This document shows positions 1 to 17,384 of a stretch of DNA of 17,384 nt, piece by piece. The translations under genes were made by a program, and so were the position numbers. Source of the stretch: a virus. Taxonomy: Duplodnaviria > Heunggongvirae > Uroviricota > Caudoviricetes. The stretch's first letter is position 1. The number at the start of each line of letters is the position of its first letter. The notes under the pieces were generated by a model that was not told where the DNA came from, did no database searches, and saw only the letters and a list, made by a program, of their open reading frames with translations. Where the stretch lies: IMG/VR virus record IMGVR_UViG_2675903433_000036, positions 1-17,384 of that record, one strand, 5' to 3'.

Positions 1-263
1 CCCCGCCAGAACCACAACAAAGTAATACTCCGGGTCTCTGGTGGCGCTGATTACTGTGCCTTCTCCATCCGACGGCTTCACCACAACAGGTGTGCTCACA
101 TCACCTTCTGCGACAATCGCCTGAATAAGTGCTGCGCCATCATCCGTATACGAAGAAAACGGCCCGCCGTATGGTTGCCATCCTTCACGAATTTTTTGAG
201 CAAGTGCATCAGCAAGGTCTGACGGCGACACCGCCCTGACCACATCGTAGTGTTTAAATGCCA
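1..263 (-). CDS. hypothetical phage late-region protein, N-terminal 87 codons only; the gene runs off the window start
   Basis: Open frame from ATG at 263..261 to position 1 with no stop, translating MAFKHYDVVRAVSPSDLADALAQKIREGWQPYGGPFSSYTDDGAALIQAIVAEGDVSTPVVVKPSDGEGTVISATRDPEYYFVVVLAG. Strong SD (GGGAGGA) about 6 nt upstream on the minus strand. Not in the ORF track, presumably because it lacks an in-window stop. Confidence 0.45.
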
Positions 264-457
264 TGAATCCTCCCGGCCGGGATAATATTGTGAGTAAAAT
301 GAGGAGCGGGCTGAAATCCGGAAGTTACAGGACAATGGCAGAAGAGAGACAACAGCCCGCAATACGAAAAAGGCCGCGCTATTGCGCAGAGTGATTACTG
401 TCGGATATTATTCGCCAGCTGAAATATTACTTCACGTTTTGTTGTTTATTCCTTGCC

Positions 458-487
458 GCCCGCGTCTCCCTGCGCGGGCTTTTTTTG
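458..487 (+). terminator. Rho-independent terminator-like hairpin with T7 tract (plus-strand sense)
   Basis: Stem GCCCGCG (458-464) pairs with CGCGGGC (473-479) around an 8-nt loop, followed by TTTTTTT (480-486). No convincing plus-strand gene lies upstream within the window. Confidence 0.3.
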
Positions 488-497
488 TCCATAAGAA

Positions 498-518
498 AGC
501 CCCTCCGGAGAGGGGCTG
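498..518 (-). terminator. hairpin with weak U-tract on the minus strand, convergent with the 458-487 hairpin
   Basis: GCCCCTC / GAGGGGC stem around a CGGA loop; on the minus strand it is followed by TTTCTTAT. Could end read-through from the tRNA-like element. Confidence 0.25.
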
Positions 519-753
519 GAGAGTGGCGCTATGTGCCATTGCATGGTGCCGGGTGCCTCCCGGTGAATTCAGTACCAGCACCTGAATCCGCGATTATCCC
601 ATATACCTACTCGCTGATTGCCCCTCCGCACAGGGGGATTCACCATGCCAGTTTCTTTTAACAAACTCCCCGCAAACCAGACAACAGTCAACCGCCTGAA
701 TTGTGAGACATTTAAAAAAAAGGCCCGCAAAAGCGAGCCAGGGAAAATAAGTG

Positions 754-829
754 TGGCGCGTTGTACTGGATTCGAACCAGCGACCTGGCGATTATGCGTC
801 GCTCGCTCTCACCACTGAGCTAAAGGGCC
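754..829 (-). tRNA. tRNA-Ile2-like (CAU anticodon, ileX/ileZ-like) element, probably a degenerate pseudo-tRNA
   Basis: Minus-strand 76-nt sequence GGCCCTT-TA-GCTC-AGTGGTGA-GAGC-G-AGCGA-CGCATAA-TCGCC-AGGTC-GCTGG-TTCGAAT-CCAGT-ACAACGC-G-CCA has canonical D and T arms (GTTCGAATCC) and a CAT anticodon. The 3' acceptor strand ACAACGC does not pair with the 5' GGCCCTT, and position 33 is G rather than the near-universal U. Confidence 0.45.
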
Positions 830-863
830 GGGAGCAGAATAATAACGGTCCGTAATTAATTCC

Positions 864-892
864 GCAATAAAAAACCCGCTCAATGGCGGGTT
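864..892 (-). terminator. Rho-independent terminator downstream of the Q-like gene (tR'-like by position)
   Basis: Minus-strand sequence ACCCGCCATTGAGCGGGT hairpin followed by TTTTTTATT, about 85 nt after the stop at 976. Confidence 0.5.
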
Positions 893-975
893 CTGGTAAA
901 GTTCATGCGCTTGGTTCGCCTCGCGATACAGCTTTGCGAAGCGTACCGGAATTGAAGCAGTTTATGCGTAAAAAA

Positions 976-1518
976 TCAAGCTATTTTTTGAGCAAATGAT
1001 TCTCGCATGGGAATATATAGGACATACTCAGCAACTGCCAACCAATTAGCAATTCGCTTTTCGCATGTGCTAAAACACCACTCTGGGTACTGTTCGTTTA
1101 ATAACTCGGCCATCCTTCTCTTACTCATCCCTCGCCCCACATAACGCTGACTCAGGACATTTAGTAGTCCTGGATGATCCGCCAGAACTTCACCTATAAC
1201 ACTATCAATTTTTAGTGCCTCTGCATCAGTGCAGTGAGTTAACCAGCTTTTTTGCTTTCCTTCGATCATCTCACGCAAAAATGCTTCCAACTCTGGTTTA
1301 TCAATTCCCGCTTTTTTCAATCTGCGCAGGGCTTCATTGATGGCTGTTTTTGTCAATTTTTTGGATGTCAGCAACTGATTAAACATATTCCCTGACCTGC
1401 CGCCACCAATGTACGACCAGCGCCCCCACATACGCAGTTTCCCCTGTATCCAGATGCTTTCCAACGTATTGAGTCGAAGATGTTCTCCGCTTTTTCCGGT
1501 ATTTGTTGGGTAAATCAT
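976..1518 (-). CDS. putative late-gene antiterminator (Q-like); assignment by position only
   Basis: 180 aa from the internal ATG at 1518..1516 (MIYPTNTGKSGEHLRL...), which overlaps the upstream stop as ATGA. The ORF-track version (220 aa) would overlap the upstream gene by 120 nt. It is the last gene before a terminator and the tRNA-like element, the position Q occupies in lambdoid and Stx-type phages. No motif recognised with certainty. Confidence 0.4.
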   Translation of the reverse strand: MIYPTNTGKSGEHLRLNTLESIWIQGKLRMWGRWSYIGGGRSGNMFNQLLTSKKLTKTAINEALRRLKKAGIDKPELEAFLREMIEGKQKSWLTHCTDAEALKIDSVIGEVLADHPGLLNVLSQRYVGRGMSKRRMAELLNEQYPEWCFSTCEKRIANWLAVAEYVLYIPMRESFAQKIA

Positions 1519-1805
1519 AGAATGCCTTTCTCCCTCCAGATTTCCTGTGTGCGGAAAACGCCCTCCGCGTGCATCAGGCGCAATTCTTCTTTGGTGTAAT
1601 CGCTGGTTTTTACCCGCCCGTCGATTAAATCGTGGCACGAGCTACAGGCAATTGCCGCCTGCATATCGTGTGGTTTTGTCGCTGTTCCACACGTCCCCGC
1701 CAGCCTGTAATGCGCCAGCACGGACGTTTCGGGATTGTGATTGCAGTAGCCAGGAATTCTGACTGTACACATCTGACCTTTTGCCGCTTTACGTAAATCC
1801 ACCAT
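1515..1805 (-). CDS. Cys-rich small nin-region protein (DUF1364/YbcO-like, putative metal-binding)
   Basis: 96 aa (MVDLRKAAKGQMCTVRIPGYCNHNPETS...CSSCHDL...) with five spaced Cys residues. Start overlaps the upstream stop (TAATG); stop overlaps the next ATG. Confidence 0.6.
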   Translation of the reverse strand: MVDLRKAAKGQMCTVRIPGYCNHNPETSVLAHYRLAGTCGTATKPHDMQAAIACSSCHDLIDGRVKTSDYTKEELRLMHAEGVFRTQEIWREKGIL

Positions 1806-2404
1806 TACGCAAACTCCAGTAGCTGCGCGGCCACATTTTCGACTTCCTCCGGAGAGGAAAATTTACGGAACAGGATCCAGTTCCACAGCACATTCAGTAC
1901 AGATTTATAAACCTGCTGAAACACGGTTTCGTCCATGTTCGCAAATGCGATAGATTTTGCCCTGCGCCCACGACTACCGTCCGGATAAAAATGCTCGGTG
2001 TAAAATCCGGCCTGAATGGTTACCCACTCGCGGAAAGCCTCAAACGACTTTAGCAATGCCGTATCCCGGGTTCTGCGTGTCGCAACGGTATTCAGATATT
2101 GCTCTGCGGCATCACTCAGGGCTGGAGTATGTTCCCGACCTACTGACTCGCACAGGTAATCAACGAATTCTGAAACCAGTTTTCGTTCTCGAGGCGTGAT
2201 CGCCCCACCGACCGGAGTCCAGTAATCGAATCCCAGTTGCAGGAGTTTGAAAAAACGCTTGTGGAATGCGTAGTTACGAACGCGCTTAAAATCAGCGTGT
2301 ATCCACTCGCCTATTTTGATTTGATGCAGAAAATCACAACTCTCCGGTGTCGCCGGGAGAAGTAAACCAGAAGAAGTTTGTTTGACCAGTTGTATATGCG
2401 CCAT
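1805..2404 (-). CDS. nin-region protein of unknown function (DUF1367/YbcN-like, tentative)
   Basis: 199 aa from ATG at 2404..2402 (MAHIQLVKQTSSG...) with SD GGAG 8 nt upstream. The ORF-track start at 2416 is a TTG without SD. Confidence 0.55.
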   Translation of the reverse strand: MAHIQLVKQTSSGLLLPATPESCDFLHQIKIGEWIHADFKRVRNYAFHKRFFKLLQLGFDYWTPVGGAITPRERKLVSEFVDYLCESVGREHTPALSDAAEQYLNTVATRRTRDTALLKSFEAFREWVTIQAGFYTEHFYPDGSRGRRAKSIAFANMDETVFQQVYKSVLNVLWNWILFRKFSSPEEVENVAAQLLEFA

Positions 2405-2460
2405 TGCTATCTCCAATGGCGCTGTAGGTTGCCAGTTGTTCAGGCTGGCTTACGAATTAT

Positions 2461-2637
2461 AACTCATTCCCGAACCACCTTGAAACCGAGCCTTTCCAGG
2501 TATTCAATGAATGCCTCGATAGATAAAATCACATGATCATCAGGAATTAACGTTGTGTAGATAACGTCTCCATTCTCAACGCGCACAGCATAGAGGCCAT
2601 TTTCACTAAAAATTTCACGCAATTCTTCGATTTTCAT
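2461..2637 (-). CDS. small hypothetical protein (58 aa)
   Basis: ATG at 2637..2635 with SD GGAAGGA upstream; MKIEELREIFSENGLYAVRVENGDVIYTTLIPDDHVILSIEAFIEYLERLGFKVVRE, stop TGA. Not in the ORF track. Confidence 0.4.
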
Positions 2638-2794
2638 CAACAGAATCCTTCCAGATAAATAGCACTCCCCTGTTCGGGGTCCATCCCTCTTCTCCCTGCG
2701 CGCTAATTAAGTGAATCGATTCTAGTCAGGCATACCAGCTAATCAACAAACCCTGGTCGGTTAAATAGAAGGATTGGCTAAAATTTACCCCCAT

Positions 2795-2822
2795 TAAAAT
2801 AAAAAACCCGCCGAAGCGGGTT
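2795..2822 (-). terminator. Rho-independent terminator of the hok transcript
   Basis: CCCGC-CGAA-GCGGG hairpin (2807-2820); on the minus strand it is followed by TTTTTTATTTTA. Lies about 70 nt downstream of the hok stop. Confidence 0.55.
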
Positions 2823-2890
2823 AAGTGCGGGTGCGTTGAGGATGCCTGACACATCAGAGGTGGCGAGGGATTTCTCCCCCGCCTGGTCTC

Positions 2891-3046
2891 TTACTCCTCA
2901 GGTTCGTAAGCTGTGAAGACAGCGACCTCCGTCTGGCCGGTTCGGATTCGTACCTCGCAGAGGTCTTTCCTCGTTACCAGTGCCGTCACTATGACGGTTA
3001 AACAGATGACGATCAGGGCGACTAACATCGCCTTTTGCTGCTTCAT
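2891..3046 (-). CDS. hokD: Hok/Gef-family membrane toxin (type I toxin), HokD/RelF-like
   Basis: 51 aa, MKQQKAMLVALIVICLTVIVTALVTRKDLCEVRIRTGQTEVAVFTAYEPEE: single TM helix plus the conserved C-terminal hok motif, nearly identical to my recollection of RelF/HokD. SD AAGGAG 9 nt upstream of ATG at 3046. The 70-aa ORF-track version is an in-frame upstream extension. Confidence 0.85.
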   Translation of the reverse strand: MKQQKAMLVALIVICLTVIVTALVTRKDLCEVRIRTGQTEVAVFTAYEPEE

Positions 3047-3225
3047 AGCCTGCTTCTCCTTGCCTTTCGGCACGTAAGAGGCTAACCTACGTTTGTGAAG
3101 CATAGATTGGGCCTCAGATTAATGTTAAGCGTCTTGCAGGACGCGTAATGTTAACTGGGGCTTTTCTCTATCTGCCTTTTGGTGTTCATGCCTGAGGCAG
3201 ATAGCCTCAAGCACCCATTATGATT

Positions 3226-4347
3226 TTAACCAAAGTCTTTGTATCTATAAAGAGGCACAATATTACTCGATATATCATCATGTGTGCGCCTTATTCCAAA
3301 CATTTTGGAAACAAAGCGTTCCCTCACTCCCGACATATCCAGTATCTGCTTCCAAGAAGATATATCCAGCAATTCAACTGCACAGGAAAGTAAGCGAGGT
3401 TTTTCCTCAGGGATTAACTCATCCCCCATCTCTCCTTTAATCGTCCCTCTTTTATTTAGATGGATAAATCCCGTTCTCATTTGTTGTGGCGTAATCAGCC
3501 CCAAAACCGTAGCACGATAAATACACATGCGAAGACTGATTTTCCATCGTTCTTTGAAATTAATTAGTGCATTCCAGTCAAGATGCGATCCTCGCATTTT
3601 AGGAAATTCATTAACGAACGAAACTCTAGGTACAAGGAATGCGCTCGAAAAATAATCCGCATGATGTTCTGTAATTTTATCCCCTGTTATAATCCCTTCA
3701 TGCAAAACAAGATGCCCCAGTTCATGACCGAGATCTGAGCGAAATCGACACACACTCTTTTTCGCGGAATTTCTAATTATCAATGGGCGTTTACTATTAA
3801 TAGTAAACGCATCAATACGATCATCCACGCCAGATACATGAGCAACAACAACCCCAATACTTTCCACGAAATTAACCATTGAAGATATCGGTCCCAGCCC
3901 CAAACCCCAATACCTTCTACAGGCCTCGGCAATTCTTTCAATATCTTCATCGGAGTTCAAAGGTAATCCGGACGTATCAGGAAAGTTCAATTCTGGAAGA
4001 ACTATTTCTGTTTCCAAACACTTTACAAACTGCTCCAAAATTTCAGCTCGAGCCAGAATACTATTAGTTAAGGACTGCGTCCTTGATCTCTTGCTTCTGA
4101 AATGGCAGTTCTCGCTGTCTAATGGTGATTTCCTTCCAGTGAAGAAAAACGACTCTTTAACATCCAGATAATCTGCAAGAGCTGTCAACATCTGAGATGA
4201 AGGGGGATAACCACGCTCTAACTTGTTTATAAATTGCCGAGTCACCCCCAAAGCAGTAGCAAGCTCTTCGCCCGTAACCCCTTTAGCCTGACGAGCTAAT
4301 TTTAAGCAGTCACCACGATAATTACCTATAGAATCAAATAGTTCCAT
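3226..4347 (-). CDS. HTH_XRE DNA-binding domain fused to ImmA/IrrE-type (COG2856, HExxH) zinc metallopeptidase, with a C-terminal domain of unknown function
   Basis: N-terminal XRE helix-turn-helix (LKLARQAKGVTGEELATALGVTRQFINKLERG), a central HELGH zinc-binding motif (SDLGHELGHLVLHEG) and about 150 further residues. Start is uncertain (ATG 4347 or 4374, GTG 4383), none with a strong SD; the frame overlaps the upstream gene by 14-50 nt. GC about 37-40 percent against about 48-52 percent in the flanks. Confidence 0.75.
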   Translation of the reverse strand: MELFDSIGNYRGDCLKLARQAKGVTGEELATALGVTRQFINKLERGYPPSSQMLTALADYLDVKESFFFTGRKSPLDSENCHFRSKRSRTQSLTNSILARAEILEQFVKCLETEIVLPELNFPDTSGLPLNSDEDIERIAEACRRYWGLGLGPISSMVNFVESIGVVVAHVSGVDDRIDAFTINSKRPLIIRNSAKKSVCRFRSDLGHELGHLVLHEGIITGDKITEHHADYFSSAFLVPRVSFVNEFPKMRGSHLDWNALINFKERWKISLRMCIYRATVLGLITPQQMRTGFIHLNKRGTIKGEMGDELIPEEKPRLLSCAVELLDISSWKQILDMSGVRERFVSKMFGIRRTHDDISSNIVPLYRYKDFG

Positions 4348-4984
4348 ATTTATCACTATCTGCTTTTTTCGCATTCTTAACACGCCGCTGCAAATTCAGC
4401 GGTGGTGTTTCCACGGCCTCTGGCAATACGTCAGTATTAGCTGCTTGTACTGGAGCATGGACTTTAGACACCAATTCGTATCTACTCACTACATTATTTG
4501 ATGAATCAAAACCTATCAGGGCTAAAAGCCACGTTGGAGGTTCAATATCTTCATCTTTTTTATTTGCAGATGGTAATTTTTCAGCCAGAACACGCCATGT
4601 AACATCATGTTCAAAATTAACATCATCTTCAAAAAGAGATAACTGACGACACTCAACATCATTTTTACATAAGCGATGTTTCTTTTTTGGTGAATCCAGT
4701 TTATCGGTCACAAACTGTAACGGCACCCTGTTCAGGGTAAACACAAAATTCAGAGGTGTTGAAAGAATCGCCACTCCTTTGAGTTTTTTATGATTTTTTA
4801 CAAGAAAGTTTTTTATCCATCCATAGGCCCTACATCCATTAATCCAGTTATCATCATACTCATGGCGATGGAACCATAATTCGCCAAGTACGTTAGCAAA
4901 TTGCTGAAGAAGATTGATAACAGATTTTTCATCCAAACAAGGATTGATTTCAAAACACGGTTGGAGATTCTGTTCAGACGGCAT
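4334..4984 (-). CDS. hypothetical protein (216 aa), first gene of the AT-rich two-gene cassette
   Basis: ATG at 4984..4982 with SD AGGGA about 7 nt upstream (MPSEQNLQPCFEINPCLDEK...); the ORF-track start at 5026 is a TTG. No motif recognised. AT-rich like its partner. Confidence 0.65.
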   Translation of the reverse strand: MPSEQNLQPCFEINPCLDEKSVINLLQQFANVLGELWFHRHEYDDNWINGCRAYGWIKNFLVKNHKKLKGVAILSTPLNFVFTLNRVPLQFVTDKLDSPKKKHRLCKNDVECRQLSLFEDDVNFEHDVTWRVLAEKLPSANKKDEDIEPPTWLLALIGFDSSNNVVSRYELVSKVHAPVQAANTDVLPEAVETPPLNLQRRVKNAKKADSDKYGTI

Positions 4985-5138
4985 AAGGTATCCCTCTCTC
5001 TTAAAACTCCGCTCATCTTTACGCAAAATTTTATTTTTGTAAACCTAATCTTTAGGGGATTTCACGAATTCGTCAACCAGTCGAACAAACTTTAACCACA
5101 ATACATATTTATCTACATTGATATGTGTATCGCTAACA

Positions 5139-5369
5139 CTATTGTGGGCATTCAGCTAGTATTACCAAGCCTTCAGGTGCGCGAAGTTGTTCCGCACAGT
5201 GCAGCAGCGCATCAGTCGCTTCCTTAAGCGTCACAGTGTCGCCATCACCCAGTCCTGCAATTTTTGCGTGCCTGACAAACGCCGCGCAAAGGTCGTTAAA
5301 CGCCCCTGCCCGCACATCCGCCAGGAAAGCGTTGGCAGCAGCCAAATCCTGGTAGTCAATCCCGCTCAC
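5139..5369 (-). CDS. hypothetical small phage protein (76 aa)
   Basis: GTG start at 5369 with a strong SD (AGGAGGTG) and a GTGA overlap with the upstream stop; MSGIDYQDLAAANAFLADVRAG... Confidence 0.5.
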   Translation of the reverse strand: MSGIDYQDLAAANAFLADVRAGAFNDLCAAFVRHAKIAGLGDGDTVTLKEATDALLHCAEQLRAPEGLVILAECPQ

Positions 5370-5788
5370 TGTGCCACCTCCTGAAAATTACCCTGATAAA
5401 ACGCCAGTGCGCGCTGCATAACTTCGCTCTTCCGGCACTCGCTACAGATTATGTTCTGACGCCTGTCGTAGCGGCGTATTTCTCCGTCTGGTAATGACCA
5501 GATAAGGTCCGGATCATCCACAGATGTTTTCTTCAGATTTGCCCTTGAGAGTTTTTTGCGGGCGTTTTGCCAGTCCTTACGCGCCTGTTCAGACGGGAAT
5601 AACCCGTAACCAGAGTTGTATACATCGCCACTGGCAACCAGCTCTCTGGCGAGAACACTCATCAGATATCTTGTCGCACCTGTTTTCTCTTCCAGTTGCC
5701 GTAACGTCTCGCGGCCGCTCAGACGTACAAGTTCAACAACCTGCCCTTTAATTTTTTCCCGCTCTTCTGGTGTAAATACTTTTGCCAT
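5366..5788 (-). CDS. hypothetical phage protein (140 aa)
   Basis: ATG at 5788..5786 with SD GGAGG 7 nt upstream (MAKVFTPEEREKIKGQ...). The ORF-track start at 5803 is a TTG abutting the upstream stop. Confidence 0.55.
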   Translation of the reverse strand: MAKVFTPEEREKIKGQVVELVRLSGRETLRQLEEKTGATRYLMSVLARELVASGDVYNSGYGLFPSEQARKDWQNARKKLSRANLKKTSVDDPDLIWSLPDGEIRRYDRRQNIICSECRKSEVMQRALAFYQGNFQEVAQ

Positions 5789-5803
5789 GGGCGCCTCCGG
5801 CAA

Positions 5804-6574
5804 TCACTTTTCCGATGCAACACGGCGGGAAAAATCAGTAATCTGTCGAACAATATCCCGATGCTTGTTCAGCTCCCGCAGCGCGGCGCAGACACGCTCC
5901 CACTTCTGGACATGATTTTTCGCCCGACGCAGTTCACGGTTTGCCATATGCAGCGATGACAAAATCAAATCATCAGATCGCGTTGCAGTAAACGATGGCA
6001 GCGACTGCACAATGTCCGCCACAGTTTCTGTTTTAATATCTTCCTGTGTTGCAGCCTCCTGTACTGGTAACGCAACACATGCAGGCTGAGGAAAGGCTTT
6101 ACCATCAGTTTCCGCTACCGATGCTGCTTTCGGCTCTGCTGGTAAATTATCGCCCGGTATGCAGTAACGAAATTTACCGTTCTGATTAACGCGTGCCAGC
6201 CGCCCCGTTGCGGTTACCACCGCCAGCGTGGAAGCAACCTTGCGAGTACTGACGCCGAACTTACCCGCCAGTTCCTCACACGTTTTAGCACCATCCTGAC
6301 CGATAAACTCAACCATCATGTCTGCGGTAACTTTTGGAGCGACCTCTTCGGTTACCACATCCGGCGCTTCAGGTTGTAGTGCCTGCCCTTCGGTTACCCC
6401 GGCTTCACCTTCGACAGCCAGAAACCAGGTGTGACCCGTTTTATCAACAACGCCATTTTTTTTGAGTTCCCACAGTTCGTTAAGAACTTCTTCACGGCTG
6501 ATATCAAGCCGCGCCGCCAGTTCAACAGAATTGGCTTTTCCCATCGCTTTCAGTGCATGCAATACAGTTTCCAT
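5804..6574 (-). CDS. hypothetical phage protein with two winged-helix-like segments (DUF1627-like, tentative)
   Basis: 256 aa with SD GAGGT upstream. Two similar segments ([28 protein letters not shown] and [27 protein letters not shown]) and a basic, possibly coiled C-terminus. Confidence 0.55.
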
Positions 6575-6599
6575 CGAAAATTTACCTCGTCAAAAATTC

Positions 6600-7340
6600 T
6601 CACATACCCTGACGTCCAACGTTTGACCGCCAGCTCTCCCAGTTAAAATTCACCCAACGCCCGCCGTTCATGGTCATGCGATCCATAATCCTCTCGCCGA
6701 GCAATGTTTTCATGGCCTCATAGCTCAGGTTTGTCAGCATCCCCACGCTGCGCATCGACGCTGTCCGGCGATCAACAATCTGGTGCAGCACCACCTGCTC
6801 GTTTTTTGTCTCGCGCTGAATGCCAATTTCATCAAGAACCAGCAGATCCACTTGGCACAGTTCCCGCAAAAATTTTTCGCCTGATTGCCCGTCGTCATAG
6901 CTGGCGTGTAGAGCACTCATGACATCAGCCACGGTAACCACAATCACTGTCTGGCCATCTTTTAGCAGGCGATTCCCGATAGCCGCCGCCAGATGGTTTT
7001 TTCCGGTACCAGGTTTTCCGCTGAACGCAAAATTTGTATACCCGGTCATCAGTTCATCGGCGATGGATTTCGCCTGGCTTAACGCGTATCGCTGGCCGTC
7101 GTTCTGCACCTGGTAATTCGCAAACGAGCATTTACGGTGCAACGGCTGGATGCCAGAGCGATTCAGAATTTTTTCCACCCGCAACTGACGATTCAGGCGG
7201 TTGATCTCCTCGCAACGTTTCTGTCCTTCAGCAAGTTGCCACTCACGCCACTCCGCAACCGTTCTGAATGGGGCGGTTACATGTGGTGGGGTCAGTCTGC
7301 GGATACGCTCCAGAACGCCGCCTGTCGCAATATTTTTCAT
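6600..7340 (-). CDS. ydaV: DnaC/IstB-like AAA+ ATPase, replicative helicase loader (P-like role)
   Basis: Walker A GKPGTGKNHLAAAIG and Walker B LLVLDEIG; 246 aa, directly downstream of the O-like gene. Symbol from recalled Rac synteny and length. Confidence 0.8.
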   Translation of the reverse strand: MKNIATGGVLERIRRLTPPHVTAPFRTVAEWREWQLAEGQKRCEEINRLNRQLRVEKILNRSGIQPLHRKCSFANYQVQNDGQRYALSQAKSIADELMTGYTNFAFSGKPGTGKNHLAAAIGNRLLKDGQTVIVVTVADVMSALHASYDDGQSGEKFLRELCQVDLLVLDEIGIQRETKNEQVVLHQIVDRRTASMRSVGMLTNLSYEAMKTLLGERIMDRMTMNGGRWVNFNWESWRSNVGRQGM

Positions 7341-7346
7341 GGTCTG

Positions 7347-8204
7347 TTACCCCCTGAAGCCTGGCGGGATCGCACTATCCGGTAGCGAAACGGTGTTAAC
7401 CTGTCGGAGTAACGTCTCAGGTCGAACACCTTTCGGCGCGAACAGGCCCTGGTATTCATTGGCGATACTGTGTCGAATCACCTGCTCGGGTGTAAAACCC
7501 TGCTGGCGGAATTTTTCCAGCTCCCGTATCGCCCCGTTAGCGCCCTGCTCCGTTCGAATCGGTTTTCGCAATGCCTGGCGAAATTCAACCCACTCACGCC
7601 AAAGCGAGACAGAAATCCAGTTCGGCAAAGCAATATCCAGAGGGTCAAACTTTTTGACACCTCGATTCCCCCGGGGGGGATTTAGGGGGGGATCTGTTTT
7701 TAGATCTTTATCTGTATCTTTATTAGTTGCCTTTGTGTTGACATCATGTTCAAACACCACTTCAACATCTGTTTGAACACCTGTTAAATTTCTCTCTTGT
7801 TTTTTTTGAACATCTGCTTCCTTTCTGCTTCTTCTGGCCTGAACAGATGCTTTTCCTGCGGCTGATTTTTTGGTTAATTTTTCCCTGACTGATGCCAGAT
7901 CTTCCTCAATCCGAAGATGCACCCATTCCTCGCCGTTATCGCAAAAAAACTCCTGCAAGGATGGTTCAACATCAGCCCATCGCTCGTTAGTCAGACGGGC
8001 AATTTTTGCCAGTCTGTTTTTAGGTATTGGCTTTCCTGTTTGCCAGTAATTGAACATCAGCAACAAATACGCACCATGCTCCTCTGCTGACAAATGCATG
8101 GTGTCAGCCAAGTAATCAGCTATGTACAGTTGCATGTATGGTAATGCGGCCATAATTGCCCCGTATGATGCTGCCCGGTGGCTTAGAATAAGCACAAACA
8201 GCAT
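7347..8204 (-). CDS. ydaU: replication initiator, O-like (YdaU/DUF1376-type), containing the candidate origin
   Basis: 285-aa ORF. The start is uncertain: ATG 8204 has no SD, alternatives at 8153 and 8135. A Lys/Glu-rich central linker is encoded by an AT-rich repeat-laden segment. Symbol from recalled Rac length and synteny. Confidence 0.65.
   Translation of the reverse strand: MLFVLILSHRAASYGAIMAALPYMQLYIADYLADTMHLSAEEHGAYLLLMFNYWQTGKPIPKNRLAKIARLTNERWADVEPSLQEFFCDNGEEWVHLRIEEDLASVREKLTKKSAAGKASVQARRSRKEADVQKKQERNLTGVQTDVEVVFEHDVNTKATNKDTDKDLKTDPPLNPPRGNRGVKKFDPLDIALPNWISVSLWREWVEFRQALRKPIRTEQGANGAIRELEKFRQQGFTPEQVIRHSIANEYQGLFAPKGVRPETLLRQVNTVSLPDSAIPPGFRG
7667..7852. repeat. iteron-like direct and inverted repeats plus C5/G7/G7 homopolymer tracts inside the O-like gene; candidate replication origin
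   Basis: CCCCCGGGGGGG at 7668-7679 and GGGGGGG at 7685-7691; palindrome GATCTgtttttAGATC at 7691-7706; ATCTTTAT twice; ATGTTCAAACACC and CTGTTTGAACACC; GAACATCTGCTT and GAACAGATGCTT. Confidence 0.45.
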
Positions 8205-8216
8205 GGAAACTTTTGC

Positions 8217-8639
8217 TTAATGAACAATGACAGAATCTTCGGAAGACCCGCCGCCGCTGAAATGCGCTTTCCGGTAAACGGCCTGGACTGCATCATCATG
8301 CGCATCAATTGCCGTACTCAACGCTTCCTGCGCCGCCAGTAATGCACGGCGTTCCAGGGTATCGAAGATGCAGAGTCGGTGACGCAGCTCGCGCGGAATA
8401 ATTGCCAGAACCGCAGGGATCAGTTTCTGAATTTTTTCCCTTTGCGCTTTCGTTTCACCTTTCAACCAACGGTGATAGATATTCTGCTGATTGTTCCAGT
8501 CCTTGCCTGGTACCAGGGGCAATTCGCCGCCCCCCTGGCGCAGATATTCTTCAGTAATTGCGTTAGCGACCCACGCCTGCCCTTTTTCGGCTGCCAGGGC
8601 TAACAACACTGATTCGATGTGCTCATGCCTGATTTTCAT
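8217..8639 (-). CDS. ydaT: YdaT-like protein (reported toxin partner of YdaS in Rac-type prophages); occupies the cII position
   Basis: 140 aa, SD AGGAG 8 nt upstream of ATG 8639; overlaps the Cro-like gene by 17 nt. Symbol from recalled length and synteny. Confidence 0.6.
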   Translation of the reverse strand: MKIRHEHIESVLLALAAEKGQAWVANAITEEYLRQGGGELPLVPGKDWNNQQNIYHRWLKGETKAQREKIQKLIPAVLAIIPRELRHRLCIFDTLERRALLAAQEALSTAIDAHDDAVQAVYRKAHFSGGGSSEDSVIVH

Positions 8640-8898
8640 GAATCAACTCCTGTGCATTTGGTGTGTTAGCCTTACATCCAACAGGTAAACCATCGGTCGG
8701 ATTCGGGTAGATATCAGGCCGGAGTTCATGAGGTGTAACCTCGAAATTCGTTACTTCAGCAACACGTAATGCTTTTTCAGGGCTGAATCTTTCATAGCCC
8801 CCCAGCACTCGACTTACATGCACCTGAGATAAACCCGTTAGCTTCCCAAACTGTAACTGGGTGATATGTTTCTCTTTTAAATAGTCTCTTAAGTTCAT
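8623..8898 (-). CDS. ydaS: Cro-like HTH regulator (YdaS-type)
   Basis: MNLRDYLKEKHITQLQFGKLTGLSQVHVSRVLGG is an HTH. ATG at 8898 with SD GAAGG; first gene of the rightward operon, divergent from the repressor. The ORF-track TTG start at 8904 is less likely. Confidence 0.65.
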   Translation of the reverse strand: MNLRDYLKEKHITQLQFGKLTGLSQVHVSRVLGGYERFSPEKALRVAEVTNFEVTPHELRPDIYPNPTDGLPVGCKANTPNAQELIHENQA

Positions 8899-8928
8899 AG
8901 CCAACCTTCTACGTTATGCCTCGAACAA

Positions 8929-8957
8929 ATATTAGCTCCACTAATTTTAAAGATCAA
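8929..8957 (-). promoter_or_regulatory. pR-like sigma70 promoter for the Cro-like operon
   Basis: Minus strand reads TTGATC (-35), a 17-nt spacer, then TAATAT (-10); predicted TSS near 8921, about 24 nt before the ATG at 8898. Confidence 0.5.
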
Positions 8958-8971
8958 CAGTCAGACTATCT

Positions 8972-8999
8972 TTGATAATATTGGTAAAACAAATAAACT
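8972..8999 (+). promoter_or_regulatory. possible pRM-like promoter giving a leaderless or near-leaderless repressor mRNA
   Basis: TTGATA (8972-8977), 16-nt spacer, TAAACT (8994-8999), ATG at 9006 with no SD, as for lambda cI from pRM. Confidence 0.3.
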
Positions 9000-9005
9000 C
9001 TATGT

Positions 9006-9467
9006 ATGAAAAAAACACGCGAAGTGATTGCAACTCCAGAAGCGAGCAAGAATTTAAAAGCCGCATGGAATGCAAGAAAAAAAGAGCTGAAGCTGACTCA
9101 AGAGCTGGCGGCTGAGTTGTTGGGATTCGAATCTCAAGGCACCGTTAGCCAGTATCTGAACGGCAAGATACCGGTAAATACCGACGCTGCGCTAAAATTT
9201 GCGGCTCTGTTAAAGGTAAAACCAGAGGACATTCGAGAAGACCTTAAAGACTTAATGAATTATGTAAGATCATCAGATACTTATGATGATAGCTTTTCAG
9301 GCAAAGGATGGAGGCTGGTCAATGAAGAACAGGCAGAGTTACTTAACCTCTTCGAGATTCTACCTGCGTCAGAAAAAGCCAAACTCCTTAACCAGCTACG
9401 TGGACTAAACAAGCTCTATGAGGAAGCCTTCGAGAACATGCTGGCACTAAAGAAACGTAACCAGTAG
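9006..9467 (+). CDS. racR: prophage repressor, XRE-family HTH, non-LexA-like (RacR-like)
   Basis: 153 aa; HTH LTQELAAELLGFESQGTVSQYLNGK; no peptidase S24 domain. Divergent from the Cro-like gene and followed by a terminator. Symbol is by analogy. Confidence 0.6.
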   Translation: MKKTREVIATPEASKNLKAAWNARKKELKLTQELAAELLGFESQGTVSQYLNGKIPVNTDAALKFAALLKVKPEDIREDLKDLMNYVRSSDTYDDSFSGKGWRLVNEEQAELLNLFEILPASEKAKLLNQLRGLNKLYEEAFENMLALKKRNQ

Positions 9468-9493
9468 CCACCACTCACTACCCTATCCACAAC

Positions 9494-9523
9494 AAAAAAA
9501 CCGACGTCTTAGTCGGTTTTTTT
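9494..9523 (+). terminator. Rho-independent terminator after the repressor gene (A-tract / hairpin / T-tract, potentially bidirectional)
   Basis: AAAAAAA-CCGAC-GTCTTA-GTCGG-TTTTTTT. Confidence 0.6.
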
Positions 9524-9548
9524 GTGCCATAACTTCTGCAAATCAGCT

Positions 9549-9649
9549 GTGTAACTAATATTTTTCCCTTGAAAAAACATTTACATAGTTACTAAATCAA
9601 AAGCATCATACTCCATACTGTTGACTTAAAATATCCGTGTTACTAATAT
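9549..9649 (+). promoter_or_regulatory. strong pL-like promoter with three copies of a GT(T/A)ACTAAT operator-like motif
   Basis: -35 TTGACT (9621-9626), 17-nt spacer, -10 TAATAT (9644-9649). Motif copies: GTGTAACTAATAT (9549-9561), GTTACTAAAT (9588-9597), GTGTTACTAATAT (9637-9649, overlapping the -10). Confidence 0.55.
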
Positions 9650-9720
9650 CCTCATCAAGAACAGCACGGCGCTGTAGGTTTTAGTTCCGCCACCCGGCGT
9701 TAAGGGGAAATGAGGTCAAC

Positions 9721-9873
9721 ATGGATACTATCGATCTTGGCAACAACGAATCTCTGGTATGTGGCGTGTTTCCCAATCAGGACGGCACATTCACCGCCAT
9801 GACGTATACCAAAAGCAAATCGTTTAAAACCGAAGCTGGCGCACGTCGCTGGCTTGCCAAAAATACCAGCTAA
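9721..9873 (+). CDS. small early-left protein (50 aa; YdaF/YdaG-like by position)
   Basis: SD GAGGT 6 nt upstream of ATG 9721; MDTIDLGNNESLVCGVFPNQDGTFTAMTYTKSKSFKTEAGARRWLAKNTS. Not in the ORF track. Confidence 0.55.
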   Translation: MDTIDLGNNESLVCGVFPNQDGTFTAMTYTKSKSFKTEAGARRWLAKNTS

Positions 9874-10070
9874 ACAATTTATTGGATTAATTCAATATTC
9901 TTGCTGTAGGGGTATAGCCGAGGCCACCAAAGCCCGGAGGTGGTGAAATAAAACCGGGCACAACACGAAGGCGCATTTCCGATATCCATAAAGAGTCGGT
10001 CTTGTCTGTTAAATTTAAATGGTGGGAGTGCGCCTCCGGTTGTAAATAACGACATTGCTGTGTGTAGTCT

Positions 10071-10115
10071 TGGCGGCATCAGTTCTACTCCGTGGCTGCC
10101 CTGCCGCCCCTTTTT
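10071..10115 (+). terminator. terminator-like long-loop hairpin (tL1-like) within a 400-bp structured leader
   Basis: GGCGGCA (10071-10077) pairs with TGCCGCC (10103-10109), followed by CCTTTTTAAAG. Confidence 0.3.
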
Positions 10116-10578
10116 AAAGTGAATTTTGTGATGCGGTGAATGCGGCTGAGCGCACGCGGCACAGTTAAAAGCATCAGTGTTATGGGTGGATTATCCGGCG
10201 TTAATTGTTAACTGGTTAACGTCACCTGGAGGCACCAGGCACCGCATCAACAAAGTTCACTTCAGTGATGAAAGGTGAGAGAAAATGATGGATGTAGCTA
10301 TTGAAAACCAGAACGGGTGGAATTATAGTGCACCTGCACCTCATAAAACGGGTGCCGGGATTTGCACCCCGATGATCACTAGAGCGCATAACCGCGCCAA
10401 AGCGTTTTTTTTATGCGTAAAGCGCAGCCACATTCAGATTATGGTGGGGCGTATGGGGCCGTTTTCGGGCGGGCCGGATTCTCTAGTGACCGGTAGTGCA
10501 AACCCTGTACGTCTCACCACCCATGAGATTTGCACCTCCGGTGGTGAGTTTACCAACTTATCACTAGAGGCTGCCATC

Positions 10579-11133
10579 ATGGCTACTATCCCTACCCTTT
10601 CTCACCCTGACGTAACCATCGAAAATGGTCGTGCTGTCACTACGTCTGTTGCAGTTGCAGAGTTTTTCCGCAAGCTGCATAAAAACGTCATTCAAAAAAT
10701 TGAAGCTCTGGAATGTTCCTCAGAATTCACTGAGCTTAATTTTAAGCCAAGTGAATACACCGACTCAACCGGGCGCAAACTCCCAATGTACCAAATCACC
10801 AAAAACGGCTTCGTTTTCCTGGTGATGGGTTTCACTGGCAAAAAAGCCGCTGCATTCAAAGAGGCCTACATCGCTGAGTTCGACCGCATGGAAGCAGAGC
10901 TACGCCAGAATAATACCACTCCCACAAACAAAATCATTCCGGGCGATGGGCGCACTCTGGTTGTTCGCTTCGACAAATTCGGCAACGTCGAATTCACTGA
11001 AACCGTTCCTGATGGCGCTCTCGTCTGTACCCTGGACACTTTCCGCCTTTATCTGGAGAAACAGGGCTGGACTCTTGTAAACCGAAGCGCAATTAAAAAT
11101 ATGACCGTCGAGCAGTTGCTGAGTATTAAATAG
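10579..11133 (+). CDS. Rha-family phage regulatory protein (Phage_pRha domain)
   Basis: Matches my recollection of the Rha domain: AVTTSVAVAEFFRKLHKNVIQKIEAL...ELNFKPSEYTDSTGRKLPMYQITKNGFVFLVMGFTGKKAAAFKEAYIAEFDRMEA. Internal ATG 10579 with SD AGAGG is preferred; the ORF-track start at 10285 adds about 98 compositionally odd, repeat-containing residues. Confidence 0.65.
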   Translation: MATIPTLSHPDVTIENGRAVTTSVAVAEFFRKLHKNVIQKIEALECSSEFTELNFKPSEYTDSTGRKLPMYQITKNGFVFLVMGFTGKKAAAFKEAYIAEFDRMEAELRQNNTTPTNKIIPGDGRTLVVRFDKFGNVEFTETVPDGALVCTLDTFRLYLEKQGWTLVNRSAIKNMTVEQLLSIK

Positions 11134-11179
11134 TTTTCTGGAATTTTCTTAATACGAGAAATTTATTAAGGAGATAATT

Positions 11180-11401
11180 ATGATTGCTCATCACTTCGGA
11201 ACTGATGAAATACCACGTCAGTGTGTGACTCCTGGCGATTATGTTCTTCATGAAGGTCGGACATATATCGCCTCGGCAAACAATATTAAAAAGCGAAAAC
11301 TTTATATTCGTAGCCTGACTACAAAAACATGCATTTCTGACTGCATGATTAAAGTCTTCCTCGGCCGTGATGGTTTACCTGTAAAGGCGGAGTCATGGTA
11401 A
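11180..11401 (+). CDS. kilR: KilR-like small protein (host-killing / cell-division inhibitor of Rac-type prophages)
   Basis: 73 aa with strong SD AAGGAG. Symbol from recalled Rac length and position. Confidence 0.5.
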
Positions 11402-11571
11402 TGACTAAGAAAATGAAATGTGCTTATCACCTTTGCAATAAAGAAATTGAAGAAAGCAAAATCATTACAAGACCACTTCATTTCATGCGTGGAGTTATAC
11501 CAACGACGGAAATGAAAAAATATTGTAGTGAAATCTGTGCCGAAAAAGACCAGATGGCACACGAACTTTAA
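11401..11571 (+). CDS. ydaE: small zinc-finger-like protein (YdaE-like)
   Basis: 56 aa, ATG overlapping the upstream TAA (TAATG); [56 protein letters not shown] with a CxxHxC...CxxxC pattern. Not in the ORF track. Confidence 0.5.
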   Translation: MTKKMKCAYHLCNKEIEESKIITRPLHFMRGVIPTTEMKKYCSEICAEKDQMAHEL

Positions 11572-11651
11572 TTAACTGACTATTCGAAACTGAATTTATG
11601 CCAGCAATGGCAGGGGTTCGCTCAACCTTAAAATAGTTATGAGGTTTATCA

Positions 11652-13682
11652 ATGAGTACTGATAAAGAAAATTACGCTCTGTATTGCGACGCGAAAAATG
11701 ATAAAACCAGAAAACGCCTCGGCATCAAAGGCGGCTTTTTCTGGACAGAGGCAAAAAAACTTTCTGTTGCGGTTTTACGCTGCATTGCTGCAATGGACGA
11801 TGCCGGATTTGACGAAGAGGATTTTAAAAAACCCATCCGCGTCCATTTACCCGTTGTGAATGACCTTCCACCGGAAGGTGTGTTTGATACTGAATTCTGC
11901 AACCGATACGAAAAAGGCGGAGAAGATGGTATCACAATGATACTTATCGCGCCCTCTCCCTCCGTGCAGGAGAAACCAGCCAGTACTGACAATACCAACG
12001 TCAACGGCGAAGACATGACGGAGATTGAGGAGAATATGCTCCTGCCGGTTTCTGGTCAGGAGCTGCCCATTCGCTGGCTTGCGCAACACGGCAGCGAAAA
12101 ACCAGTAACGCACGTTGCACGGGAAGAACTTCAGGCATTACATATAGCACGGGCGGAAGAACTGCCGGCTGTTACTGCCCTGGCCATTTCTCACAAAACA
12201 AAGCTGCTCGACCCGCTGGAGATTCGCGACCTTCACAAACTGGTACGCGACACTGACAAAGTTTTCCCTAATCCCGGTAATTCAGACCTGGGACTGATAA
12301 CTGCTTTTTTCGAGGCATACCTGGACGCTGACTACACTGATCGGGGTCTGCTGACAAAAGAGTGGATGAAAGGAAATCGTGTTTCGCGTATCACCCGTAC
12401 GGCTTCCGGTGCAAATGCCGGTGGCGGGAACAAAACCGATCGCAATCCGAATTTAGTACACACCTTCGATACGCTGGATGTGGAGATTGCAGCAGCCACA
12501 CTTCTGATGGATTTTAATATTTATGAAATTCCGGGCAGCGTTTATCGTCGCGCAAAAGAAATCGTCCTGAAAAGAGAAAGTCCGTTCAAAGAATGGTCCG
12601 CAGCACTTCGCGCAACCCCGGGTATTCTGGACTATTCCCGCGCCGCTATTTTTGCACTTATCCGGAGCGCTCACCCTGAGTTTTATCACTACCCGGGACG
12701 CCTTCAGGGGTATATCAACGCCTACTTAACGGAGACTGATCACGAGAACCCCAGCAAGGAAACTCTCACTGCTGCACGACATACACCGGAAAAAGATATC
12801 CTGGAAGAGGTTAACCGCGAACTGGCTGCTAAGCAGGAAACAGAAGAAGAAAATGATGAAGAAAAACCGCAACCATCTTGCGCAATGGCAGATGAACAGG
12901 CAACGGCTGAAACAGTGGAACCGGATGCAACTGAACATCATCAGGACACGCAGCCGCTGGATGCTCAGTCACAGGTAAATTCTGTTGATGCGAAATATCA
13001 GAAACTGCGGGCAGAACTCCATGAAGCCCGGAAAACCATTCCGCCCAAAAATCCTGTCGATGCCGACAAATTGCTGACTGCCTCTCGCGGAGAATTTGTT
13101 GAAGGGATTAGCGACCCGAATGATCCGAAATGGGTTAAGGGAATTGAAACCCGAGATTCTGTGAACCAGAACCAGCCCGAATCGGAACAAAACAACCAGA
13201 AAGCGGAACAAAACAGCCCAAATGCACAGAAAAACGAGCCAGAAACGAAACAATCTGAACCAGTAGCGCAACAGGAACCGGAAAAAGTCTGTGCCGCCTG
13301 CGGTCAGAGCGGCGGCGGCAACTGCCCTGATTGTGGCGCGGTGATGGGCGACACCACGTATCTGGAAACCTTTAATGAAGAAAATCAGAATGAATATCAG
13401 GAAAAAGGTCTGGAGGAAATGGAAGGTGCTGAACATCCGCACAAGGAGAACGATGGCAGCGATCCGCATCGCGATTGCAGTGATGAAACTGGCGAAGCAG
13501 CAGCTTCATCATTAGAAAAACTCGACTGGAAAAGACAAGTGGTGATTGCAGCGGTTTACGGTTTATGTGCAAATCCTGCGGGTATAGCCTCAGCGCCATT
13601 AATTCCGGGTATTGCAATGATGATTGCAAACAAACTTGAAAATTTTGGGGTGACGGATGATGAGTACATGCCCAATTTTTGA
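11652..13682 (+). CDS. large acidic protein of unknown function upstream of the Red genes (zinc-ribbon motif; possibly related to the RecE N-terminal region)
   Basis: 676 aa with SD GAGGT. Long Asp/Glu/Gln-rich low-complexity stretches, a [16 protein letters not shown] zinc ribbon and a hydrophobic C-terminal segment ([33 protein letters not shown]). Sits where racC-recE lie in Rac. No nuclease motif recognised. Confidence 0.7.
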
Positions 13683-13956
13683 TCGCATTGAAGAGCAGGC
13701 ATGGTCACGCCACTACCAGCAAATCGTTTGCGAAGAAAAAGAAACGGCGCTGGCGGACGACCTGGAAAAAGGTCTGCCCCAGCACCTGTTTGAATCGCTC
13801 TGCATCGACCATTTGCAACGCCACGGTGCCAGCAAACAGGCAATCAGTCGCGCATTTGATGACGATGTTGAATTTCAGGAACGTGTGGCGGAGCACATCC
13901 GGTACATGGTTGAAACCATTGCTCGTCACCAGGTTGATATTGATTCAGAGGTATAA
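13657..13956 (+). CDS. gam: Gam, host RecBCD nuclease inhibitor (lambda GamS-like)
   Basis: 99 aa, near-identical over most of its length to recalled lambda Gam (…RHYQQ…[24 protein letters not shown]…[12 protein letters not shown]…[12 protein letters not shown]…HQVDIDSEV). Confidence 0.9.
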
Positions 13957-13961
13957 AACGA

Positions 13962-14747
13962 ATGAGTACAGCACTTGCAACACTGGCCGGGAAGCTGGCT
14001 GAACGCGTCGGCATGGATTCTGTCGACCCACAGGAACTGATCACCACTCTTCGCCAGACGGCATTTAAAGGTGATGCCAGCGATGCGCAGTTCATCGCAT
14101 TGCTGATCGTCGCCAACCAGTACGGCCTTAATCCGTGGACGAAAGAAATTTACGCCTTCCCTGACAAGCAGAACGGCATCGTTCCGGTGGTGGGCGTTGA
14201 TGGCTGGTCCCGCATCATAAATGAAAACCAGCAGTTTGATGGCATGGACTTTGAGCAGGACAATGAATCATGTACATGCCGGATTTACCGCAAGGACCGT
14301 AATCATCCGATCTGCGTTACCGAGTGGATGGATGAGTGCCGTCGCGAACCATTCAAAACCCGAGAAGGCAAAGAAATCATCGGACCATGGCAGTCGCATC
14401 CCAAACGGATGTTACGGCATAAAGCCATGATTCAGTGTGCCCGTCTGGCCTTCGGATTTGCTGGTATCTATGACAAGGATGAAGCCGAGCGCATTGTCGA
14501 AAATACCGCATGCACTGCAGAACATCAGCCGGAACGCGACATCACTCCGGTTAACGATGAAACCATGCAGGAGATTAACACTCTGCTGATCTCCCTGGAT
14601 AAAACATGGGATGACGACTTATTGCCGCTCTGTTCCCAGATATTTCGCCGCGACATTCATGCATTGTCAGAACTGAAACAGGCCGAAGCAGTGAAAGCTC
14701 TTGGATTCCTGAAACAGAAAGCCGCAGAGCAGAAGGTGGCAATATGA
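13962..14747 (+). CDS. bet: Bet (Red-beta) single-strand annealing protein
   Basis: 261 aa, near-identical to recalled lambda Bet ([89 protein letters not shown]...). Confidence 0.92.
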
Positions 14748-15424
14748 CACCGGACATTATCCTGCAGCGTACCGGGATCGACGTGAGAGCTATCGTACAG
14801 GGGGATGATGCGTGGCACAAATTACGGCTCGGCGTCATCACAGCTTCAGAAGTTCACAACGTGATAGCAAAACCCCGCTCCGGAAAGAAATGGCCTGACA
14901 TGAAAATGTCCTACTTCCACACCCTGCTTGCCGAGGTTTGCACCGGTGTGGCTACGGAAGTTAACGCTAAGGCGCTGGCCTGGGGAAAACAGTACGAGAA
15001 CGACGCCAGAACCCTGTTTGAGTTCACTTCCGGCGTGAATGTTACTGAATCCCCGATCATCTATCGTGACGAGACTATGCGCACCGCCTGCTCTCCAGAT
15101 GGTTTATGCAATGACGGCAACGGCCTTGAGCTGAAATGCCCGTTCACCTCCCGGGATTTCATGAAGTTCCGGCTCGGTGGTTTCGAGGCCATAAAGTCGG
15201 CTTACATGGCCCAGGTGCAGTACAGCATGTGGGTGACGCAAAAAGATGCCTGGTACTTTGCCAACTATGACCCGCGTATGAAGCGTGAAGGCCTGCATTA
15301 TGTCGTGGTTGAGCGGGATGAAAAGTACATGGCGAGTTTTGACGAGATGGTGCCAGAATTCATCGAAAAAATGGACGAGGCACTGGCTGAAATTGGTTTT
15401 GCATTTGGGGAACAATGGAAATGA
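14744..15424 (+). CDS. exo: Exo (Red-alpha) 5'-3' dsDNA exonuclease
   Basis: 226 aa, near-identical to recalled lambda Exo ([16 protein letters not shown]...[36 protein letters not shown]...); ATGA overlap with bet. Confidence 0.92.
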
Positions 15425-15651
15425 GCGCAGCCATAAAGCTCACAGGAGAAAAACCAGTGCTATACACAAAAGTCAAACCATGTCCGTTTTGTGGTTGTCC
15501 ATCAGTAACGGTGAAAGCCATTTCAGGATATTACCGCGCAAAGTGTAACGGATGCGAATCCCGAACTGGCTATAGTGGAAGTGAAAAAGAAGCACTCGAA
15601 AGATGGAATAAACGAACTACTGGAAATAATAATGGAGGTGTTCATGTATAA
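15415..15651 (+). CDS. ralR: Lar/RalR-like restriction-alleviation protein (zinc-ribbon, CPFCG motif)
   Basis: [47 protein letters not shown] matches my recollection of the Lar family. Start at 15415 or 15421, the latter overlapping the exo stop. Confidence 0.5.
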
Positions 15652-15853
15652 AATTACTGTCACTATTGAAAAGGAAGGTGGCACTCCTACTAACTGGACA
15701 AGATATTCAAAATCTAAATTAACGAAATCAGAATGCGAAAAAATGCTCTCTGGGAAAAAAGAAGCAGGCGTTTCCAGAGAGCAGAAAGTAAAACTGATAA
15801 ATTTTAATTGCGAGAAACTTCAGTCCTCGAGAATTGCATTGTATTCAAATTAA
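15644..15853 (+). CDS. ydaC: small hypothetical protein (YdaC-like, 69 aa)
   Basis: ATG 15644 preceded by GGAGGTG; [35 protein letters not shown]... AT-rich. The ORF-track 92-aa version begins upstream in the overlap with the Lar-like gene. Confidence 0.45.
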   Translation: MYKITVTIEKEGGTPTNWTRYSKSKLTKSECEKMLSGKKEAGVSREQKVKLINFNCEKLQSSRIALYSN

Positions 15854-15931
15854 AACTTCATAGCTGATTATTAATAATCAACATCGGGCGTCAATTTCAG
15901 TCTAACATTGGCGCCTGCCAGAGGTGATGCG

Positions 15932-16147
15932 ATGGCAAAAGTAATCTTTAATGAAGAGTGGATGGTTGAATACGGCCTGATGCTTCGCACTGGTCTGGGG
16001 GCCAGACAAATTGAAGCATACCGCCAGAACTGTTGGGTGGAGGGCTTCCACTTCAAACGAGTATCTCCTTTAGGTAAGCCAGACAGCAAACGAGGGATTA
16101 TCTGGTACAACTATCCAAAGATAAATCAGTTTATCAAAGACTCATGA
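15932..16147 (+). CDS. xis: excisionase (Xis-like)
   Basis: 71 aa directly upstream of the integrase, with the stop 1 nt before the int ATG; SD GAGGTGA 4-5 nt before ATG 15932. Confidence 0.7.
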
Positions 16148-16148
16148 T

Positions 16149-17384
16149 ATGTCTAAATTACCAACAGGTGTCGAGATTAGAGGTAGATACATTCGCATCT
16201 GGTTCATGTTTCGAGGAAAACGATGTCGGGAAACATTAAAAGGCTGGGAGATTACAAACAGTAATATTAAAAAGGCCGGAAATTTAAGAGCGCTGATAGT
16301 TCATGAAATAAACTCCGGTGAATTTGAGTATTTAAGACGTTTTCCCCAGTCCAGCACTGGGGCAAAAATGGTGACAACGAGAGTCATAAAAACGTTCGGA
16401 GAGCTTTGTGATATCTGGACAAAAATTAAAGAGACAGAGTTAACAACAAACACAATGAAGAAAACAAAATCACAATTAAAAACACTCAGAATAATAATTT
16501 GTGAAAGTACCCCGATATCACATATTCGTTATAGCGATATCTTAAACTACCGGAATGAACTGCTGCATGGAGAAACGCTTTACCTGGATAATCCAAGATC
16601 CAACAAAAAAGGAAGAACCGTGCGCACAGTTGATAACTATATCGCCCTGCTCTGTTCGCTGTTGCGTTTTGCGTATCAGTCGGGATTTATATCAACCAAA
16701 CCATTTGAAGGAGTAAAAAAATTACAGCGAAACAGAATAAAGCCTGATCCGTTATCTAAAACAGAATTCAATGCATTAATGGAAAGTGAAAAAGGACAGA
16801 GCCAGAACTTGTGGAAATTTGCCGTTTACTCAGGACTTCGTCACGGGGAACTGGCAGCTCTGGCGTGGGAGGATGTGGATCTCGAAAAGGGAATAGTGAA
16901 TGTCAGAAGAAACCTGACGATACTTGATATGTTCGGTCCCCCAAAAACAAATGCCGGGATCCGGACAGTAACACTACTGCAGCCTGCTCTTGAAGCACTG
17001 AAGGAGCAATACAAACTGACCGGGCATCATCGCAAAAGCGAAATCACCTTTTACCATCGGGAGTACGGCAGAACCGAAAAGCAAAAACTGCATTTTGTTT
17101 TCATGCCCAGGGTGTGTAACGGAAAACAAAAACCTTATTACTCGGTAAGCAGTTTGGGGGCAAGGTGGAATGCAGCAGTAAAACGTGCTGGTATTCGCCG
17201 TCGTAATCCGTACCATACGCGGCATACTTTTGCCTGCTGGCTGTTGACGGCAGGAGCGAACCCGGCATTTATAGCCAGCCAAATGGGGCATGAAACTGCG
17301 CAGATGGTGTATGAAATTTACGGTATGTGGATTGATGACATGAACGACGAACAGATAGCCATGTTGAATGCGCGGTTATCGTAG
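16149..17384 (+). CDS. int: tyrosine site-specific integrase (phage integrase family)
   Basis: 411 aa; C-terminal catalytic region with R...HxxR...Y spacing (NPYHTRHTFACWLL...GHETAQMVYEIYGMW). AT-rich, terminal position; the stop codon is the last triplet of the window. Confidence 0.9.
   Translation: MSKLPTGVEIRGRYIRIWFMFRGKRCRETLKGWEITNSNIKKAGNLRALIVHEINSGEFEYLRRFPQSSTGAKMVTTRVIKTFGELCDIWTKIKETELTTNTMKKTKSQLKTLRIIICESTPISHIRYSDILNYRNELLHGETLYLDNPRSNKKGRTVRTVDNYIALLCSLLRFAYQSGFISTKPFEGVKKLQRNRIKPDPLSKTEFNALMESEKGQSQNLWKFAVYSGLRHGELAALAWEDVDLEKGIVNVRRNLTILDMFGPPKTNAGIRTVTLLQPALEALKEQYKLTGHHRKSEITFYHREYGRTEKQKLHFVFMPRVCNGKQKPYYSVSSLGARWNAAVKRAGIRRRNPYHTRHTFACWLLTAGANPAFIASQMGHETAQMVYEIYGMWIDDMNDEQIAMLNARLS

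Follow-up and report, generated by a model that had tools for sequence, protein, structure and literature searches.

What is the tRNA-like sequence that lies behind a Q-like antiterminator gene in this lambdoid prophage, and can it still work as a tRNA gene? The stretch of DNA that was analysed (hereafter the window; 17,384 nucleotides from a virus of the Caudoviricetes) carries on its minus strand, at positions 829-754, an element of 76 nt, which a first-pass annotation had described either as a decayed remnant of the ileZ-argN-argO arrangement of 933W-type phages or as the relic of an attachment site. The results presented here uphold the former proposal and give it a precise form, a fusion of the 5′ part of ileZ to the 3′ part of argO across a 176-bp deletion. 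Very probably, the element is a non-functional tRNA pseudogene derived from one deletion within the phage-borne ileZ-argN-argO cluster.

The minus strand at 829-754 reads GGCCCTT-TA-GCTC-AGTGGTGA-GAGC-G-AGCGA-CGCATAA-TCGCC-AGGTC-GCTGG-TTCGAAT-CCAGT-ACAACGC-G-CCA. Its D arm and T arm (GGTTCGAATCC) are canonical, with a T loop of the GTTCRAATC type, the anticodon arm is intact and a 3′ CCA is present. The D, anticodon and T arms of the RF00005 cloverleaf are all recognizable, with a posterior probability of 1.00 throughout the Rfam alignment and A27-C43 as the one non-standard pair, which intact ileZ has as well. The CAT anticodon occupies window positions 796-794 and is preceded by a G at position 33 (window 797), where U33 is invariant in elongator tRNAs. 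Moreover, the acceptor strands GGCCCTT (5′) and ACAACGC (3′) form two of seven pairs, 1-72 (G-C) and 7-66 (U-A), and a search 5′ of the element for the complement of ACAACGC (GCGTTGT), as an alternative acceptor pairing, found none. The length, strand, arms, anticodon, G33 and unpairable acceptor strands reported from the sequence alone were thus all confirmed.

Since the 3′ end of the element, ACAACGC-G-CCA, resembled the end of another tRNA, the locus was compared with annotated phages. Stx-phage records match the window in two pieces, and the approximately 330 bases that they hold over ileZ, argN and argO have an equivalent of approximately 157 bases in the window. The resemblance to ileZ that had been noticed earlier proved to be close, as positions 1-56 are identical to ileZ of 933W and Nil3 at 55 of 56 sites, the sole mismatch being T33 to G, whereas positions 50-76 correspond to the final 27 nt of argO from the same two phages without any mismatch (27/27). 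Point mutations turning AAGGGCC-A-CCA into ACAACGC-G-CCA, with no contribution from argO, are very unlikely in view of this perfect match. The element has in this way the CAU anticodon of tRNA-Ile2 within an ileZ-type body, but the ileZ acceptor helix and A73 are missing, with ACAACGC and G73 of argO in place of AAGGGCC and A73. The acceptor strands do not pair because they derive from different genes. The anatomy, parentage and breakpoint of the chimera can be read directly from these alignments, which divide it into three parts:

781-829, minus strand: ileZ-derived part (positions 1-49), with the 5′ acceptor strand, D arm, CAT anticodon arm, variable loop and first T-stem base; T33 to G at 797.
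774-780, minus strand: crossover interval CTGGTTC (positions 50-56), common to the T arms of ileZ and argO.
754-773, minus strand: argO-derived part (positions 57-76), with the remaining T loop and stem, the 3′ acceptor strand ACAACGC, the discriminator G and CCA.

Taking 933W and Nil3 as references, the breakpoint is confined between position 49, where the G is specific to ileZ, and position 57, where the G is specific to argO. Relative to the intact cluster, 176 bp are missing with 933W as the reference and 174 bp with Nil3, and the deleted stretch comprises the 3′ end of ileZ, a spacer, argN, a second spacer and the 5′ 50 nt of argO. At a distance of 176 bp, the T arm of argO (GGTCACTGGTTCGAATCCAGT) repeats that of ileZ (GGTCGCTGGTTCAAATCCAGC) in the same orientation, with 18 of 21 positions in common. 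If a crossover, or a slip during replication, took place within the CTGGTTC shared by both T arms, it would remove the 3′ third of ileZ, argN as a whole and two-thirds of argO from its 5′ side, leaving a single 76-nt unit made of the ileZ body and the 3′ strand of argO. The deletion left the adjacent genes, the promoter and the two terminators unaffected. The route may have been slippage or short-homology recombination, for instance via the RecE/RecT-type genes of the prophage itself. In this line, an ileZ allele whose T loop reads TTCGAAT (G57) occurs intact in 28-29 genomes, including pig ETEC/STEC, and if the parental ileZ carried this allele the crossover interval would extend over 766-780, with 15 nt of perfect identity instead of 7. 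Such an origin recalls the tRNA pseudogenes that deletions produce from paralogous genes, where neighbours are also fused across a short repeat (here the T arm), the cloverleaf core is left with acceptor strands that do not match, and invariant positions take further hits (here U33, and G18 in some copies). No description of an ileZ::argO fusion or of a chimeric prophage tRNA was found in the literature searched.

The neighbourhood of the element shows the layout of the tRNA module of Stx phages, and its features are the following:

1808-2416, minus strand: NinB-like DUF1367 gene, before YbcO.
1518-1805, minus strand: YbcO gene, 5′ of the Q-like gene.
979-1518, minus strand (stop codon 976-978): Q-like late antiterminator gene, 180 aa, identified with Pfam and PHROG.
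869-894, minus strand: tR′-like intrinsic terminator, AGAACCCGC-CAUUGA-GCGGGUUUU followed by a U-run, 3′ of the Q-like gene.
839-867, minus strand: predicted homologue of the tRNA promoter pT, aligned with pT of 933W.
714-739, minus strand: intrinsic terminator normally found 3′ of argO, GGCTCGC-TTTT-GCGGGCC followed by T8, from terminator scan and fold.
487-677, minus strand: STnc100 sRNA gene (Rfam RF02076, 138 bits, full length), a neighbour lying outside the pseudogene.
1-264, minus strand: start of a DUF1737/DUF6645 gene (Pfam DUF1737, 48.4 bits), which runs off the left end of the window.
16149-17384: integrase gene, about 15 kb from the element.

On the minus strand the order is therefore DUF1367, YbcO, Q-like gene, 894-869 hairpin, pT homologue, chimera, 739-714 terminator, STnc100 and DUF1737/DUF6645, of which DUF1367, YbcO and the Q-like gene follow the usual order of a nin region. 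The Q-like product matches Pfam DUF1133 at 343.8 bits and Phage_antitermQ at 30.1 bits (cut-off 26), as well as PHROG 753, 'anti-termination protein Q-like' (E = 1.5e-76). The hairpin at 894-869 has 9 bp and −13.1 kcal/mol (z = −3.27) and the same sequence is found in L077, a relative with an intact cluster; a simple terminator scan did not list it. The promoter homologue coincides, column by column in the alignment, with the 933W feature 'pT; putative tRNA promoter' (L001, 1503-1531), and consists of a −35 box TTGCGG (867-862), a 17-nt spacer and a −10 box TATTAT (844-839), with 9 nt to tRNA position 1, as in 933W. A consensus promoter scan did not flag this site, whose −35 box is weak, and GTTATTAT is present in all four haplotypes found upstream of chimeras and, among the eight that are commonest upstream of intact loci, in seven. 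At the other side, the counterpart of the 714-739 hairpin in the 933W alignment is the terminator that the record places behind argO (L001, 1806-1829). The early annotation had placed its candidate 3′ of a Q-like gene and terminator within a range, 744-900, which indeed contains the element, its promoter and the upstream terminator. The search for arg-tRNA remnants at 520-750 that it suggested was negative with Rfam: the argO remnant lies inside the element and 487-677 is the STnc100 gene. More generally, no tRNA remnant other than the element was detected by Rfam (E ≤ 10) on either strand of window positions 300-1100.

Compared with the clusters of 933W, VT2-Sakai and Nil3, the locus has the same position after Q and tR′ and before the late genes, the same homologous pT and argO terminator as flanks, and STnc100; in place of three intact tRNA genes it retains one chimeric unit, with 176 bp gone and T33 changed to G, its antiterminator is a Q-like protein of the DUF1133 type and not the Q of 933W, and no stxAB genes separate the terminator from STnc100. 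In 933W, STnc100 (L001, 3198-3332) comes right after stxB, whereas here it directly follows the tRNA terminator, and for this reason stxAB seem to have been inserted behind the argO terminator, ahead of STnc100, the window representing the toxin-free state of the module. The STnc100 sequence of the window is identical to that found in Nil3 3′ of its intact cluster. The DUF1737/DUF6645 gene aligns with the starts of genes annotated as 'DUF6645 domain-containing protein' in PV15-279 and 2013C-3264, and its truncation at codon 56 was considered and rejected, as ORF 96-362 is in another frame than the ATG at 264. Between STnc100 and this gene, GC-rich hairpins with T-runs at 458-479 (plus strand) and 498-517 (minus strand) form a convergent or bidirectional terminator pair. 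The only sigma-70-like site given by the scan, TTGGCA-18-TATATT at 1012-1041 on the minus strand, falls within the 3′ end of the Q-like gene; placed approximately 130 nt 5′ of the hairpin at 894-869, this site is a pR′ candidate, whose leader would be short and terminated, like that of other lambdoid phages. A comparative paper on pR′ (PMC6266700) makes no mention of tRNAs.

Relatives with intact clusters were found for both sides of the deletion. In L077, from IMG/VR, the end of the Q gene, the terminator and the promoter are those of the window and three tRNAs called by ARAGORN follow, while in Nil3 three intact tRNAs are followed by the exact downstream sequence of the window through all of STnc100. 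Since both parental layouts exist, the window can be described, from these alignments, as an intact module from which it differs by the deletion and by T33G. Cassette exchange has a hot spot in the tRNA slot behind Q. Apart from the ileZ-argN-argO cluster, ileZ also heads the series ileZ-Lys(ttt)-Thr(tgt)-Gly(tcc), stands alone, or is followed by Lys and Arg (L030, L064, L065, L066, L081, L117 and others). The ileZ-argN-argO cluster also shows a second type of alteration: in 21 IMG/VR loci ileZ and argO are 176 nt apart and argN is uncalled by ARAGORN (L035, 2719-2818; L049, 1846-1945). In L035 and L049 the argN slot keeps the acceptor strands CCGCCAT...ATGGCGG, with unrelated sequence in the region of the anticodon arm and an altered T loop, and could be either a pseudogene or an unrecognised tRNA-like variant. 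The upstream haplotype of the window is also present in 13 loci with intact ileZ, L035 and L049 included. Finally, L077 shows a 5-nt duplication, CCACA, right behind the CCA of argO (about 820-830; alignment columns 442-446).

Of 5,426 complete E. coli genomes, 162 carry the same chimeric junction and 160 the exact 76-mer, so that the allele occurs in 3% of the genomes; 21 IMG/VR contigs carry the chimera as well, and this recurrence speaks against an artefact. Among the exact-match genomes listed, many are STEC, with serotypes O157:H7, O111:H8, O145 and O45:H2, and these make up most of the named ones. The junction pattern had no match in a collection with one genome per species. The locus of the window itself is absent from the complete-genome set, where, over 3 kb, the top full-length match has 92% identity and the top partial match to the 3-kb locus reaches 98.1% over 94%. 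In the data searched, G33 goes together with the junction: all 21 IMG/VR chimeras have it, whereas T33 is found in the 120 intact ileZ copies (120/120) of the same database. Complete genomes gave neither a match reaching 99% identity for an intact ileZ with G33 nor a full-length exact match for a chimera with T33. In contrast to this constant core, the flanks vary, with two promoter haplotypes upstream (933W-like and window-like) and three haplotypes downstream; the third of these, of the L077 type, combines the CCACA duplication with a 28-nt insertion after the terminator and is carried by three chimera copies. Intact clusters, too, are found with each of the promoter haplotypes and with at least two of the downstream ones, and the chimera of PV15-279 has other genes upstream, encoding a DNA methyltransferase and a different antiterminator.

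Because G33 always accompanies the junction, yet the flanks differ, the simplest reading suggests one ancestral deletion allele, which was then moved among co-resident lambdoid prophages by recombination. Repeated deletion at the same T-arm repeat is possible in principle. As for the uniformity of the allele, 111 of 118 intact ileZ copies are identical, compared with 160 of the 162 genomes for the 76-mer, and since intact ileZ is equally uniform, the uniformity of the chimera more likely reflects recency than constraint. Two chimeras, L008 (position 4504) and L016, have an additional G to A change at position 17, the first G of the D-loop GG (canonical G18), which is consistent with decay, two copies being too few to show relaxed selection. 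In this regard, the first-pass annotation had also spoken of a recombination scar at the early/late boundary. The scar is real, namely a deletion in the tRNA cluster, but it does not mark the boundary, since the borders of the module lie separately, at the −35 box of the promoter upstream and beyond the tRNA terminator downstream.

Could the element be nevertheless a working gene for tRNA-Met or tRNA-Ile2, perhaps with unusual boundaries? RefSeq annotation would have it so, because in every exact-match genome among the approximately 40 listed (of about 160) PGAP reports a 71-nt 'tRNA-Met' over tRNA positions 6-76 without any pseudogene flag (for instance L003, 2377-2447, and L004, 20006-20076), and the Rfam tRNA model RF00005 returns 37.3 bits (E = 8e-5 for the whole window), above its gathering score of 29 bits, for a sequence with D, anticodon and T arms and the 3′ CCA intact. 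The similarity to tRNA anticipated in the first-pass annotation is therefore genuine and much stronger than chance would give, but this match is local, covering model positions 7-64 with the acceptor stem outside, and amounts to about half the score of the full-length parents (ileZ, 72.5 bits; argO, 68.1; argN, 54.8), and the annotated 71-nt span starts inside the 5′ acceptor strand, as expected for a truncated model match. A functional tRNA gene would be called by a dedicated finder and score like its relatives; ARAGORN called no tRNA with any boundaries in the whole window and none in the 21 other chimera loci, which makes 22 independent copies. The fold of the element (−24.6 kcal/mol, z = −0.97) is no better than that of shuffled sequences, compared with −33.5 kcal/mol and z = −4.0 for ileZ. 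With no acceptor helix, no upstream GCGTTGT to replace it and U33 changed to G, a working tRNA has a minute chance of being the right explanation. TilS and IleRS read the acceptor-stem pairs and the discriminator, and from established tRNA biology we infer that, because of the unpaired acceptor strands, G33 and G73, the element should be neither processed nor lysidinylated nor charged as tRNA-Ile2. In the prophage, all three rare-codon tRNAs (AUA, CGN and AGA/AGG) are gone. The loss of ileZ in one prophage would be buffered, because genomes often hold many ileZ-like copies, in up to 12 places per genome and in 8-9 in PV15-279, a redundancy under which selection would be relaxed. As the promoter homologue and the terminators are untouched, an unprocessed and inert RNA may still be made from the remnant.

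The remaining explanations grant that the element is no tRNA gene and differ in where it came from or in what it does now. Prophage attachment sites are a known source of tRNA fragments, such as the pseudogenes ptwF and pawZ of E. coli K-12, and these share with the present element a partial tRNA in or near a prophage and inconsistent behaviour of tRNA callers. They are, however, 3′ segments of host tRNA genes placed at prophage ends by site-specific integration, whereas here an internal deletion affected a phage cluster. That the element is a host tRNA gene fragment at an integration or excision junction would fit the frequent integration of phages into tRNA genes, which leaves partial copies, and also a preprint (10.64898/2026.05.13.724894) in which tRNA-like matches near prophage sRNAs of the STnc100/Pas kind are taken for insertion-site remnants. 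At this locus such a reading does not hold and its chance is practically nil: the kept part is the 5′ 56 nt, about two-thirds of a phage tRNA, followed by the 3′ 27 nt of a second phage tRNA, when integration remnants are normally 3′ segments at prophage ends; its parents, ileZ and argO as found in 933W and Nil3, are phage genes; both flanks are collinear with intact phage clusters; and the element sits between the Q-like gene and the late region, some 15 kb inside the prophage from the integrase. The attachment-site relic that the first-pass annotation had kept as an alternative was rejected on the collinear flanks, both of them phage sequence, and the internal position. A slim chance is left to a remnant transcribed from pT, or as part of the Q-antiterminated late transcript, and recruited for a new role as tRNA-like RNA, be it a decoy or sponge of a tRNA-binding enzyme or nuclease or a processing signal. 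The intact promoter homologue and terminator, the preserved D, anticodon and T arms, and an allele present in 3% of complete genomes across several prophage backgrounds would agree with it; but hitch-hiking with the conserved flanking module explains the spread of the allele, the fold is no more stable than that of shuffled sequences, L008 and L016 have an extra change at the canonical G18, and none of the 280 deposited phage genomes with ileZ carries the chimera. In its most explicit version, a stable uncharged tRNA-like RNA of approximately 110 nt would have been kept and spread in EHEC-type prophages because it is functional, for instance by titrating out an enzyme that modifies tRNAs or a defence nuclease that targets them, or by marking where the late transcript is processed, a conjecture from sequence that we regard as very improbable.

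For the non-functional ileZ::argO pseudogene, the value lies in annotation and bookkeeping, as the scar is an ordinary one and reveals no new mechanism. The 'tRNA-Met' label appears to be a systematic over-call across approximately 160 complete E. coli genomes, which inflates tRNA counts and hides the loss of the rare-codon tRNAs. Moreover, the junction, linked to G33 in the searched data, offers a short marker, simple to type, for a single ancestral event, and because the allele has moved between prophage backgrounds it can serve to follow how co-resident lambdoid prophages recombine. TRNA-like matches near sRNAs of the STnc100 type should also be regarded with caution, since they may be phage cargo genes, as at this locus, and not integration-site remnants.

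The rest of the window is a lambdoid early region with replication, repressor, Cro-like and RecE/RecT-type recombination genes, together with RalA. The antitoxin RNA RalA, of the Rac-type RalR/RalA system, is found at 15650-15828 on the minus strand (219.6 bits), close to the integrase end, and a sok RNA of the hok/sok type at 3041-3216, also on the minus strand (120.1 bits), adjoins a 70-aa ORF at 2891-3103. Three further Rfam matches follow one another on the plus strand, DicF (10059-10109), IsrK (10336-10412) and C4 antisense RNA (10437-10524), overlapping or preceding a 282-aa ORF at 10285-11133. By analogy, the 10059-10524 region resembles a c4-controlled antirepressor arrangement of the P1/P7 type beside a DicF locus.

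Follow-up and report, generated by a model that had tools for sequence, protein, structure and literature searches.

A hok/mok/sok-type toxin–antitoxin module with an atypical hok promoter-like site in a lambdoid Escherichia coli prophage

Described hok/sok systems and the window module

The hok/mok/sok (parB) locus of plasmid R1 mediates post-segregational killing and partially excludes phage T4 (cited in PMC8621323), and its mechanism, in which a refolding mRNA and an antisense RNA control a toxic peptide, is described in PMC9841398. [quoted passage not shown] The chromosomal loci hokA, hokB and hokC, on the other hand, were earlier found not to mediate post-segregational killing (summarised in bioRxiv 10.1101/2025.08.07.668861). 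Modules of the hokD/hokW type are annotated routinely and a close relative has been characterised, so the kind of module described here is already known; what it offers is mainly a set of corrective results, and little by way of discovery.

We analysed a stretch of 17,384 nucleotides, hereafter the window, which comprises positions 1 to 17,384 of the IMG/VR virus record IMGVR_UViG_2675903433_000036. From 3216 to about 2797, its minus strand very probably carries a complete hok/mok/sok type I toxin–antitoxin module of about 420 nt that belongs to the hokD/hokW subgroup. The module sits in the nin region of a lambdoid E. coli prophage and is read in the same direction as the early-right operon. 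All elements are intact: both reading frames are open, and both Shine–Dalgarno (SD) sequences, tac, ucb, dcb, fbi, the terminator and the sok promoter are present. Element names follow plasmid R1 (PMC9841398), and mRNA positions are counted from G3216 as +1:

2797-3216, minus strand: predicted full-length hok mRNA, about 420 nt (conservation borders in the entropy profile, alignment A2, fold z = −8.9)
3205-3216, minus strand: tac (translational activator), GGGUGCUUGAGG, nt 1-12 (pairing with fbi; invariant in 97 homologues)
3188-3214, minus strand: predicted nascent metastable hairpin, nt 3-13 with 19-29 (−19.6 kcal/mol, folds of the first 30-52 nt)
3168-3204, minus strand: 5′ leader hairpin, 10 bp, nt 13-22 with 40-49 (fold, Rfam, covariation)
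3155-3161, minus strand: ucb, or anti-SD box, GCCCCAG, nt 56-62 (full-length fold, leader folds, Rfam consensus)
3112-3115, minus strand: mok SD, GAGG, nt 102-105, 8 nt ahead of the mok ATG
2891-3103, minus strand: mok reading frame, 70 aa, which includes hok in the same frame (ORF list); AUG at 3103, nt 114
3078-3082, minus strand: dcb box, GCCUC, nt 135-139 (145-nt fold, Rfam consensus structure)
3061-3056, minus strand: hok SD, AAGGAG, 9 nt ahead of the hok ATG
2891-3046, minus strand: hok toxin gene, 51 aa, MKQQKAMLVALIVICLTVIVTALVTRKDLCEVRIRTGQTEVAVFTAYEPEE (Pfam HOK_GEF, 1.8e-23); AUG at 3046, nt 171
2862-2883, minus strand: 3′ UTR stem-loop, nt 334-355 (fold; helix 17, with two compensatory pairs)
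2829-2841, minus strand: fbi (fold-back inhibitory), CCUCAACGCACCC, nt 376-388 (12 bp with tac, one bulged C)
2797-2822, minus strand: intrinsic terminator, AACCCGC-UUCG-GCGGGUU then a U-run, nt 395-420 (terminator scan)

The earlier note on this DNA had proposed a hokD/relF-like type I toxin of the Hok family with a strong SD and its own terminator, and the sequence agrees on each count. Similarity to Hok peptides is clear on alignment: window Hok shares 50 of 51 residues with K-12 HokD, 46 of 51 with HokW (933W/Sp5), 42 of 51 with HokC and 23 of 52 with R1 Hok, and the Pfam match, made on the 70-aa translation, covers profile positions 1-42 of 42. The hok SD stands where listed, and the GC-rich terminator hairpin proper (2822-2805) is followed by a T-run. 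The upstream extension from 3103, which had been suggested to be mok-like, is confirmed as such by its in-frame 70/51-aa layout, which is that of the annotated mokW/hokW and mokC/hokC pairs; Mok is identical to MokW at 62 of 70 positions and to MokC at 50 of 70. The mok SD and ATG are kept in nearly all of 97 homologues, with nucleotide diversity (pi) of 0.005 at the SD. A PADLOC search with Hok and Mok gave no match.

Set beside the hokW-mokW-sokW modules of the Stx2 phages 933W and Sp5 (VT2-Sakai), the window module has 93.7% nucleotide identity from +1 to fbi. Both are prophage-borne, and mokW, hokW and sokW are annotated in 933W and VT2-Sakai with the same 70/51-aa layout and the same Sok position as in the window. 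The differences lie in 5 of the 51 Hok residues (I9V and the C-terminal TAYEPEE versus VDYESEK), in the Sok 5′ tail with mok codons 3-5 (GUGAAGCAUAGAUUG versus GUUCAGCAUGGAUUG) and in the GC-hairpin terminator, which is present in the window and missing from 933W. The settings also differ, the 933W module lying beside ea22-like early-left genes and the window module in the nin region upstream of Q.

K-12 hokD of the Qin prophage (relF, the third gene of relBEF) has the same hok SD, coding sequence, 3′ UTR, fbi and terminator as the window and likewise lies upstream of Q in a lambdoid prophage. Its neighbours are rem, DUF968 and ydfT, whereas those of the window module are DUF1367, DUF1364 and DUF1133; upstream it has RelBE where the window has a RosmerTA pair. 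Plasmid R1 shares the element order and geometry (−10, 6 nt, +1 G), including a tac of the form GG(G/C)GCUUGAGG at the 5′ end, a mok SD GAGG around nt 102-107, a sok promoter that overlaps dcb and an fbi just ahead of the terminator, and the predicted conformers are the same (PMC9841398). At the nucleotide level, however, R1 aligns with the window only in short leader blocks, and it is plasmid-borne whereas the window module is prophage-borne. The K-12 hokC (gef)/mokC/sokC locus has an in-frame mok, the same tac sequence and a Sok architecture similar to that of the window, but its 3′ end is interrupted by IS186, leaving it without fbi, and it belongs to the chromosomal backbone and not to a prophage.

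The sole Tyr codon of window hok (codon 47; 2905-2908, minus strand) is TAC followed by G. This UACG context is that of the TadA A-to-I recoding of Tyr to Cys reported for hokB, which according to the same preprint extends to hokC, hokD and hokE (bioRxiv 10.1101/2025.08.07.668861). The UACG motif is also present in 933W hokW (GACTACGAA).

Conserved predicted fold of the hok mRNA and proposed control

The leader is intact, since Rfam model RF01794 matches it over its full length (3216-3041, all 157 model positions) with a score of 120 bits, the gathering threshold being 59. For the 420-nt RNA, the minimum free energy comes to −172.6 kcal/mol, with the z-score given above taken against 100 dinucleotide shuffles. 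In the full-length fold, tac pairs with fbi with a probability of about 1.0, in the minimum free energy structure and in the ensemble alike, and ucb pairs with the mok SD region (nt 100-106); this predicted structure corresponds to the closed, untranslatable form of the R1 model. When leaders of 62-145 nt are folded in isolation, they are predicted to take the open form, with tac/ucb pairing, the 5′ leader hairpin, a hairpin of the Sok stem and pairing of the mok SD with dcb, and this open fold equals the Rfam consensus structure. The nascent metastable hairpin has a counterpart in R1, and the 3′ UTR stem-loop is probably, after the R1 example, the protective 3′ hairpin of the processed mRNA (PMC9841398).

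A fold-back-structured leader had been anticipated for this locus, and the predicted tac–fbi pairing and the full-length Rfam match bear this out. The 9-bp leader hairpin named at the same time is real, and its arm CTATCTGCC was correctly placed at 3168-3176; the partner arm GGCAGATAG lies at 3196-3204 and not at 3197-3205, and the helix extends to 10 bp.

RF01794 carries the name 'sok', and we considered its match as a marker of the Sok strand. We rejected this use, because what the model describes is the leader in the hok sense, up to the hok ATG. Automated annotation that takes RF01794 as 'sok antitoxin' would misplace 'sok', on the wrong strand and with the wrong length.

Conservation was followed in homologues collected by an IMG/VR pattern scan with the hok SD and start, which gave 120 loci; 96 unique modules entered the entropy profile and 97 distinct modules the alignment A2. 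Across the 96, conservation sets in exactly at 3216 (+1) and runs as far as the terminator, with unrelated sequence on either side. When the full-length structure of the window is laid on A2, 96.2% of cells are paired, compared with 35-42% for slid partners, and 12 pairs have changed on both sides compared with 5.3 ± 1.8 in shuffles (97 modules); because a single member of a set of close relatives supplied the structure, these figures are supportive, not independent proof. The 5′ leader hairpin has two covarying pairs, one changed from A-U to G-C in 13 sequences and the other from C-G to U-A in 3. The tac/fbi helix (helix 1) is paired in 100% of the 97 homologues, with tac invariant and pi of 0.025 in fbi. 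In the wider family, complementarity of the 5′ and 3′ ends is kept by compensatory differences, as in hokB (GGGUGCCUGAGA with UCUCAUGGCACCC) and R1 (GGCGCUU with AAGCGCC). The sequence elements, their conservation and the predicted pairings are what is shown for the window module.

On the model of its homologues, plasmid R1 hok/sok and phage Sp5 hokW-sokW, we propose that the window module encodes a membrane toxin that would be silenced by fold-back of its mRNA and by Sok. A stable hok mRNA of about 420 nt would begin at G3216, and the 5′ metastable hairpin would fold on it during synthesis. In the finished mRNA, tac would pair with fbi and ucb would sequester the mok SD, leaving a molecule that is neither translated nor bound by Sok. 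Slow trimming from the 3′ end would then take off fbi, letting tac pair with ucb and exposing the mok ribosome-binding site together with the Sok target hairpin. For as long as it is made, the short-lived 71-nt Sok would pair across the mok start, and the duplex would be destroyed. Were Sok synthesis to stop, as might happen when the element is lost or the prophage induced, mok would be translated, with translation of hok coupled to it, and the 51-aa Hok peptide would insert in the inner membrane and kill or lyse the cell. Processing of the mRNA 3′ end, cleavage of the Sok–hok duplex by RNase III, toxicity of Hok and its neutralisation by Sok have experimental support in the relatives R1 (PMC9841398) and hokW-sokW (PMC8621323). 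From these relatives we infer the transcript ends of the module, its processing, its toxicity and its biological role, which may be in prophage maintenance, in help with lysis on induction, or both.

The tac/ucb switch was sought by folding mRNAs truncated from the 3′ end. Across these truncations there was no clean flip: the probability of tac/ucb pairing reached at most 0.42, at one end point, and the metastable hairpin or residual fbi pairing was dominant at most end points. Energy minimisation by itself thus lends the switch no support, and this step is put forward by analogy only.

The Sok antisense gene and a hypervariable patch

The earlier note had left it as a question whether a Sok-like antisense promoter survives. 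At the level of sequence it does, with the −35, spacer and −10 identical to those of 933W sokW, and the antisense Sok gene survives with it on the same grounds:

3060-3088, plus strand: sok promoter, TTGCCT (3060-3065), 17-nt spacer, TAACCT (3083-3088) (identity with 933W sokW)
3095-3165, plus strand: predicted Sok RNA, 71 nt (transferred from the annotated sokW coordinates; ends putative)

The identity with 933W extends over the 41 nt upstream of Sok, promoter included, and the Sp5 (VT2-Sakai) locus matches the window just as 933W does. Both promoter hexamers are conserved in 97 of 97 homologues, in which the +1 G of Sok is also invariant or nearly so. The −10 TAACCT is weak by consensus, matching it at 3 of 6 positions, and a generic sigma-70 scan left the sok promoter below threshold; we accept this promoter by homology with sokW, not by consensus. 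The predicted Sok starts with a single-stranded 5′ tail of 14 nt, which is followed by a long hairpin and a U-tail (GGGGCUUUU at the end), an architecture that it shares with SokW, SokC and SokB, and its fold is −29.2 kcal/mol (z = −5.2). It is complementary to the mok SD and start region. Sok can now be placed at 3095-3165 on the plus strand; it is unlisted in the annotation of a near-identical RefSeq locus.

The segment opposite the Sok 5′ tail is hypervariable. Over the 13 variable sites of nt 106-121 (window 3096-3111), pi is 0.43, compared with 0.037 at hok third-codon positions, and nt 106-127 occur as 20 alleles among 97 sequences. The patch consists of the mok SD-to-ATG spacer and mok codons 2-5, some 13-20 nt facing the Sok 5′ tail, and is embedded in a module that is otherwise 92-100% conserved, with the flanking mok SD, ATG, Sok +1 and sok promoter essentially invariant. 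The loop of the target hairpin (nt 117-125), as folded in the open leader, is complementary to Sok nt 1-6. The window allele, CUUCACAAACG, is rare, occurring in 2 of the 96 unique modules sampled. Only four pairs of modules from the same isolate genome are present in the IMG/VR sample; in three of them the Sok-tail region differs and in one it is identical.

These observations suggest, tentatively and with somewhat less than an even chance in our estimation, that the patch is a specificity cassette in which diversifying selection or recombination keeps co-resident hokD/hokW modules orthogonal. If so, protection by each Sok would be limited to its own hok mRNA. The simpler alternative for the same variation is that constraint has been relaxed on a leader peptide that has no function. 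The patch provides a cheap, testable clue to how many near-identical type I modules might be present together in one cell.

Another Sok allele, from other modules, is AACGGCAAATC. Separately, a second allele class in IMG/VR (L029, L033, L041, L050, L056, L104, L119 and L125) has the same tac, hok and fbi, with the whole Sok stem/target segment swapped for a shorter, unrelated sequence (…GCCCCACCCGACTATAAATCGAAGTGAGGCCCCTATATG…) and a sok −35 nearer to consensus (TTGACC).

The hok promoter, the upstream slot and rival readings

The gene pair and the promoter-like site upstream of +1 overlap:

3223-3251, minus strand: hok promoter-like site, TTTATA (−35), 17-nt spacer, TAAAAT (−10, 3228-3223) (promoter scan)
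3226-4383, minus strand: RmrA (PADLOC, 6.4e-107; HTH_3 plus Peptidase_M78)
4334-5026, minus strand: RmrT, a 230-aa ORF (PADLOC, 1.7e-18)

The upstream cassette (3226-5026, minus strand) is a RosmerTA pair; a Pfam search with the 230-aa RmrT ORF gave no match. In the near-identical RefSeq locus, from E. coli OkiPb01679 (99.7%), the gene order is cI-like, cro-like, ydaT, replication genes, DUF1627, DUF977, two genes and hokD, followed downstream by DUF1367, DUF1364, DUF1133 (a Q-like antiterminator) and a tRNA. In BL21, a full-length hok module comes directly after the DUF977 gene, with no cassette between them. In K-12-type genomes, relB-relE stand ahead of hokD, and homology to the window is confined to the part from about 14 nt ahead of the hok ATG onwards, leaving a hokD locus without the hok promoter, tac, ucb, mok start and sok. 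The slot upstream of hok is thus variable and holds cargo that differs by prophage: nothing in BL21, RelBE in K-12 and RosmerTA in the window.

The earlier note had described the toxin as retained downstream of a swapped cassette, and this does not stand, because K-12 relBEF is the truncated form and the window and BL21 are complete. The complete module is the common, ancestral-type state, and the K-12 relBE-hokD arrangement is derived and truncated. K-12 relBEF as the ancestral state was rejected on three grounds: the start of K-12 homology just ahead of the ATG, the completeness of BL21 and conservation from +1. We also rejected a leaderless hokD of the relBEF type as the identity of the window locus, which keeps the full leader and has RmrT and RmrA as neighbours.

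The hok promoter is the one atypical feature of the window module. Most homologues have a promoter of the form GTTAAGTAGAAT, then 6 nt and +1; the window differs upstream, with only the position of the −10 kept. Its TAAAAT is followed by a 6-nt discriminator, CATAAT, and +1, placing it at the same distance from +1 as TAGAAT (most homologues), which it matches at 5 of 6 positions, and TATGAT (R1). The putative −35 matches consensus at 4 of 6 positions. The −10 overlaps the TAA stop of rmrA (3228-3226), and the 3′ end of that gene contains the −35. Autonomous transcription of hok is uncertain, because the promoter is not of the usual type and its −35 lies within rmrA. A terminator scan between rmrA and +1 found none, and read-through from rmrTA into hok is therefore possible.

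These features bear on an alternative in which the module is intact but silent, having lost its native hok promoter after RosmerTA insertion and become an operon passenger and not an autonomous unit. The only source of hok RNA would then be the 3′ end of transcripts reading through from rmrTA or the early-right operon, as for relF in K-12 relBEF, which is co-transcribed (PMC3598666). The upstream sequence, unlike the promoter common to most homologues, the rmrA stop overlapping the −10 and the lack of a detected terminator all fit such an account. Yet the spacing of TAAAAT from +1 is exactly the canonical one, a 17-nt spacer separates it from a −35 that matches at 4 of 6 positions, and the exact rmrA/hok junction flanks are shared by 75 complete genomes. 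Moreover, the whole leader, fbi and the sok gene would be present even on a read-through RNA, leaving the regulation unchanged. We regard the silent passenger as unlikely, though it deserves weight.

Much less plausible is a decaying, functionless relic, as might be supposed from the IS-disrupted or rearranged hok loci of K-12, where hokC has lost its 3′ end to IS186 and hokD its leader, and from the inactivity of chromosomal loci in post-segregational killing assays (bioRxiv 10.1101/2025.08.07.668861). Against decay, every element of the window module is intact, its sok promoter does not differ from that of the functional sokW, tac shows no variation and fbi very little across the 97 homologues, and the nearest characterised relative is functional (PMC8621323); we judge this reading very improbable. 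That a small ORF and some hairpins arose as chance features of intergenic DNA is refuted by the Pfam and Rfam scores and the fold z-score given above, and by the occurrence of the module, at some level, in 4724 of 5426 complete E. coli genomes (about 87%) at 90-99% identity, with a median of 2 copies. The preferred reading is the complete hok/mok/sok module, with its control proposed by homology as set out above.

Just downstream of the hok terminator lies a 58-aa ORF (2464-2640, minus strand), for which Pfam and PADLOC gave no family match; the near-identical RefSeq genome has only a partial hypothetical pseudogene at this place (L001 6663-6740). Elsewhere in the window, other Rfam matches above the gathering score are RalA, the RalR antitoxin sRNA (220 bits; 15650-15828, minus strand), DicF (10059-10109, plus), isrK (10336-10412, plus), C4 antisense RNA (10437-10524, plus), STnc100 (487-677, minus) and a tRNA (764-823, minus). 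From the RalA match it follows that the window carries at least a second RNA-antitoxin system, ralR/RalA, together with several prophage sRNAs.

Follow-up and report, generated by a model that had tools for sequence, protein, structure and literature searches.

The stretch of DNA analysed here (17,384 nucleotides, hereafter the window) carries two overlapping minus-strand genes that quite probably form a RosmerTA-type toxin-antitoxin (TA) module, rmrT followed by rmrA, carried as a moron by a Rac-like lambdoid prophage and with a proposed TA/abortive-infection action. RosmerTA was given its name by a study that also validated an E. coli system of this kind (Millman et al., 2022; 10.1101/2022.05.11.491447), and its signature is an upstream toxin of unknown function combined with an XRE-HTH/Zn-peptidase antitoxin. 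In that study the delta-rmrA construct was non-transformable, and RosmerTA, assayed at 37 °C, protected E. coli against phages. The vmi480/vmi470 TA of Vibrio foreshadowed the family (PMC4671572).

Both components and the gene arrangement of RosmerTA are present in the window. The downstream gene product combines an XRE HTH with an M78 peptidase and matches the PADLOC RmrA profile PDLC03943 over its full length (E 5.7e-107, 356 bits; residues 10-352 against positions 2-345 of the 370-position profile), while the upstream gene product matches the catalogued RmrT profile PDLC03929, likewise full-length (E 1.4e-18, 65 bits; residues 12-212 against positions 9-197 of 198). The two genes are neighbours on one strand and form a single operon, with rmrT upstream and an overlap of 14 nt. 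The initial annotation had described the pair as a candidate undescribed module, which is contradicted by the PADLOC assignment of both genes. Because both belong to RosmerTA, described in 2022, the pair is, as judged from its sequence, a further member of an already described family and no new kind of system. The broader claim, a mobile two-gene module of TA/defence type with an HTH-COG2856 protein, is supported, and so is the location of the pair in a variable cargo slot.

The cassette occupies a variable slot of a lambdoid prophage

The open reading frames of rmrT (4334..4984, minus strand, ATG at 4984) and rmrA (3226..4347, minus strand) lie where they had been annotated from the letters, and RefSeq agrees, as the same two CDSs are annotated in identical STEC genome DNA under the labels "hypothetical protein" and "helix-turn-helix domain-containing protein". 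The cassette-specific, acquired DNA spans 3217..5171 (no strand assigned; about 1.95 kb, 39.5% GC). At its left edge the similarity to the hok/sok loci of many phages stops at 3216, and at its right edge similarity to cassette-free E. coli genomes resumes at 5172 or 5182.

The lower GC content of both genes that had been noted before was reproduced (41.0% for rmrA, 37.9% for rmrT and 39.5% for the cassette with its upstream region, against about 50% around it, i.e., 48.9% on the left and 50.6% on the right flank). The immunity region and the int/xis region have likewise low values of about 36-43%, so that the cassette is not alone in its low GC. Presence and absence are a stronger sign of acquisition than GC. 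The cassette was found in 31 of 5426 complete E. coli genomes, with an identity of at least 99.6% in all of them, whereas the flanking hok and DUF977 DNA is present in more than 4100 genomes, which bears out the proposed cargo acquisition. The carriers include O157:H7 and O103:H2 STEC.

The host prophage is lambdoid and Rac-like and occupies the ttcA site in STEC and other E. coli, and the cassette is a moron of this element. About 4 kb separate the cassette from the immunity region, and it comes after the replication genes. The comparison across related prophages that had been suggested with the annotation showed a variable slot, in which the cassette is a presence/absence polymorphism and which holds typical moron cargo. 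No CBASS-like or other controlled operon adjoins the cassette.

The cassette is located directly upstream of hokD and is co-oriented with it. In Qin of E. coli K-12 the order is the same, relB-relE-hokD (relBEF), thus a TA directly upstream of hokD in the same orientation in a lambdoid prophage, which confirms that the position is analogous to that of relBE. However, Qin relBE is a type II TA whose proteins are unrelated to RmrT and RmrA. The hok gene of the window retains a complete hok/sok unit up to 3216, with its own sok/leader region; similarity of Qin to this locus ends at window position 3060 and therefore the leader/sok region is missing in Qin. The hok/sok unit beside the cassette is a separate type I TA, independent of the pair. 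An operon of the pair with hok was rejected, since hok is under its own sok control and most other loci with the pair lack it; no hok was found beside the pair in the Proteus, plasmid and chromosomal copies. A functional link to hok, as opposed to the analogous position, is thus incidental.

The predicted antitoxin RmrA

RmrA (373 aa) is a predicted antitoxin/repressor of three domains, all encoded on the minus strand, namely an XRE HTH (aa 12-70, 4138..4314), an M78 (ImmA/IrrE) Zn-peptidase (aa 162-279, 3511..3864) and a C-terminal domain (aa 280-373, 3229..3510). The HTH is matched by the Pfam models HTH_3 (E 5.8e-13, aa 15-67) and HTH_31 (E 1.1e-09), the peptidase by Peptidase_M78 (PF06114, E 5.6e-13), and the C-terminal domain is without a Pfam model. 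The HELGH motif is intact (aa 208-212, nt 3712-3726) and is followed by EHHADYFSSAFLVP; downstream of it the pattern E-x3-AD-x-F-x3-F-L-x-P is found, and the same motifs occur in the verified RmrA. The earlier reading of a fusion between an XRE HTH and an ImmA/IrrE HELGH peptidase therefore holds. The C-terminal domain that had been regarded as extra does exist, but it is no additional fusion, because the PADLOC RmrA profile reaches residue 352 and the domain thus is part of the family architecture.

In addition to PDLC03943, RmrA matches 13 further PADLOC RmrA models as well as PHROG 2439 (E 3.2e-118), and it shares 30% identity over 296 aa with the verified RmrA of E. coli OLC-716 (E 2e-36). 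The PADLOC models for capP and capH also hit RmrA (E 1e-11 and 0.0016), capP with 43 bits compared to 356 bits for the RmrA model. A full-length alignment was obtained with NCBIfam NF052239 (spr1629 family repressor/antitoxin; 162.3 bits, E 1.7e-47). As this score is below the curated equivalog cut-off of 335 bits, NF052239 is, by profile score, a related antitoxin family of which RmrA is no equivalog.

The predicted toxin RmrT

The 216-aa product of rmrT had been described as free of recognisable motifs. This is true for Pfam and NCBIfam, where no match was found, but not for the PADLOC RmrT profile and PHROG 5786 (E 6.6e-72), both of which it matches. PDLC03929 is matched by all 113 full-length RmrT relatives examined (best E 3e-72), and the family comprises at least 509 clusters at 90% identity. 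A genome search with a close RmrT alignment returned only two species genomes, tblastn with RmrT against deposited phage genomes gave no match, no Vibrio mimicus entry surfaced in the RmrT cluster look-ups and the profile search, and in the literature no paper citing the two RefSeq accessions of the locus was found.

RmrT is predicted to be soluble and without a transmembrane segment (Kyte-Doolittle maximum of 1.2 in a 19-residue window). The AlphaFold2 model built from a 113-sequence alignment is a globular alpha/beta protein with a pLDDT of 88.2; it supersedes a model from a 7-sequence alignment (pLDDT 64). The Foldseek search that had been recommended retrieved nothing for this model at E <= 1e-3 in PDB and BFVD, and searching the PDB with the family profile gave a spurious match of E 0.9 alone. 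In hhalign the family showed no detectable relationship to the verified OLC-716 RmrT (probability 0.2%). As there is no detectable likeness to the verified E. coli RmrT or to solved structures, the toxin role rests on position and profile membership.

The model weakly resembles the restriction-endonuclease fold. Since the predicted protein is a soluble alpha/beta protein with this weak resemblance, action on nucleic acid is our leading, though tentative, guess for RmrT. A canonical PD-(D/E)xK nuclease, which has an alpha-beta-beta-beta-alpha-beta core with a catalytic D on beta2 and (D/E)xK on beta3, was rejected because the D...(D/E)xK residues are not conserved. Position 79 in beta2 is D in 33% of the family and N here, and beta3 contains R/Q/K90 and D94/95 without an ExK. 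The conserved polar residues are D44, R/K/Q90, D94/95, E111, Q114, R131 and E/D135. A more specific idea, which we regard as rather doubtful, is that RmrT of the PDLC03929 type might represent a branch of the restriction-endonuclease fold that is new and non-canonical, in which D44, R90, D94, E111, Q114 and R131 replace D...(D/E)xK as the active site. Its nucleic-acid activity would be gated by the protease-antitoxin, and the orphans next to type IV secretion operons would put this activity to another use in conjugative plasmids, e.g., establishment or anti-defence.

Operon layout and regulatory elements

The stop of rmrT and the start of rmrA overlap by 14 nt (4334..4347, minus strand; ATGGAACTATTTGA), which probably leads to translational coupling. 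The identical overlap is found in four related loci (L004, L008, L015 and L016). Upstream of rmrT, a promoter-like element on the minus strand (5048..5076) consists of the -35 box TTGACG (5076-5071), a 17-nt spacer and the -10 box AAAGAT (5053-5048). TTGAC(A/G)-17-AAAGAT is aligned in five loci outside the window (L008, L010, L015, L016 and L017), whose RmrT proteins are 41-66% identical to that of the window, and the Proteus promoter has the variant AAATAT. A generic promoter scan did not flag the TTGACG-17-AAAGAT element because of its weak -10 box. The ATG at 4984 is preceded, at a distance of 6 nt, by the Shine-Dalgarno sequence GAGGGA of rmrT (4991..4996, minus strand), which falls within 32 nt that are inserted here compared with the homologous loci.

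The -10 region is part of a direct repeat with two copies (5015..5057, minus strand), CCCTAAAGAT at 5057-5048 and GCGTAAAGAT at 5024-5015, whose starts are 33 nt apart; for the window and L016 this spacing was counted manually, and the other loci are gap-free between the copies. The consensus GCGAAAAGAT is present twice in L008, L015 and L016, and in L010 the second copy is weaker. From this pattern the direct repeat is a candidate operator for RmrA. The inverted repeat at 5101-5130, which the initial annotation had put forward as the operator, is present as described, yet it does not exceed chance level, as its ungapped stem has 6 bp and at least one such stem occurs in 51% of dinucleotide shuffles; with a 2-nt bulge allowed, 22% of the shuffles contain a comparable 8-bp repeat. 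The inverted repeat is located further upstream than the conserved -35 box, in a part where related loci fail to align, and was absent from the output of a repeat finder. The promoter together with the 33-nt-spaced direct repeat is therefore the better regulatory candidate.

Relatives of the pair

An RmrT homologue followed by a gene for an HTH-M78 protein of about 370 aa (or one annotated as XRE/ImmA) was found in Proteus prophages, in a Tenebrionicola prophage and in an island of an Enterobacteriaceae MAG. The same rmrT-rmrA order occurs on Sphingobium, Massilia, Cupriavidus and Roseomonas plasmids and, next to PRTase-CE/NADAR genes, on a contig from a metagenome. Of the 14 distinct contexts sampled, 11 have the RmrT homologue directly before the large HTH-peptidase gene; the genes overlap in nine of them, in one (L026) rmrT lies 25 nt upstream, and one case (L018) is inferred. 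The order is thus conserved beside prophage, plasmid and chromosomal genes across Proteobacteria. Because it is kept beside unrelated genes and close relatives keep the overlap, rmrTA is a self-contained module that is independent of hok and of prophage immunity.

RmrT homologues that lack an RmrA neighbour and adjoin type IV secretion genes were also detected, in metagenomes and on Roseomonas plasmids; one of them is WP_265886982.1 of Roseomonas p3-AD3, with a 146-aa ORF downstream. These orphans have a DUF932 gene on one side and a VirB-type type IV secretion operon on the other, and they keep the aligned conserved core residues. Orphan copies are unexpected for an intrinsically lethal toxin and leave some doubt about the toxicity of RmrT.

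Three characterised TA systems resemble the pair to different degrees. Like the window pair, the OLC-716 RosmerTA comes from E. coli mobile DNA and is a two-gene operon with the toxin first and an antitoxin of similar size and HTH/M78 (HExxH)/C-terminal architecture, but its RmrT has 239 aa instead of 216 and the toxins are unrelated in sequence. Vmi480 (VMD_06480) of V. mimicus MGIVmi1 is lethal alone and is rescued by the HTH/Zn-peptidase protein Vmi470, and vmi470 alone could not be deleted (PMC4671572). Compared by description (Luo et al., 2015), this system also has a toxin upstream of an HTH/Zn-peptidase antitoxin of about 360 aa and its own promoter; the toxin has 198 aa, and the RmrT model PDLC03929 likewise has 198 positions. 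Its genes are 5 bp apart on a genomic island, whereas those of the window overlap by 14 nt in a prophage. Gordonia phage Kita encodes an RmrTA whose antitoxin RmrA is of the ImmA type and whose anti-phage protection is narrow, directed against Bas54 and Bas59 according to the text and against Bas54 and Bas60 according to the legend of Fig. 5 (Ernits et al., 2023; PMC10440598). Unlike the window RmrT, which has no transmembrane segment, the Kita toxin contains such segments and depolarises the membrane.

Alternative explanations

We regard it as unlikely that the pair is a plain addiction/stabilisation TA, which would maintain the prophage or segment in the chromosome without acting against phages. 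Its architecture is that of vmi480/vmi470, which has been characterised only as a genomic-island TA, the prophage already bears hok/sok and RalR/RalA, and the TA of the related E101 prophage (toxin E101_02645, WP_001179380.1) was detected only via a clpP-dependent fitness effect (Rousset 2021). However, the RosmerTA systems assayed elsewhere do protect against phages, one relative of the pair lies beside PRTase-CE/NADAR and the slot holds typical moron cargo, and addiction and defence are not mutually exclusive. Still less probable is that RmrT is no toxin but serves mobile elements as a factor for nucleic-acid processing or anti-defence, with RmrA merely controlling its expression. The core-conserving orphans without RmrA between the DUF932 gene and the VirB-type operons would fit such a role, as would the weak restriction-endonuclease-type resemblance of the model and the fact that the sole verified E. 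coli RmrT is unrelated in sequence. Against this, an HTH-peptidase gene comes next in 11 of the 14 contexts, the arrangement matches vmi480/vmi470, where the upstream protein of about 200 aa is lethal, and a simple regulator would not require a three-domain partner of 370 aa.

The XRE HTH and the COG2856/M78 metallopeptidase that are joined in RmrA are also the activities of ImmR/ImmA (ICEBs1), DdrO/IrrE and CapH/CapP. In these systems the HTH and the peptidase are separate proteins that regulate an element or operon. That RmrA is a fused version of such a switch, acting on prophage induction or on a neighbouring effector, e.g., hok, seems highly improbable to us, although it agrees with the weak capP/capH matches and with a prophage repressor (9006-9467, 153 aa) that, by length and RefSeq annotation, appears to lack an S24 self-cleaving domain. 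RmrA has its activities fused, is paired with an upstream toxin-like gene and is mobile apart from any regulated element; it travels with RmrT and not with the immunity region, and the pair also occurs in Proteus prophages with S24-type repressors, on plasmids and in non-prophage islands. The immunity region is about 4 kb away, hok has its sok, and the score of the RmrA model far exceeds that of capP. Separate repressor and protease genes flanking a controlled operon were not found. With both activities in one protein, an RmrT-family partner and no controlled operon adjoining, an ImmR/ImmA induction switch was rejected.

Proposed mechanism and implications

For the RosmerTA reading, a mechanism can be proposed from the validated relatives vmi480/vmi470, E. 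coli OLC-716 RosmerTA and phage Kita RmrTA. Both genes would be expressed as one transcript from the TTGACG-17-AAAGAT promoter, and translational coupling would hold RmrA at or above the level of RmrT. By analogy, RmrA would neutralise RmrT, and through its XRE HTH it would probably repress the promoter at the paired AAAGAT repeats. An infecting phage could upset this balance, either by a block of host expression or by a trigger whose target is the peptidase/sensor part of RmrA. RmrT would then be freed and the infected cell arrested, which would protect the lysogen population by abortive infection.

With this assignment, the gene labels "hypothetical" and "helix-turn-helix" in 31 complete E. 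coli genomes can be replaced by a RosmerTA pair. If the doubtful non-canonical-fold reading of RmrT proved true, it would supply a biochemical mechanism for a large RosmerTA toxin family. The locus adds one more lambdoid prophage in which the interval from replication to nin beside hok serves as an exchangeable slot for defence or addiction modules, and a defence module in this slot could affect the superinfection of lysogens by other phages, including Stx phages.

Identity of the Cassette

The cassette consists of two minus-strand genes which overlap by 14 nt, rmrT (4334-4984, 216 aa) and rmrA (3226-4347, 373 aa), and these are the same two ORFs that were listed in the initial annotation. The helix-turn-helix and HELGH peptidase assigned there to the 373-aa protein were recovered in Pfam as HTH_3 (aa 15-67) and Peptidase_M78 (aa 162-279), with HELGH at aa 208-212 followed by the usual E-x3-AD-x-F-x3-F-L-x-P motif. 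Against the PADLOC profiles this protein gave a full-length match to RmrA (PDLC03943, E 5.7e-107, 356 bits) and also matched 13 other RmrA models, whereas capP and capH reached only E 1e-11 and 0.0016. The 216-aa protein has no match in Pfam and is matched end to end by the RmrT profile PDLC03929 (E 1.4e-18). Both families are included in PHROGs (2439, E 3.2e-118; 5786, E 6.6e-72).

On these profile matches the cassette is assigned to RosmerTA as a further member of a known family, with a predicted function as toxin (RmrT) and antitoxin (RmrA). The initial annotation had described it as a mobile toxin-antitoxin or defence module in a swap-prone slot, which holds, and as undescribed, which does not, as the PADLOC check identifies both genes as an RmrT/RmrA pair and standard defence-finder profiles recognise it.

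RosmerTA with its components RmrT and RmrA was named by Millman et al., who could not transform a ΔrmrA construct, possibly through toxicity (10.1101/2022.05.11.491447). The verified system originates from E. coli OLC-716. Its RmrA shares 30% identity over 296 aa with the RmrA of the window (E 2e-36), whereas the two RmrT proteins are unrelated in sequence. This fits the known pattern in which one antitoxin family is partnered with many toxin families (PMC10440598). Similar systems are vmi480, whose 198-aa product kills E. coli unless the 362-aa HTH/Zn-peptidase Vmi470 is also present (PMC4671572), and a prophage toxin-antitoxin of the same type in E. coli E101, which renders clpP essential (10.1101/2020.05.25.114553). 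The latter effect suggests, by analogy, that proteolysis has a part in restraining such toxins.

Acquisition into a Variable Slot

Many STEC chromosomes, O157:H7 and O103:H2 among them, contain a 100% match to a 2.6-kb query that covers the cassette together with the sequence directly flanking it, and RefSeq labels the two CDSs there "hypothetical protein" and "helix-turn-helix domain-containing protein". Among 5426 complete E. coli genomes the cassette is present in 31, chromosomal every time and with at least 99.6% identity, whereas more than 4100 genomes contain the hok and DUF977 sequences on either side of it. The lower GC content claimed for the cassette was confirmed at 39.5% (rmrT 37.9%, rmrA 41.0%) compared to 48.9% and 50.6% in the flanks. 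On the left, the homology shared with hok/sok loci of many phages ends at 3216, a distance of 9 nt from the stop codon of rmrA, and on the right, homology to cassette-less E. coli genomes begins at 5172 or 5182; the acquired segment can therefore be placed at about 3217-5171. These alignments mark the cassette as acquired cargo and its site as a variable slot.

In other prophages the interval between DUF977 (with a small gene) and hok holds unrelated cargo: small hypothetical genes, QueH and a methyltransferase (REL606), a methyltransferase with an IS66 element, an alpha/beta hydrolase (another O157:H7 prophage), ORF6N and DUF551 genes, DUF4014, IS110 and DUF551 genes, or small hypothetical genes and a methyltransferase (phage HannyBb). 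The comparison with a relBE slot was a fair one, as the K-12 prophage Qin holds relB-relE in the same interval. However, homology of Qin to the hok locus of the window stops at 3060 and the part beyond is missing, whereas the window retains the entire unit, a complete type I hok/sok module on the minus strand (2891-3216; Hok/Gef ORF, PF01848, E 1.8e-23; Rfam sok model at 3041-3216), which lies 9 nt beyond the stop codon of rmrA. Since the whole unit is kept, hok needs no read-through from the cassette, and hok/sok is independent of it.

Distribution of the Pair

A word-based search with RmrT returned only seven close clusters, while an exhaustive profile search yielded 126 RmrT-family clusters at 50% identity, nearly all of about 200 aa, and a second profile search at least 509 clusters at 90% identity from alpha-, beta- and gamma-proteobacteria. 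PDLC03929 matched all 113 full-length family representatives, and none of the representatives showed a convincing Pfam domain.

In most of the genomic contexts sampled, an RmrT homologue lies directly upstream of, and usually overlaps, a partner gene of about 370 aa of the HTH-M78 type, or on plasmids an XRE- or ImmA/IrrE-annotated gene. Such pairs were found in Proteus mirabilis prophages (in the same position between replication genes and DUF1367, without hok), a Tenebrionicola prophage, a non-prophage island of an Enterobacteriaceae MAG, two metagenome contigs and plasmids of Sphingobium, Massilia, Cupriavidus and Roseomonas. As the pair recurs in such differing surroundings, it is a self-contained mobile module that is tied neither to hok nor to one particular immunity region. 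This independence argues against an ImmR/ImmA-type induction switch, and no evidence was found for a role of RmrA in prophage induction. In one of the two contigs (L016, 3096-4729) rmrTA lies directly downstream of a PRTase-CE and a NADAR gene. These two may form a further conflict-system pair, and the arrangement hints at a defence island.

Putative Regulatory Elements Upstream of rmrT

Alignment of the regions upstream of rmrT revealed a conserved promoter-like element, TTGAC(A/G)-17-AAAGAT, in five related loci (L008, L010, L015, L016 and L017), with an AAATAT variant in Proteus. In the window its -35 and -10 lie at 5076-5071 and 5053-5048. The motif GCGAAAAGAT is present twice, in the window as CCCTAAAGAT (5057-5048) and GCGTAAAGAT (5024-5015), with starts 33 nt apart. 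This spacing was determined by manual counting for L016 and for the window, and the alignment between the copies is gap-free in L008 and L015; in L010 the second copy is weaker. We infer that the paired repeats are candidate binding sites for the HTH domain of RmrA.

Compared to the five homologous loci, 32 nt are inserted in the window (within 4985-5026) downstream of the second AAAGAT repeat and ahead of the rmrT start codon. The inserted stretch provides GAGGGA, a strong Shine-Dalgarno sequence, and puts the ancestral ATG (5016) out of frame. That ATG opens an overlapping 67-aa ORF (4813-5016), which is probably meaningless.

The inverted repeat at 5101-5130, previously proposed as an operator, was discarded. 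It lies upstream of the -35 in sequence that is unalignable between loci, was not reported by the repeat finder, and its ungapped 6-bp stem occurs in 51% of dinucleotide shuffles (a comparable bulged 8-bp repeat in 22%).

The Prophage Setting

The window corresponds to the early region of a lambdoid prophage of the Rac-like type. Read from right to left, it comprises intR, xisR, ralR, recT, recE, kilR and a Rha-family gene, a cI-like repressor (9006-9467), a block with a cro-like gene (8623-8904) and ydaT, then an O-like replication gene, the DnaC-like ydaV, DUF1627 and DUF977 genes, a small ORF (5139-5369), the rmrTA genes, hokD and DUF1367, DUF1364 and DUF1133 (Q-like) genes. In a genome with the same cassette, ttcA adjoins a related mosaic prophage.

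The recE region (11652-14002) contains an ORF of 676 aa followed by short overlapping ORFs, compared to an 889-aa recE in the related STEC prophage L001, and may be truncated or recombined. As it aligns with L001 only in patches (92-96% identity), the prophage of the window is a mosaic relative.

The cI-like repressor has only 153 aa and, judged from length and annotation alone, appears to lack the S24 self-cleavage domain, like RacR. Rha and antirepressor genes are present, and induction presumably proceeds via an antirepressor. Rfam places isrK (10336-10412) and C4 antisense RNA (10437-10524) on the plus strand within the 5' part of the Rha-family regulator ORF (10285-11133), and DicF (10059-10109) just upstream of it; the start of the Rha ORF may have been assigned wrongly, or processing of the Rha leader may release the isrK and C4 RNAs, as in the P1 immI region.

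The RalA antitoxin sRNA lies opposite ralR (15650-15828, minus strand; Rfam, 219.6 bits), a third toxin-antitoxin module in the 17-kb window beside hok/sok and rmrTA, and a YdaT-family toxin is annotated at 8217-8639. On the minus strand, at 487-677 and 764-823, an STnc100 sRNA match (138 bits) adjoins a weak partial tRNA match (Rfam, 37 bits, model positions 7-64), where ARAGORN called no tRNA; in L001 a tRNA-Met is annotated at the corresponding position.

Predicted Structure of RmrT and Orphan Copies

An AF2 model of RmrT built from the 113-sequence alignment was confident (pLDDT 88.2, pTM 0.77) and shows two helices, three strands, two helices, three strands and an extended C-terminal tail. 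RmrT has no transmembrane segment and is therefore unlike hok and the membrane-depolarising Kita RmrT (PMC10440598). Conserved polar residues in the family are D44 (93%), R/K/Q90 (95%), D94/95 (about 95%), E111 (85%), Q114 (88%), R131 (85%) and E/D135 (78%). The β2 aspartate expected for a PD-(D/E)xK enzyme is found in only 33% of the members (N79 in the window), so that "nuclease-like" is kept as a lead from the model and not as a classification.

RmrT-family genes also occur without an HTH-peptidase neighbour (L021/L029 on Roseomonas mucosa plasmid p3-AD3, and L022 to L025). On p3-AD3 and several metagenome contigs the orphan is a lone gene with a DUF932 gene on one side and a VirB-type type IV secretion operon on the other, and another copy adjoins a transposase. 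The orphans retain the aligned conserved core residues and are the top scorers against the family profile; a different R. mucosa plasmid carries a normal pair. They may have another partner that neutralises them, or lethality may not be an intrinsic property of the protein. The orphans lower confidence in a simple toxin model without overturning it. Of continuing interest are the biochemistry of this RmrT family and the orphan members that conjugative plasmids carry.

Follow-up and report, generated by a model that had tools for sequence, protein, structure and literature searches.

Positions 7668–7850 of the window (the whole stretch of 17,384 nt analysed here) lie inside the gene ydaU and probably form the replication origin (most likely oriJ) of a lambdoid prophage of the Rac type. 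From sequence comparison, we put the probability of this reading at about 0.78. The literature (PMC3945230) credits Rac with an active origin, oriJ, and the locus is that of the K-12 Rac replication region, as judged by the gene order and by 98.8% identity between the two ydaU genes. The first-pass annotation had suggested a lambda-like origin within an O-like gene. This suggestion is supported: the repeats recur in homologous genes and change with the N-terminal domain. No base-pair-resolution map of oriJ was found in the accessible literature, nothing concerning origins was found in the literature on "DUF1376" or "ydaU", and the K-12 reference record holds no origin feature in the Rac stretch examined.

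In phage lambda, the middle of gene O holds the origin, which is built from iterons and an AT-rich tract (PMC7466680). When ydaU was tested against this type, the repeats were found inside the initiator gene, between the segments for the N-domain and the C-domain. They comprise several short copies in helical phase (degenerate in the window), an A+T-rich, strand-asymmetric stretch adjoins them, and repeats and N-domain vary together, with modular exchange at the junction. The candidate origin can be considered the expected kind of feature, with a layout that recurs in this initiator family in many bacteria.

The ydaU gene and its repeat array

The candidate initiator gene ydaU (7347–8204, minus strand) is annotated with 285 aa, but translation probably begins at Met18 (8153), and MAALPYMQLY is the start of all distant homologues. 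The N-domain matches Pfam DUF1376 (PF07120; E 2.5e-26, 92.3 bits with a curated cut-off of 30.1) over aa 22–104 of the 285-aa ORF, or aa 5–87 in Met18 numbering. YdaU also matches PHROG 6451 ("primosomal protein"). The domain-coding region (7830–8153, minus strand) specifies a winged helix and then a long helix. The fold resembles origin-binding domains, and the winged helix is presumed to bind the repeats. The C-terminal module starts at about aa 155 (Met18 numbering); its coding region (7347–7667, minus strand) has a DnaT-like tail at its end, RQVNTVSLPDSAIPPGFRG, which is similar to the DnaT tail RDVNTVSEPDSQIPPGFRG. In "replication protein O" of Gifsy-1/2, mEpX1, N7 and phiES15, the C-termini are homologous to this module, which also matches PHROG 678 ("replication initiation O-like") and is presumed to recruit the helicase or its loader. 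No Pfam or NCBIfam match of YdaU to TIGR01610/Phage_rep_O, the lambda O N-domain, was found, whereas Gifsy-2 O, used as a control, matched TIGR01610 at 5e-28. Hence, YdaU would work like O but stands outside the lambda O family.

Downstream, ydaV (6600–7340, minus strand; Pfam IstB_IS21, Bac_DnaA) encodes a DnaC-like helicase loader, with matches to NCBIfam NF009043 (502 bits), DnaC (304 bits) and PHROG 50 ("DnaC-like helicase loader"). YdaV can be regarded as the functional partner of the initiator YdaU. The gene order racR-ydaS-ydaT-ydaU-ydaV is that of K-12 Rac: ydaS and ydaT lie upstream of ydaU on the same strand, with a divergent repressor-like gene further out. The recombination module of the window holds Gam, RecT and YqaJ, and recE stands in that place in the K-12 Rac stretch examined. 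The window comes from a non-K-12 Rac-like E. coli prophage. Of 5,426 complete E. coli genomes, ~1,500 carried ydaU.

The middle of ydaU holds an iteron array of six 12-bp units with the core TGTTCAA/TGTTGAA (7738–7850; gene nt 310–418). The units start at 7738, 7749, 7761, 7773, 7806 and 7839 on the plus strand (spacing ~12, 12, 12, 33 and 33 bp). Their consensus on the coding strand is (c)AGATGTTCAAa, and TGTTCAAACA is present on both strands (7747–7756 and 7770–7779). Direct and inverted repeats in an AT-rich mid-gene segment had been reported at first pass, and they are indeed present at 7738–7852. The GC content was 33–38% over 7700–7850, with 33% at 7700–7799, compared with 50–60% in the flanks. 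The 12-mer GCAGATGTTCAA, picked after the region had been inspected, has six matches with ≤2 mismatches in 17.4 kb; ydaU accounts for five of the six, each of them on the coding strand. In 20,000 simulations based on local composition, four GTTSAA/TTSAAC motifs within 70 nt arose 11 times; in whole-window simulations, they did so in ~5%. With these figures, and because the motif was chosen post hoc, the repeats of the window alone are only moderately significant. They are convincing because their position in the gene is that of the array found across the family.

The array copies of the E. coli Rac lineage are degenerate (6/7 matches to GTTSAAC, none exact), and their spacing is 12/33 bp, compared with 11/22 bp in the family. 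A position weight matrix of 72 mid-gene family sites scored the window's own repeats poorly and did not pick them out. As the Rac lineage has a derived consensus, this matrix was not used as evidence for the window. An exact GTTGAAC site lies upstream in the domain-coding part (7965–7976, gene nt 184) and is read as the remnant of a pair conserved at nt 184/195.

Next to the array is a stretch of degenerate hexamers (AAAGAT/ACAGAT), A-rich on the coding strand, at 7692–7737. It is a candidate DNA-unwinding element. Tandem Repeats Finder reported a degenerate period-6 array at 7704–7723. Two GATC sites lie in or at this stretch (7691–7694 and 7703–7706). Gene nt 241–500, comprising the array, the A-rich stretch and the tracts, differ from K-12 Rac by one base, which turns a K codon into a T codon at nt 350. 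Among 41 E. coli haplotypes, gene nt 421–480 (A-rich stretch and C/G tracts) showed the fewest variable sites in ydaU.

Repeats in the family of DUF1376 initiator genes

The first protein search returned near-identical E. coli sequences only. The diversity of homologues was drawn from phage, genome and profile searches, and the family set, which spans many proteobacteria, comprised 64 non-redundant DUF1376 genes. In these genes, exact GTTSAAC was observed 114 times (expected: 6.8), with a density of 2.06 per kb in the DUF1376 genes and 0.13 per kb in their flanks. Most copies were found at two places: 71 at gene nt 331–450 and 27, 11 bp apart, at nt 181–210. The commonest spacing between successive copies was 11 bp (25 times), followed by 22 bp (8 times) and then by 33, 44 and 55 bp. 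At least one exact mid-gene copy was present in 43 of the 64 genes and absent in the other 21. An array at a like position and in 11-bp phase was found in E. coli, Pseudomonas, Achromobacter, Acinetobacter and alphaproteobacteria. The first-pass annotation had made its origin depend on the conservation of the repeats in homologous genes, and they are conserved in the same place and phase. We infer that the ancestral site was the 7-bp palindrome GTTSAAC in 11-bp phase.

The mid-gene copies are read in all three frames (33/21/19), and the peptide RST-x-VE-x-x-LN corresponds to one DNA motif in three frames. At the upstream pair, a conserved leucine is encoded by TTG in 30 of 56 genes (54%), compared with 172 of 1010 other leucine codons (17%). 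This bias also holds in genomes of 60–65% GC. Reading frames and codon bias together indicate that the array is constrained as DNA, not as protein. Directly after the array, every relative carries an A-rich tandem-repeat stretch, as (GATACA)n or (AACCAG)n where the window has its degenerate hexamers. The order of repeats, A-rich stretch and then G/C block was found in the window and in part of the family.

The repeats track the N-domain when modules are exchanged. In Rac-SA53, where the N-domain is shared and the C-domain is not, the repeats are unchanged. The reverse combination, another N-domain on the same C-domain, is found in vB_EcoS-613R10, which carries GTTAC/GTAAC repeats instead. Gifsy-2 combines a lambda-O N-domain and a related C-domain with lambda-type ATCCCCGAAAACGGGGA repeats. 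Thus, three types of N-domain go with three types of repeat on related C-modules. Megablast alignments to E. coli sequences break off at window positions ~7708–7710, and the recombination joints are at ~7692–7710, where the A-rich stretch gives way to the C runs. N-domain, repeats and A-rich stretch stay together in the recombination modules. A tie between the hexamers and the DnaT-like C-domain was considered and rejected: the hexamers go with the N-domain and occur with many different C-termini, so their co-occurrence with a DnaT-like C-domain does not support such a link.

Homopolymer tracts and alternative explanations

The A-rich stretch has its right-hand edge in the C5 G7 ATTTA G7 block (7668–7691), which includes the palindrome CCCCCGGGGG. 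The tracts of this block are exactly as first described (C5 at 7668–7672, G7 at 7673–7679 and G7 at 7685–7691). The coding (minus) strand reads C7-TAAAT-C7-G5 and encodes DPPLNPPRGN, which agrees with the proline-rich linker assigned to it. C5-WWWWW-C5 is retained in initiators with other N-domains, and CCCCCTAACCCCCGCAAGCGGGGG was found in Bordetella/Achromobacter. The tracts had been placed beside the repeats; they do stand there, but they belong to the C-terminal module and not to the repeat array. The runs are conserved; they belong to the edge of the probable origin and supply the opening codons of the C-terminal module.

It had been suggested that slippage in these tracts could frameshift the initiator. 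A stronger form of this idea makes them a contingency switch: slipped-strand mispairing, or +1 ribosomal slippage on CCC-C, would silence the initiator or yield a truncated, N-domain-only protein that regulates replication. Variants of ±1 base do exist for both tracts among complete E. coli genomes. For tract 1, C6 had one full-length exact match (upper bound 8 of 745) and C8 one (upper bound 4 of 745). For tract 2, C6 had six full-length exact matches (upper bound 17 of 745), and C8 had two, plus two near-full matches (upper bound 8 of 745). In total, ≤37 of 745 genomes (~5%) carry such variants, 10–12 of them confirmed over the full query, and those checked are annotated as frameshifted. C6 in tract 1 leads to an immediate TAA stop after ...DPP, and a 173-aa protein ending exactly so exists in the protein database. 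However, the wild-type 95-nt tract segment was exact in 637 of the 745 genomes. Likewise, C7/C7 was found in 82 of 83 close relatives in which the tract region was read (72 by pattern, 11 directly), a set ascertained via a full-length protein match. The exception is a lab-derived K-12-type strain with C6, annotated as frameshifted. Long-read assemblies typically contain single-base errors at G/C runs, and the variants may therefore not be real. Moreover, the element persists in related initiators although their C runs are shorter (C5), which means that the element is conserved and not a slippery length. A phase-variable contingency locus is commonly polymorphic in tract length among close relatives, with frequent alleles both in and out of frame, and this is not the case here. 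A switch is therefore very improbable. The comparison of tract lengths proposed at first pass thus shows them to be stable apart from the rare ±1 variants, and the predicted frameshift is found only in these. The data suggest that slippage yields occasional null or truncated ydaU alleles, inseparable from long-read error, and no regulated switch.

Equally far-fetched is the explanation of the repeats as a by-product of a low-complexity linker (xDVQ/xDVE, TD/KD and a PPxNPP hinge) with no function as DNA. It can point to the window units, all of which are in frame with spacings in multiples of 3 (ASVQ, ADVQ, TGVQ, TDVE, VVFE and HDVN). It can also point to the long helix, which AlphaFold2 continues through residues 80–119 of YdaU, and to the linker being the most variable part of ydaU among the E. 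coli haplotypes, with many non-synonymous singletons. The description of this segment as encoding only a Lys/Glu-rich linker does not hold, as the units give VQ, VE, FE and VN. In relatives, however, the palindrome recurs at 11/22 bp in three frames and yields the unrelated peptides RST, VE and LN. The codons also favour the motif, even at high GC, and all four proline codons of the tract block are CCC, which makes up 13% in the other genes of the window. Finally, another N-domain brings other repeats, although linker and C-module are otherwise homologous. The repeats might instead be sites for YdaU or another regulator (autoregulation or copy control of the handcuffing type), with strand opening and helicase loading elsewhere, such as in ydaV or between ydaS and racR. 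Control roles are common for the repeat arrays of plasmids, the racR-ydaS intergenic region is AT-rich too (32–34% GC over 8850–9050), and the only published oriJ primers that could be located define an amplicon at window positions 6929–7083, inside ydaV and 650–800 bp away. But this amplicon has no repeats and a GC content of 51–56%, and any nearby amplicon serves a copy-number PCR. A-rich tandem repeats come right after the array in every relative, as is classic for an origin, and the recombination modules hold N-domain, repeats and A-rich stretch together. We consider a purely regulatory role improbable, if less so than the linker explanation, and an origin within the repeats and the A-rich stretch of ydaU remains the preferred reading.

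Other candidates were rejected. For a DnaA-dependent origin of the oriC type, matches to TTWTNCACA and GATCTNTTNTTTT were no commoner than in shuffles. The two stretches starting with GATC were at chance level as oriC-like 13-mers, with one 13-mer-like match in the region (7691–7703). An origin in ydaV at the primer site was dropped for its lack of repeats and AT-rich DNA. A plasmid replicon was dropped as well, since few plasmids carry DUF1376 (14 of 72,556 records, mostly large replicons >200 kb). A promoter/terminator scan of 7300–9100 gave nothing above shuffles, and Rfam gave no match in the region.

Proposed mechanism and likeness to known systems

In the proposed mechanism, the DUF1376 N-domain of YdaU would bind the repeated TGTTSAA sites, with additional sites ~170 bp upstream in the domain-coding part. 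Bound YdaU would then form an oligomeric complex like the lambda O-some. This complex would strain and open the neighbouring A-rich hexamer stretch, whose far side would be bounded by the G/C runs. The C-terminal module with its DnaT-like tail would bring the host DnaB helicase via the loader YdaV.

A further-reaching reading makes the DUF1376 initiators a widespread, undescribed class of prophage origins, defined by 7-bp palindromic binding sites in strict 11-bp phase, set into the initiator's own coding sequence and read in all three frames, and by hexamers acting as a sequence-specific single-strand element. The hexamers (CAGAnn)n, seen as GATACA or AACCAG, may then be comparable to the DnaA-trio, not merely easy to melt, with the initiator or filament-forming DnaT-like C-domains as their binding partner. 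In addition, the shared tail PD..IPPGFRG might be a docking peptide for DnaB/DnaC that is also used by DnaT. We regard this reading as rather unlikely.

With this analysis, the probable origin of Rac-type prophages has coordinates at base-pair level and an anatomy that can be tested; it lies in a gene that the K-12 reference record still labels as a domain of unknown function. For DUF1376, a function as an origin-binding winged helix is proposed. The signature of GTTSAAC at 11-bp phase plus A-rich hexamers could be used to annotate prophage origins in many proteobacteria. Peptide motifs in these proteins, such as RST..VE..LN and (TD)n/(NQ)n, would be shadows of DNA elements. The DnaT-like tail is a hint at how the helicase is recruited by these initiators and perhaps also by DnaT itself.

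With E. coli DnaT (primosomal protein I), YdaU shares its last 19 residues (15 of 19 identical). A whole body like the DnaT C-terminal domain is found in the DUF1376 initiators L097, L100, L104, L118 and Rac-SA53. During helicase reloading, this domain of DnaT assembles into filaments on single-stranded DNA (PMC13377028). However, the likeness of YdaU to DnaT is convincing in the tail only; over the remainder the phmmer alignment is weak (E 4.7e-4), and the N-terminal part is unrelated. Moreover, DnaT is recruited by PriA and PriB and by no specific DNA sequence.

The iteron origins of theta plasmids, including those with the staphylococcal pSK41-type RepA (PDB 4pta), are similar in their winged-helix initiators and in direct repeats phased by 11 or 22 bp beside an A+T-rich unwinding element. 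They differ in that the ydaU repeats lie inside the initiator's own coding sequence and DUF1376 has no sequence similarity to plasmid Rep families.

Close parallels lie in ori lambda (lambda and Stx phages), which works through O-some formation and recruitment of DnaB by P. There too, the origin sits within the initiator gene, in its linker-coding central part, and the order along transcription is repeats, an A+T-rich strand-asymmetric stretch and a G/C-rich palindromic element. As in ydaU, the repeats pair with the N-domain and the loader with the C-domain, and hybrids recombine at the junction. The differences are in the parts: a DUF1376 N-domain in YdaU and not Phage_rep_O/TIGR01610, a 7-bp palindrome in units of 11–12 bp compared with a 19-bp inverted repeat at ~20 bp, a DnaC/IstB-like loader in place of lambda P, and an A-rich stretch made of tandem hexamers.

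The ydaU gene and its repeat region

A minus-strand reading frame (7347-8204) encloses the entire repeat and homopolymer region, and its product matches Pfam DUF1376 (E 2.5e-26). The gene shares 98.8% identity with ydaU of the Rac prophage in K-12, and 1,506 of the 5,426 complete E. coli genomes contain it. Homologues of ydaS and ydaT lie upstream on the same strand, with a divergent repressor-like gene further out, and downstream follows ydaV, a gene for an IstB/DnaC-like ATPase. In the Rac stretch examined of the K-12 reference record, no origin is annotated and YdaU is labelled a DUF1376 protein. Translation of ydaU probably begins downstream of the annotated start (ATG at 8204, 285 aa; relevant span 8153-8204), because distant homologues all start with MAALPYMQLY, i.e. 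at the ATG at 8153, which is preceded by a GGGG Shine-Dalgarno-like run.

Elsewhere, the recombination and integration module (11652-15424 and 16149-17384) encodes an Exonuclease VIII-like protein (676 aa), Gam, RecT, a YqaJ exonuclease and an integrase running to the window end. This module is unlike that of K-12 Rac, where recE occupies the corresponding position in the stretch examined, so the window derives from a mosaic Rac-like prophage. Rfam matches above the gathering score were RalA antitoxin sRNA, sok antitoxin RNA, DicF, isrK, C4 antisense RNA and STnc100, plus a partial tRNA-like match (15650-15828 (-), 3041-3216 (-), 10059-10109 (+), 10336-10412 (+), 10437-10524 (+), 487-677 (-) and 764-823 (-)).

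The first-pass annotation had described iteron-like repeats next to homopolymer tracts in the centre of an O-like gene, and both are indeed present in this gene, ydaU. Repeat analysis found short direct and inverted repeats at 7738-7850, and the GC content was 33-38% over 7700-7850 vs 50-60% in both flanks. The coding strand carries six 12-bp units (consensus (c)AGATGTTCAAa) at gene nt 310, 343, 376, 388, 400 and 412, followed by a degenerate hexamer array, AATAAAGATACAGATAAAGATCTAAAAACAGAT, also called by Tandem Repeats Finder, and then by C7-TAAAT-C7-G5. Right of the homopolymers on the + strand, the sequence is T-rich (A-rich on the coding strand). The best 12-mer, allowing ≤2 mismatches, had six matches in 17.4 kb, five of them within ydaU and all on one strand. 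Four matches to the core (GTTSAA/TTSAAC) within 70 nt occurred in 11 of 20,000 simulations under local composition and somewhere in ~5% of whole-window simulations, meaning that the statistical weight of the repeats is moderate when the window is taken alone. DnaA boxes and oriC-type 13-mers were not found to be enriched in the window.

The repeat array across DUF1376 genes

The comparison set comprised eight phage loci and 80 genome loci from a profile search with the family, and counts were made on 64 non-redundant genes. The first-pass annotation had stated that repeats not conserved in homologous genes would speak against the origin; distant DUF1376 genes do carry an array, with the palindromic core GTTSAAC, at the same mid-gene position. 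Exact GTTSAAC occurred 114 times (6.8 expected), at a density of 2.06 per kb inside the genes vs 0.13 per kb in the flanks. The interval from gene nt 331-450 holds 71 of these copies, and nt 181-210 another 27. The most frequent gap between successive copies was 11 bp (25 times), followed by 22 bp (8 times) and then 33, 44 and 55 bp. As a step of 11 bp does not preserve the reading frame, the mid-gene copies use all three frames (33/21/19). The apparent conserved peptide ...RST.VE..LN... is thus a single DNA word in three translations; it is the DNA that is constrained. The same follows from the upstream pair, which lies where the domain is encoded: TTG encodes its invariant Leu in 30 of 56 genes, vs 172 of 1010 other Leu codons of the same genes, even at a genome GC of 60-65%.

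Just past the array, the coding strand reads (GATACA)n in gamma- and alphaproteobacterial relatives and (AACCAG)n in beta-proteobacterial ones; in the Bordetella/Achromobacter branch, the hexamers are followed by CCCCCTAACCCCCGCAAGCGGGGG. Judged against this plan, the window carries a worn form: its cores match at 6 of 7 positions, its units are spaced by 12 and 33 bp, its hexamers are degenerate and its C runs are longer. The family-trained matrix did not score its units highly, which counts against a simple equivalence with the family sites.

Four loci (L117, L118, L121 and L122) have DUF1376 fused to a different body (like ...GYVYFI..IKIGYSKNPWARLSELR) and no mid-gene GTTSAAC array, so the array goes with the initiator architecture and not with the DUF1376 domain alone. 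In many relatives a further GTTCAAC-like site recurs at gene nt 99 (8050-8061 in the window), where the conserved M/F-F-N of FNYWQTG is encoded; it is either a candidate binding site or a mere consequence of the protein sequence.

Homopolymer runs

The homopolymer block (C5 G7 ATTTA G7, 7668-7691, + strand) encodes PPLNPPRG, the start of the C-module, i.e. the presumed helicase- or loader-recruiting part. All four of its Pro codons are CCC, a codon used for only 13% of prolines in the window's other genes, and related initiators also have CCC or CCT at these positions. The runs therefore look selected as DNA, and plausibly they form the G/C-rich edge of the candidate unwinding stretch.

It had also been proposed that slippage in these runs could frameshift the initiator. 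Length variants do exist, and C6 in tract 1, the first C7 run, gives GAT CCC CCC TAA, a stop directly after ...DPP; a 173-aa product with this end is present in the protein database. The homopolymer lengths are nevertheless stable. Both tracts were C7 in 82 of 83 close relatives (72 by pattern match, 11 inspected directly), a set chosen by full-length protein match and hence biased against frameshifts; the exception, a lab-derived strain, has C6 and carries a frameshift annotation. Of the 745 complete E. coli genomes having the segment, 637 contained the exact wild-type 95-mer. Exact full-length variant matches numbered 1 for C6 in tract 1 (upper bound 8), 6 for C6 in tract 2 (17), 1 for C8 in tract 1 (4) and 2-4 for C8 in tract 2 (8), and these may be real slippage or long-read errors. 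The survey of 83 relatives and 745 genomes gave no signs of a regulated switch at the tracts.

By eye, G7-ATTTA-G7 (7673-7691, +) fits the G-quadruplex pattern G3-N1-G3-N5-G3-N1-G3 on the non-coding strand, adjoining the presumed unwinding stretch. The pattern is not conserved, because relatives have only G5 runs.

A modular initiator and the candidate origin

In a translated search of phage genomes, the window's protein fell into two parts; YdaU is thus modular, like lambda O. Residues 1-139 matched DUF1376 proteins of Rac-SA53 and of Pseudomonas, Bordetella, Ralstonia, Acinetobacter and Moraxella phages, among others, and residues 156-268 the C-termini of annotated 'replication protein O' in Gifsy-1/2, mEpX1, N7, phiES15 and Klebsiella phages. 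E. coli megablast matches end at query 362-365 (window ~7708-7710).

The repeat type tracks the N-domain. Rac-SA53 has the same N-domain with an unrelated C-domain and retains the TGTTCAA units and hexamers; vB_EcoS-613R10 has the same C-domain with an unrelated N-domain, and GTTAC/GTAAC repeats stand in their place. Gifsy-2 combines a lambda-O N-domain (TIGR01610) and a related C-domain with lambda-type ATCCCCGAAAACGGGGA repeats at 22 bp. All three repeat types lead into an A-rich stretch ending AAAGATCT-like and then into C5-(T)TWAAT-C5, which places the module joint between the A-rich stretch and the C runs.

YdaU ends in 19 residues, RQVNTVSLPDSAIPPGFRG, that are nearly identical to the C-terminus of E. 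coli DnaT, RDVNTVSEPDSQIPPGFRG; outside them, the alignment to DnaT is weak. The tail ...PD..IPPGFRG is common to E. coli DnaT and to phage initiators whose N-domains are of at least three unrelated types and whose C-domain bodies are of two (window 7347-7406, the last 19 codons of ydaU; 2777-2833 in the Gifsy-2 locus L008; 2783-2839 in locus L003; gene ends of loci L097, L100, L104 and L118). This tail may serve as a short peptide on which DnaB or DnaC-like loaders dock. The string IPPGFRG did not occur in the literature searched.

Starting from the observed anatomy, conservation, DNA-level constraint, repeat/N-domain co-variation, fold and neighbouring loader gene, we propose that YdaU N-domains would bind the TGTTSAA units, possibly also an upstream site at 7965-7976, and oligomerise. 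The complex would open the adjoining A-rich hexamer stretch (7692-7737), and the C-module would bring in DnaB via YdaV.

Rac is reported to have an active origin, oriJ (PMC3945230), and the candidate origin in ydaU is very probably this long-known element. The only published oriJ coordinates found, those of semi-quantitative PCR primers, correspond to window 6929-7083 inside ydaV, an amplicon with no repeats and a GC content of 51-56%. This counts against the identification, yet any nearby amplicon would report copy number. A paper by Potrykus et al. (2000) is said to deal with oriJ plasmids. The literature searched held no sequence-level description of a Rac-type origin and nothing tying DUF1376 or ydaU to origins. 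An origin at this place is what a specialist would expect; modestly new are the family-wide signature and the one DNA word read in three frames.

In lambdoid origins, the iterons and an AT-rich tract sit midway through gene O (PMC7466680), an arrangement shared by the initiators of all three repeat types. YdaU did not match the lambda O profile tested and so falls outside that family; the predicted origin in ydaU would nonetheless work like ori lambda.

Follow-up and report, generated by a model that had tools for sequence, protein, structure and literature searches.

The locus raises the question of whether Red recombination genes of the lambda type, lying among genes of the Rac type, belong to one prophage or to two, and how they came together. 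The stretch analysed, hereafter the window, comprises 17,384 nucleotides; it begins at a contig end, so that about half of the prophage is in view, the early-gene half. A first-pass annotation had described a Rac-type backbone in which lambda-type gam-bet-exo replaced recET, and this mosaic is upheld by comparison, at both the nucleotide and the protein level, with K-12 Rac, Rac-SA53 (KU052037), lambda and Qin, where both Rac-like proteins and a lambda-like Red block were found. With high confidence, the window is read as the early part of one Rac-family lambdoid prophage that carries the IntR/XisR module, sits in the 5' end of ttcA in E. coli and has had its recombination cassette exchanged. 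The RecE nuclease and RecT genes of the usual Rac are evidently swapped for lambda-like gam-bet-exo, as judged by sequence comparison, and the element is a case of ordinary lambdoid mosaicism, module exchange being routine among lambdoid phages. Within 8217-17384, the genes follow the Rac-type order ydaT, cro-like, repressor, ydaF, kilR, ydaE, ralR, rcbA/ydaC, xisR and intR, all the named genes being intact open reading frames supported by Pfam and BLAST, while racC, sieB, ydaG, recT and the RecE nuclease domain were not found in the window by tblastn.

The right end carries the following features:

15457-15651, plus strand: ralR (Lar), GTG start at 15457, PF14354, 92% identity to K-12
15644-15853, plus strand: rcbA/ydaC, PF06688, 98.6% identity to K-12
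15650-15828, minus strand: RalA antitoxin small RNA, antisense to rcbA, Rfam RF02694, 219.6 bits (gathering score 170)
15932-16147, plus strand: xisR, 98.6% identity to K-12
16149-17384, plus strand: intR, 100% identity to K-12 IntR

The layout of RalA is that of K-12 ralA. The earlier expectation that attL lies just past the window is borne out by contig CYGC01000014.1 (L015), which is 100% identical to window positions 1652-17384 and bears the 26-bp Rac att core at the equivalent of 17460-17485, in the 5' end of ttcA and 76 bp past intR. K-12 Rac and Rac-SA53 share with the window this integration module and the ttcA att core, as well as ralR/ralA, rcbA, kilR, ydaE, ydaF and ydaT/U/V; in contrast, they possess a full recE (866 or 1048 aa), recT and racC and lack gam-bet-exo, and K-12 Rac differs further by its RacR/YdaS immunity, sieB and ydaG.

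Between this end and the small early genes lies the exchanged region:

11652-13682, plus strand: RecE N-terminal-region protein of 676 aa, PF06630 only
13504-15445, plus strand: swapped cassette of about 1.96 kb, comprising the tail-coding end of the RecE-N frame, gam, bet and exo
13657-13956, plus strand: gam, Pfam Gam, 79.6% identity to lambda Gam
13962-14747, plus strand: bet, Pfam RecT, 96.9% identity to lambda Bet
14744-15424, plus strand: exo, Pfam YqaJ, 95.1% identity to lambda Exo

By blastn, lambda homology (93.7% nucleotide identity) is confined to the sharply bounded block 13681-15432. The description of the Red proteins as near-identical to those of lambda fits Bet and Exo, the latter with its catalytic triad of D119, E129 and K131 conserved, but not Gam. 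The frame upstream, which overlaps gam by 26 nt, had been omitted before, and it qualifies the proposed replacement of recET: the RecE nuclease domain and recT are indeed replaced, but the N-terminal ~617 residues of RecE are retained as a nuclease-less open reading frame. Its product aligns to K-12 RecE residues 50-587 and diverges past a DETGEAA linker at residue ~617, with a hydrophobic tail from about residue 618 that is common to the "exoVIII" frames of Stx phages and is also present in the M8, IGC and Stx1c phage proteins. No nuclease domain was found in this protein by Pfam, which returned PF06630 alone, and no solved structure matched it. The RecE N-terminal region occurs joined at one linker to three different ends, namely a PF12684 nuclease, a PF16473 3'-5' exonuclease and the nuclease-less tail.

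The joints were placed by comparison with the closest recE-recT relative (L021), a recE-recT-ralR-DUF1187-xisR-intR-ttcA prophage, whose flanks match the window by blastn (11598-13503 at 95.4% and 15469-17384 at 99.2%) with a different cassette between them. This puts the left joint at 13503/13504 and the right one at about 15433-15445, within the 13 bp from the exo stop codon to the ralR ribosome-binding site. In blastn, the match with the tail and gam of Stx-type phages begins at 13521, and the Stx1c phage is unbroken over the left joint (12855-15418 at 83.9%). The cassette, tail-gam junction included, resembles the one in certain Stx and lambdoid phages and not lambda's own. In lambda, too, gam, bet and exo follow one another in this order and bet overlaps exo, but the neighbours there are kil, cIII, ea10, ral and N, whereas a RecE-N-terminal frame precedes gam in the window. 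Meanwhile, phiSTEC1589-Stx1c, the Shigella phages 75/02 Stx and POCJ13, and PhiR5_2 carry, as the window does, a four-gene unit of "exodeoxyribonuclease VIII", gam, bet and exo, with a nuclease-less RecE-N protein ending in the hydrophobic tail and continuous nucleotide homology through tail and gam. Their identity to the window is about 77-84% at the nucleotide level and 49% for the RecE-N protein, and they differ in their integrases, N-type antitermination and immunity.

It is proposed that the segment coding for the RecE nuclease and RecT was replaced by a 1.96-kb segment that encodes a short hydrophobic tail followed by Gam, Bet and Exo; the left joint lies at the conserved linker inside the recE frame, which leaves the nuclease-less RecE-N protein behind. 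As the whole unit of RecE-N with tail, gam, bet and exo exists in some phages of the Stx and other lambdoid groups, it most likely entered by homologous recombination between co-resident lambdoid (pro)phages within common recE-N sequence. Recombination of KingRac with other prophages has been seen experimentally (bioRxiv 10.64898/2026.05.27.728231).

The opposite order of events, in which the Red-type arrangement is the older one in the lineage, recE-recT prophages are derived and the window keeps the ancestral cassette, is considered rather unlikely. The joining of RecE-N at one linker to three C-terminal ends, which leaves no single form obviously ancestral, and the occurrence of the tail form in Stx phages speak for it, but of ~4470 complete E. 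coli genomes with the intR right end, exo is joined to it in only 7, and the 95-99% flank identity to a recET prophage suggests a recent event in a mainly recET background. Among 5426 complete genomes, the exo-to-ralR junction was found in 16, with full exo-to-intR contiguity in 7.

Exchange in a recET background is the more probable direction. The Rac plus Red architecture itself is not new, since it is present and annotated in public complete E. coli genomes, among them the closed genomes IGC_EcoliInv_1.1 and IGC_RcoliRes_1.1; E. coli M8 has the RecE-N/Red architecture with a different integrase. The IGC genomes belong to strains of the KingRac study (Frazao et al. 2019, PMC6731689), and we infer that their Rac-like prophage, also at ttcA, is KingRac. 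It aligns to 88% of the window with 94.6% nucleotide identity and has the same order on the left (ydaV-ydaU-ydaT-ydaS-like, repressor, ydaF, Rha and the nuclease-less RecE-family gene) and on the right (Gam, Bet, Exo, RalR, DUF1187, XisR, IntR and ttcA), with Bet and Exo 99%, IntR 99.8% and the repressor 100% identical. It differs in its Rha module (only 76%) and RecE-N protein (73% protein identity), in having racC and in a longer YdaE-family gene that replaces kilR and ydaE. KingRac is described as an inducible, particle-forming lambdoid prophage related to Rac (PMC6731689).

The immunity and replication genes comprise:

6600-7340, minus strand: ydaV, IstB/DnaA-type ATPase (Pfam), 93.5% protein identity to K-12 YdaV
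7347-8204, minus strand: ydaU, DUF1376 (Pfam), 98.9% protein identity to K-12 YdaU
8217-8639, minus strand: ydaT, CII-like transcription factor, PF06254, 95.7% identity to K-12 YdaT
8623-8904, minus strand: Cro-like HTH gene of the YdaS family, PF15943 and HTH_3, likely start at 8898 giving 91 aa
9006-9467, plus strand: prophage repressor, HTH_3 only (Pfam)

The ydaU and ydaV genes, assigned by the first-pass annotation to 8217-17384, actually lie to the left of that range. Its Rac-type immunity holds as regards the Rac family, the type being that of Rac-SA53, whose immunity region is identical to that of the window prophage, but not that of K-12 RacR. The repressor, where Pfam found an HTH and no S24 protease domain, is 100% identical both to its IGC strain counterpart and to the "dicA" protein of Rac-SA53, and gave no match to K-12 RacR at E<=10; similarly, the Cro-like protein shares 99% identity with "dicC" of Rac-SA53 but only 32% with YdaS of K-12.

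YdaS and YdaT had been remarked upon as a toxic module, a disputed reading which we consider improbable. The Pfam family names are YdaS_toxin and YdaT_toxin, and toxicity on derepression was reported in two 2017 papers (PMC5700373, PMC5700377); against a toxin-antitoxin-like role, the pair occupies the place of cro-cII, ahead of the replication genes and transcribed away from the repressor, and the cro-like gene keeps the YdaS position despite its low identity to K-12 YdaS. In addition, a YdaT-box at 8629-8646 (reverse complement TTGATTCATGAAAATCAG) overlaps the ydaT ATG at 8639 and equals the footprinted K-12 site ATGATTCATGAAAATCAA in 16 of 18 positions, the mismatches being the first and last bases; in K-12, this box activates repressor transcription (PMC11879457). 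YdaT has been regarded as functionally equivalent to CII (PMC9986795), Jobling's critique likewise argues for Cro/CII roles (PMC5917428), and PMC11879457 also treats the two proteins in this way, so that Cro/CII analogues are the better reading of YdaS/YdaT.

That two distinct elements are present, with a lambda-like prophage or remnant within or beside a Rac prophage, would account for the sharp bounds of the lambda homology, yet it is very improbable, because the foreign DNA spans no more than about 1.96 kb, contains neither integrase nor att site nor repeats, lacks lambda N, cIII, kil, ral and ea10, stands in the place and orientation of the recE(C-terminus)-recT of relatives with colinear flanks, and preserves an open reading frame over the left joint. 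Least credible of all is an assembly artefact joining Rac-like and lambda/Stx-like reads via common repeats, for although the source contig, at whose end the window starts, comes from a draft assembly and E. coli holds many similar lambdoid prophages (matching places per genome: median 3, up to 19), an identical junction-spanning 676-aa protein occurs on 9 contigs with the same neighbours (3 shown, from three different assemblies), closed complete genomes contain both junctions, and L016 is 99.98% identical over 10.7 kb including both joints.

A single prophage being preferred, its early operons may be considered together. The HTH-only repressor would silence the divergent operons in the lysogen, by inference from lambda; after induction, the rightward operon would express Gam, Exo and Bet, predicted respectively to block RecBCD, resect 5'-3' and anneal strands, while the YdaS-like and YdaT proteins would take the parts of Cro and CII, and replication of the phage genome would fall to YdaU/YdaV. 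The small genes and RNAs to the right of the repressor are:

9721-9873, plus strand: ydaF (DUF1391), PF07151, 88% identity to K-12 YdaF and Qin YdfA
10059-10109, plus strand: DicF-family small RNA, Rfam RF00039, 54.7 bits (gathering score 48)
10263-11169, plus strand: 907-bp insert missing from K-12 Rac and Rac-SA53, boundaries by blastn
10301-10329, plus strand: promoter-like site in the insert, by promoter scan
10336-10412, plus strand: isrK RNA in the insert, Rfam, 62 bits
10437-10524, plus strand: C4-type antisense RNA in the insert, Rfam, 78 bits
10579 (probable start) to 11133, plus strand: Rha/antirepressor-like gene in the insert, PF09669
11180-11401, plus strand: kilR, 94.5% identity to K-12 and 97% to Rac-SA53, PHROG Kil family
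11395-11571, plus strand: ydaE, 71% identity to K-12 and 91% to Rac-SA53

An N-like antiterminator was not found, and both the DicF and the isrK RNA are followed by terminator-like hairpins, so that transcription from the early promoter is only presumed to reach the Red genes. The DicF-like, isrK, C4 and RalA RNAs and the isrK-C4-Rha insert had been overlooked. The DicF-like RNA, with its terminator-like site at 10092-10107, is 89% identical at the nucleotide level to the Qin dicF region and is by alignment the positional equivalent of kilS in K-12 Rac. Within the insert, two site pairs show complementarity to the C4 loop, and the downstream one spans the Shine-Dalgarno sequence of Rha.

The window has the typical layout of a lambdoid early region, as seen by the ORF listing and Pfam scans, and its features are as follows.

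Features of the window (positions; strand; description), from the ORF listing, Pfam and Rfam
Left part of the window; minus; Q-like DUF1133 gene, YbcO and DUF1367 genes
487-677; minus; STnc100 small RNA (Rfam, 138 bits)
764-823; minus; partial tRNA-like match (Rfam, 37 bits, model positions 7-64)
2891-3216; minus; hok/sok (Hok/Gef ORF 2891-3103; Rfam sok RNA 3041-3216, 120 bits)
3226-5026; minus; low-GC two-gene insert (GC 0.40-0.42)
Between this insert and ydaV; minus; DUF977 and DUF1627 genes
6600-7340; minus; ydaV
7347-8204; minus; ydaU
8217-8639; minus; ydaT
8623-8904; minus; cro/YdaS-like HTH gene
9006-9467; plus, divergent from the minus-strand genes; HTH-only repressor
9721-9873; plus; ydaF
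10059-10109; DicF-family RNA (Rfam)
10285-11133 as annotated; plus; Rha-domain gene
10336-10412; isrK (Rfam, 62 bits, gathering score 50)
10437-10524; C4 antisense RNA (Rfam, 78 bits, gathering score 45)
11180-11401; plus; kilR
11395-11571; plus; ydaE
11652-13682; plus; 676-aa ORF with the Exonuc_VIII N-terminal Pfam domain
13657-13956; plus; gam (PF06064)
13962-14747; plus; bet (PF03837, RecT/Redbeta family)
14744-15424; plus; exo (PF09588, YqaJ/lambda exonuclease family)
15457-15651; plus; ralR
15644-15853; plus; rcbA/ydaC
15650-15828; minus; RalA RNA, antisense to rcbA (Rfam, 219.6 bits)
15932-16147; plus; xisR (DUF1233)
16149-17384; plus; intR (Arm-DNA-bind_2, Phage_integrase)

Comparison of the window by blastn with K-12 Rac, Rac-SA53 (phage KU052037), lambda and Qin resulted in the following segments.

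Segment map of the window (blastn)
6116-8645; K-12 Rac 90%
7698-9708; Rac-SA53 96.7%, the immunity region being without K-12 similarity
9899-10262; Rac and Qin (DicF region) 87-94%
10263-11169; no counterpart in K-12 Rac, Rac-SA53, lambda or Qin
11170-11631; Rac-SA53 96%, K-12 90%
11990-13505; patchy recE similarity
13681-15432; lambda 93.7%
15446/15469-17384; Rac-SA53 95.8%, K-12 99.0%

The cro-like/ydaT/ydaU/ydaV operon, together with kilR, ydaE, ralR and rcbA, is colinear with the Rac order, and ralR and the RalA RNA, a type I toxin-antitoxin pair, are arranged as in K-12. Protein identities to K-12 reach 100% for IntR, 98.9% for YdaU, 98.6% for both XisR and RcbA, 95.7% for YdaT, 94.5% for KilR, 93.5% for YdaV and 92% for RalR, while those to lambda are 96.9% for Bet, 95.1% for Exo and 79.6% for Gam. 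The first-pass annotation had described a mosaic prophage combining Rac-type gene order with lambda-type Red genes, and this combination is borne out by Pfam, blastn and protein identities, the alignments to Rac, lambda and Qin upholding the mosaic interpretation with some refinements. Thus, the near-identity to lambda proposed for the Red proteins is correct for Bet and Exo but not for Gam, and the YdaU- and YdaV-like genes are present but lie outside the 8217-17384 interval to which they had been assigned. The genes racC, sieB and ydaG are absent from the window. In the K-12 Rac, Rac-SA53, IGC (E. coli IGC_EcoliInv_1.1 and IGC_RcoliRes_1.1) and M8 prophages, racC is located between ydaE and recE; here, the gap between ydaE and the 676-aa ORF is 80 bp (11572-11651), without racC.

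K-12 Rac carries recE-recT, from which the name 'rac' derives, whereas tblastn detects neither RecT nor the RecE nuclease domain in the window. The earlier statement that lambda Red replaces recET is therefore right for recT and the nuclease domain but not for the N-terminal region of RecE, which is kept. Gam, Bet and Exo are contiguous in the lambda Red order, and Exo keeps the catalytic residues D119, E129 and K131 of lambda Exo at equivalent positions. Compared with the locus of a recE-recT Rac-family relative (L021), the window is 95.4% identical over 11598-13503 and 99.2% over 15469-17384, while the cassettes between these flanks, of 1.96 kb in the window and 1.71 kb in L021, are different. 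On the left side, Rac-type recE homology stops at 13503-13505, and homology of the tail-gam junction to 75/02 Stx, POCJ13, phiSTEC1589-Stx1c and PhiR5_2 starts at 13521; on the right side, lambda homology ends at 15432, 8 nt past the exo stop, and Rac-SA53 homology restarts at 15446, at the ralR Shine-Dalgarno sequence. Moreover, the Stx1c phage aligns colinearly through the joint (12855-15418, 83.9%) and encodes the same hydrophobic tail. The window contains none of the genes N, cIII, kil, ea10 and ral, which neighbour the Red genes in lambda. Relative to L021, one cassette has thus been cleanly replaced by another between homologous arms, and the donor type is most likely a lambdoid phage already possessing the 'RecE-N + tail, gam, bet, exo' arrangement, and not lambda.

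Regarding the 676-aa ORF, it aligns to residues ~50-587 of K-12 RecE only, its sole Pfam domain is PF06630 (E=3.7e-34), and a PDB sequence search returned nothing meaningful. The K-12 RecE nuclease, of the PD-(D/E)XK type (PF12684, residues ~564/606-866), has no counterpart in it. Because only PF06630 is found, the alignment ends at residue 587, there is no PDB match and the sequences diverge after DETGEAA in alignment A1, the 'exodeoxyribonuclease' label is unsupported, which matters for annotation, as an ORF annotated 'RecE family exodeoxyribonuclease' carries no nuclease domain. Compared with the 897-aa RecE of L021 (P0007), identity is 92% overall and 94% in the best local alignment, covering 91% of the query. 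Database search and alignment A1 indicate that the N-terminal ~617 residues are common to three forms, at 90-94% best local identity, which split directly after a DETGE(A/V/T)A linker.

Forms sharing the RecE N-terminal region
Form 1; 897 aa (P0007); PF12684 nuclease, canonical RecE; in a recE-recT-ralR-DUF1187-xisR-intR-ttcA prophage (L021)
Form 2; 819-820 aa; PF16473 Rv2179c-like 3'-5' exonuclease; followed directly by excisionase and integrase, with no annealase gene
Form 3; 670-677 aa (window ORF); hydrophobic tail; followed by gam-bet-exo

Prophages with the 820-aa form adjoin ompW wherever the flank is visible. All three forms are called exonucleases in the databases (proteins P0007 and P0038, loci L018 and L021, and the window ORF at 11652-13682). 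The homologues usable for alignment are all at least 83% identical, making the alignment shallow, and a scan of contigs with the 676-aa protein, one genome per species, resulted in seven loci at 64-82% identity. PADLOC gave no defence-system match for this protein.

According to a 2023 review (PMC11611040), the N-terminal region of RecE is a domain of unknown function. It is tentatively proposed, as a reading somewhat short of probable, that this region is an autonomous portable unit swapped among three C-terminal ends. If so, its retention beside Red as an intact ORF of its own would mean that it acts without an attached nuclease, for instance in end tethering, localisation or counter-defence, and the DETGE linker would be a preferred recombination joint in cassette exchange. 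A non-exhaustive literature search found no published description of such a unit, and the literature on exodeoxyribonuclease VIII with gam, bet and exo held nothing specific on a nuclease-less form. Its persistence as a separate protein, and its joining to three different cassettes at a single linker, give natural access to the study of this domain, and this might be the sole aspect of the prophage with wider interest, the significance otherwise being mainly that of correct annotation.

The repressor and Cro-like genes, described earlier as being of Rac type, are present but are not of the K-12 type. At E<=10, the repressor shows no similarity to K-12 RacR; instead, it shares 100% identity with that of Rac-SA53, and the Cro-like protein is only 32% identical to K-12 YdaS. 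K-12 Rac has RacR-type immunity, whereas this prophage possesses the Rac-SA53 type; immunity type differs among Rac-family members. The predicted relation is heteroimmunity with K-12 Rac and homoimmunity with Rac-SA53. According to Pfam, the repressor lacks an S24 domain, and a search for LexA boxes (CTGT-N8-ACAG, at most one mismatch) gave five matches against 5.1 expected, none of them near promoters, so that there is no evidence of SOS boxes. It is reasonable to predict that induction may follow an antirepressor route through the Rha/Ant-like protein.

The YdaS/YdaT pair had been presented as a toxic module, and toxicity was reported in two 2017 papers (PMC5700373, PMC5700377); in the window, this reading is backed only by Pfam names, which are no guide to function. 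A letter by Jobling argues that YdaS and YdaT are the equivalents of Cro and CII (PMC5917428), and YdaT has since been characterised as a CII-like DNA-binding activator (PMC9986795; PMC11879457). In K-12, the start codon of ydaT lies within the footprinted YdaT-box, ATGATTCATGAAAATCAA (PMC11879457). At 8646-8629 of the window, the coding strand reads TTGATTCATGAAAATCAG, and the ATG is at 8639; the box is placed as in K-12 and matches it at 16 of 18 bases. The pattern is not enriched in the window, with four matches against 1.7 expected (21 of 200 shuffles reached four), and among these the published footprinting backs only the one over the ydaT ATG. The genomic position and the conserved box favour Cro/CII-like regulators, and the pair is thus better regarded as probable lysis-lysogeny regulators that are toxic if overexpressed.

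Compared with K-12 Rac and Rac-SA53, the window has an insert of 907 bp that consists of isrK, C4 and the Rha gene, as seen by blastn. A sigma-70-like promoter (10301-10329, 10-of-12 match) precedes isrK. The 9-nt C4 loop CUCUAGUGA is complementary to 10561-10569, overlapping the Shine-Dalgarno sequence of an ATG at 10579, and, together with the adjacent GUGCAAA, it is complementary to two site pairs, one inside isrK (10361-10367 and 10376-10384) and the other at 10529-10535 and 10561-10569. This layout resembles the a1/b1 and a2/b2 pairs of phage P1 immI. Downstream of C4, there are Rha domain and Ant-type PHROG matches. The C4/IsrK antisense-controlled antirepressor arrangement is thus present, its control being predicted from the sequence, and a characterised relative is the Gifsy-1 isrK-orf45-anrP locus (PMC4825925).

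The annotated 282-aa 'Ash + Rha' ORF overlaps the isrK and C4 genes, and its Phage_ASH match (aa 14-108, window 10285-10608) coincides with both RNAs. Either the Phage_ASH family reflects translated RNA genes in part, or this stretch is dual-coding. The 282/283-aa PGAP-style Rha call is probably over-extended, a 184-aa Rha protein starting at 10579 being more plausible. PADLOC gave no defence-system match for Rha.

The exact 676-aa protein, assigned to E. coli by a database source, occurs in nine NCBI contigs, one of which, CYGC01000014.1 (GCA_001283185.1), is identical to the window over 1652-17384 and continues beyond intR into ttcA, dbpA, a CorA-family gene, a PAS-GGDEF gene and a Smr gene. 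These neighbours correspond to the E. coli ttcA surroundings beside K-12 Rac, the dbpA-zntB locus. A search with the K-12 attL/attR repeat located the 26-bp att core, AAGAAAGAACAATACAACCTGAACAA, on this contig outside the window, 76 bp past intR (window-equivalent 17460-17485) and within the first codons of ttcA, confirming the expectation that attL and the insertion site lie just past 17384. The Rac attL is known to sit inside ttcA (PMC4632033). The exact Rac-SA53 attP 26-mer is absent from both this contig and K-12, the core differing at a few bases. Position 1 of the window is the start of the draft contig, so the late half of the prophage is on other contigs.

PGAP annotation of two closed genomes, IGC_EcoliInv_1.1 and IGC_RcoliRes_1.1, shows the order from ydaV to intR-ttcA, with RecE-family, Gam, Bet and Exo genes. 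These strains belong to the study in which KingRac was described as a Rac-related, inducible, particle-forming lambdoid prophage (PMC6731689). We infer that the IGC locus is KingRac, and the architecture of the window appears to match this published inducible phage. A 2026 preprint reports that KingRac recombines with other prophages in the mouse gut, and it lists recE, recT, gam and a recombinase as a shared module for recombination (bioRxiv 10.64898/2026.05.27.728231). The exo-ralR junction is found in 16 of 5426 complete E. coli genomes, and exo-to-intR contiguity in seven, versus ~4470 with the Rac right end. E. coli M8 has the same immunity, kilR and Red block but a different integrase, adjoining yebY, and lambda-P-type replication genes. 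The Rac prophage is very common, and its Red type is a minority variant, already sequenced and annotated in RefSeq. Exchange of modules between lambdoid prophages is textbook biology, and ordinary lambdoid mosaicism accounts for this variant.

In PADLOC, the two-gene insert at 3226-5026 (minus strand) gives a match to Rosmer, an anti-phage defence system, a 385-aa HTH + M78 peptidase protein matching RmrA (E=6e-107) and a 230-aa protein matching RmrT (E=2e-18). Judging from these matches, the pair resembles a cassette of defence cargo within the early-right region of the prophage, and it also occurs in the IGC strains. The adjacent hok/sok locus, a type I toxin-antitoxin, shares 86% identity with the hokD region of Qin. 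Between rcbA and xisR, a YdaT-box-like inverted repeat, CTGATTATTAATAATCAA (15864-15881), has one mismatch to TTGATT-N6-AATCAA, and K-12 Rac, Rac-SA53 and the IGC prophage carry it unchanged; speculatively, xis-int might be controlled from this site in a CII/pI-like manner. ARAGORN called no tRNA genes in the window, the partial Rfam match at 764-823 included. This match is probably a tRNA remnant, because related prophages possess two to four intact tRNA genes at the equivalent position, downstream of the Q-like gene.

Follow-up and report, generated by a model that had tools for sequence, protein, structure and literature searches.

The window analysed here, the whole stretch of 17,384 nucleotides, carries at positions 8905–9660 what the initial annotation had described as an immunity region. 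The region is of the lambdoid type, and the divergent PR- and PRM-like promoters, as well as the PL-like promoter downstream of the repressor terminator, were all found in the places described. The Cro-like (YdaS-family) gene (8623–8898, minus strand, 91 aa, ATG at 8898; Pfam YdaS_toxin and HTH_3) and the repressor gene (9006–9467, plus strand, 153 aa) are divergent, and the 107-bp intergenic region between them holds PR and PRM. Of 13 relatives read, 12 have an intergenic region of 105–107 bp; in the remaining one, L014, it runs into the contig end. The Cro-like protein is 28% identical to CP-933P YdaS (E = 4e-10) and gives the PDB Cro matches 8c7k and 8co2; the SD of its gene is GAAGG, the reverse complement of 8905–8909. 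It is followed by a YdaT-family (CII-analogue) gene (8217–8639, minus strand; Pfam YdaT_toxin, E = 1.3e-10), the product of which is 29% identical to CP-933P YdaT (E = 8e-14). A YdaT-box-like inverted repeat, read from the sequence as TTGATT-CATGAA-AATCAG (8629–8646, minus strand), lies over the ydaT start codon and agrees with the YdaT boxes that were footprinted in K-12 Rac, ATGATTCATGAAAATCAA (PMC11879457), and in CP-933P, TTGATT-N6-AATCAA (PMC9986795).

The reported minus-strand promoter between the two genes corresponds to a PR-like promoter at 8957–8929 (−35 TTGATC, 8957–8952; 17-nt spacer; −10 TAATAT, 8934–8929; predicted start at about 8922). Both hexamers are unchanged across 27 natural haplotypes, and TTGAT[C/T]-17-TAATAT is kept at PR in 13 listed loci. 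Because only 8 of 12 consensus positions match, PR was not listed by a simple promoter scanner. The promoter scan alone was not significant (4 found vs 2.8 expected). The positional counterpart of PR in K-12 Rac, PydaST, has been mapped and has the same TAATAT −10 (PMC9638921; PMC11879457).

The SD-less repressor ATG, with a weaker plus-strand promoter just upstream, was likewise present as described (TTGATA-16-TAAACT, 6 nt, ATG). This PRM-like promoter was taken from the promoter scan (8972–8999, plus strand; −35 at 8972–8977, −10 at 8994–8999); transcription is predicted to begin on the A of the ATG at 9006, from which the −10 is separated by the six nucleotides 9000–9005. The 95 loci gave 18 distinct upstream sequences, and in each of these TAnnnT is followed, after 6 nt, by ATG, the six intervening bases not being conserved. 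An in-frame stop lies at −12, inside the PRM −10, in 17 of the 18 (in L009 it is at −6), and an SD-like tetramer is absent from 17, the exception being L009 (GAGG, 1 nt from the ATG). The stretch 8972–9008 is virtually invariant among 27 haplotypes. Because the TAnnnT-6 nt-ATG geometry is kept and the in-frame stop is located inside the −10, the leaderless repressor mRNA, previously considered probable, is now strongly indicated by comparison. Leaderlessness of the lambda cI mRNA has been demonstrated experimentally. For PaaR2, a homologue of the repressor, it was established by 5′ RACE and N-terminal sequencing (PMC8630535).

Downstream of the repressor gene, an intrinsic terminator that is bidirectional in form (9492–9525; 14-bp perfect hairpin, A-run before and T-run after, ΔG −19.7 kcal/mol, z = −7.4) is followed by the near-consensus promoter TTGACT-17-TAATAT that had already been noticed there. 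This PL-like promoter (9621–9649, plus strand; −35 at 9621–9626, −10 at 9644–9649; predicted start at about 9656) has a −35 that is invariant in 38 haplotypes, with variable flanks at 9600–9620 and 9650–9656. The predicted PL leader (9656–9720, plus strand) is invariant at 9660–9705; its 3′ part, GTTCCGCCACCCGGCGTTAAGGGGA, is common to the Rac, Qin and CP-933P leaders, and neither a significant fold nor an Rfam match was obtained for the leader. The first gene of the PL operon encodes a DUF1391 protein (YdaF/YdfA-like; 9721–9873, plus strand; Pfam E = 3.5e-29). Further features of the operon are DicF (10059–10109; Rfam, 54.7 bits), a Rha/Ash gene with isrK and C4 RNAs as candidate antirepressor (10285–11133), and ORFs of 73 and 58 aa at the places where kilR and ydaE lie in related loci.

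In the repressor, an N-terminal HTH domain resembling that of lambda CI is joined to a helical C-terminal domain like those of DicA and PaaR2. The only Pfam domains of the protein are HTH_3 and HTH_31; as in the DicA/PaaR2 type, there is neither an S24 peptidase domain nor an Ala-Gly cleavage module. In the AF2 model, helices within residues 11–89 are followed by a linker and by helices 107–118 and 121–152, which form a C-terminal helical hairpin. The PDB match for the N-terminal domain is that of lambda CI (29–33% identity), and the features of this type were found: a match in sequence and model to the five-helix lambda domain, a basic N-terminus (MKKTRE) corresponding to the basic arm, a Gln pair (Q32 and Q44, aligned with lambda Q33 and Q44 and invariant in the family), and the operator dyad geometry described below. 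The base contacts we take to be those of the published 1LMB complex. Profile comparison by hhalign gave 94.9% probability with DicA (E = 4.7e-8; C-terminal domains 38% identical) and 89.6% with PaaR2 (E = 1.9e-6); an Xre-type HTH and a short helical C-terminal domain with an ELLxLFxxLPxxE motif are shared with these short repressors. The same protein, at 100% identity, is encoded by the 'dicA' gene of phage Rac-SA53. The earlier designation of the repressor as RacR-like had to be abandoned: BLASTP against K-12 RacR gave E = 26, the hhalign probability was 1%, and no RacR boxes occur in the immunity region (no match to TTAGGC-N3-GCCTAA there; in the window, 3 matches at 3 mismatches vs 6.3 expected). 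By sequence, the repressor belongs with DicA and PaaR2 and is unrelated to RacR.

A 13-nt motif had been reported over PL together with a second copy 88 bp upstream, and both were recovered, as GTGTTACTAATAT (9637–9649) and GTGTAACTAATAT (9549–9561). When up to 2 mismatches were allowed, the 13-mer gave four matches in the whole 17.4-kb window vs 0.47 expected, a number reached in 0 of 200 shuffles, and all four fall in regulatory DNA. The two matches that had gone unreported are on the minus strand, at 8929–8941 (PR −10) and 8978–8990 (PRM spacer). In a scan with a PWM trained on these same four sites, they scored 17–20 bits vs 9.5 for the next best. The proposal that the motif marks candidate OL-type operators was correct insofar as the motif at PL behaves as an operator by sequence; it is not OL-specific, however, as copies lie over PR and PRM. 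The search here and in related prophages that had been suggested along with the motif gave, besides this four-copy enrichment, site positions that are kept in diverged lineages.

The 13-mer is not the whole unit, being composed of the last base of one arm, the centre, the other arm and the AT of the −10. The full unit is a lambda-sized dyad of 15–17 bp, ATnnG-N5-CYAAT. In regulatory DNA this pattern gave 4 strand-hits at 3 sites vs 0.02 in local shuffles, the pattern having been defined after the sites had been seen and derived from the same sites on which it was tested. Operator-type sequence of this kind overlaps PR and PRM and recurs at PL beyond the repressor gene. The predicted operator OR1 (8931–8945; ATTAG-TGGAG-CTAAT in the minus-strand reading) has perfect arms, matches the pattern on both strands, and spans the PR spacer plus 4 nt of the −10. 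A predicted OR3-like operator (8980–8994, minus strand; ATTTG-TTTTA-CCAAT) takes up the PRM spacer and just reaches the −10. The centres of this operator and of OR1 are 49 bp apart, the corresponding OR1–OR3 distance in lambda being about 47 bp. The same CCAAT arm is found at the PL operator of L003, the repressor of which is 99% identical. At PL, predicted operator OL1 (9633–9647, plus strand; ATCCG-TGTTA-CTAAT) overlaps the spacer and the −10, the latter by 4 nt. A weaker distal OL site is predicted at 9545–9559 (plus strand; AGCTG-TGTAA-CTAAT), with its centre 88 bp upstream of that of OL1; it matches OL1 at 12 of 15 positions. L003, L022 and L015 retain the CTAAT(AT) arm of this distal site, and an equivalent TTAATAT copy occurs in L004. 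The left arm of OL1 is poor, and that of the distal site, which is degenerate, especially so. The distal copy was rejected as a promoter (unusable −35, TTCTGC; no extended −10).

No OR2-like site was found by the dyad pattern between OR1 and the OR3-like site, an interval that is polymorphic; lambda-style activation of PRM is therefore not supported. The shorter form of the motif said to lie between the two PL copies turned out to be an isolated arm-like element, GTTACTAAAT (9588–9597, plus strand), situated between the two hexamers of a weak match to a promoter (TTTACA-18-CATCAT). It has no partner arm at N5 spacing and is T/C polymorphic in the population; having one arm only, it was rejected as a full operator. 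A 21-bp reading of the unit (10 + 1 + 10) and a 19-bp reading, ATTTAGT-N5-ACTAAAT, prompted by the in-between element of Rac-SA53, were both discarded because the other sites do not fit, and the 5-5-5 reading was kept.

Natural variation was assessed in 55 loci with this type of immunity. The operator arms are nearly fixed among 27 to 38 natural haplotypes, and the N5 centres are variable. Variation was seen in 9/40 arm columns (11 minor-haplotype counts), in 10/20 centre columns (62 counts) and in 70/242 columns of other non-coding DNA (375 counts); the haplotypes are related to one another, and the counts are descriptive and do not represent independent events. At OR1, 4/5 centre positions are polymorphic, whereas a change in the arms is seen in just 1 of 27 haplotypes. 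At OL1, the centre is again polymorphic at 4/5 positions, no variation occurs at the A, T and G of the left arm, and the right arm differs in one haplotype (CCAAT). Conservation of the right arm is in part a promoter constraint, because this arm overlaps the −10 at PR and PL.

Loci for comparison were collected from contigs encoding repressor relatives and from an IMG/VR scan; a separate scan of genome contigs gave 3 loci only. Repressor identity among the diverged lineages compared is 58–92%. Site positions are kept in about 8 diverged lineages, at −74/−75, −26 and +596 to +636 from the repressor ATG: most diverged lineages in which the pattern was found have it at the OR1 position (74–75 nt ahead of the ATG), and the OR3-like position (26 nt before it) is occupied in L015, L006, L012 and L009. 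Arm positions 1–2 are AT in every PR and PL spacer examined. The PL spacer copies the PR spacer of the same lineage at 20/21 positions in Hafnia L006 and at 15/16 in L018. The innermost arm pair is G...C in the window, in L018 and in a Stx2a phage, and A...T in L004, L005 and L016; it is asymmetric in L006, L012 and L009. In the Stx2a phage, whose CI is 50% identical in the N-terminal domain, ATCAG-GTAAG-CTAAT lies over PR and ATTTG-TGTTG-CTAAT at PRM.

Region 8905–9660 is thus probably the immunity switch of a Rac-SA53-type lambdoid prophage, in which a predicted repressor dimer would act on lambda-sized dyad operators. It is an uncharacterised example of the well-known lambda-switch design in a Rac-like E. 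coli prophage and not a new kind of system, and the understanding of such switches is unchanged by these findings. No study of the regulation of Rac-SA53 was found in a literature search. From the arrangement of the sites we infer that the 153-aa repressor binds as a dimer to the ATnnG-N5-CYAAT operators, and that occupancy of OR1 and OL1 would exclude RNA polymerase from PR and PL and keep the toxic early genes silent. PL would drive the DUF1391 gene, DicF, the Rha/Ash gene with isrK and C4 RNAs, the 73-aa and 58-aa ORFs and recET. The OR3-like site in the PRM spacer may serve for autorepression at high repressor concentration, and the fourth site upstream of OL1 probably takes part in cooperative or looping contacts through the helical C-terminal domain. 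The PRM transcript would start at or beside the A of the ATG and be translated without a leader. The Cro-like YdaS protein, expressed from PR, probably acts on these operators in reverse order, with YdaT as the presumed CII analogue. Because the repressor is without an S24 autocleavage domain, induction is expected to proceed via an antirepressor and not by RecA-stimulated cleavage; relief of DicA repression by the antirepressor Rem does not depend on RecA (PMC10448788). LexA boxes, as a possible SOS input, were no more frequent than chance, and no antirepressor-inducing signal was found. Being located upstream of DicF, a KilR-sized ORF and RecET, the repressor gene is probably conditionally essential, like those of RacR and DicA.

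Three other explanations of the sites were weighed. That the motif is only promoter DNA, i.e., a TAATAT −10 in AT-rich context without specific repressor recognition, would agree with the fact that 6 of 13 positions at PR and PL are the −10 hexamer, that the unrelated PydaST promoter of K-12 Rac has a TAATAT −10 too, and that the promoter scan itself is not significant. This explanation is nevertheless very unlikely: two of the four copies (8978–8990 and 9549–9561) are not the −10 of any credible promoter, the invariant A, T and G are situated in the spacer, 10–14 nt upstream of the −10, where promoters require no sequence, the spacer is copied between PR and PL within a lineage (L006, L018), and a hypervariable centre lies between fixed arms. 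Somewhat less improbable, though still unlikely, is that the unit is the asymmetric 13-mer or a CTAATAT arm, bound as oriented monomers or tandem units by C-terminal-domain oligomers and without a fixed-spacing dyad. Conservation is indeed much stronger in the right arm than in the left, no convincing left arm is seen at the distal site or at the in-between element, and all four 13-mers point along PR or PL transcription, an orientation that an asymmetric site would explain as well. Precedents exist in the octamers of PaaR2, with sites mixing direct and inverted repeats (PMC8630535), and in the RacR sites, which have been interpreted as monomer boxes (PMC9638921). Against it, OR1 is a dyad with two perfect arms; the A, T and G of the left arms do not vary, in contrast to the freely variable five-base centre; at most of the tabulated PR and PL sites, a change at one innermost position goes with a change at the other (G...C or A...T); the geometry is the same as in lambda operators; and the N-terminal domain is of the lambda CI kind.

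The least probable of the three, and hardly to be expected, is that the sites are primarily operators of the Cro-like YdaS or of YdaT and not of the 153-aa repressor. In every locus, the Stx2a phage included, the Cro-like gene and the repressor gene are found together, so that covariation cannot separate the two proteins, and Rac YdaT footprints lie inside the racR–ydaS intergenic region (PMC11879457). The known YdaT box (TTGATT-N6-AATCAA), however, is a different sequence and is present elsewhere, at 8629–8646; a maintenance repressor needs sites over PL and PR; and sharing of operators by repressor and Cro, as in lambda, CP-933P and Qin, is compatible with the dyad-operator model preferred here.

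Under this model, the locus resembles lambda in gene order and orientation, in divergent promoters placed within an intergenic region (here 107 bp), in operators that overlap PR, PRM and PL, in a repressor mRNA that is leaderless (here by prediction), in the 5-5-5 operator geometry (lambda ATCAC-N5-GTGAT) and in a repressor N-terminal domain with the lambda fold. It differs in that an OR2-like site could not be detected, the OL sites are separated by 88 bp and not adjacent as in lambda, a short helical C-terminal domain replaces the S24 autocleavage domain, the CII analogue is of the YdaT family, and OL is only about 0.7 kb from OR. With the PaaR2-YdaS-YdaT system of CP-933P (PMC8630535) it shares a short homologous repressor with the same A-rich codons 2–5, homologous YdaS and YdaT, operators at a PL-type promoter, and the conserved motif in the PL leader. 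The N-terminal domains of PaaR2 and the present repressor, in contrast, are not detectably similar by BLASTP, no paaA2-parE2 toxin–antitoxin pair follows the repressor gene here, and the PaaR2 repeats are four equally spaced 18-bp GTTTAGTAA palindromes (TTAG-N6-CTAA). Palindromes of this type are absent here except for a weak 3-mismatch match at 9581–9596, below chance expectation.

DicA of Qin (PMC3441716, PMC10448788), which is controlled by an antirepressor and not by RecA, is the closest characterised homologue of the whole repressor. The operon downstream likewise starts with a DUF1391 gene and contains DicF, and at dicBp an operator-like ATGTTAGTCATGGCTAATCTT covers the spacer and the −10, as here. 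The N-terminal recognition sequences differ, and no dicB gene was seen in the window. The DicA operator Oc, TTGTTAGT-N4-ACTAACAA, was also considered and rejected, no such site being present in the window. K-12 Rac (PMC9638921, PMC5700373) is of the same prophage type and gene order (recET, kilR, ydaF-like, repressor, ydaS, ydaT, ydaU, ydaV); its repressor silences toxic neighbours, as predicted here, PydaST has the same TAATAT −10, and a YdaT box lies over the ydaT start. The two repressors, however, are not homologous, RacR boxes are absent here, and RacR O3 overlaps its own coding sequence.

The CI of the Stx2a phage (Lys12581Vzw, NC_049917) has a nearly identical recognition helix (TQGAVSQ vs SQGTVSQ) and the same dyad type over PR and PRM; unlike the present repressor, it carries an S24 (LexA-type) autocleavage domain, and its gene is not leaderless, as an SD (GGAGG) precedes it. 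The repressor may tentatively be regarded as a natural domain swap, in which a DNA-binding domain like that of the SOS-cleavable Stx2a-clade CI is joined to a non-cleavable C-terminal domain of the DicA/PaaR2 antirepressor type; this reading, together with cross-repression of Stx2a phages, which the common operator type over PR and PRM in both phage groups would allow, is rather doubtful. If it were true, a resident and often cryptic Rac-SA53-type prophage could repress an incoming or co-resident Stx2a phage or alter its induction in a manner not relievable by SOS, and the reverse effect would also be possible. The operator model offers testable targets, a way to predict Stx2a cross-immunity, and a further example of a leaderless repressor. 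At least 80% of the segment 8600–9900 was found in 180 of 5,426 complete E. coli genomes (about 3%), and relatives of the locus occur in Salmonella, Enterobacter, Hafnia and Serratia.

The window is a lambdoid E. coli prophage of Rac-like type. Its segment 8600-9900 shares 99% identity with a prophage in O103:H2 strain 129, and 180 of 5,426 complete genomes contain 80% or more of that segment. The gene order starts with an ATPase resembling IstB/DnaA (named ydaV in phage Rac-SA53), followed by a ydaU-like DUF1376 protein, YdaT (8217-8639, minus), the Cro-like YdaS (8623-8898, minus), the repressor (9006-9467, plus) and a DUF1391 gene (9721-9873, plus). A homologue of the DicF sRNA (10059-10109, plus; Rfam 54.7 bits, gathering score 48) lies 3' of the DUF1391 gene in the PL operon; a terminator-like hairpin (10092-10107) follows it, and an STnc100 match at 10099-10268 is below threshold (41.8 bits vs. 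47, Rfam). A Rha/Ash gene with the RNAs isrK and C4 comes next, and two ORFs of 73 and 58 aa then occupy the positions of kilR and ydaE in related loci. After these come RecE and RecT, a protein with a YqaJ domain, Lar together with RalA, and finally the integrase. The RalA antitoxin RNA (15650-15828, minus; Rfam 219.6 bits) adjoins a Lar/RalR-like ORF (15415-15651). Further Rfam matches, all on the minus strand, were a sok-type antitoxin RNA (3041-3216), STnc100 (487-677) and a tRNA-like element (764-823, 37.3 bits). Phage Rac-SA53 (KU052037) carries an identical repressor, annotated as dicA; no paper on its regulation was found in a literature search.

When the sequence was re-read, all elements named in the initial annotation were found where it had placed them: the Cro-side promoter PR (8957-8929, minus; TTGATC-17-TAATAT), the repressor's own promoter PRM (8972-8999, plus; TTGATA-16-TAAACT), ending six bases 5' of the ATG at 9006, a strong hairpin terminator (9492-9525; dG -19.7 kcal/mol, z = -7.4) and, beyond it, PL (9621-9649, plus; TTGACT-17-TAATAT). 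The promoter scan by itself was not significant (four found vs. 2.8 expected), PR falling slightly below the threshold of the scanner. The 13-mer that had been proposed as an OL-type operator (9549-9561 and 9637-9649) gave four matches in 17.4 kb with up to two mismatches, vs. 0.47 expected, and none of 200 shuffles reached four. It is indeed present at PL, but two copies had been missed, both between the cro and repressor genes on the minus strand (8929-8941, at the PR -10; 8978-8990, in the PRM spacer); the motif thus marks both OR and OL.

PR (minus) and PL (plus) of the window and of relatives with repressors 58-99% identical (E. albertii, Enterobacter, Salmonella, Hafnia, Serratia and metagenomic contigs) were aligned on their -10 hexamers. 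The alignment yielded a 15-bp unit (5 + 5 + 5) whose last base is the fourth base of the -10; the 13-mer comprises the last base of its left arm, the centre, the right arm and the AT of the -10. In the window, the putative operators read ATTAG TGGAG CTAAT at PR (OR1, 8931-8945), ATCCG TGTTA CTAAT at PL (OL1, 9633-9647), ATTTG TTTTA CCAAT in the PRM spacer (OR3-like, 8980-8994) and AGCTG TGTAA CTAAT at the distal OL site (9545-9559). The corresponding PR and PL sites are ATACG CGGAG CTAAT and ATACG CAGAG CTAAT in comparison locus L018, ATGAA TATAA GTAAT and ATGAA TATAA ATAAT in the Hafnia locus L006, and ATTAA TATGG TTAAT and ATGAA CATAA TTAAT in locus L004. Arm positions 1-2 are AT in every PR and PL spacer aligned, a stretch where promoters require no particular sequence. 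The pattern ATnnG-N5-CYAAT matched five sites of the window with six strand-hits; the immunity region has three of these sites and four of the hits, OR1 matching on both strands, and the four hits in regulatory DNA compare with 0.02 in local shuffles in a post hoc test. The lambda operator, ATCAC-N5-GTGAT, has the same geometry. A dyad-like ATTTA TTGGA TTAAT (9877-9891, plus) was also seen directly past the DUF1391 stop codon. Comparable downstream spots in PL operons of relatives hold better two-armed dyads (ATTAG-AAAAA-TTAAT at 3971-3985 of the Rac-SA53 locus; a perfect ATTAG-CAAAG-CTAAT at 3674-3688 of L018).

Natural variation was assessed in 55 loci whose repressors share 90% identity or more with the window's, drawn from an IMG/VR scan (80 loci) and the earlier loci; they comprised 27 distinct OR and 38 distinct OL haplotypes. 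Variable columns numbered 9 of 40 in the arms, 10 of 20 in the N5 centres and 70 of 242 in other non-coding DNA, with minor-haplotype counts of 11, 62 and 375, respectively; these counts are descriptive, since the haplotypes are mutually related. The centre of OR1 varies at four of five positions and its arms differ in one haplotype only. At OL1, the left-arm A, T and G and the CTAAT are fixed, bar one CCAAT variant, an arm already used by the window at OR3. Nearly fixed arms around a variable centre are what one would expect if a dimer bound the dyad and left its centre uncontacted. Site positions relative to the repressor ATG are kept across lineages (-74/-75, -26 and about +600 to +636).

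The initial annotation was right in outline, but its description of the repressor as RacR-like was wrong: K-12 RacR is unrelated (BLASTP E = 26; hhalign probability 1%). In hhalign, the family profile matched Qin DicA (94.9%, E = 4.7e-8, 117 columns) and CP-933P PaaR2 (89.6%, E = 1.9e-6), and the last 40 C-terminal residues are 38% identical to DicA. The N-terminal domain matches that of lambda CI by sequence (E = 3e-4) and as an AlphaFold model (TM 0.75-0.82, 29-33% identity); the family shows no variation at Gln32 and Gln44, the aligned counterparts of lambda Gln33 and Gln44. No S24 peptidase domain was found in the repressor with Pfam; in remoter relatives, Stx2a phage CIs among them, an N-terminal domain of the same kind is fused to S24. 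In the locus of Stx2a phage Lys12581Vzw (2353-2461), the S24-type CI has an N-terminal domain 50% identical to that of the window repressor. The sites of this phage (ATCAG GTAAG CTAAT over PR, ATTTG TGTTG CTAAT at PRM) are of the same operator type, whereas its CI gene has an SD and is not leaderless. Taken together, this points to domain swapping and to possible cross-immunity.

The repressor transcript of the window is very likely leaderless or near-leaderless, as predicted from its upstream sequence. Among 18 distinct sequences 5' of the repressor ATG (95 loci), all have TAnnnT followed by six non-conserved bases and the ATG. Of these, 17 lack any SD-like tetramer and carry an in-frame stop, the TAA or TAG within the -10; the exception, locus L009, has GAGG 1 nt from the ATG and an in-frame stop at -6. 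Codons 2-5 are A-rich (Lys/Arg), like those of lambda cI and paaR2. The homologue PaaR2 is leaderless by 5' RACE, N-terminal sequencing and mass spectrometry (PMC8630535).

The observation is thus confirmed and extended. The switch shares its design with lambda, and its nearest characterised relatives are PaaR2-YdaS-YdaT of CP-933P and DicA-DicC with dicBp of Qin; as an uncharacterised example of a well-known kind it is of modest interest. Its operator differs from those of RacR (TTAGGC-N3-GCCTAA), PaaR2 (GTTTAGTAA palindromes) and DicA (TTGTTAGT-N4-ACTAACAA), none of which was found in the immunity region bar a weak three-mismatch PaaR2-type match (9581-9596); a TTAG/CTAA core is common to all, and their centres span 5 to 7 bp. 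Bound to OR1 and OL1, repressor dimers would cover the -10 and spacer at both PR and PL, silencing the Cro/YdaT/replication arm and the arm with DicF, the KilR-like protein and RecET, and OR3 inside the PRM spacer would confer autorepression. No OR2-like site was found, and lambda-style positive autoregulation is therefore not supported. With the distal OL site lying 88 bp from OL1, and OR 0.7 kb from OL, cooperative or looped complexes may form via the C-terminal helical hairpin, by analogy with PaaR2 octamers.

Because the repressor lacks S24, inactivation should be by an antirepressor; LexA boxes were not found above chance. DicA is inactivated by the antirepressor Rem (PMC10448788). The PL operon contains a Rha/Ash gene (10285-11133, plus; a mechanical 282-aa ORF with Pfam Ash and Rha domains), within whose 5' part Rfam places isrK (10336-10412) and a C4 antisense RNA (10437-10524); the true coding start may lie further downstream. 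The segment resembles P1 immI or a Gifsy IsrK-type antirepressor module and is a candidate inducer acting on the short repressor.

The PL leader (9660-9705, plus) shows zero polymorphism in the 38 OL haplotypes, despite variable flanks and a downstream gene that has been exchanged in many loci. The K-12 Rac, Qin dicBp and CP-933P PL leaders share its 3' part, GTTCCGCCACCCGGCGTTAAGGGGA. No significant fold or Rfam match was found in the PL leader of the window, which could be a translational element or one of nut or put type. Over the ydaT start codon lies TTGATT-CATGAA-AATCAG (8629-8646, minus), in which at least 11 of the 12 arm positions agree with the YdaT boxes footprinted in K-12 Rac and CP-933P. 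The -35 boxes of PR and PRM stand back to back and together make up ATCAA-N14-TTGAT (8953-8976); with arms like YdaT half-sites, this element could be an intergenic YdaT target, as reported for K-12 Rac.

Follow-up and report, generated by a model that had tools for sequence, protein, structure and literature searches.

The window, the whole 17,384-nucleotide stretch of DNA analysed here, is a Rac-like lambdoid prophage of Escherichia coli, and a locus of E. coli CAU16175 that is 98.7% identical to it adjoins ttcA, the Rac attachment site. From around position 9000 its genes run on the plus strand, starting with a DicA/RacR-like HTH repressor gene (9006-9467; matches to HTH_3 and the DicA family), its terminator and, 3' of that terminator, a candidate pL-like promoter (9621..9649; TTGACT-17-TAATAT, from a consensus scan), which would be a pL-type promoter that is probably repressed in the lysogen. 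The first gene of the operon encodes a DUF1391 protein of the YdfA/YdaF family (50 aa, 9721..9873, plus strand; Pfam PF07151, 100.7 bits). Between its stop codon and the ATG of a 282-aa open reading frame (ORF) lies a non-coding gap of 411 nt on the plus strand (9874-10284), at the end of which a Shine-Dalgarno-like AAAGGTGAGAG and that ATG can be read in the sequence (10271..10287). The 282-aa ORF (10285-11133, plus strand) is annotated in RefSeq as Rha family (Ash-Rha), and its frame stays open in nine diverged variants, including across a 3-nt indel. It is followed on the same strand by kilR (11180-11401, from a family profile scan), ydaE, a RecE-like gene, recT and a YqaJ exonuclease gene, then by ralR (15415-15651) and, further along, the integrase gene, while cro and replication genes of the ydaS/ydaT/ydaU type lie to the left of the repressor gene on the minus strand. 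A sequence-only reading of this DNA had placed the gap in the early-left operon, as a non-coding stretch after the first small pL gene, and we confirmed both this assignment (3' of the repressor gene and a promoter-like site, 5' of kilR, the RecE-like gene, recT, ralR and int) and the exact bounds that it had given. It had also recognised no N-like gene, in agreement with our Pfam and NCBIfam scan of ORFs, which was not exhaustive and yielded none. Compared to the Rac prophage of E. coli K-12, where sieB lies on the opposite strand between ydaF and kilS (L002, 1967-2500), sieB is absent from positions 9874-9923 of the window, and without it the DUF1391 gene runs almost straight into sequence corresponding to the upstream region of KilS. 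A Rha module sits between the gap and kilR, which begins ca. 1.06 kb downstream of the sRNA cassette described below.

Several neighbouring RNAs deserve mention in their own right. The N-terminal 98 aa of the 282-aa ORF match Pfam Phage_ASH (49 bits), and the DNA of this ORF also matches isrK (10336-10412, 62 bits) and the C4 antisense RNA (10437-10524, 78 bits); this overlap reflects either dual-use DNA or a protein family that was built on translated RNA genes. The best promoter match of the region (TTGAAA-17-TATAGT, 10 of 12 positions, 10301-10329) ends 7 nt before the start of isrK, suggesting that it is probably the own promoter of isrK inside the annotated ORF. Two type I toxin-antitoxin RNAs are encoded elsewhere on the minus strand, sok at 3041-3216 (120 bits; the equivalent site of CAU16175 has hokD annotated) and the antitoxin RNA RalA at 15650-15828 (219.6 bits), opposite ralR.

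The gap had been described as GC-rich and rich in stable hairpins. The first attribute does not hold, given a GC content of 47.7% versus 47.0% for the whole window, whereas the second clearly does: the gap folds with -147.3 kcal/mol (z -3.78), which beats each of 100 dinucleotide shuffles, and is thus more structured than expected by chance. A 7-bp stem followed by a T-run is present as proposed, with 10072-10078 pairing to 10102-10108 and five U residues at 10111-10115. The proposed CCACC/GGTGG stem likewise exists (9924-9928 with 9939-9943) and forms part of a conserved motif of ca. 35 nt, but its fold energy is unremarkable (z -0.23). Two structures that had not been mentioned before are the strongest of the gap, namely a long hairpin spanning 9961-10048 (z -3.96) and a multi-helix element that extends from 10120 to ca. 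10259/10262 (z -4.64).

In this part of the gap lies what seems to be a small RNA. Positions 9899-10262 share 87% identity with the stretch between sieB and kilR in K-12 Rac, and an alignment of 9965-10069 with MG1655 matches at 104 of 105 positions, covering the 5' half of kilS (b4833; annotated as ncRNA at 1418405-1418502 of NC_000913.3) together with its upstream flank. Bar et al. 2021 (PMC8175672) identified KilS by Hfq RIL-seq, with yncL as a partner, and then detected it by northern blotting, and its transcription start (1418502) and RNase E site (1418471) have been mapped in K-12 (PMC8175672, Table S6). While homology, structure and covariation were computed here, the start, the cleavage site, the Hfq association and the northern blot thus come from work on K-12. 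Transferred to the window, the KilS start falls on 10022 and the RNase E site on 10053/54 (between GAC and AUU), and both lie on identical sequence. By our own reading, an extended -10-like TGtTAAATT on the plus strand (10007..10015) ends 7 nt before the start equivalent and would be a plausible extended -10 element for it. The predicted primary transcript on the plus strand is ca. 94 nt long (10022..10115), as delimited by the KilS alignment and by a plus-strand match to Rfam DicF (RF00039, 10059-10109) that scores 54.7 bits against a gathering threshold of 48.

These two delimitations point to different families. The first 50 nt of the predicted RNA agree with KilS at 49 positions, and the seed, the U-tail, the downstream leader and the operon position in a Rac-like prophage are also shared. 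Window and MG1655 have the first part of the terminator stem in common, differ from 10085 to 10108 and agree again from the U-tract onwards, so that the terminator hairpin is not that of KilS, and the loop reads UUUUUUUCUUGAAGUUCGGCUGAUGU in KilS but UUCUACUCCGUGGCUGCCC, of DicF type, in the window. The genomic setting differs as well, since the window lacks the upstream sieB and since KilS lies in the immediate 5' UTR of kilR, whereas the 282-aa ORF intervenes here. The hairpin itself (10072..10108, plus strand) is a DicF-type terminator that agrees with canonical DicF, the ftsZ-repressing sRNA of the Qin prophage, at 33 of 37 positions and is predicted to be slightly more stable (-17.0 vs -15.9 kcal/mol). 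Its loop retains CUCCG, the anti-Shine-Dalgarno core with which canonical DicF acts on ftsZ, and a related locus (L010) carries a compensatory GGTGG/CCACC change in this hairpin. Like at dicF loci, the 3' U-tract is followed by the AAAGUGAAUUUUGUGAUGCGGUG helix strand and the leader, in the same type of operon with a DicA-like repressor and a DUF1391 gene. However, three of the four differing positions fall into the ftsZ-pairing stretch, no dicB gene lies downstream, and the 15 nt before the hairpin do not match canonical DicF: its single-stranded 5' part UUUCUGGUGACGUUU, which pairs with xylR, is replaced by a KilS/RprA-type seed, with AUUGCUGUGUGUAGUC at the place of the xylR-pairing end UUUCUGGUGACG (PMC5069750). 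The match to KilS up to the stem and the DicF-type hairpin that follows indicate that the element is a hybrid, composed of a KilS 5' half and a DicF-type terminator hairpin. Of the options that the sequence-only reading had offered, a riboregulatory leader or sRNA is hence the one borne out, both by the above-threshold Rfam match and by near-identity to a validated K-12 sRNA and its flank.

Cleavage at 10053/10054 would place the seed AUUGCUGUGUGUAGUCUU (10054..10071, plus strand) at the 5' end of a processed RNA of ca. 62 nt. All 18 nucleotides of this seed agree with rprA of K-12 and with the stretch of the Rfam RprA consensus that is conserved best; the same stretch begins the 47-nt processed form of RprA (PMC9262595). 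It also occupies the same place in RprA, directly 5' of the terminator hairpin, and is preceded in both by AACGA(C)A, which carries the RNase E-type cut site. By our own estimate, the probability of sharing an 18-mer by chance between a gene of 108 nt and the window is around 5e-5, making coincidence very unlikely. The window sRNA is nevertheless not a member of the RprA family (RF00034; 28 bits vs a threshold of 70), with only the seed and its flank in common; it lacks the rpoS-pairing 5' domain, has a different terminator and is encoded by a prophage, whereas RprA is Rcs-controlled. RprA is reportedly the subject of work by Papenfort in 2015. In the literature accessible to us, which was limited, we found no report of the identity between KilS and RprA or of an RprA-like prophage sRNA, and it looks as if this seed identity has gone unreported.

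The seed is not tied to one hairpin. The downstream leader was compared at 125 sites, namely in the window, in four annotated records and in 120 stretches of IMG/VR that had been retrieved by means of the leader itself, and the sRNA cassettes before it combine few seed types with several hairpin types. The canonical DicF seed goes together with the DicF loop, mostly before dicB, while the RprA-like seed is combined with the Rac loop, with a third type of loop, with further hairpins or, in the window and in CAU16175, with the DicF loop; CCAUGUUGAUU is a further seed type. Overall, the RprA-like seed recurs with at least four unrelated hairpins in the fetched loci and is also found 3' of STnc100-like bodies in other loci. 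That the seed is kept while the hairpins change argues that it is under selection.

Upstream of the sRNA, the CCACC/GGTGG stem belongs to a 5' motif on the plus strand (9924..9959) of the form CCACC-N3-GCCCGG-A-GGTGG-(A-rich)-CCGGGC, of which 12 conserved sequence variants were seen among the fetched loci, canonical DicF loci included. The motif allows two overlapping helices, which would form either a pseudoknot or alternative folds. A single compensatory change in its GCCYG/CRGGC pairing was counted by eye because the MAFFT alignment had put two types of the second stem out of register. Directly 5' of the motif there are only weak -10-like hexamers, none of which passed the consensus scan for promoters. 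The long hairpin that follows (9961..10048, plus strand) consists of a conserved 16-bp base and a variable top, which in K-12 carries the promoter region of KilS. Four pairs of its base are changed on both sides yet still paired across nine sequences, while the interiors have lengths of 65, 62, 61, 60 and 59 nt and are unrelated in sequence between loci.

This hairpin also bears on the proposal that the real feature of the region is protein-coding, be it the ATG-started 66-aa ORF on the minus strand (9879-10079) or a small plus-strand ORF. Long stop-free stretches do exist in two minus-strand frames of most homologues, but the open frame shifts between loci and its longest stretch shrinks to 42 aa in one of them (L120), the 66-aa ORF has no Pfam match even at E<=1, and RefSeq annotates no CDS at this site in K-12 or in near-identical genomes. 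Moreover, the homologous hairpin interiors, besides being unrelated in sequence, differ in length by non-multiples of three, which excludes a conserved reading frame on either strand. We therefore consider a coding function highly improbable and dismissed the 66-aa ORF as a gene; the view that the gap acts as RNA, which a conserved small coding frame would have undermined, is not affected by it.

Downstream of the terminator, the multi-helix element on the plus strand (10120..10259, 140 nt) doubles as the 5' leader of the downstream gene. It is closed by a basal helix of ca. 19 bp (10120-10138 with 10240-10259), and the region 10099-10268 matches Rfam STnc100 (RF02076) with 41.8 bits (E 1.9e-7), i.e., below the threshold of 47. 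STnc100 is in turn related to PasD sRNAs according to a recent preprint. The STnc100 model can be aligned to the element in its closing helix, in the segment GGUGAAU...GCGCACGCGG and in the hairpin CCNGGAGGCACCNGG, and the two share a multi-helix structure with covariation support. Unlike STnc100, however, the window element has its basal helix extended to 19 bp, a length that the closing helix reaches in DicF- and KilS-linked copies, and has no STnc100 terminator, which makes it an internal leader rather than a free-standing sRNA. A core of ca. 115 nt precedes quite different genes, including dicB in phage Tritos, kilR in K-12 Rac, terB in phages P7 and D6 and the Rha gene of the window. Across 35 distinct sequences, with five helices counted (four by RNAalifold and one added by eye), 97.2% of cells are paired compared to 30-38% in slid controls, and nine pairs show changes on both sides, a count on which 7 of 500 shuffles were as good; none of the 500 shuffles was as good on four of the five measures. 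The structures of the gap are thus conserved and covarying, and the suggestion that it holds an RNA element stands up to this comparison.

Two further sets of sequences resemble this element. A canonical STnc100 copy (487-677, minus strand; 138 bits) forms a late-region counterpart of the gap element and adjoins a partial tRNA-like match (764-823, minus strand; 37 bits, model positions 7-64). In other prophages, a unit of ca. 250 nt combines the 5' CCACC motif, an STnc100-like body, the RprA-like seed UGCUGUGUGUAGUC and a GGCGGUACCAG terminator; we located it at L005 (3483-3709, minus strand) and L007 (7969-8225, plus strand; just downstream of a CI-like repressor gene) as well as in L025, L036, L044 and L093. 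This unit scores under the Rfam STnc100 threshold and may be a PasD-type sRNA.

At the Qin dicF locus, RNase III is known to process dicBF read-through transcripts into a DicF of 72 nt that extends 19 nt beyond the 53-nt end (PMC5069750). In the window, a 3' end at this distance from the terminator comes to lie within the first strand of the basal helix (10120-10138). We thus read the element as an RNase III processing site and 5' mRNA leader, with the basal helix as the probable site of cleavage by extrapolation from Qin.

The sequence-only reading had likened the region to the nut and put elements of phages lambda and HK022. In this scenario, RNA polymerase on its way from pL would be altered by a cis-acting, put-like RNA, made of the 5' motif and long hairpin or of the STnc100-like body, and could then proceed beyond the DicF-type terminator, the isrK terminator and the Rho sites as far as recE/recT, xis and int in the absence of N. 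The need for such a mechanism might be seen in the lack of an N-like protein and a nut site in the ORFs scanned and the window, respectively, and in the silencing of Rac genes by Rho (PMC4150792). It would also fit that structured, covarying elements are conserved upstream of varied cargo genes in early and late operons and that, by our own reading, the 5' motif of L007 lies in the intergenic stretch 3' of the CI-like repressor gene just after two operator-like repeats. Yet the window shares with nut and put only the position in an early-left operon leader and has neither boxA nor boxB, N protein or put-like sequence. On the plus strand of 9650-10600 there is no boxA (CGCTCTTA-like), and the 14 matches across the window compare to 13.9 expected; with no N family match among the ORFs scanned, nothing of lambda type is apparent. 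A blastn search across all phage records yielded 41 with a match to the region, none of them HK022, word-7 BLAST against the HK022 early regions returned only 10-12-mers without homology to putL or putR, and no put model is among the Rfam matches. The likeness to nut or put is thus not borne out. Beyond these absences, the STnc100-like body lies 3' of the sRNA terminator and so cannot help polymerase past it, and at L005- and L007-type loci the body is directly followed by a terminator that ends an sRNA. STnc100 and PasD have been reported as Hfq-bound trans-acting sRNAs, the own transcription start of KilS lies inside the long hairpin, and terminator-like sites occur in the operon at chance frequency (11 found vs 8.5 expected). 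Together, this makes an antitermination function unlikely in our view. The Rho terminator trac was also considered as a feature of the gap and discarded, because this known terminator, which silences kilR, lies inside racR and outside of the region (PMC4150792).

The exact 87-nt variant of the hybrid (10036-10122, at least 99% identity) occurs in only about 68 of 5426 complete E. coli genomes, Shiga toxin-producing and O157:H7 strains included; 2011C-4251, CAU16175 and O157:H7 ECP19-598 are examples of carriers. Around 1460 genomes match at least 80% of the 87-nt query and are, among the matches listed, of KilS type (81.7% identity), while the largest identity class, ca. 2400 genomes at 90-95%, appears to consist of DicF-type hairpin matches. 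RefSeq has no annotated feature under the match in any genome among the matches listed, near-identical copies included; kilS is annotated in MG1655 (NC_000913.3) but not in K-12 ER3413 or in the genomes among the matches listed. Separately, we note that the E. coli DicF hairpin and leader are found at 87-89% identity in Aeromonas phage AP1 (MT713136.1, 249929-250125, near the end of a 254-kb record) and Actinobacillus phage vB_Apl-pPE4 (PP818812.1, 5839-6001), which could be contamination, misassembly or real transfer.

One may also ask whether the region is anything but a decaying mosaic junction, left without present function when a Rac-like prophage lost sieB and gained the isrK-C4-Rha module through recombination. 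The absence of sieB relative to K-12 Rac, the Rha module between region and kilR, the resemblance of the sRNA to a recombinant of two families and the small number of genomes with the exact variant could all be accounted for in this way. A decaying sequence would, however, be hard to reconcile with compensatory changes that hold all helices intact, with a seed, RNase E site and promoter region that are unchanged compared to the expressed K-12 copy, and with an intact hairpin that is if anything more stable than that of canonical DicF. We therefore give this explanation little credence.

Instead, we consider it likely, and hold this with good confidence, that the gap is a trans-acting sRNA cassette of KilS/DicF hybrid type with a conserved processing leader and not an antiterminator. 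The ca. 94-nt Hfq-type sRNA would have two sources, its own weak promoter as mapped for the K-12 homologue KilS and the processing of transcripts from the upstream early-left (pL) promoter. RNase E cleavage would then yield the ca. 62-nt form with a free 5' end serving as pairing seed, and its 3' end would be set by the DicF-type intrinsic terminator and U-tail. Transcripts that pass this leaky terminator might fold into the STnc100/PasD-like element, and RNase III cleavage of its 19-bp basal helix would release the sRNA from the downstream mRNA, which carries the genes for the Ash-Rha antirepressor, for KilR and for recombination. For the prophage in the window, we infer the expression of the sRNA, the RNase III site and the targets.

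The sRNA would act in trans by base pairing through two candidate regions, the KilS/RprA-type seed for targets such as yncL and the DicF-type loop with its CUCCG anti-Shine-Dalgarno core for ftsZ. The seed can form ten consecutive pairs with the yncL mRNA just past the stop codon (-18.7 kcal/mol), which 25 of 1000 shuffles equalled; this agrees with the RIL-seq partner of KilS and is modestly better than shuffles, though weak evidence by itself. Inside the window, no site complementary to the seed was found beyond chance. Repression of ftsZ may have been lost, given that three of the four differences from canonical DicF among the 37 hairpin positions lie in the ftsZ-pairing stretch. When whole sRNAs or their loops were paired to the ftsZ leader with RNAduplex, the predicted duplexes were unrealistically long and did not distinguish between KilS, canonical DicF and the variant of the window.

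Sequences similar to dicF were reportedly described by Faubladier and Bouché in 1994, and EHEC is said to carry four dicF copies, as described by Melson and Kendall in 2019. The hybrid will be called DicF by Rfam-based pipelines though it lacks the 5' pairing end of DicF, so that RNAs with distinct sets of targets may be lumped together when dicF copies are counted in pathogenic strains. The combinations of seeds and hairpins indicate that prophage sRNAs diversify by module exchange, and, given the identity between the seeds of KilS and processed RprA, a core stress sRNA may have a mimic or a competitor in an RNA of prophage origin. We tentatively put forward the more doubtful idea that prophages of the Rac/Qin group share a modular scaffold, made of processing hairpin, seed, terminator and RNase III leader, in which seeds are swapped and one widespread seed copies that of processed RprA. 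If true, KilS-type sRNAs and the KilS/DicF hybrid would let the prophage tap the target set of host RprA within the Rcs envelope stress response, and the hybrid could join RprA-type targeting with DicF-type control of ftsZ in a single RNA of ca. 62 nt.

Follow-up and report, generated by a model that had tools for sequence, protein, structure and literature searches.

The immI operon of phages P1 and P7, as Citron and Schuster are said to have described it in 1990, consists of the c4 antisense RNA, icd and ant. For its organisation we follow PMC12197685: the boxes a1 and b1 stand before the C4 RNA, which carries the recognition sequences b′ and a′, and are followed by a2 and b2, with b2 lying on the ribosome-binding site of the next gene. 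The immunity region of the satellite P4 comprises PLE, seqA, the CI RNA, seqC, eta and kil, and translation of eta overrides immunity (Forti 1999, as summarised in PMC10111431). The isrK-orf45-anrP locus of Gifsy-1 (Hershko-Shalev et al. 2016, PMC4825925) produces the IsrK sRNA from a dedicated promoter; a terminator ends this RNA, and transcripts that read through it enter an antirepressor-like gene downstream. P1/P7 c4, P4 seqA-CI-seqC, N15 CA and Gifsy-1 isrK-orf45-anrP represent a cassette type that is already known and that governs antirepressor-like genes, and the underlying biology is not new, the mechanism having been worked out in P1, P4, N15 and Gifsy-1. Matches to C4 and isrK within Bro-network genes have also been reported previously (Mageeney et al. 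2023).

The locus studied here lies in a 17.4-kb stretch of viral DNA (17,384 nt, hereafter the window), in the early-left operon of a Rac-like lambdoid prophage, with DicF before it and kilR-recET after it. We propose, with a probability of about 85%, that positions 10301–10590 of the plus strand, upstream of Rha, form a complete antisense-RNA "immunity" cassette with an eta-like long frame and with Rha in the place of kil. The parts follow one another in the order promoter, IsrK/seqA-like leader (a1, b1), C4-type RNA (b′, a′), a2 and b2 (Table 1). In RefSeq the whole stretch is a single 282-aa protein, and both RNAs are unannotated. The cassette is an ordinary addition to the known class and is common in E. 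coli, about half of the complete genomes of which hold 1–11 such cassettes each. The start site, RNA ends, processing and repression given below are those predicted from the homologues.

Table 1. Features of the cassette and the two overlapping reading frames (feature, position in the window, strand, remarks).
Long ORF, 282 aa, eta-like	10285–11133	+	RefSeq WP_000887681.1, "Rha family phage regulatory protein"
Sigma-70-type promoter TTGAAA-17-TATAGT	10301–10329	+	10/12 matches; best in 9400–11300
IsrK/seqA-like leader	10336–10412	+	RF01394 isrK, 62 bits (gathering 50), model 1–77/77
Box a1 GATTTGCACC	10359–10368	+	core UUUGCAC 10361–10367 pairs with a′
Box b1 ATCACTAGAG	10375–10384	+	pairs with b′ loop
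C4/CI/CA-type antisense RNA	10437–10524	+	RF01695 C4, 78.1 bits (gathering 45), model 1–87/87
ATG at C4 5′ edge	10441–10443	+	in frame with Rha; within Rfam C4 consensus
b′ recognition sequence UCUCUAGUGA	10480–10489	+	loop of C4 hairpin 2
a′ recognition sequence GUGCAAA	10496–10502	+	single-stranded junction 3′ of hairpin 2
Box a2 GATTTGCACC	10527–10536	+	begins 3 nt beyond C4 match
GGUGGUGAG	10540–10548	+	complement of C4 closing stem 3′ strand, 10513–10521
Box b2 ATCACTAGAGG	10560–10570	+	overlaps Shine-Dalgarno AGAGG 10566–10570 of ATG 10579
Nested Rha-family gene, 184 aa	10579–11133	+	Phage_pRha E = 5e-31; kil-like position

All parts of the P4 immunity region are present here, in identical order. 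In P4 the −10 hexamer TATAGT stands at an equal distance from the isrK/leader fold, the Rfam models isrK and C4 match seqA and CI, respectively, and the layout of the a and b boxes is alike. The junction at the kil start, GAGGCTGCCATCATGGCTAC, is identical to that at ATG 10579, and the first ~10 residues of Kil resemble those of the nested protein (MAT..T.SHP), with no resemblance beyond them. A 214-aa ORF of P4 (eta; 8168–8812, minus strand) covers the cassette, shares the frame of the nested gene and, like the long ORF of the window, begins upstream of the internal promoter. The two loci differ in their cargo (a 184-aa Rha-domain protein here, the 65-aa Kil in P4), in the gap between leader and C4 (24 nt as against ~107 nt) and in the element that carries them, a lambdoid prophage rather than a satellite. 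Moreover, the long ORF here is not adjacent to the upstream gene, whereas P4 eta is coupled to an alpA homologue (PMC10111431).

Gifsy-1 shares with the window its location in a lambdoid prophage. A processed RNA downstream of IsrK, STnc1160, occupies the C4 position, and the pairing of IsrK G28/G31 with C159/C162, demonstrated in that locus by compensatory mutations, corresponds by position to a1:a′ here. ATG 10441 has its Gifsy-1 counterpart in the AUG with which orf45 begins, about 107 nt from the start site of isrK (orf45 is described in PMC4825925). Gifsy-1 orf45 stops on the start codon of anrP (AUGA), giving translational coupling, whereas the frame here meets no stop before Rha and also reaches back beyond the promoter. 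The published Gifsy-1 model does not include repression of the ribosome-binding site by C4 through a2 and b2, a step that the sequence here clearly allows. The immI layout of P1 and P7 is the same as that of the window, the regulated gene being the small icd, then ant, instead of Rha; the specificities of P1 and P7 differ by co-ordinated box changes, as is also seen among the E. coli prophages examined here. The P1-like RCS47 gives both Rfam matches and has a MATVPTPTHPEF start after b2, but stops interrupt its frame over the cassette, so that it is without an eta-like long ORF.

The internal promoter sits within codons that had been taken as N-terminal coding sequence and was overlooked in the initial annotation. 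Its end lies 6 nt ahead of isrK model position 1, its predicted start site is near 10336, and it is the equivalent of P4 PLE and Gifsy-1 PisrK. Among the relatives the promoter is conserved or replaced; one of them (L050) has a different promoter, TTGACG-17-TATATT, at the same place. The homology found in 211 phage records starts at query position 50–53, which is 10334–10337, at the predicted RNA start site and not at the ATG of the long frame.

The leader is predicted to fold into a first hairpin, a second hairpin with a1 in its loop, a single-stranded b1 and a short hairpin followed by T8. This T8-tailed hairpin ends at 10412 and, like the promoter, lies unnoticed inside the supposed N-terminal codons. 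Its stem has three G-C pairs, and its weakness in this copy is due to a rare G-to-T change at 10405, where 89 of 90 related copies have G. At the leader 3′ end the terminator scan made no call and the minimum free energy (MFE) fold favours another 4-bp hairpin, with T8 being present. Besides the window, RF01394 matches P4 seqA, the N15 leader and the a1b1 region of the P1-like phage.

In the C4-type RNA, a closing stem of 17 bp (10442–10458 with 10503–10519) encloses hairpin 1 (10459–10472) and hairpin 2 (10473–10494), with an MFE of −41.6 kcal/mol (z = −3.1). Over an alignment of 26 sequences, C4 helices 3–5 are 98–100% paired, against 37–47% for slid controls, and 16 of 27 pairs are changed on both sides. 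ATG 10441 is invariant in these sequences (A106 T107 G108 of the alignment). RF01695 also matches P4 CI, N15 CA and the P1-like c4, and the combination of the isrK and C4 families marks experimentally defined immunity RNAs in P4, N15 and the P1-like phage.

The repeats themselves had been placed correctly by the initial annotation, all five copies being exact: GATTTGCACC occurs on the plus strand at 10359 and 10527, TCACTAGAG on the plus strand at 10376 and 10561, and the reverse complement of TCACTAGAG at 10481, and the window holds no further exact copy of either motif. Their numbers are unremarkable, since with up to one mismatch the whole window holds 5 copies against 1.8 expected and 3 against 2.3; these counts are not significant by themselves against shuffles and were left out of the evidence. 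The significance of the repeats therefore rests on their arrangement and on comparative data. The b repeat is in fact 10 nt long, ATCACTAGAG, at 10375–10384 and 10560–10569. An inverse a box, GTGCAAA, is present at 10496–10502, 7 nt 3′ of the inverse b box, and GGTGGTGAG at 10540–10548 forms the complement of the C4 stem's 3′ strand; none of these had been recognised.

Taken together, the boxes stand in the order a1-b1, b′-a′, a2-b2, which is what antiparallel RNA pairing requires, and their complements in the window are exact over 7 nt for a and 9–10 nt for b. The duplex energy is −13.2 kcal/mol for b1:b′ and −14.4 kcal/mol for b′:b2, the latter with 10 contiguous pairs. The duplex between the C4 loops and the region from a2 to b2 reaches −30.6 kcal/mol; for this value, as for a second duplex energy of −28.8 kcal/mol, none of 500 shuffles was equally low. 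As had been claimed, a Shine-Dalgarno (SD) sequence, (A)GAGG, occurs at 10566–10570, 8 nt before ATG 10579, and it is contained in b2. By pairing with the C4 stem, GGUGGUGAG could form an alternative helix whose loop would contain a2. A local hairpin in the leader between CCUC and the GAGG of the SD was considered as a conserved feature and set aside, b2 being variable among the relatives and its partner constant.

The comparative data come from two sets of relatives. The E. coli-group set consists of 20 distinct box combinations from prophages, among which no fewer than 6 types of a box and 10 types of b box reassort independently of each other. Complementarity is preserved throughout: at least 7 bp for the a boxes, 6–10 bp for b1:b′ and 9–13 bp for b2:b′. 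The distant set consists of 14 loci from Citrobacter, Symbiopectobacterium, Arsenophonus, Marinomonas, Pseudoalteromonas, Enterovibrio and Photobacterium, in which a1 lies at isrK position 26 and b1 at about 41, with sequences that are all different. Counting the window with these 14 diverse loci, a2 is found 2–9 nt past the C4 end in every case, and b2 lies 31–39 nt past it, abutting or covering the SD of the next ATG, in 15 of 15.

In the alignment of 26 sequences, pairing reaches 99.5% for a1:a′, 83.7% for b1:b′ and 82–89% for the a′:a2 helices, and changes on both sides affect 6 of 7, 9 of 9 and 6 of 7 pairs, respectively; none of 500 shuffles matched the observed scores, and slid controls gave 27–53%. 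For the helix of 10540–10548 with the C4 stem the figure is 93.6%, against 33–60% for slid controls, and 4 of its pairs are changed on both sides. For b′:b2 the MAFFT alignment gave 58.7%, a low figure attributed to misalignment of the variable b2 in distant sequences, since a direct complementarity search, substituted for the alignment in this case, found 7–11 bp in each of them. The three copies of each box thus change together and remain complementary, which identifies them as RNA-RNA sites and not as protein-binding sites. The repeats are almost certainly the targets and recognition boxes of the C4 RNA. The regulatory role first assigned to them holds, whereas the suggestion of Rha-type control sites does not, as the boxes co-vary with the C4 RNA loops and show no such link to the Rha protein, cassettes and Rha sequences being freely reassorted. 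Two records (L048 and L088) had been considered as cassette-free Rha genes; Rfam finds the related sRNA-Xcc1 at the same place in both, and they are thus unsuitable as cassette-free controls.

By analogy with P4 and Gifsy-1, the cassette would operate as follows. In the lysogen, the internal promoter would yield mostly a short leader RNA ending at the T8 hairpin, and read-through transcripts would be processed by RNase P to a stable C4-like RNA that acts in trans. Through b′ and a′, this RNA would pair with a2 and b2 and block ribosome binding at 10566–10579, so that Rha is off; the loss of translation would probably also lower transcription downstream (kilR and beyond). The C4 RNA may also pair with a1 and b1 of the leader, leading either to early termination, as in P4, or to titration of C4, in which case the short leader would switch Rha on, as IsrK does in Gifsy-1. 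The long frame would correspond to eta of P4, and Rha to kil: when the upstream early promoter is on, ribosomes starting at ATG 10285 would traverse the cassette and melt its RNA structures, making expression insensitive to C4. If ribosome traverse overrides C4 in this manner, selection would hold the frame open without constraining its amino acids. A vague report of repeats upstream of Rha is hereby replaced by a specific, testable switch: in a Rac-like prophage of Shiga-toxin-producing E. coli, an antisense RNA from a much-studied family would gate the antirepressor-like Rha and probably also kilR-recET, which follow it.

ATG 10579, which an SD precedes, serves as the start in all the relatives that were compared, with Citrobacter at one end of the range and Marinomonas and Photobacterium at the other, and its equivalent is also used in relatives without the long ORF. 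It is very probably the regulated start, and the view that it is a real one was well founded. On the 282-aa translation, Pfam gives Phage_ASH at residues 14–108 and Phage_pRha at residues 119–203, the latter with 107.5 bits against a cut-off of 29.9. The composition of the 98 upstream codons is indeed atypical, the GC content by codon position being flat (0.51/0.51/0.53) compared with 0.52/0.38/0.52 in Rha. Minimum changes by codon position are 78/78/84 in codons 1–98, with no third-position excess (p = 0.86), and 124/83/246 in the Rha part (p = 2e-21); the contrast between the two parts gives a contingency p = 1e-6. The 98 upstream codons show no protein-like evolution, and the first reading of the repeats as regulatory sequence, not as a product of protein coding, holds.

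Is the upstream part of the 282-aa frame then translated at all? A purely non-coding leader of 294 nt, in which the 282-aa call is an annotation artefact and only the 184-aa Rha is made, would account for the lack of codon-position bias and the flat GC content, and a promoter, a terminator-like hairpin and two structured RNAs do occupy the stretch. It would also suit the in-frame stops in distant Rha relatives, N15 and the P1-like phage. The eta-like reading is further weakened by two phages (L111 and L116) and most distant relatives, which have no long ORF, and by L044 and L071, whose long frame is broken by 1-nt frameshifts. We nevertheless regard the purely non-coding leader as unlikely in view of how the frame is maintained. 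Among 35 distinct upstream sequences, selected by their Rha part alone, 33 have no stop in the long frame, against 4–8 stops in each of the other two. The polymorphic stop sites per frame number 0, 14 and 15, a distribution with a probability of ~8e-6 if stops fell evenly and sites were independent, which strictly they are not. The frame stays open despite wholesale replacement of boxes and a 3-nt indel in a2, and an ATG with an SD is conserved at −294 or −297 in the homologues; in the window, 16 nt separate ATG 10285 from the −35 hexamer that follows it, the SD-like GGTGAGAG stands before this ATG as stated initially, and its frame runs through the cassette into Rha. Four other phages have the cassette embedded well within long ORFs that start 230–360 nt upstream and abut, and are coupled to, the preceding gene. 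P4 is arranged alike, and for its eta translation has been reported, nonsense mutations leading to termination (PMC10111431).

In this set of relatives the frame is thus kept open by selection, with no constraint at the amino-acid level. Since the homologues keep it open, the 282-aa ORF is probably no simple over-extension, as had been proposed; the part of that proposal which stands is that ATG 10579 is the family-wide start and that the codons before it do not evolve like protein. Likewise, the homologues do retain the 98 codons as an open frame, and do not retain them as a protein sequence. Of the two explanations, a frame kept open for ribosome transit, as in P4 eta/kil, appears the more likely by analogy, and the odds that it is truly translated for read-through are slightly better than even.

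The cassette frame also bears on the Ash domain (PF10554). That Ash-Rha is a true two-domain protein, with residues 14–108 folded and functional and the RNA matches and repeats secondary, would agree with the Phage_ASH match (E = 3e-15, whole profile), with the thousands of database proteins carrying PF10554 together with PF09669, and with the conservation of the frame; the region has also been treated as a protein domain of unknown function (PMC8951638). We consider this very improbable. Signs of protein-type evolution in the Phage_ASH part, namely third-position excess and periodic composition, were looked for and neither was seen, as opposed to the adjoining Rha. Six short boxes account for most of the variation; they change jointly so that RNA complementarity is kept, and the amino-acid replacements that result are radical. 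The cassette homology begins at the predicted RNA start site and not at the ATG. An AlphaFold2 model of the 282 aa from a 21-sequence alignment has its lowest confidence in residues 1–100 (pLDDT 21–29, against 33–53 for the rest), although the model as a whole is poor (mean pLDDT 35).

The PF10554 profile coincides with the leader, C4, a2b2 and the first 10 codons of the nested gene. In P4 it matches the obsolete "cI ORF" over the CI RNA, not epsilon. The identification of P4 epsilon as the "Ash" protein was accordingly rejected, epsilon being PF25738. Similarity of the same kind is found in the stop-carrying P1-like and N15 sequences; the P1-like c4 region, annotated as intergenic and containing stops, nonetheless gives a tblastn match, which implies that protein-level similarity here can shadow conservation of the RNA. 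It is possible, at somewhat less than even odds, that the Ash domain is the conceptual translation of a mobile RNA cassette, whose frame would be free of stops only to let ribosomes from an upstream promoter pass and override the RNA switch. Were this so, a frame for ribosome transit would be what thousands of prophage annotations in enterobacteria ("Ash family", "Ash/Rha", "antirepressor") describe, it would be wrong to take PF10554 as marking P4 epsilon (PMC8628076), and the reassorted a and b "address" boxes would constitute an RNA cross-talk network among co-resident prophages.

The idea that the repeats are DNA operators for Rha itself or for the prophage repressor draws on the direct and inverted 9–10 bp copies that lie within 210 bp of a downstream gene whose product is of DNA-binding type, but it is hardly credible, given that Watson-Crick and G-U co-variation with the C4 loops would be meaningless for operators, that the order a-b, b′-a′, a-b is that of antiparallel RNA pairing, that L061 and L065 share the window's boxes (98.6% identical upstream) with a Rha only 82% identical whereas L038 has different boxes with a Rha 90% identical, and that the same cassette precedes unrelated cargo genes such as Ant, "peptidase" and Kil. 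As to mutation of b′, the altered form CUCAUGUGA of the segment CUCUAGUGA can be named as an example.

The region upstream of Rha in the window is occupied by a C4-type RNA cassette, which is common and belongs to an already known kind of system. The initial annotation proposed that the repeated motifs at 10285–10578 are regulatory sites, and all five motif copies that it listed are exact and correctly placed. When one mismatch is allowed, the motif counts over the whole window are unremarkable (5 versus 1.8 expected, and 3 versus 2.3 expected), so that the case is carried by how the motifs are laid out and by comparison between relatives. The full length of the b repeat (10 nt, ATCACTAGAG) had been overlooked, as had an inverse partner of the a box (GTGCAAA, 10496–10502) a short way 3′ of the inverse b copy, the promoter-like site and the T-tailed hairpin. 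Along the cassette, the boxes are ordered a1-b1 ... b′-a′ ... a2-b2. The Rfam families isrK and C4 were scored against their curated thresholds. According to the C4 alignment, b′ (CUCUAGUGA) lies within the loop of the second C4 hairpin and a′ (GUGCAAA) within the single-stranded junction 3′ of it. In the isrK alignment, a1 (GAUUUGCAC) lies within the loop of the second hairpin and b1 (UCACUAGAG) within the single-stranded stretch after it. The second copies, a2 and b2, lie 3′ of C4.

Features of the cassette, of its surroundings and of the comparison loci (L108, P4; L109, P1-like phage; L013, L014 and L048, distant Rha-homologue loci)
Feature	Position	Strand	Remarks
STnc100, full copy	487-677	-	138 bits
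tRNA-like match, partial	764-823	-	37.3 bits, model positions 7-64
sok/hok-type antitoxin	3041-3216	-	120.1 bits
DicF sRNA	10059-10109	+	54.7 bits (threshold 48); ~175 nt upstream of ATG 10285, same strand
Terminator-like hairpin at DicF	10092-10107		
STnc100-like match, sub-threshold	10099-10268	+	41.8 bits (threshold 47); spans the DicF–ATG 10285 interval
Six-codon mini-ORF	10268-10288	+	ATG AAA GGT GAG AGA AAA TGA; TGA overlaps ATG 10285 (ATGA-type)
Promoter-like site, strong	10301-10329		TTGAAA-17-TATAGT
isrK	10336-10412		Rfam, full length, 62 bits (threshold 50)
Short hairpin with T8 tail	3′ end at 10412		
C4 antisense RNA	10437-10524		Rfam, full length, 78.1 bits (threshold 45)
b2	10560-10570		Includes Shine-Dalgarno AGAGG, 8 nt before ATG 10579
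Cargo start, Rha	10579-10610		MATIPTLSHPD
RalA antitoxin RNA	15650-15828	-	219.6 bits
Cargo start, P4 kil	L108 8360-8330	-	MATTLTPSHPE
Cargo start, P1-like, icd position	L109 about 2240-2275		MATVPTPTHPE
P4 "cI" and epsilon ORFs	L108 8168-8584 and 7888-8175	-	
sRNA-Xcc1 (RF02221)	L048 1367-1456; L013 1378-1462; L014 1343-1432		67-76 bits

Loci for comparison were gathered by the Rha part alone (residues 99–282), the upstream region being no selection criterion. Among the 35 distinct upstream sequences of the E. coli group, nearly all variation falls within the six boxes; no fewer than 6 types of a box and 10 types of b box occur, and the two reassort. The three copies of each box change together, and complementarity is preserved in each sequence (at least 7 bp for a, 6–10 bp for b1:b′ and 9–13 bp for b2:b′). 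In distant hosts, including Citrobacter, Symbiopectobacterium, Arsenophonus, Marinomonas, Pseudoalteromonas, Enterovibrio and Photobacterium, C4 is found directly upstream of the Rha homologue in 16 of the 20 loci scanned, and isrK in 15 of the 20. In all 14 loci studied in detail, a1 falls on isrK position 26 and b1 near position 41, a2 follows C4 by 2–9 nt, and b2 follows it by 31–39 nt, on the Shine–Dalgarno sequence of the next ATG, with box sequences that are unrelated from locus to locus. Across 26 sequences, pairing in the C4 stems is 98–100%, and in many of the pairs both partners have changed; for a1:a′ the figure is 99.5%, with both partners altered in 6 of 7 pairs, and in b1:b′ both are altered in 9 of 9 pairs; no shuffle reached the observed scores, and slid controls gave 27–53%. 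The duplexes predicted for the C4 loops with a2..b2 and a1..b1 have energies of −30.6 and −28.8 kcal/mol, respectively, with 0 of 500 shuffled targets as low in either case.

Three other distant loci carry sRNA-Xcc1 at the C4 spot, its distance to the start codon of the Rha homologue being the same as that of C4 elsewhere. The C4 and sRNA-Xcc1 families of Rfam may be one family split in two. One Symbiopectobacterium locus (L005) has two complete isrK and C4 cassettes in tandem, at 1252–1446 and 2211–2399, flanking a Rha-like gene upstream and downstream.

The earlier idea that the repeats are protein-binding sites, possibly for Rha-type control, is excluded, since the box sequences follow the loops of the C4 RNA as complements, and since cassette and Rha sequence reassort: locus L061 has the same boxes as the window with a Rha 82% identical, and locus L038 has different boxes with a Rha 90% identical. 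The same cassette also lies upstream of cargo genes other than Rha.

Is the 282-aa ORF (10285–11133, + strand) over-extended, as the initial annotation suspected? The suspicion was right about the start of Rha (184 aa, same frame) and about codons 1–98, which are not protein-like, but not about the frame, which is maintained in relatives. A start codon after b2 is the counterpart of ATG 10579 in every relative, the frame is closed shortly upstream of it in most of the distant ones, and the junction GAGGCTGCCATCATGGCTAC is identical to the P4 kil start; ATG 10579 is probably a nested start. The composition of codons 1–98 is indeed atypical, with a flat GC content by codon position, and these codons do not evolve as protein: the three codon positions show, at minimum, 78/78/84 changes (p = 0.86 versus uniform), as against 124/83/246 (p = 2e-21) for Rha. 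The long frame is stop-free in 33 of the 35 distinct relatives, the other two frames having 4–8 stops each; polymorphic stop sites number 0 in the long frame and 14 and 15 in the others, a split with a probability of ~8e-6 if stops fell evenly and with sites taken as independent. The sole cassette length change that recurs across many relatives is one of 3 nt, in a2, and an ATG with a Shine–Dalgarno sequence is conserved at −294/−297. What homologues keep of the N-terminal 98 residues is an open frame and not the amino acids. Structure prediction was uninformative. In four other phages the cassette lies inside long ORFs with starts 230–360 nt upstream, adjoining the gene in front (cII and others); no such long ORF surrounds the cassette in two phages.

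Because of the start at 10579, the lack of protein-type evolution in codons 1–98 and the maintained frame, three points that P4 reconciles, we read the window as nested genes, with a transit frame from 10285 and a C4-gated Rha gene from 10579. In P4, a 214-aa ORF (8168–8812, − strand) begins upstream of PLE, covers seqA, CI and seqC, and ends as kil. In the summary of Forti et al. (1999) given by PMC10111431, translation of the nested product Kil accompanies occasional read-through, translation of full-length Eta takes place solely from an upstream promoter, and Eta translation prevents termination.

The isrK and C4 families, in the same order, also mark the experimentally defined P4 immunity RNAs (seqA and CI), the N15 leader and CA, and a1b1 and c4 of the P1-like phage. 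The nearest system is the P4 immunity region, followed by isrK-orf45-anrP of Gifsy-1 and then immI of P1/P7. The window differs from these in its cargo (Rha), its short leader-to-C4 spacing, its lambdoid early-left context, and an orf45-like frame (ATG 10441) that continues in frame into the cargo. In Gifsy-1, the switching on of the gene by the IsrK leader was shown by the compensatory mutants G28/C162 and G31/C159 (PMC4825925), pairs that match a1:a′ of the window by position, and AnrP, the protein at the Rha-equivalent position, is described as antirepressor-like. Unrelated cargo genes are conserved over their first ~10 codons, and in phage records the cassette homology runs from the RNA start site to ~12 codons into the cargo gene, so that the opening of the cargo gene seems to travel with the cassette.

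Pfam matches residues 14–108 to Phage_ASH (PF10554). When translated, the P1-like and N15 cassettes yield recognisably similar "peptides" containing stop codons, which is evidence that the amino-acid similarity at residues 14–108, the Phage_ASH match included, merely reflects conservation of the RNA. In P4, PF10554 finds the obsolete "cI" ORF, which lies on top of the CI RNA; epsilon is not matched and belongs to PF25738. A survey of P4-like satellites took PF10554 as the epsilon profile (PMC8628076), and may have detected the immunity cassette instead.

The sequence and its comparison with relatives show which parts are present, how they are ordered and which are complementary, that b2 overlaps the Shine–Dalgarno sequence, that there is an internal promoter motif, and that the frame is maintained without amino-acid constraint; from P1, P4, N15 and Gifsy-1 we infer how they would work. 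In the lysogen the internal promoter would be active, most transcripts would terminate after the leader, and C4 would be cut from those that read through; a tRNA-like acceptor stem with CC after it suggests RNase P as the processing enzyme, as in P1. C4 would block initiation at 10579, thereby reducing downstream expression, and its pairing with a1 and b1 may aid termination as in P4. Alternatively, the short leader might titrate C4 via a1/b1 and turn the gene on, as IsrK does. Transcription from an upstream early promoter, together with translation from 10285, would override the switch.

Position 10405, in the 3′ arm of the leader terminator stem, is T in the window and G in 89 of 90 related cassettes. 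The change turns GCGG of the stem CCGC...GCGG into GCGT, so that only three G-C pairs remain before the T8 tail, and in the long frame it replaces V by F at codon 41. This rare change weakens the putative terminator of the window copy, and read-through into C4 and Rha might rise. In the closing stem of C4, the 3′ strand (10513–10521, CUCACCACC) has another potential partner in the conserved GGUGGUGAG farther downstream (10540–10548), and pairing between these two would put box a2 in a hairpin loop. This helix is 93.6% paired over the 26 sequences, both partners having changed in 4 of its pairs, and points to a second possible fold of the read-through transcript before processing.

Of 5426 complete E. 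coli genomes, 2715 contain matches to the cassette (median 2, maximum 11 per genome), which go under the names Rha, ash or Icd-like or have no label. What is added is modest and concerns annotation: two RNAs that had not been annotated, a start codon that is probably nested, and Phage_ASH as a putative translated RNA cassette. The prophage in the window is Rac-like, from a Shiga-toxin-producing E. coli, with the order repressor, DUF1391, DicF, cassette, kilR, recE, recT, ralR, xis and int, and RefSeq annotates only the 282-aa CDS across the cassette. Early-promoter transcripts must cross DicF and its terminator-like hairpin before reaching the long ORF. The mini-ORF at its start, the end of which is shifted one codon downstream in most relatives, may be chance or a coupling device, and the partial tRNA-like match may be an attachment-site remnant.
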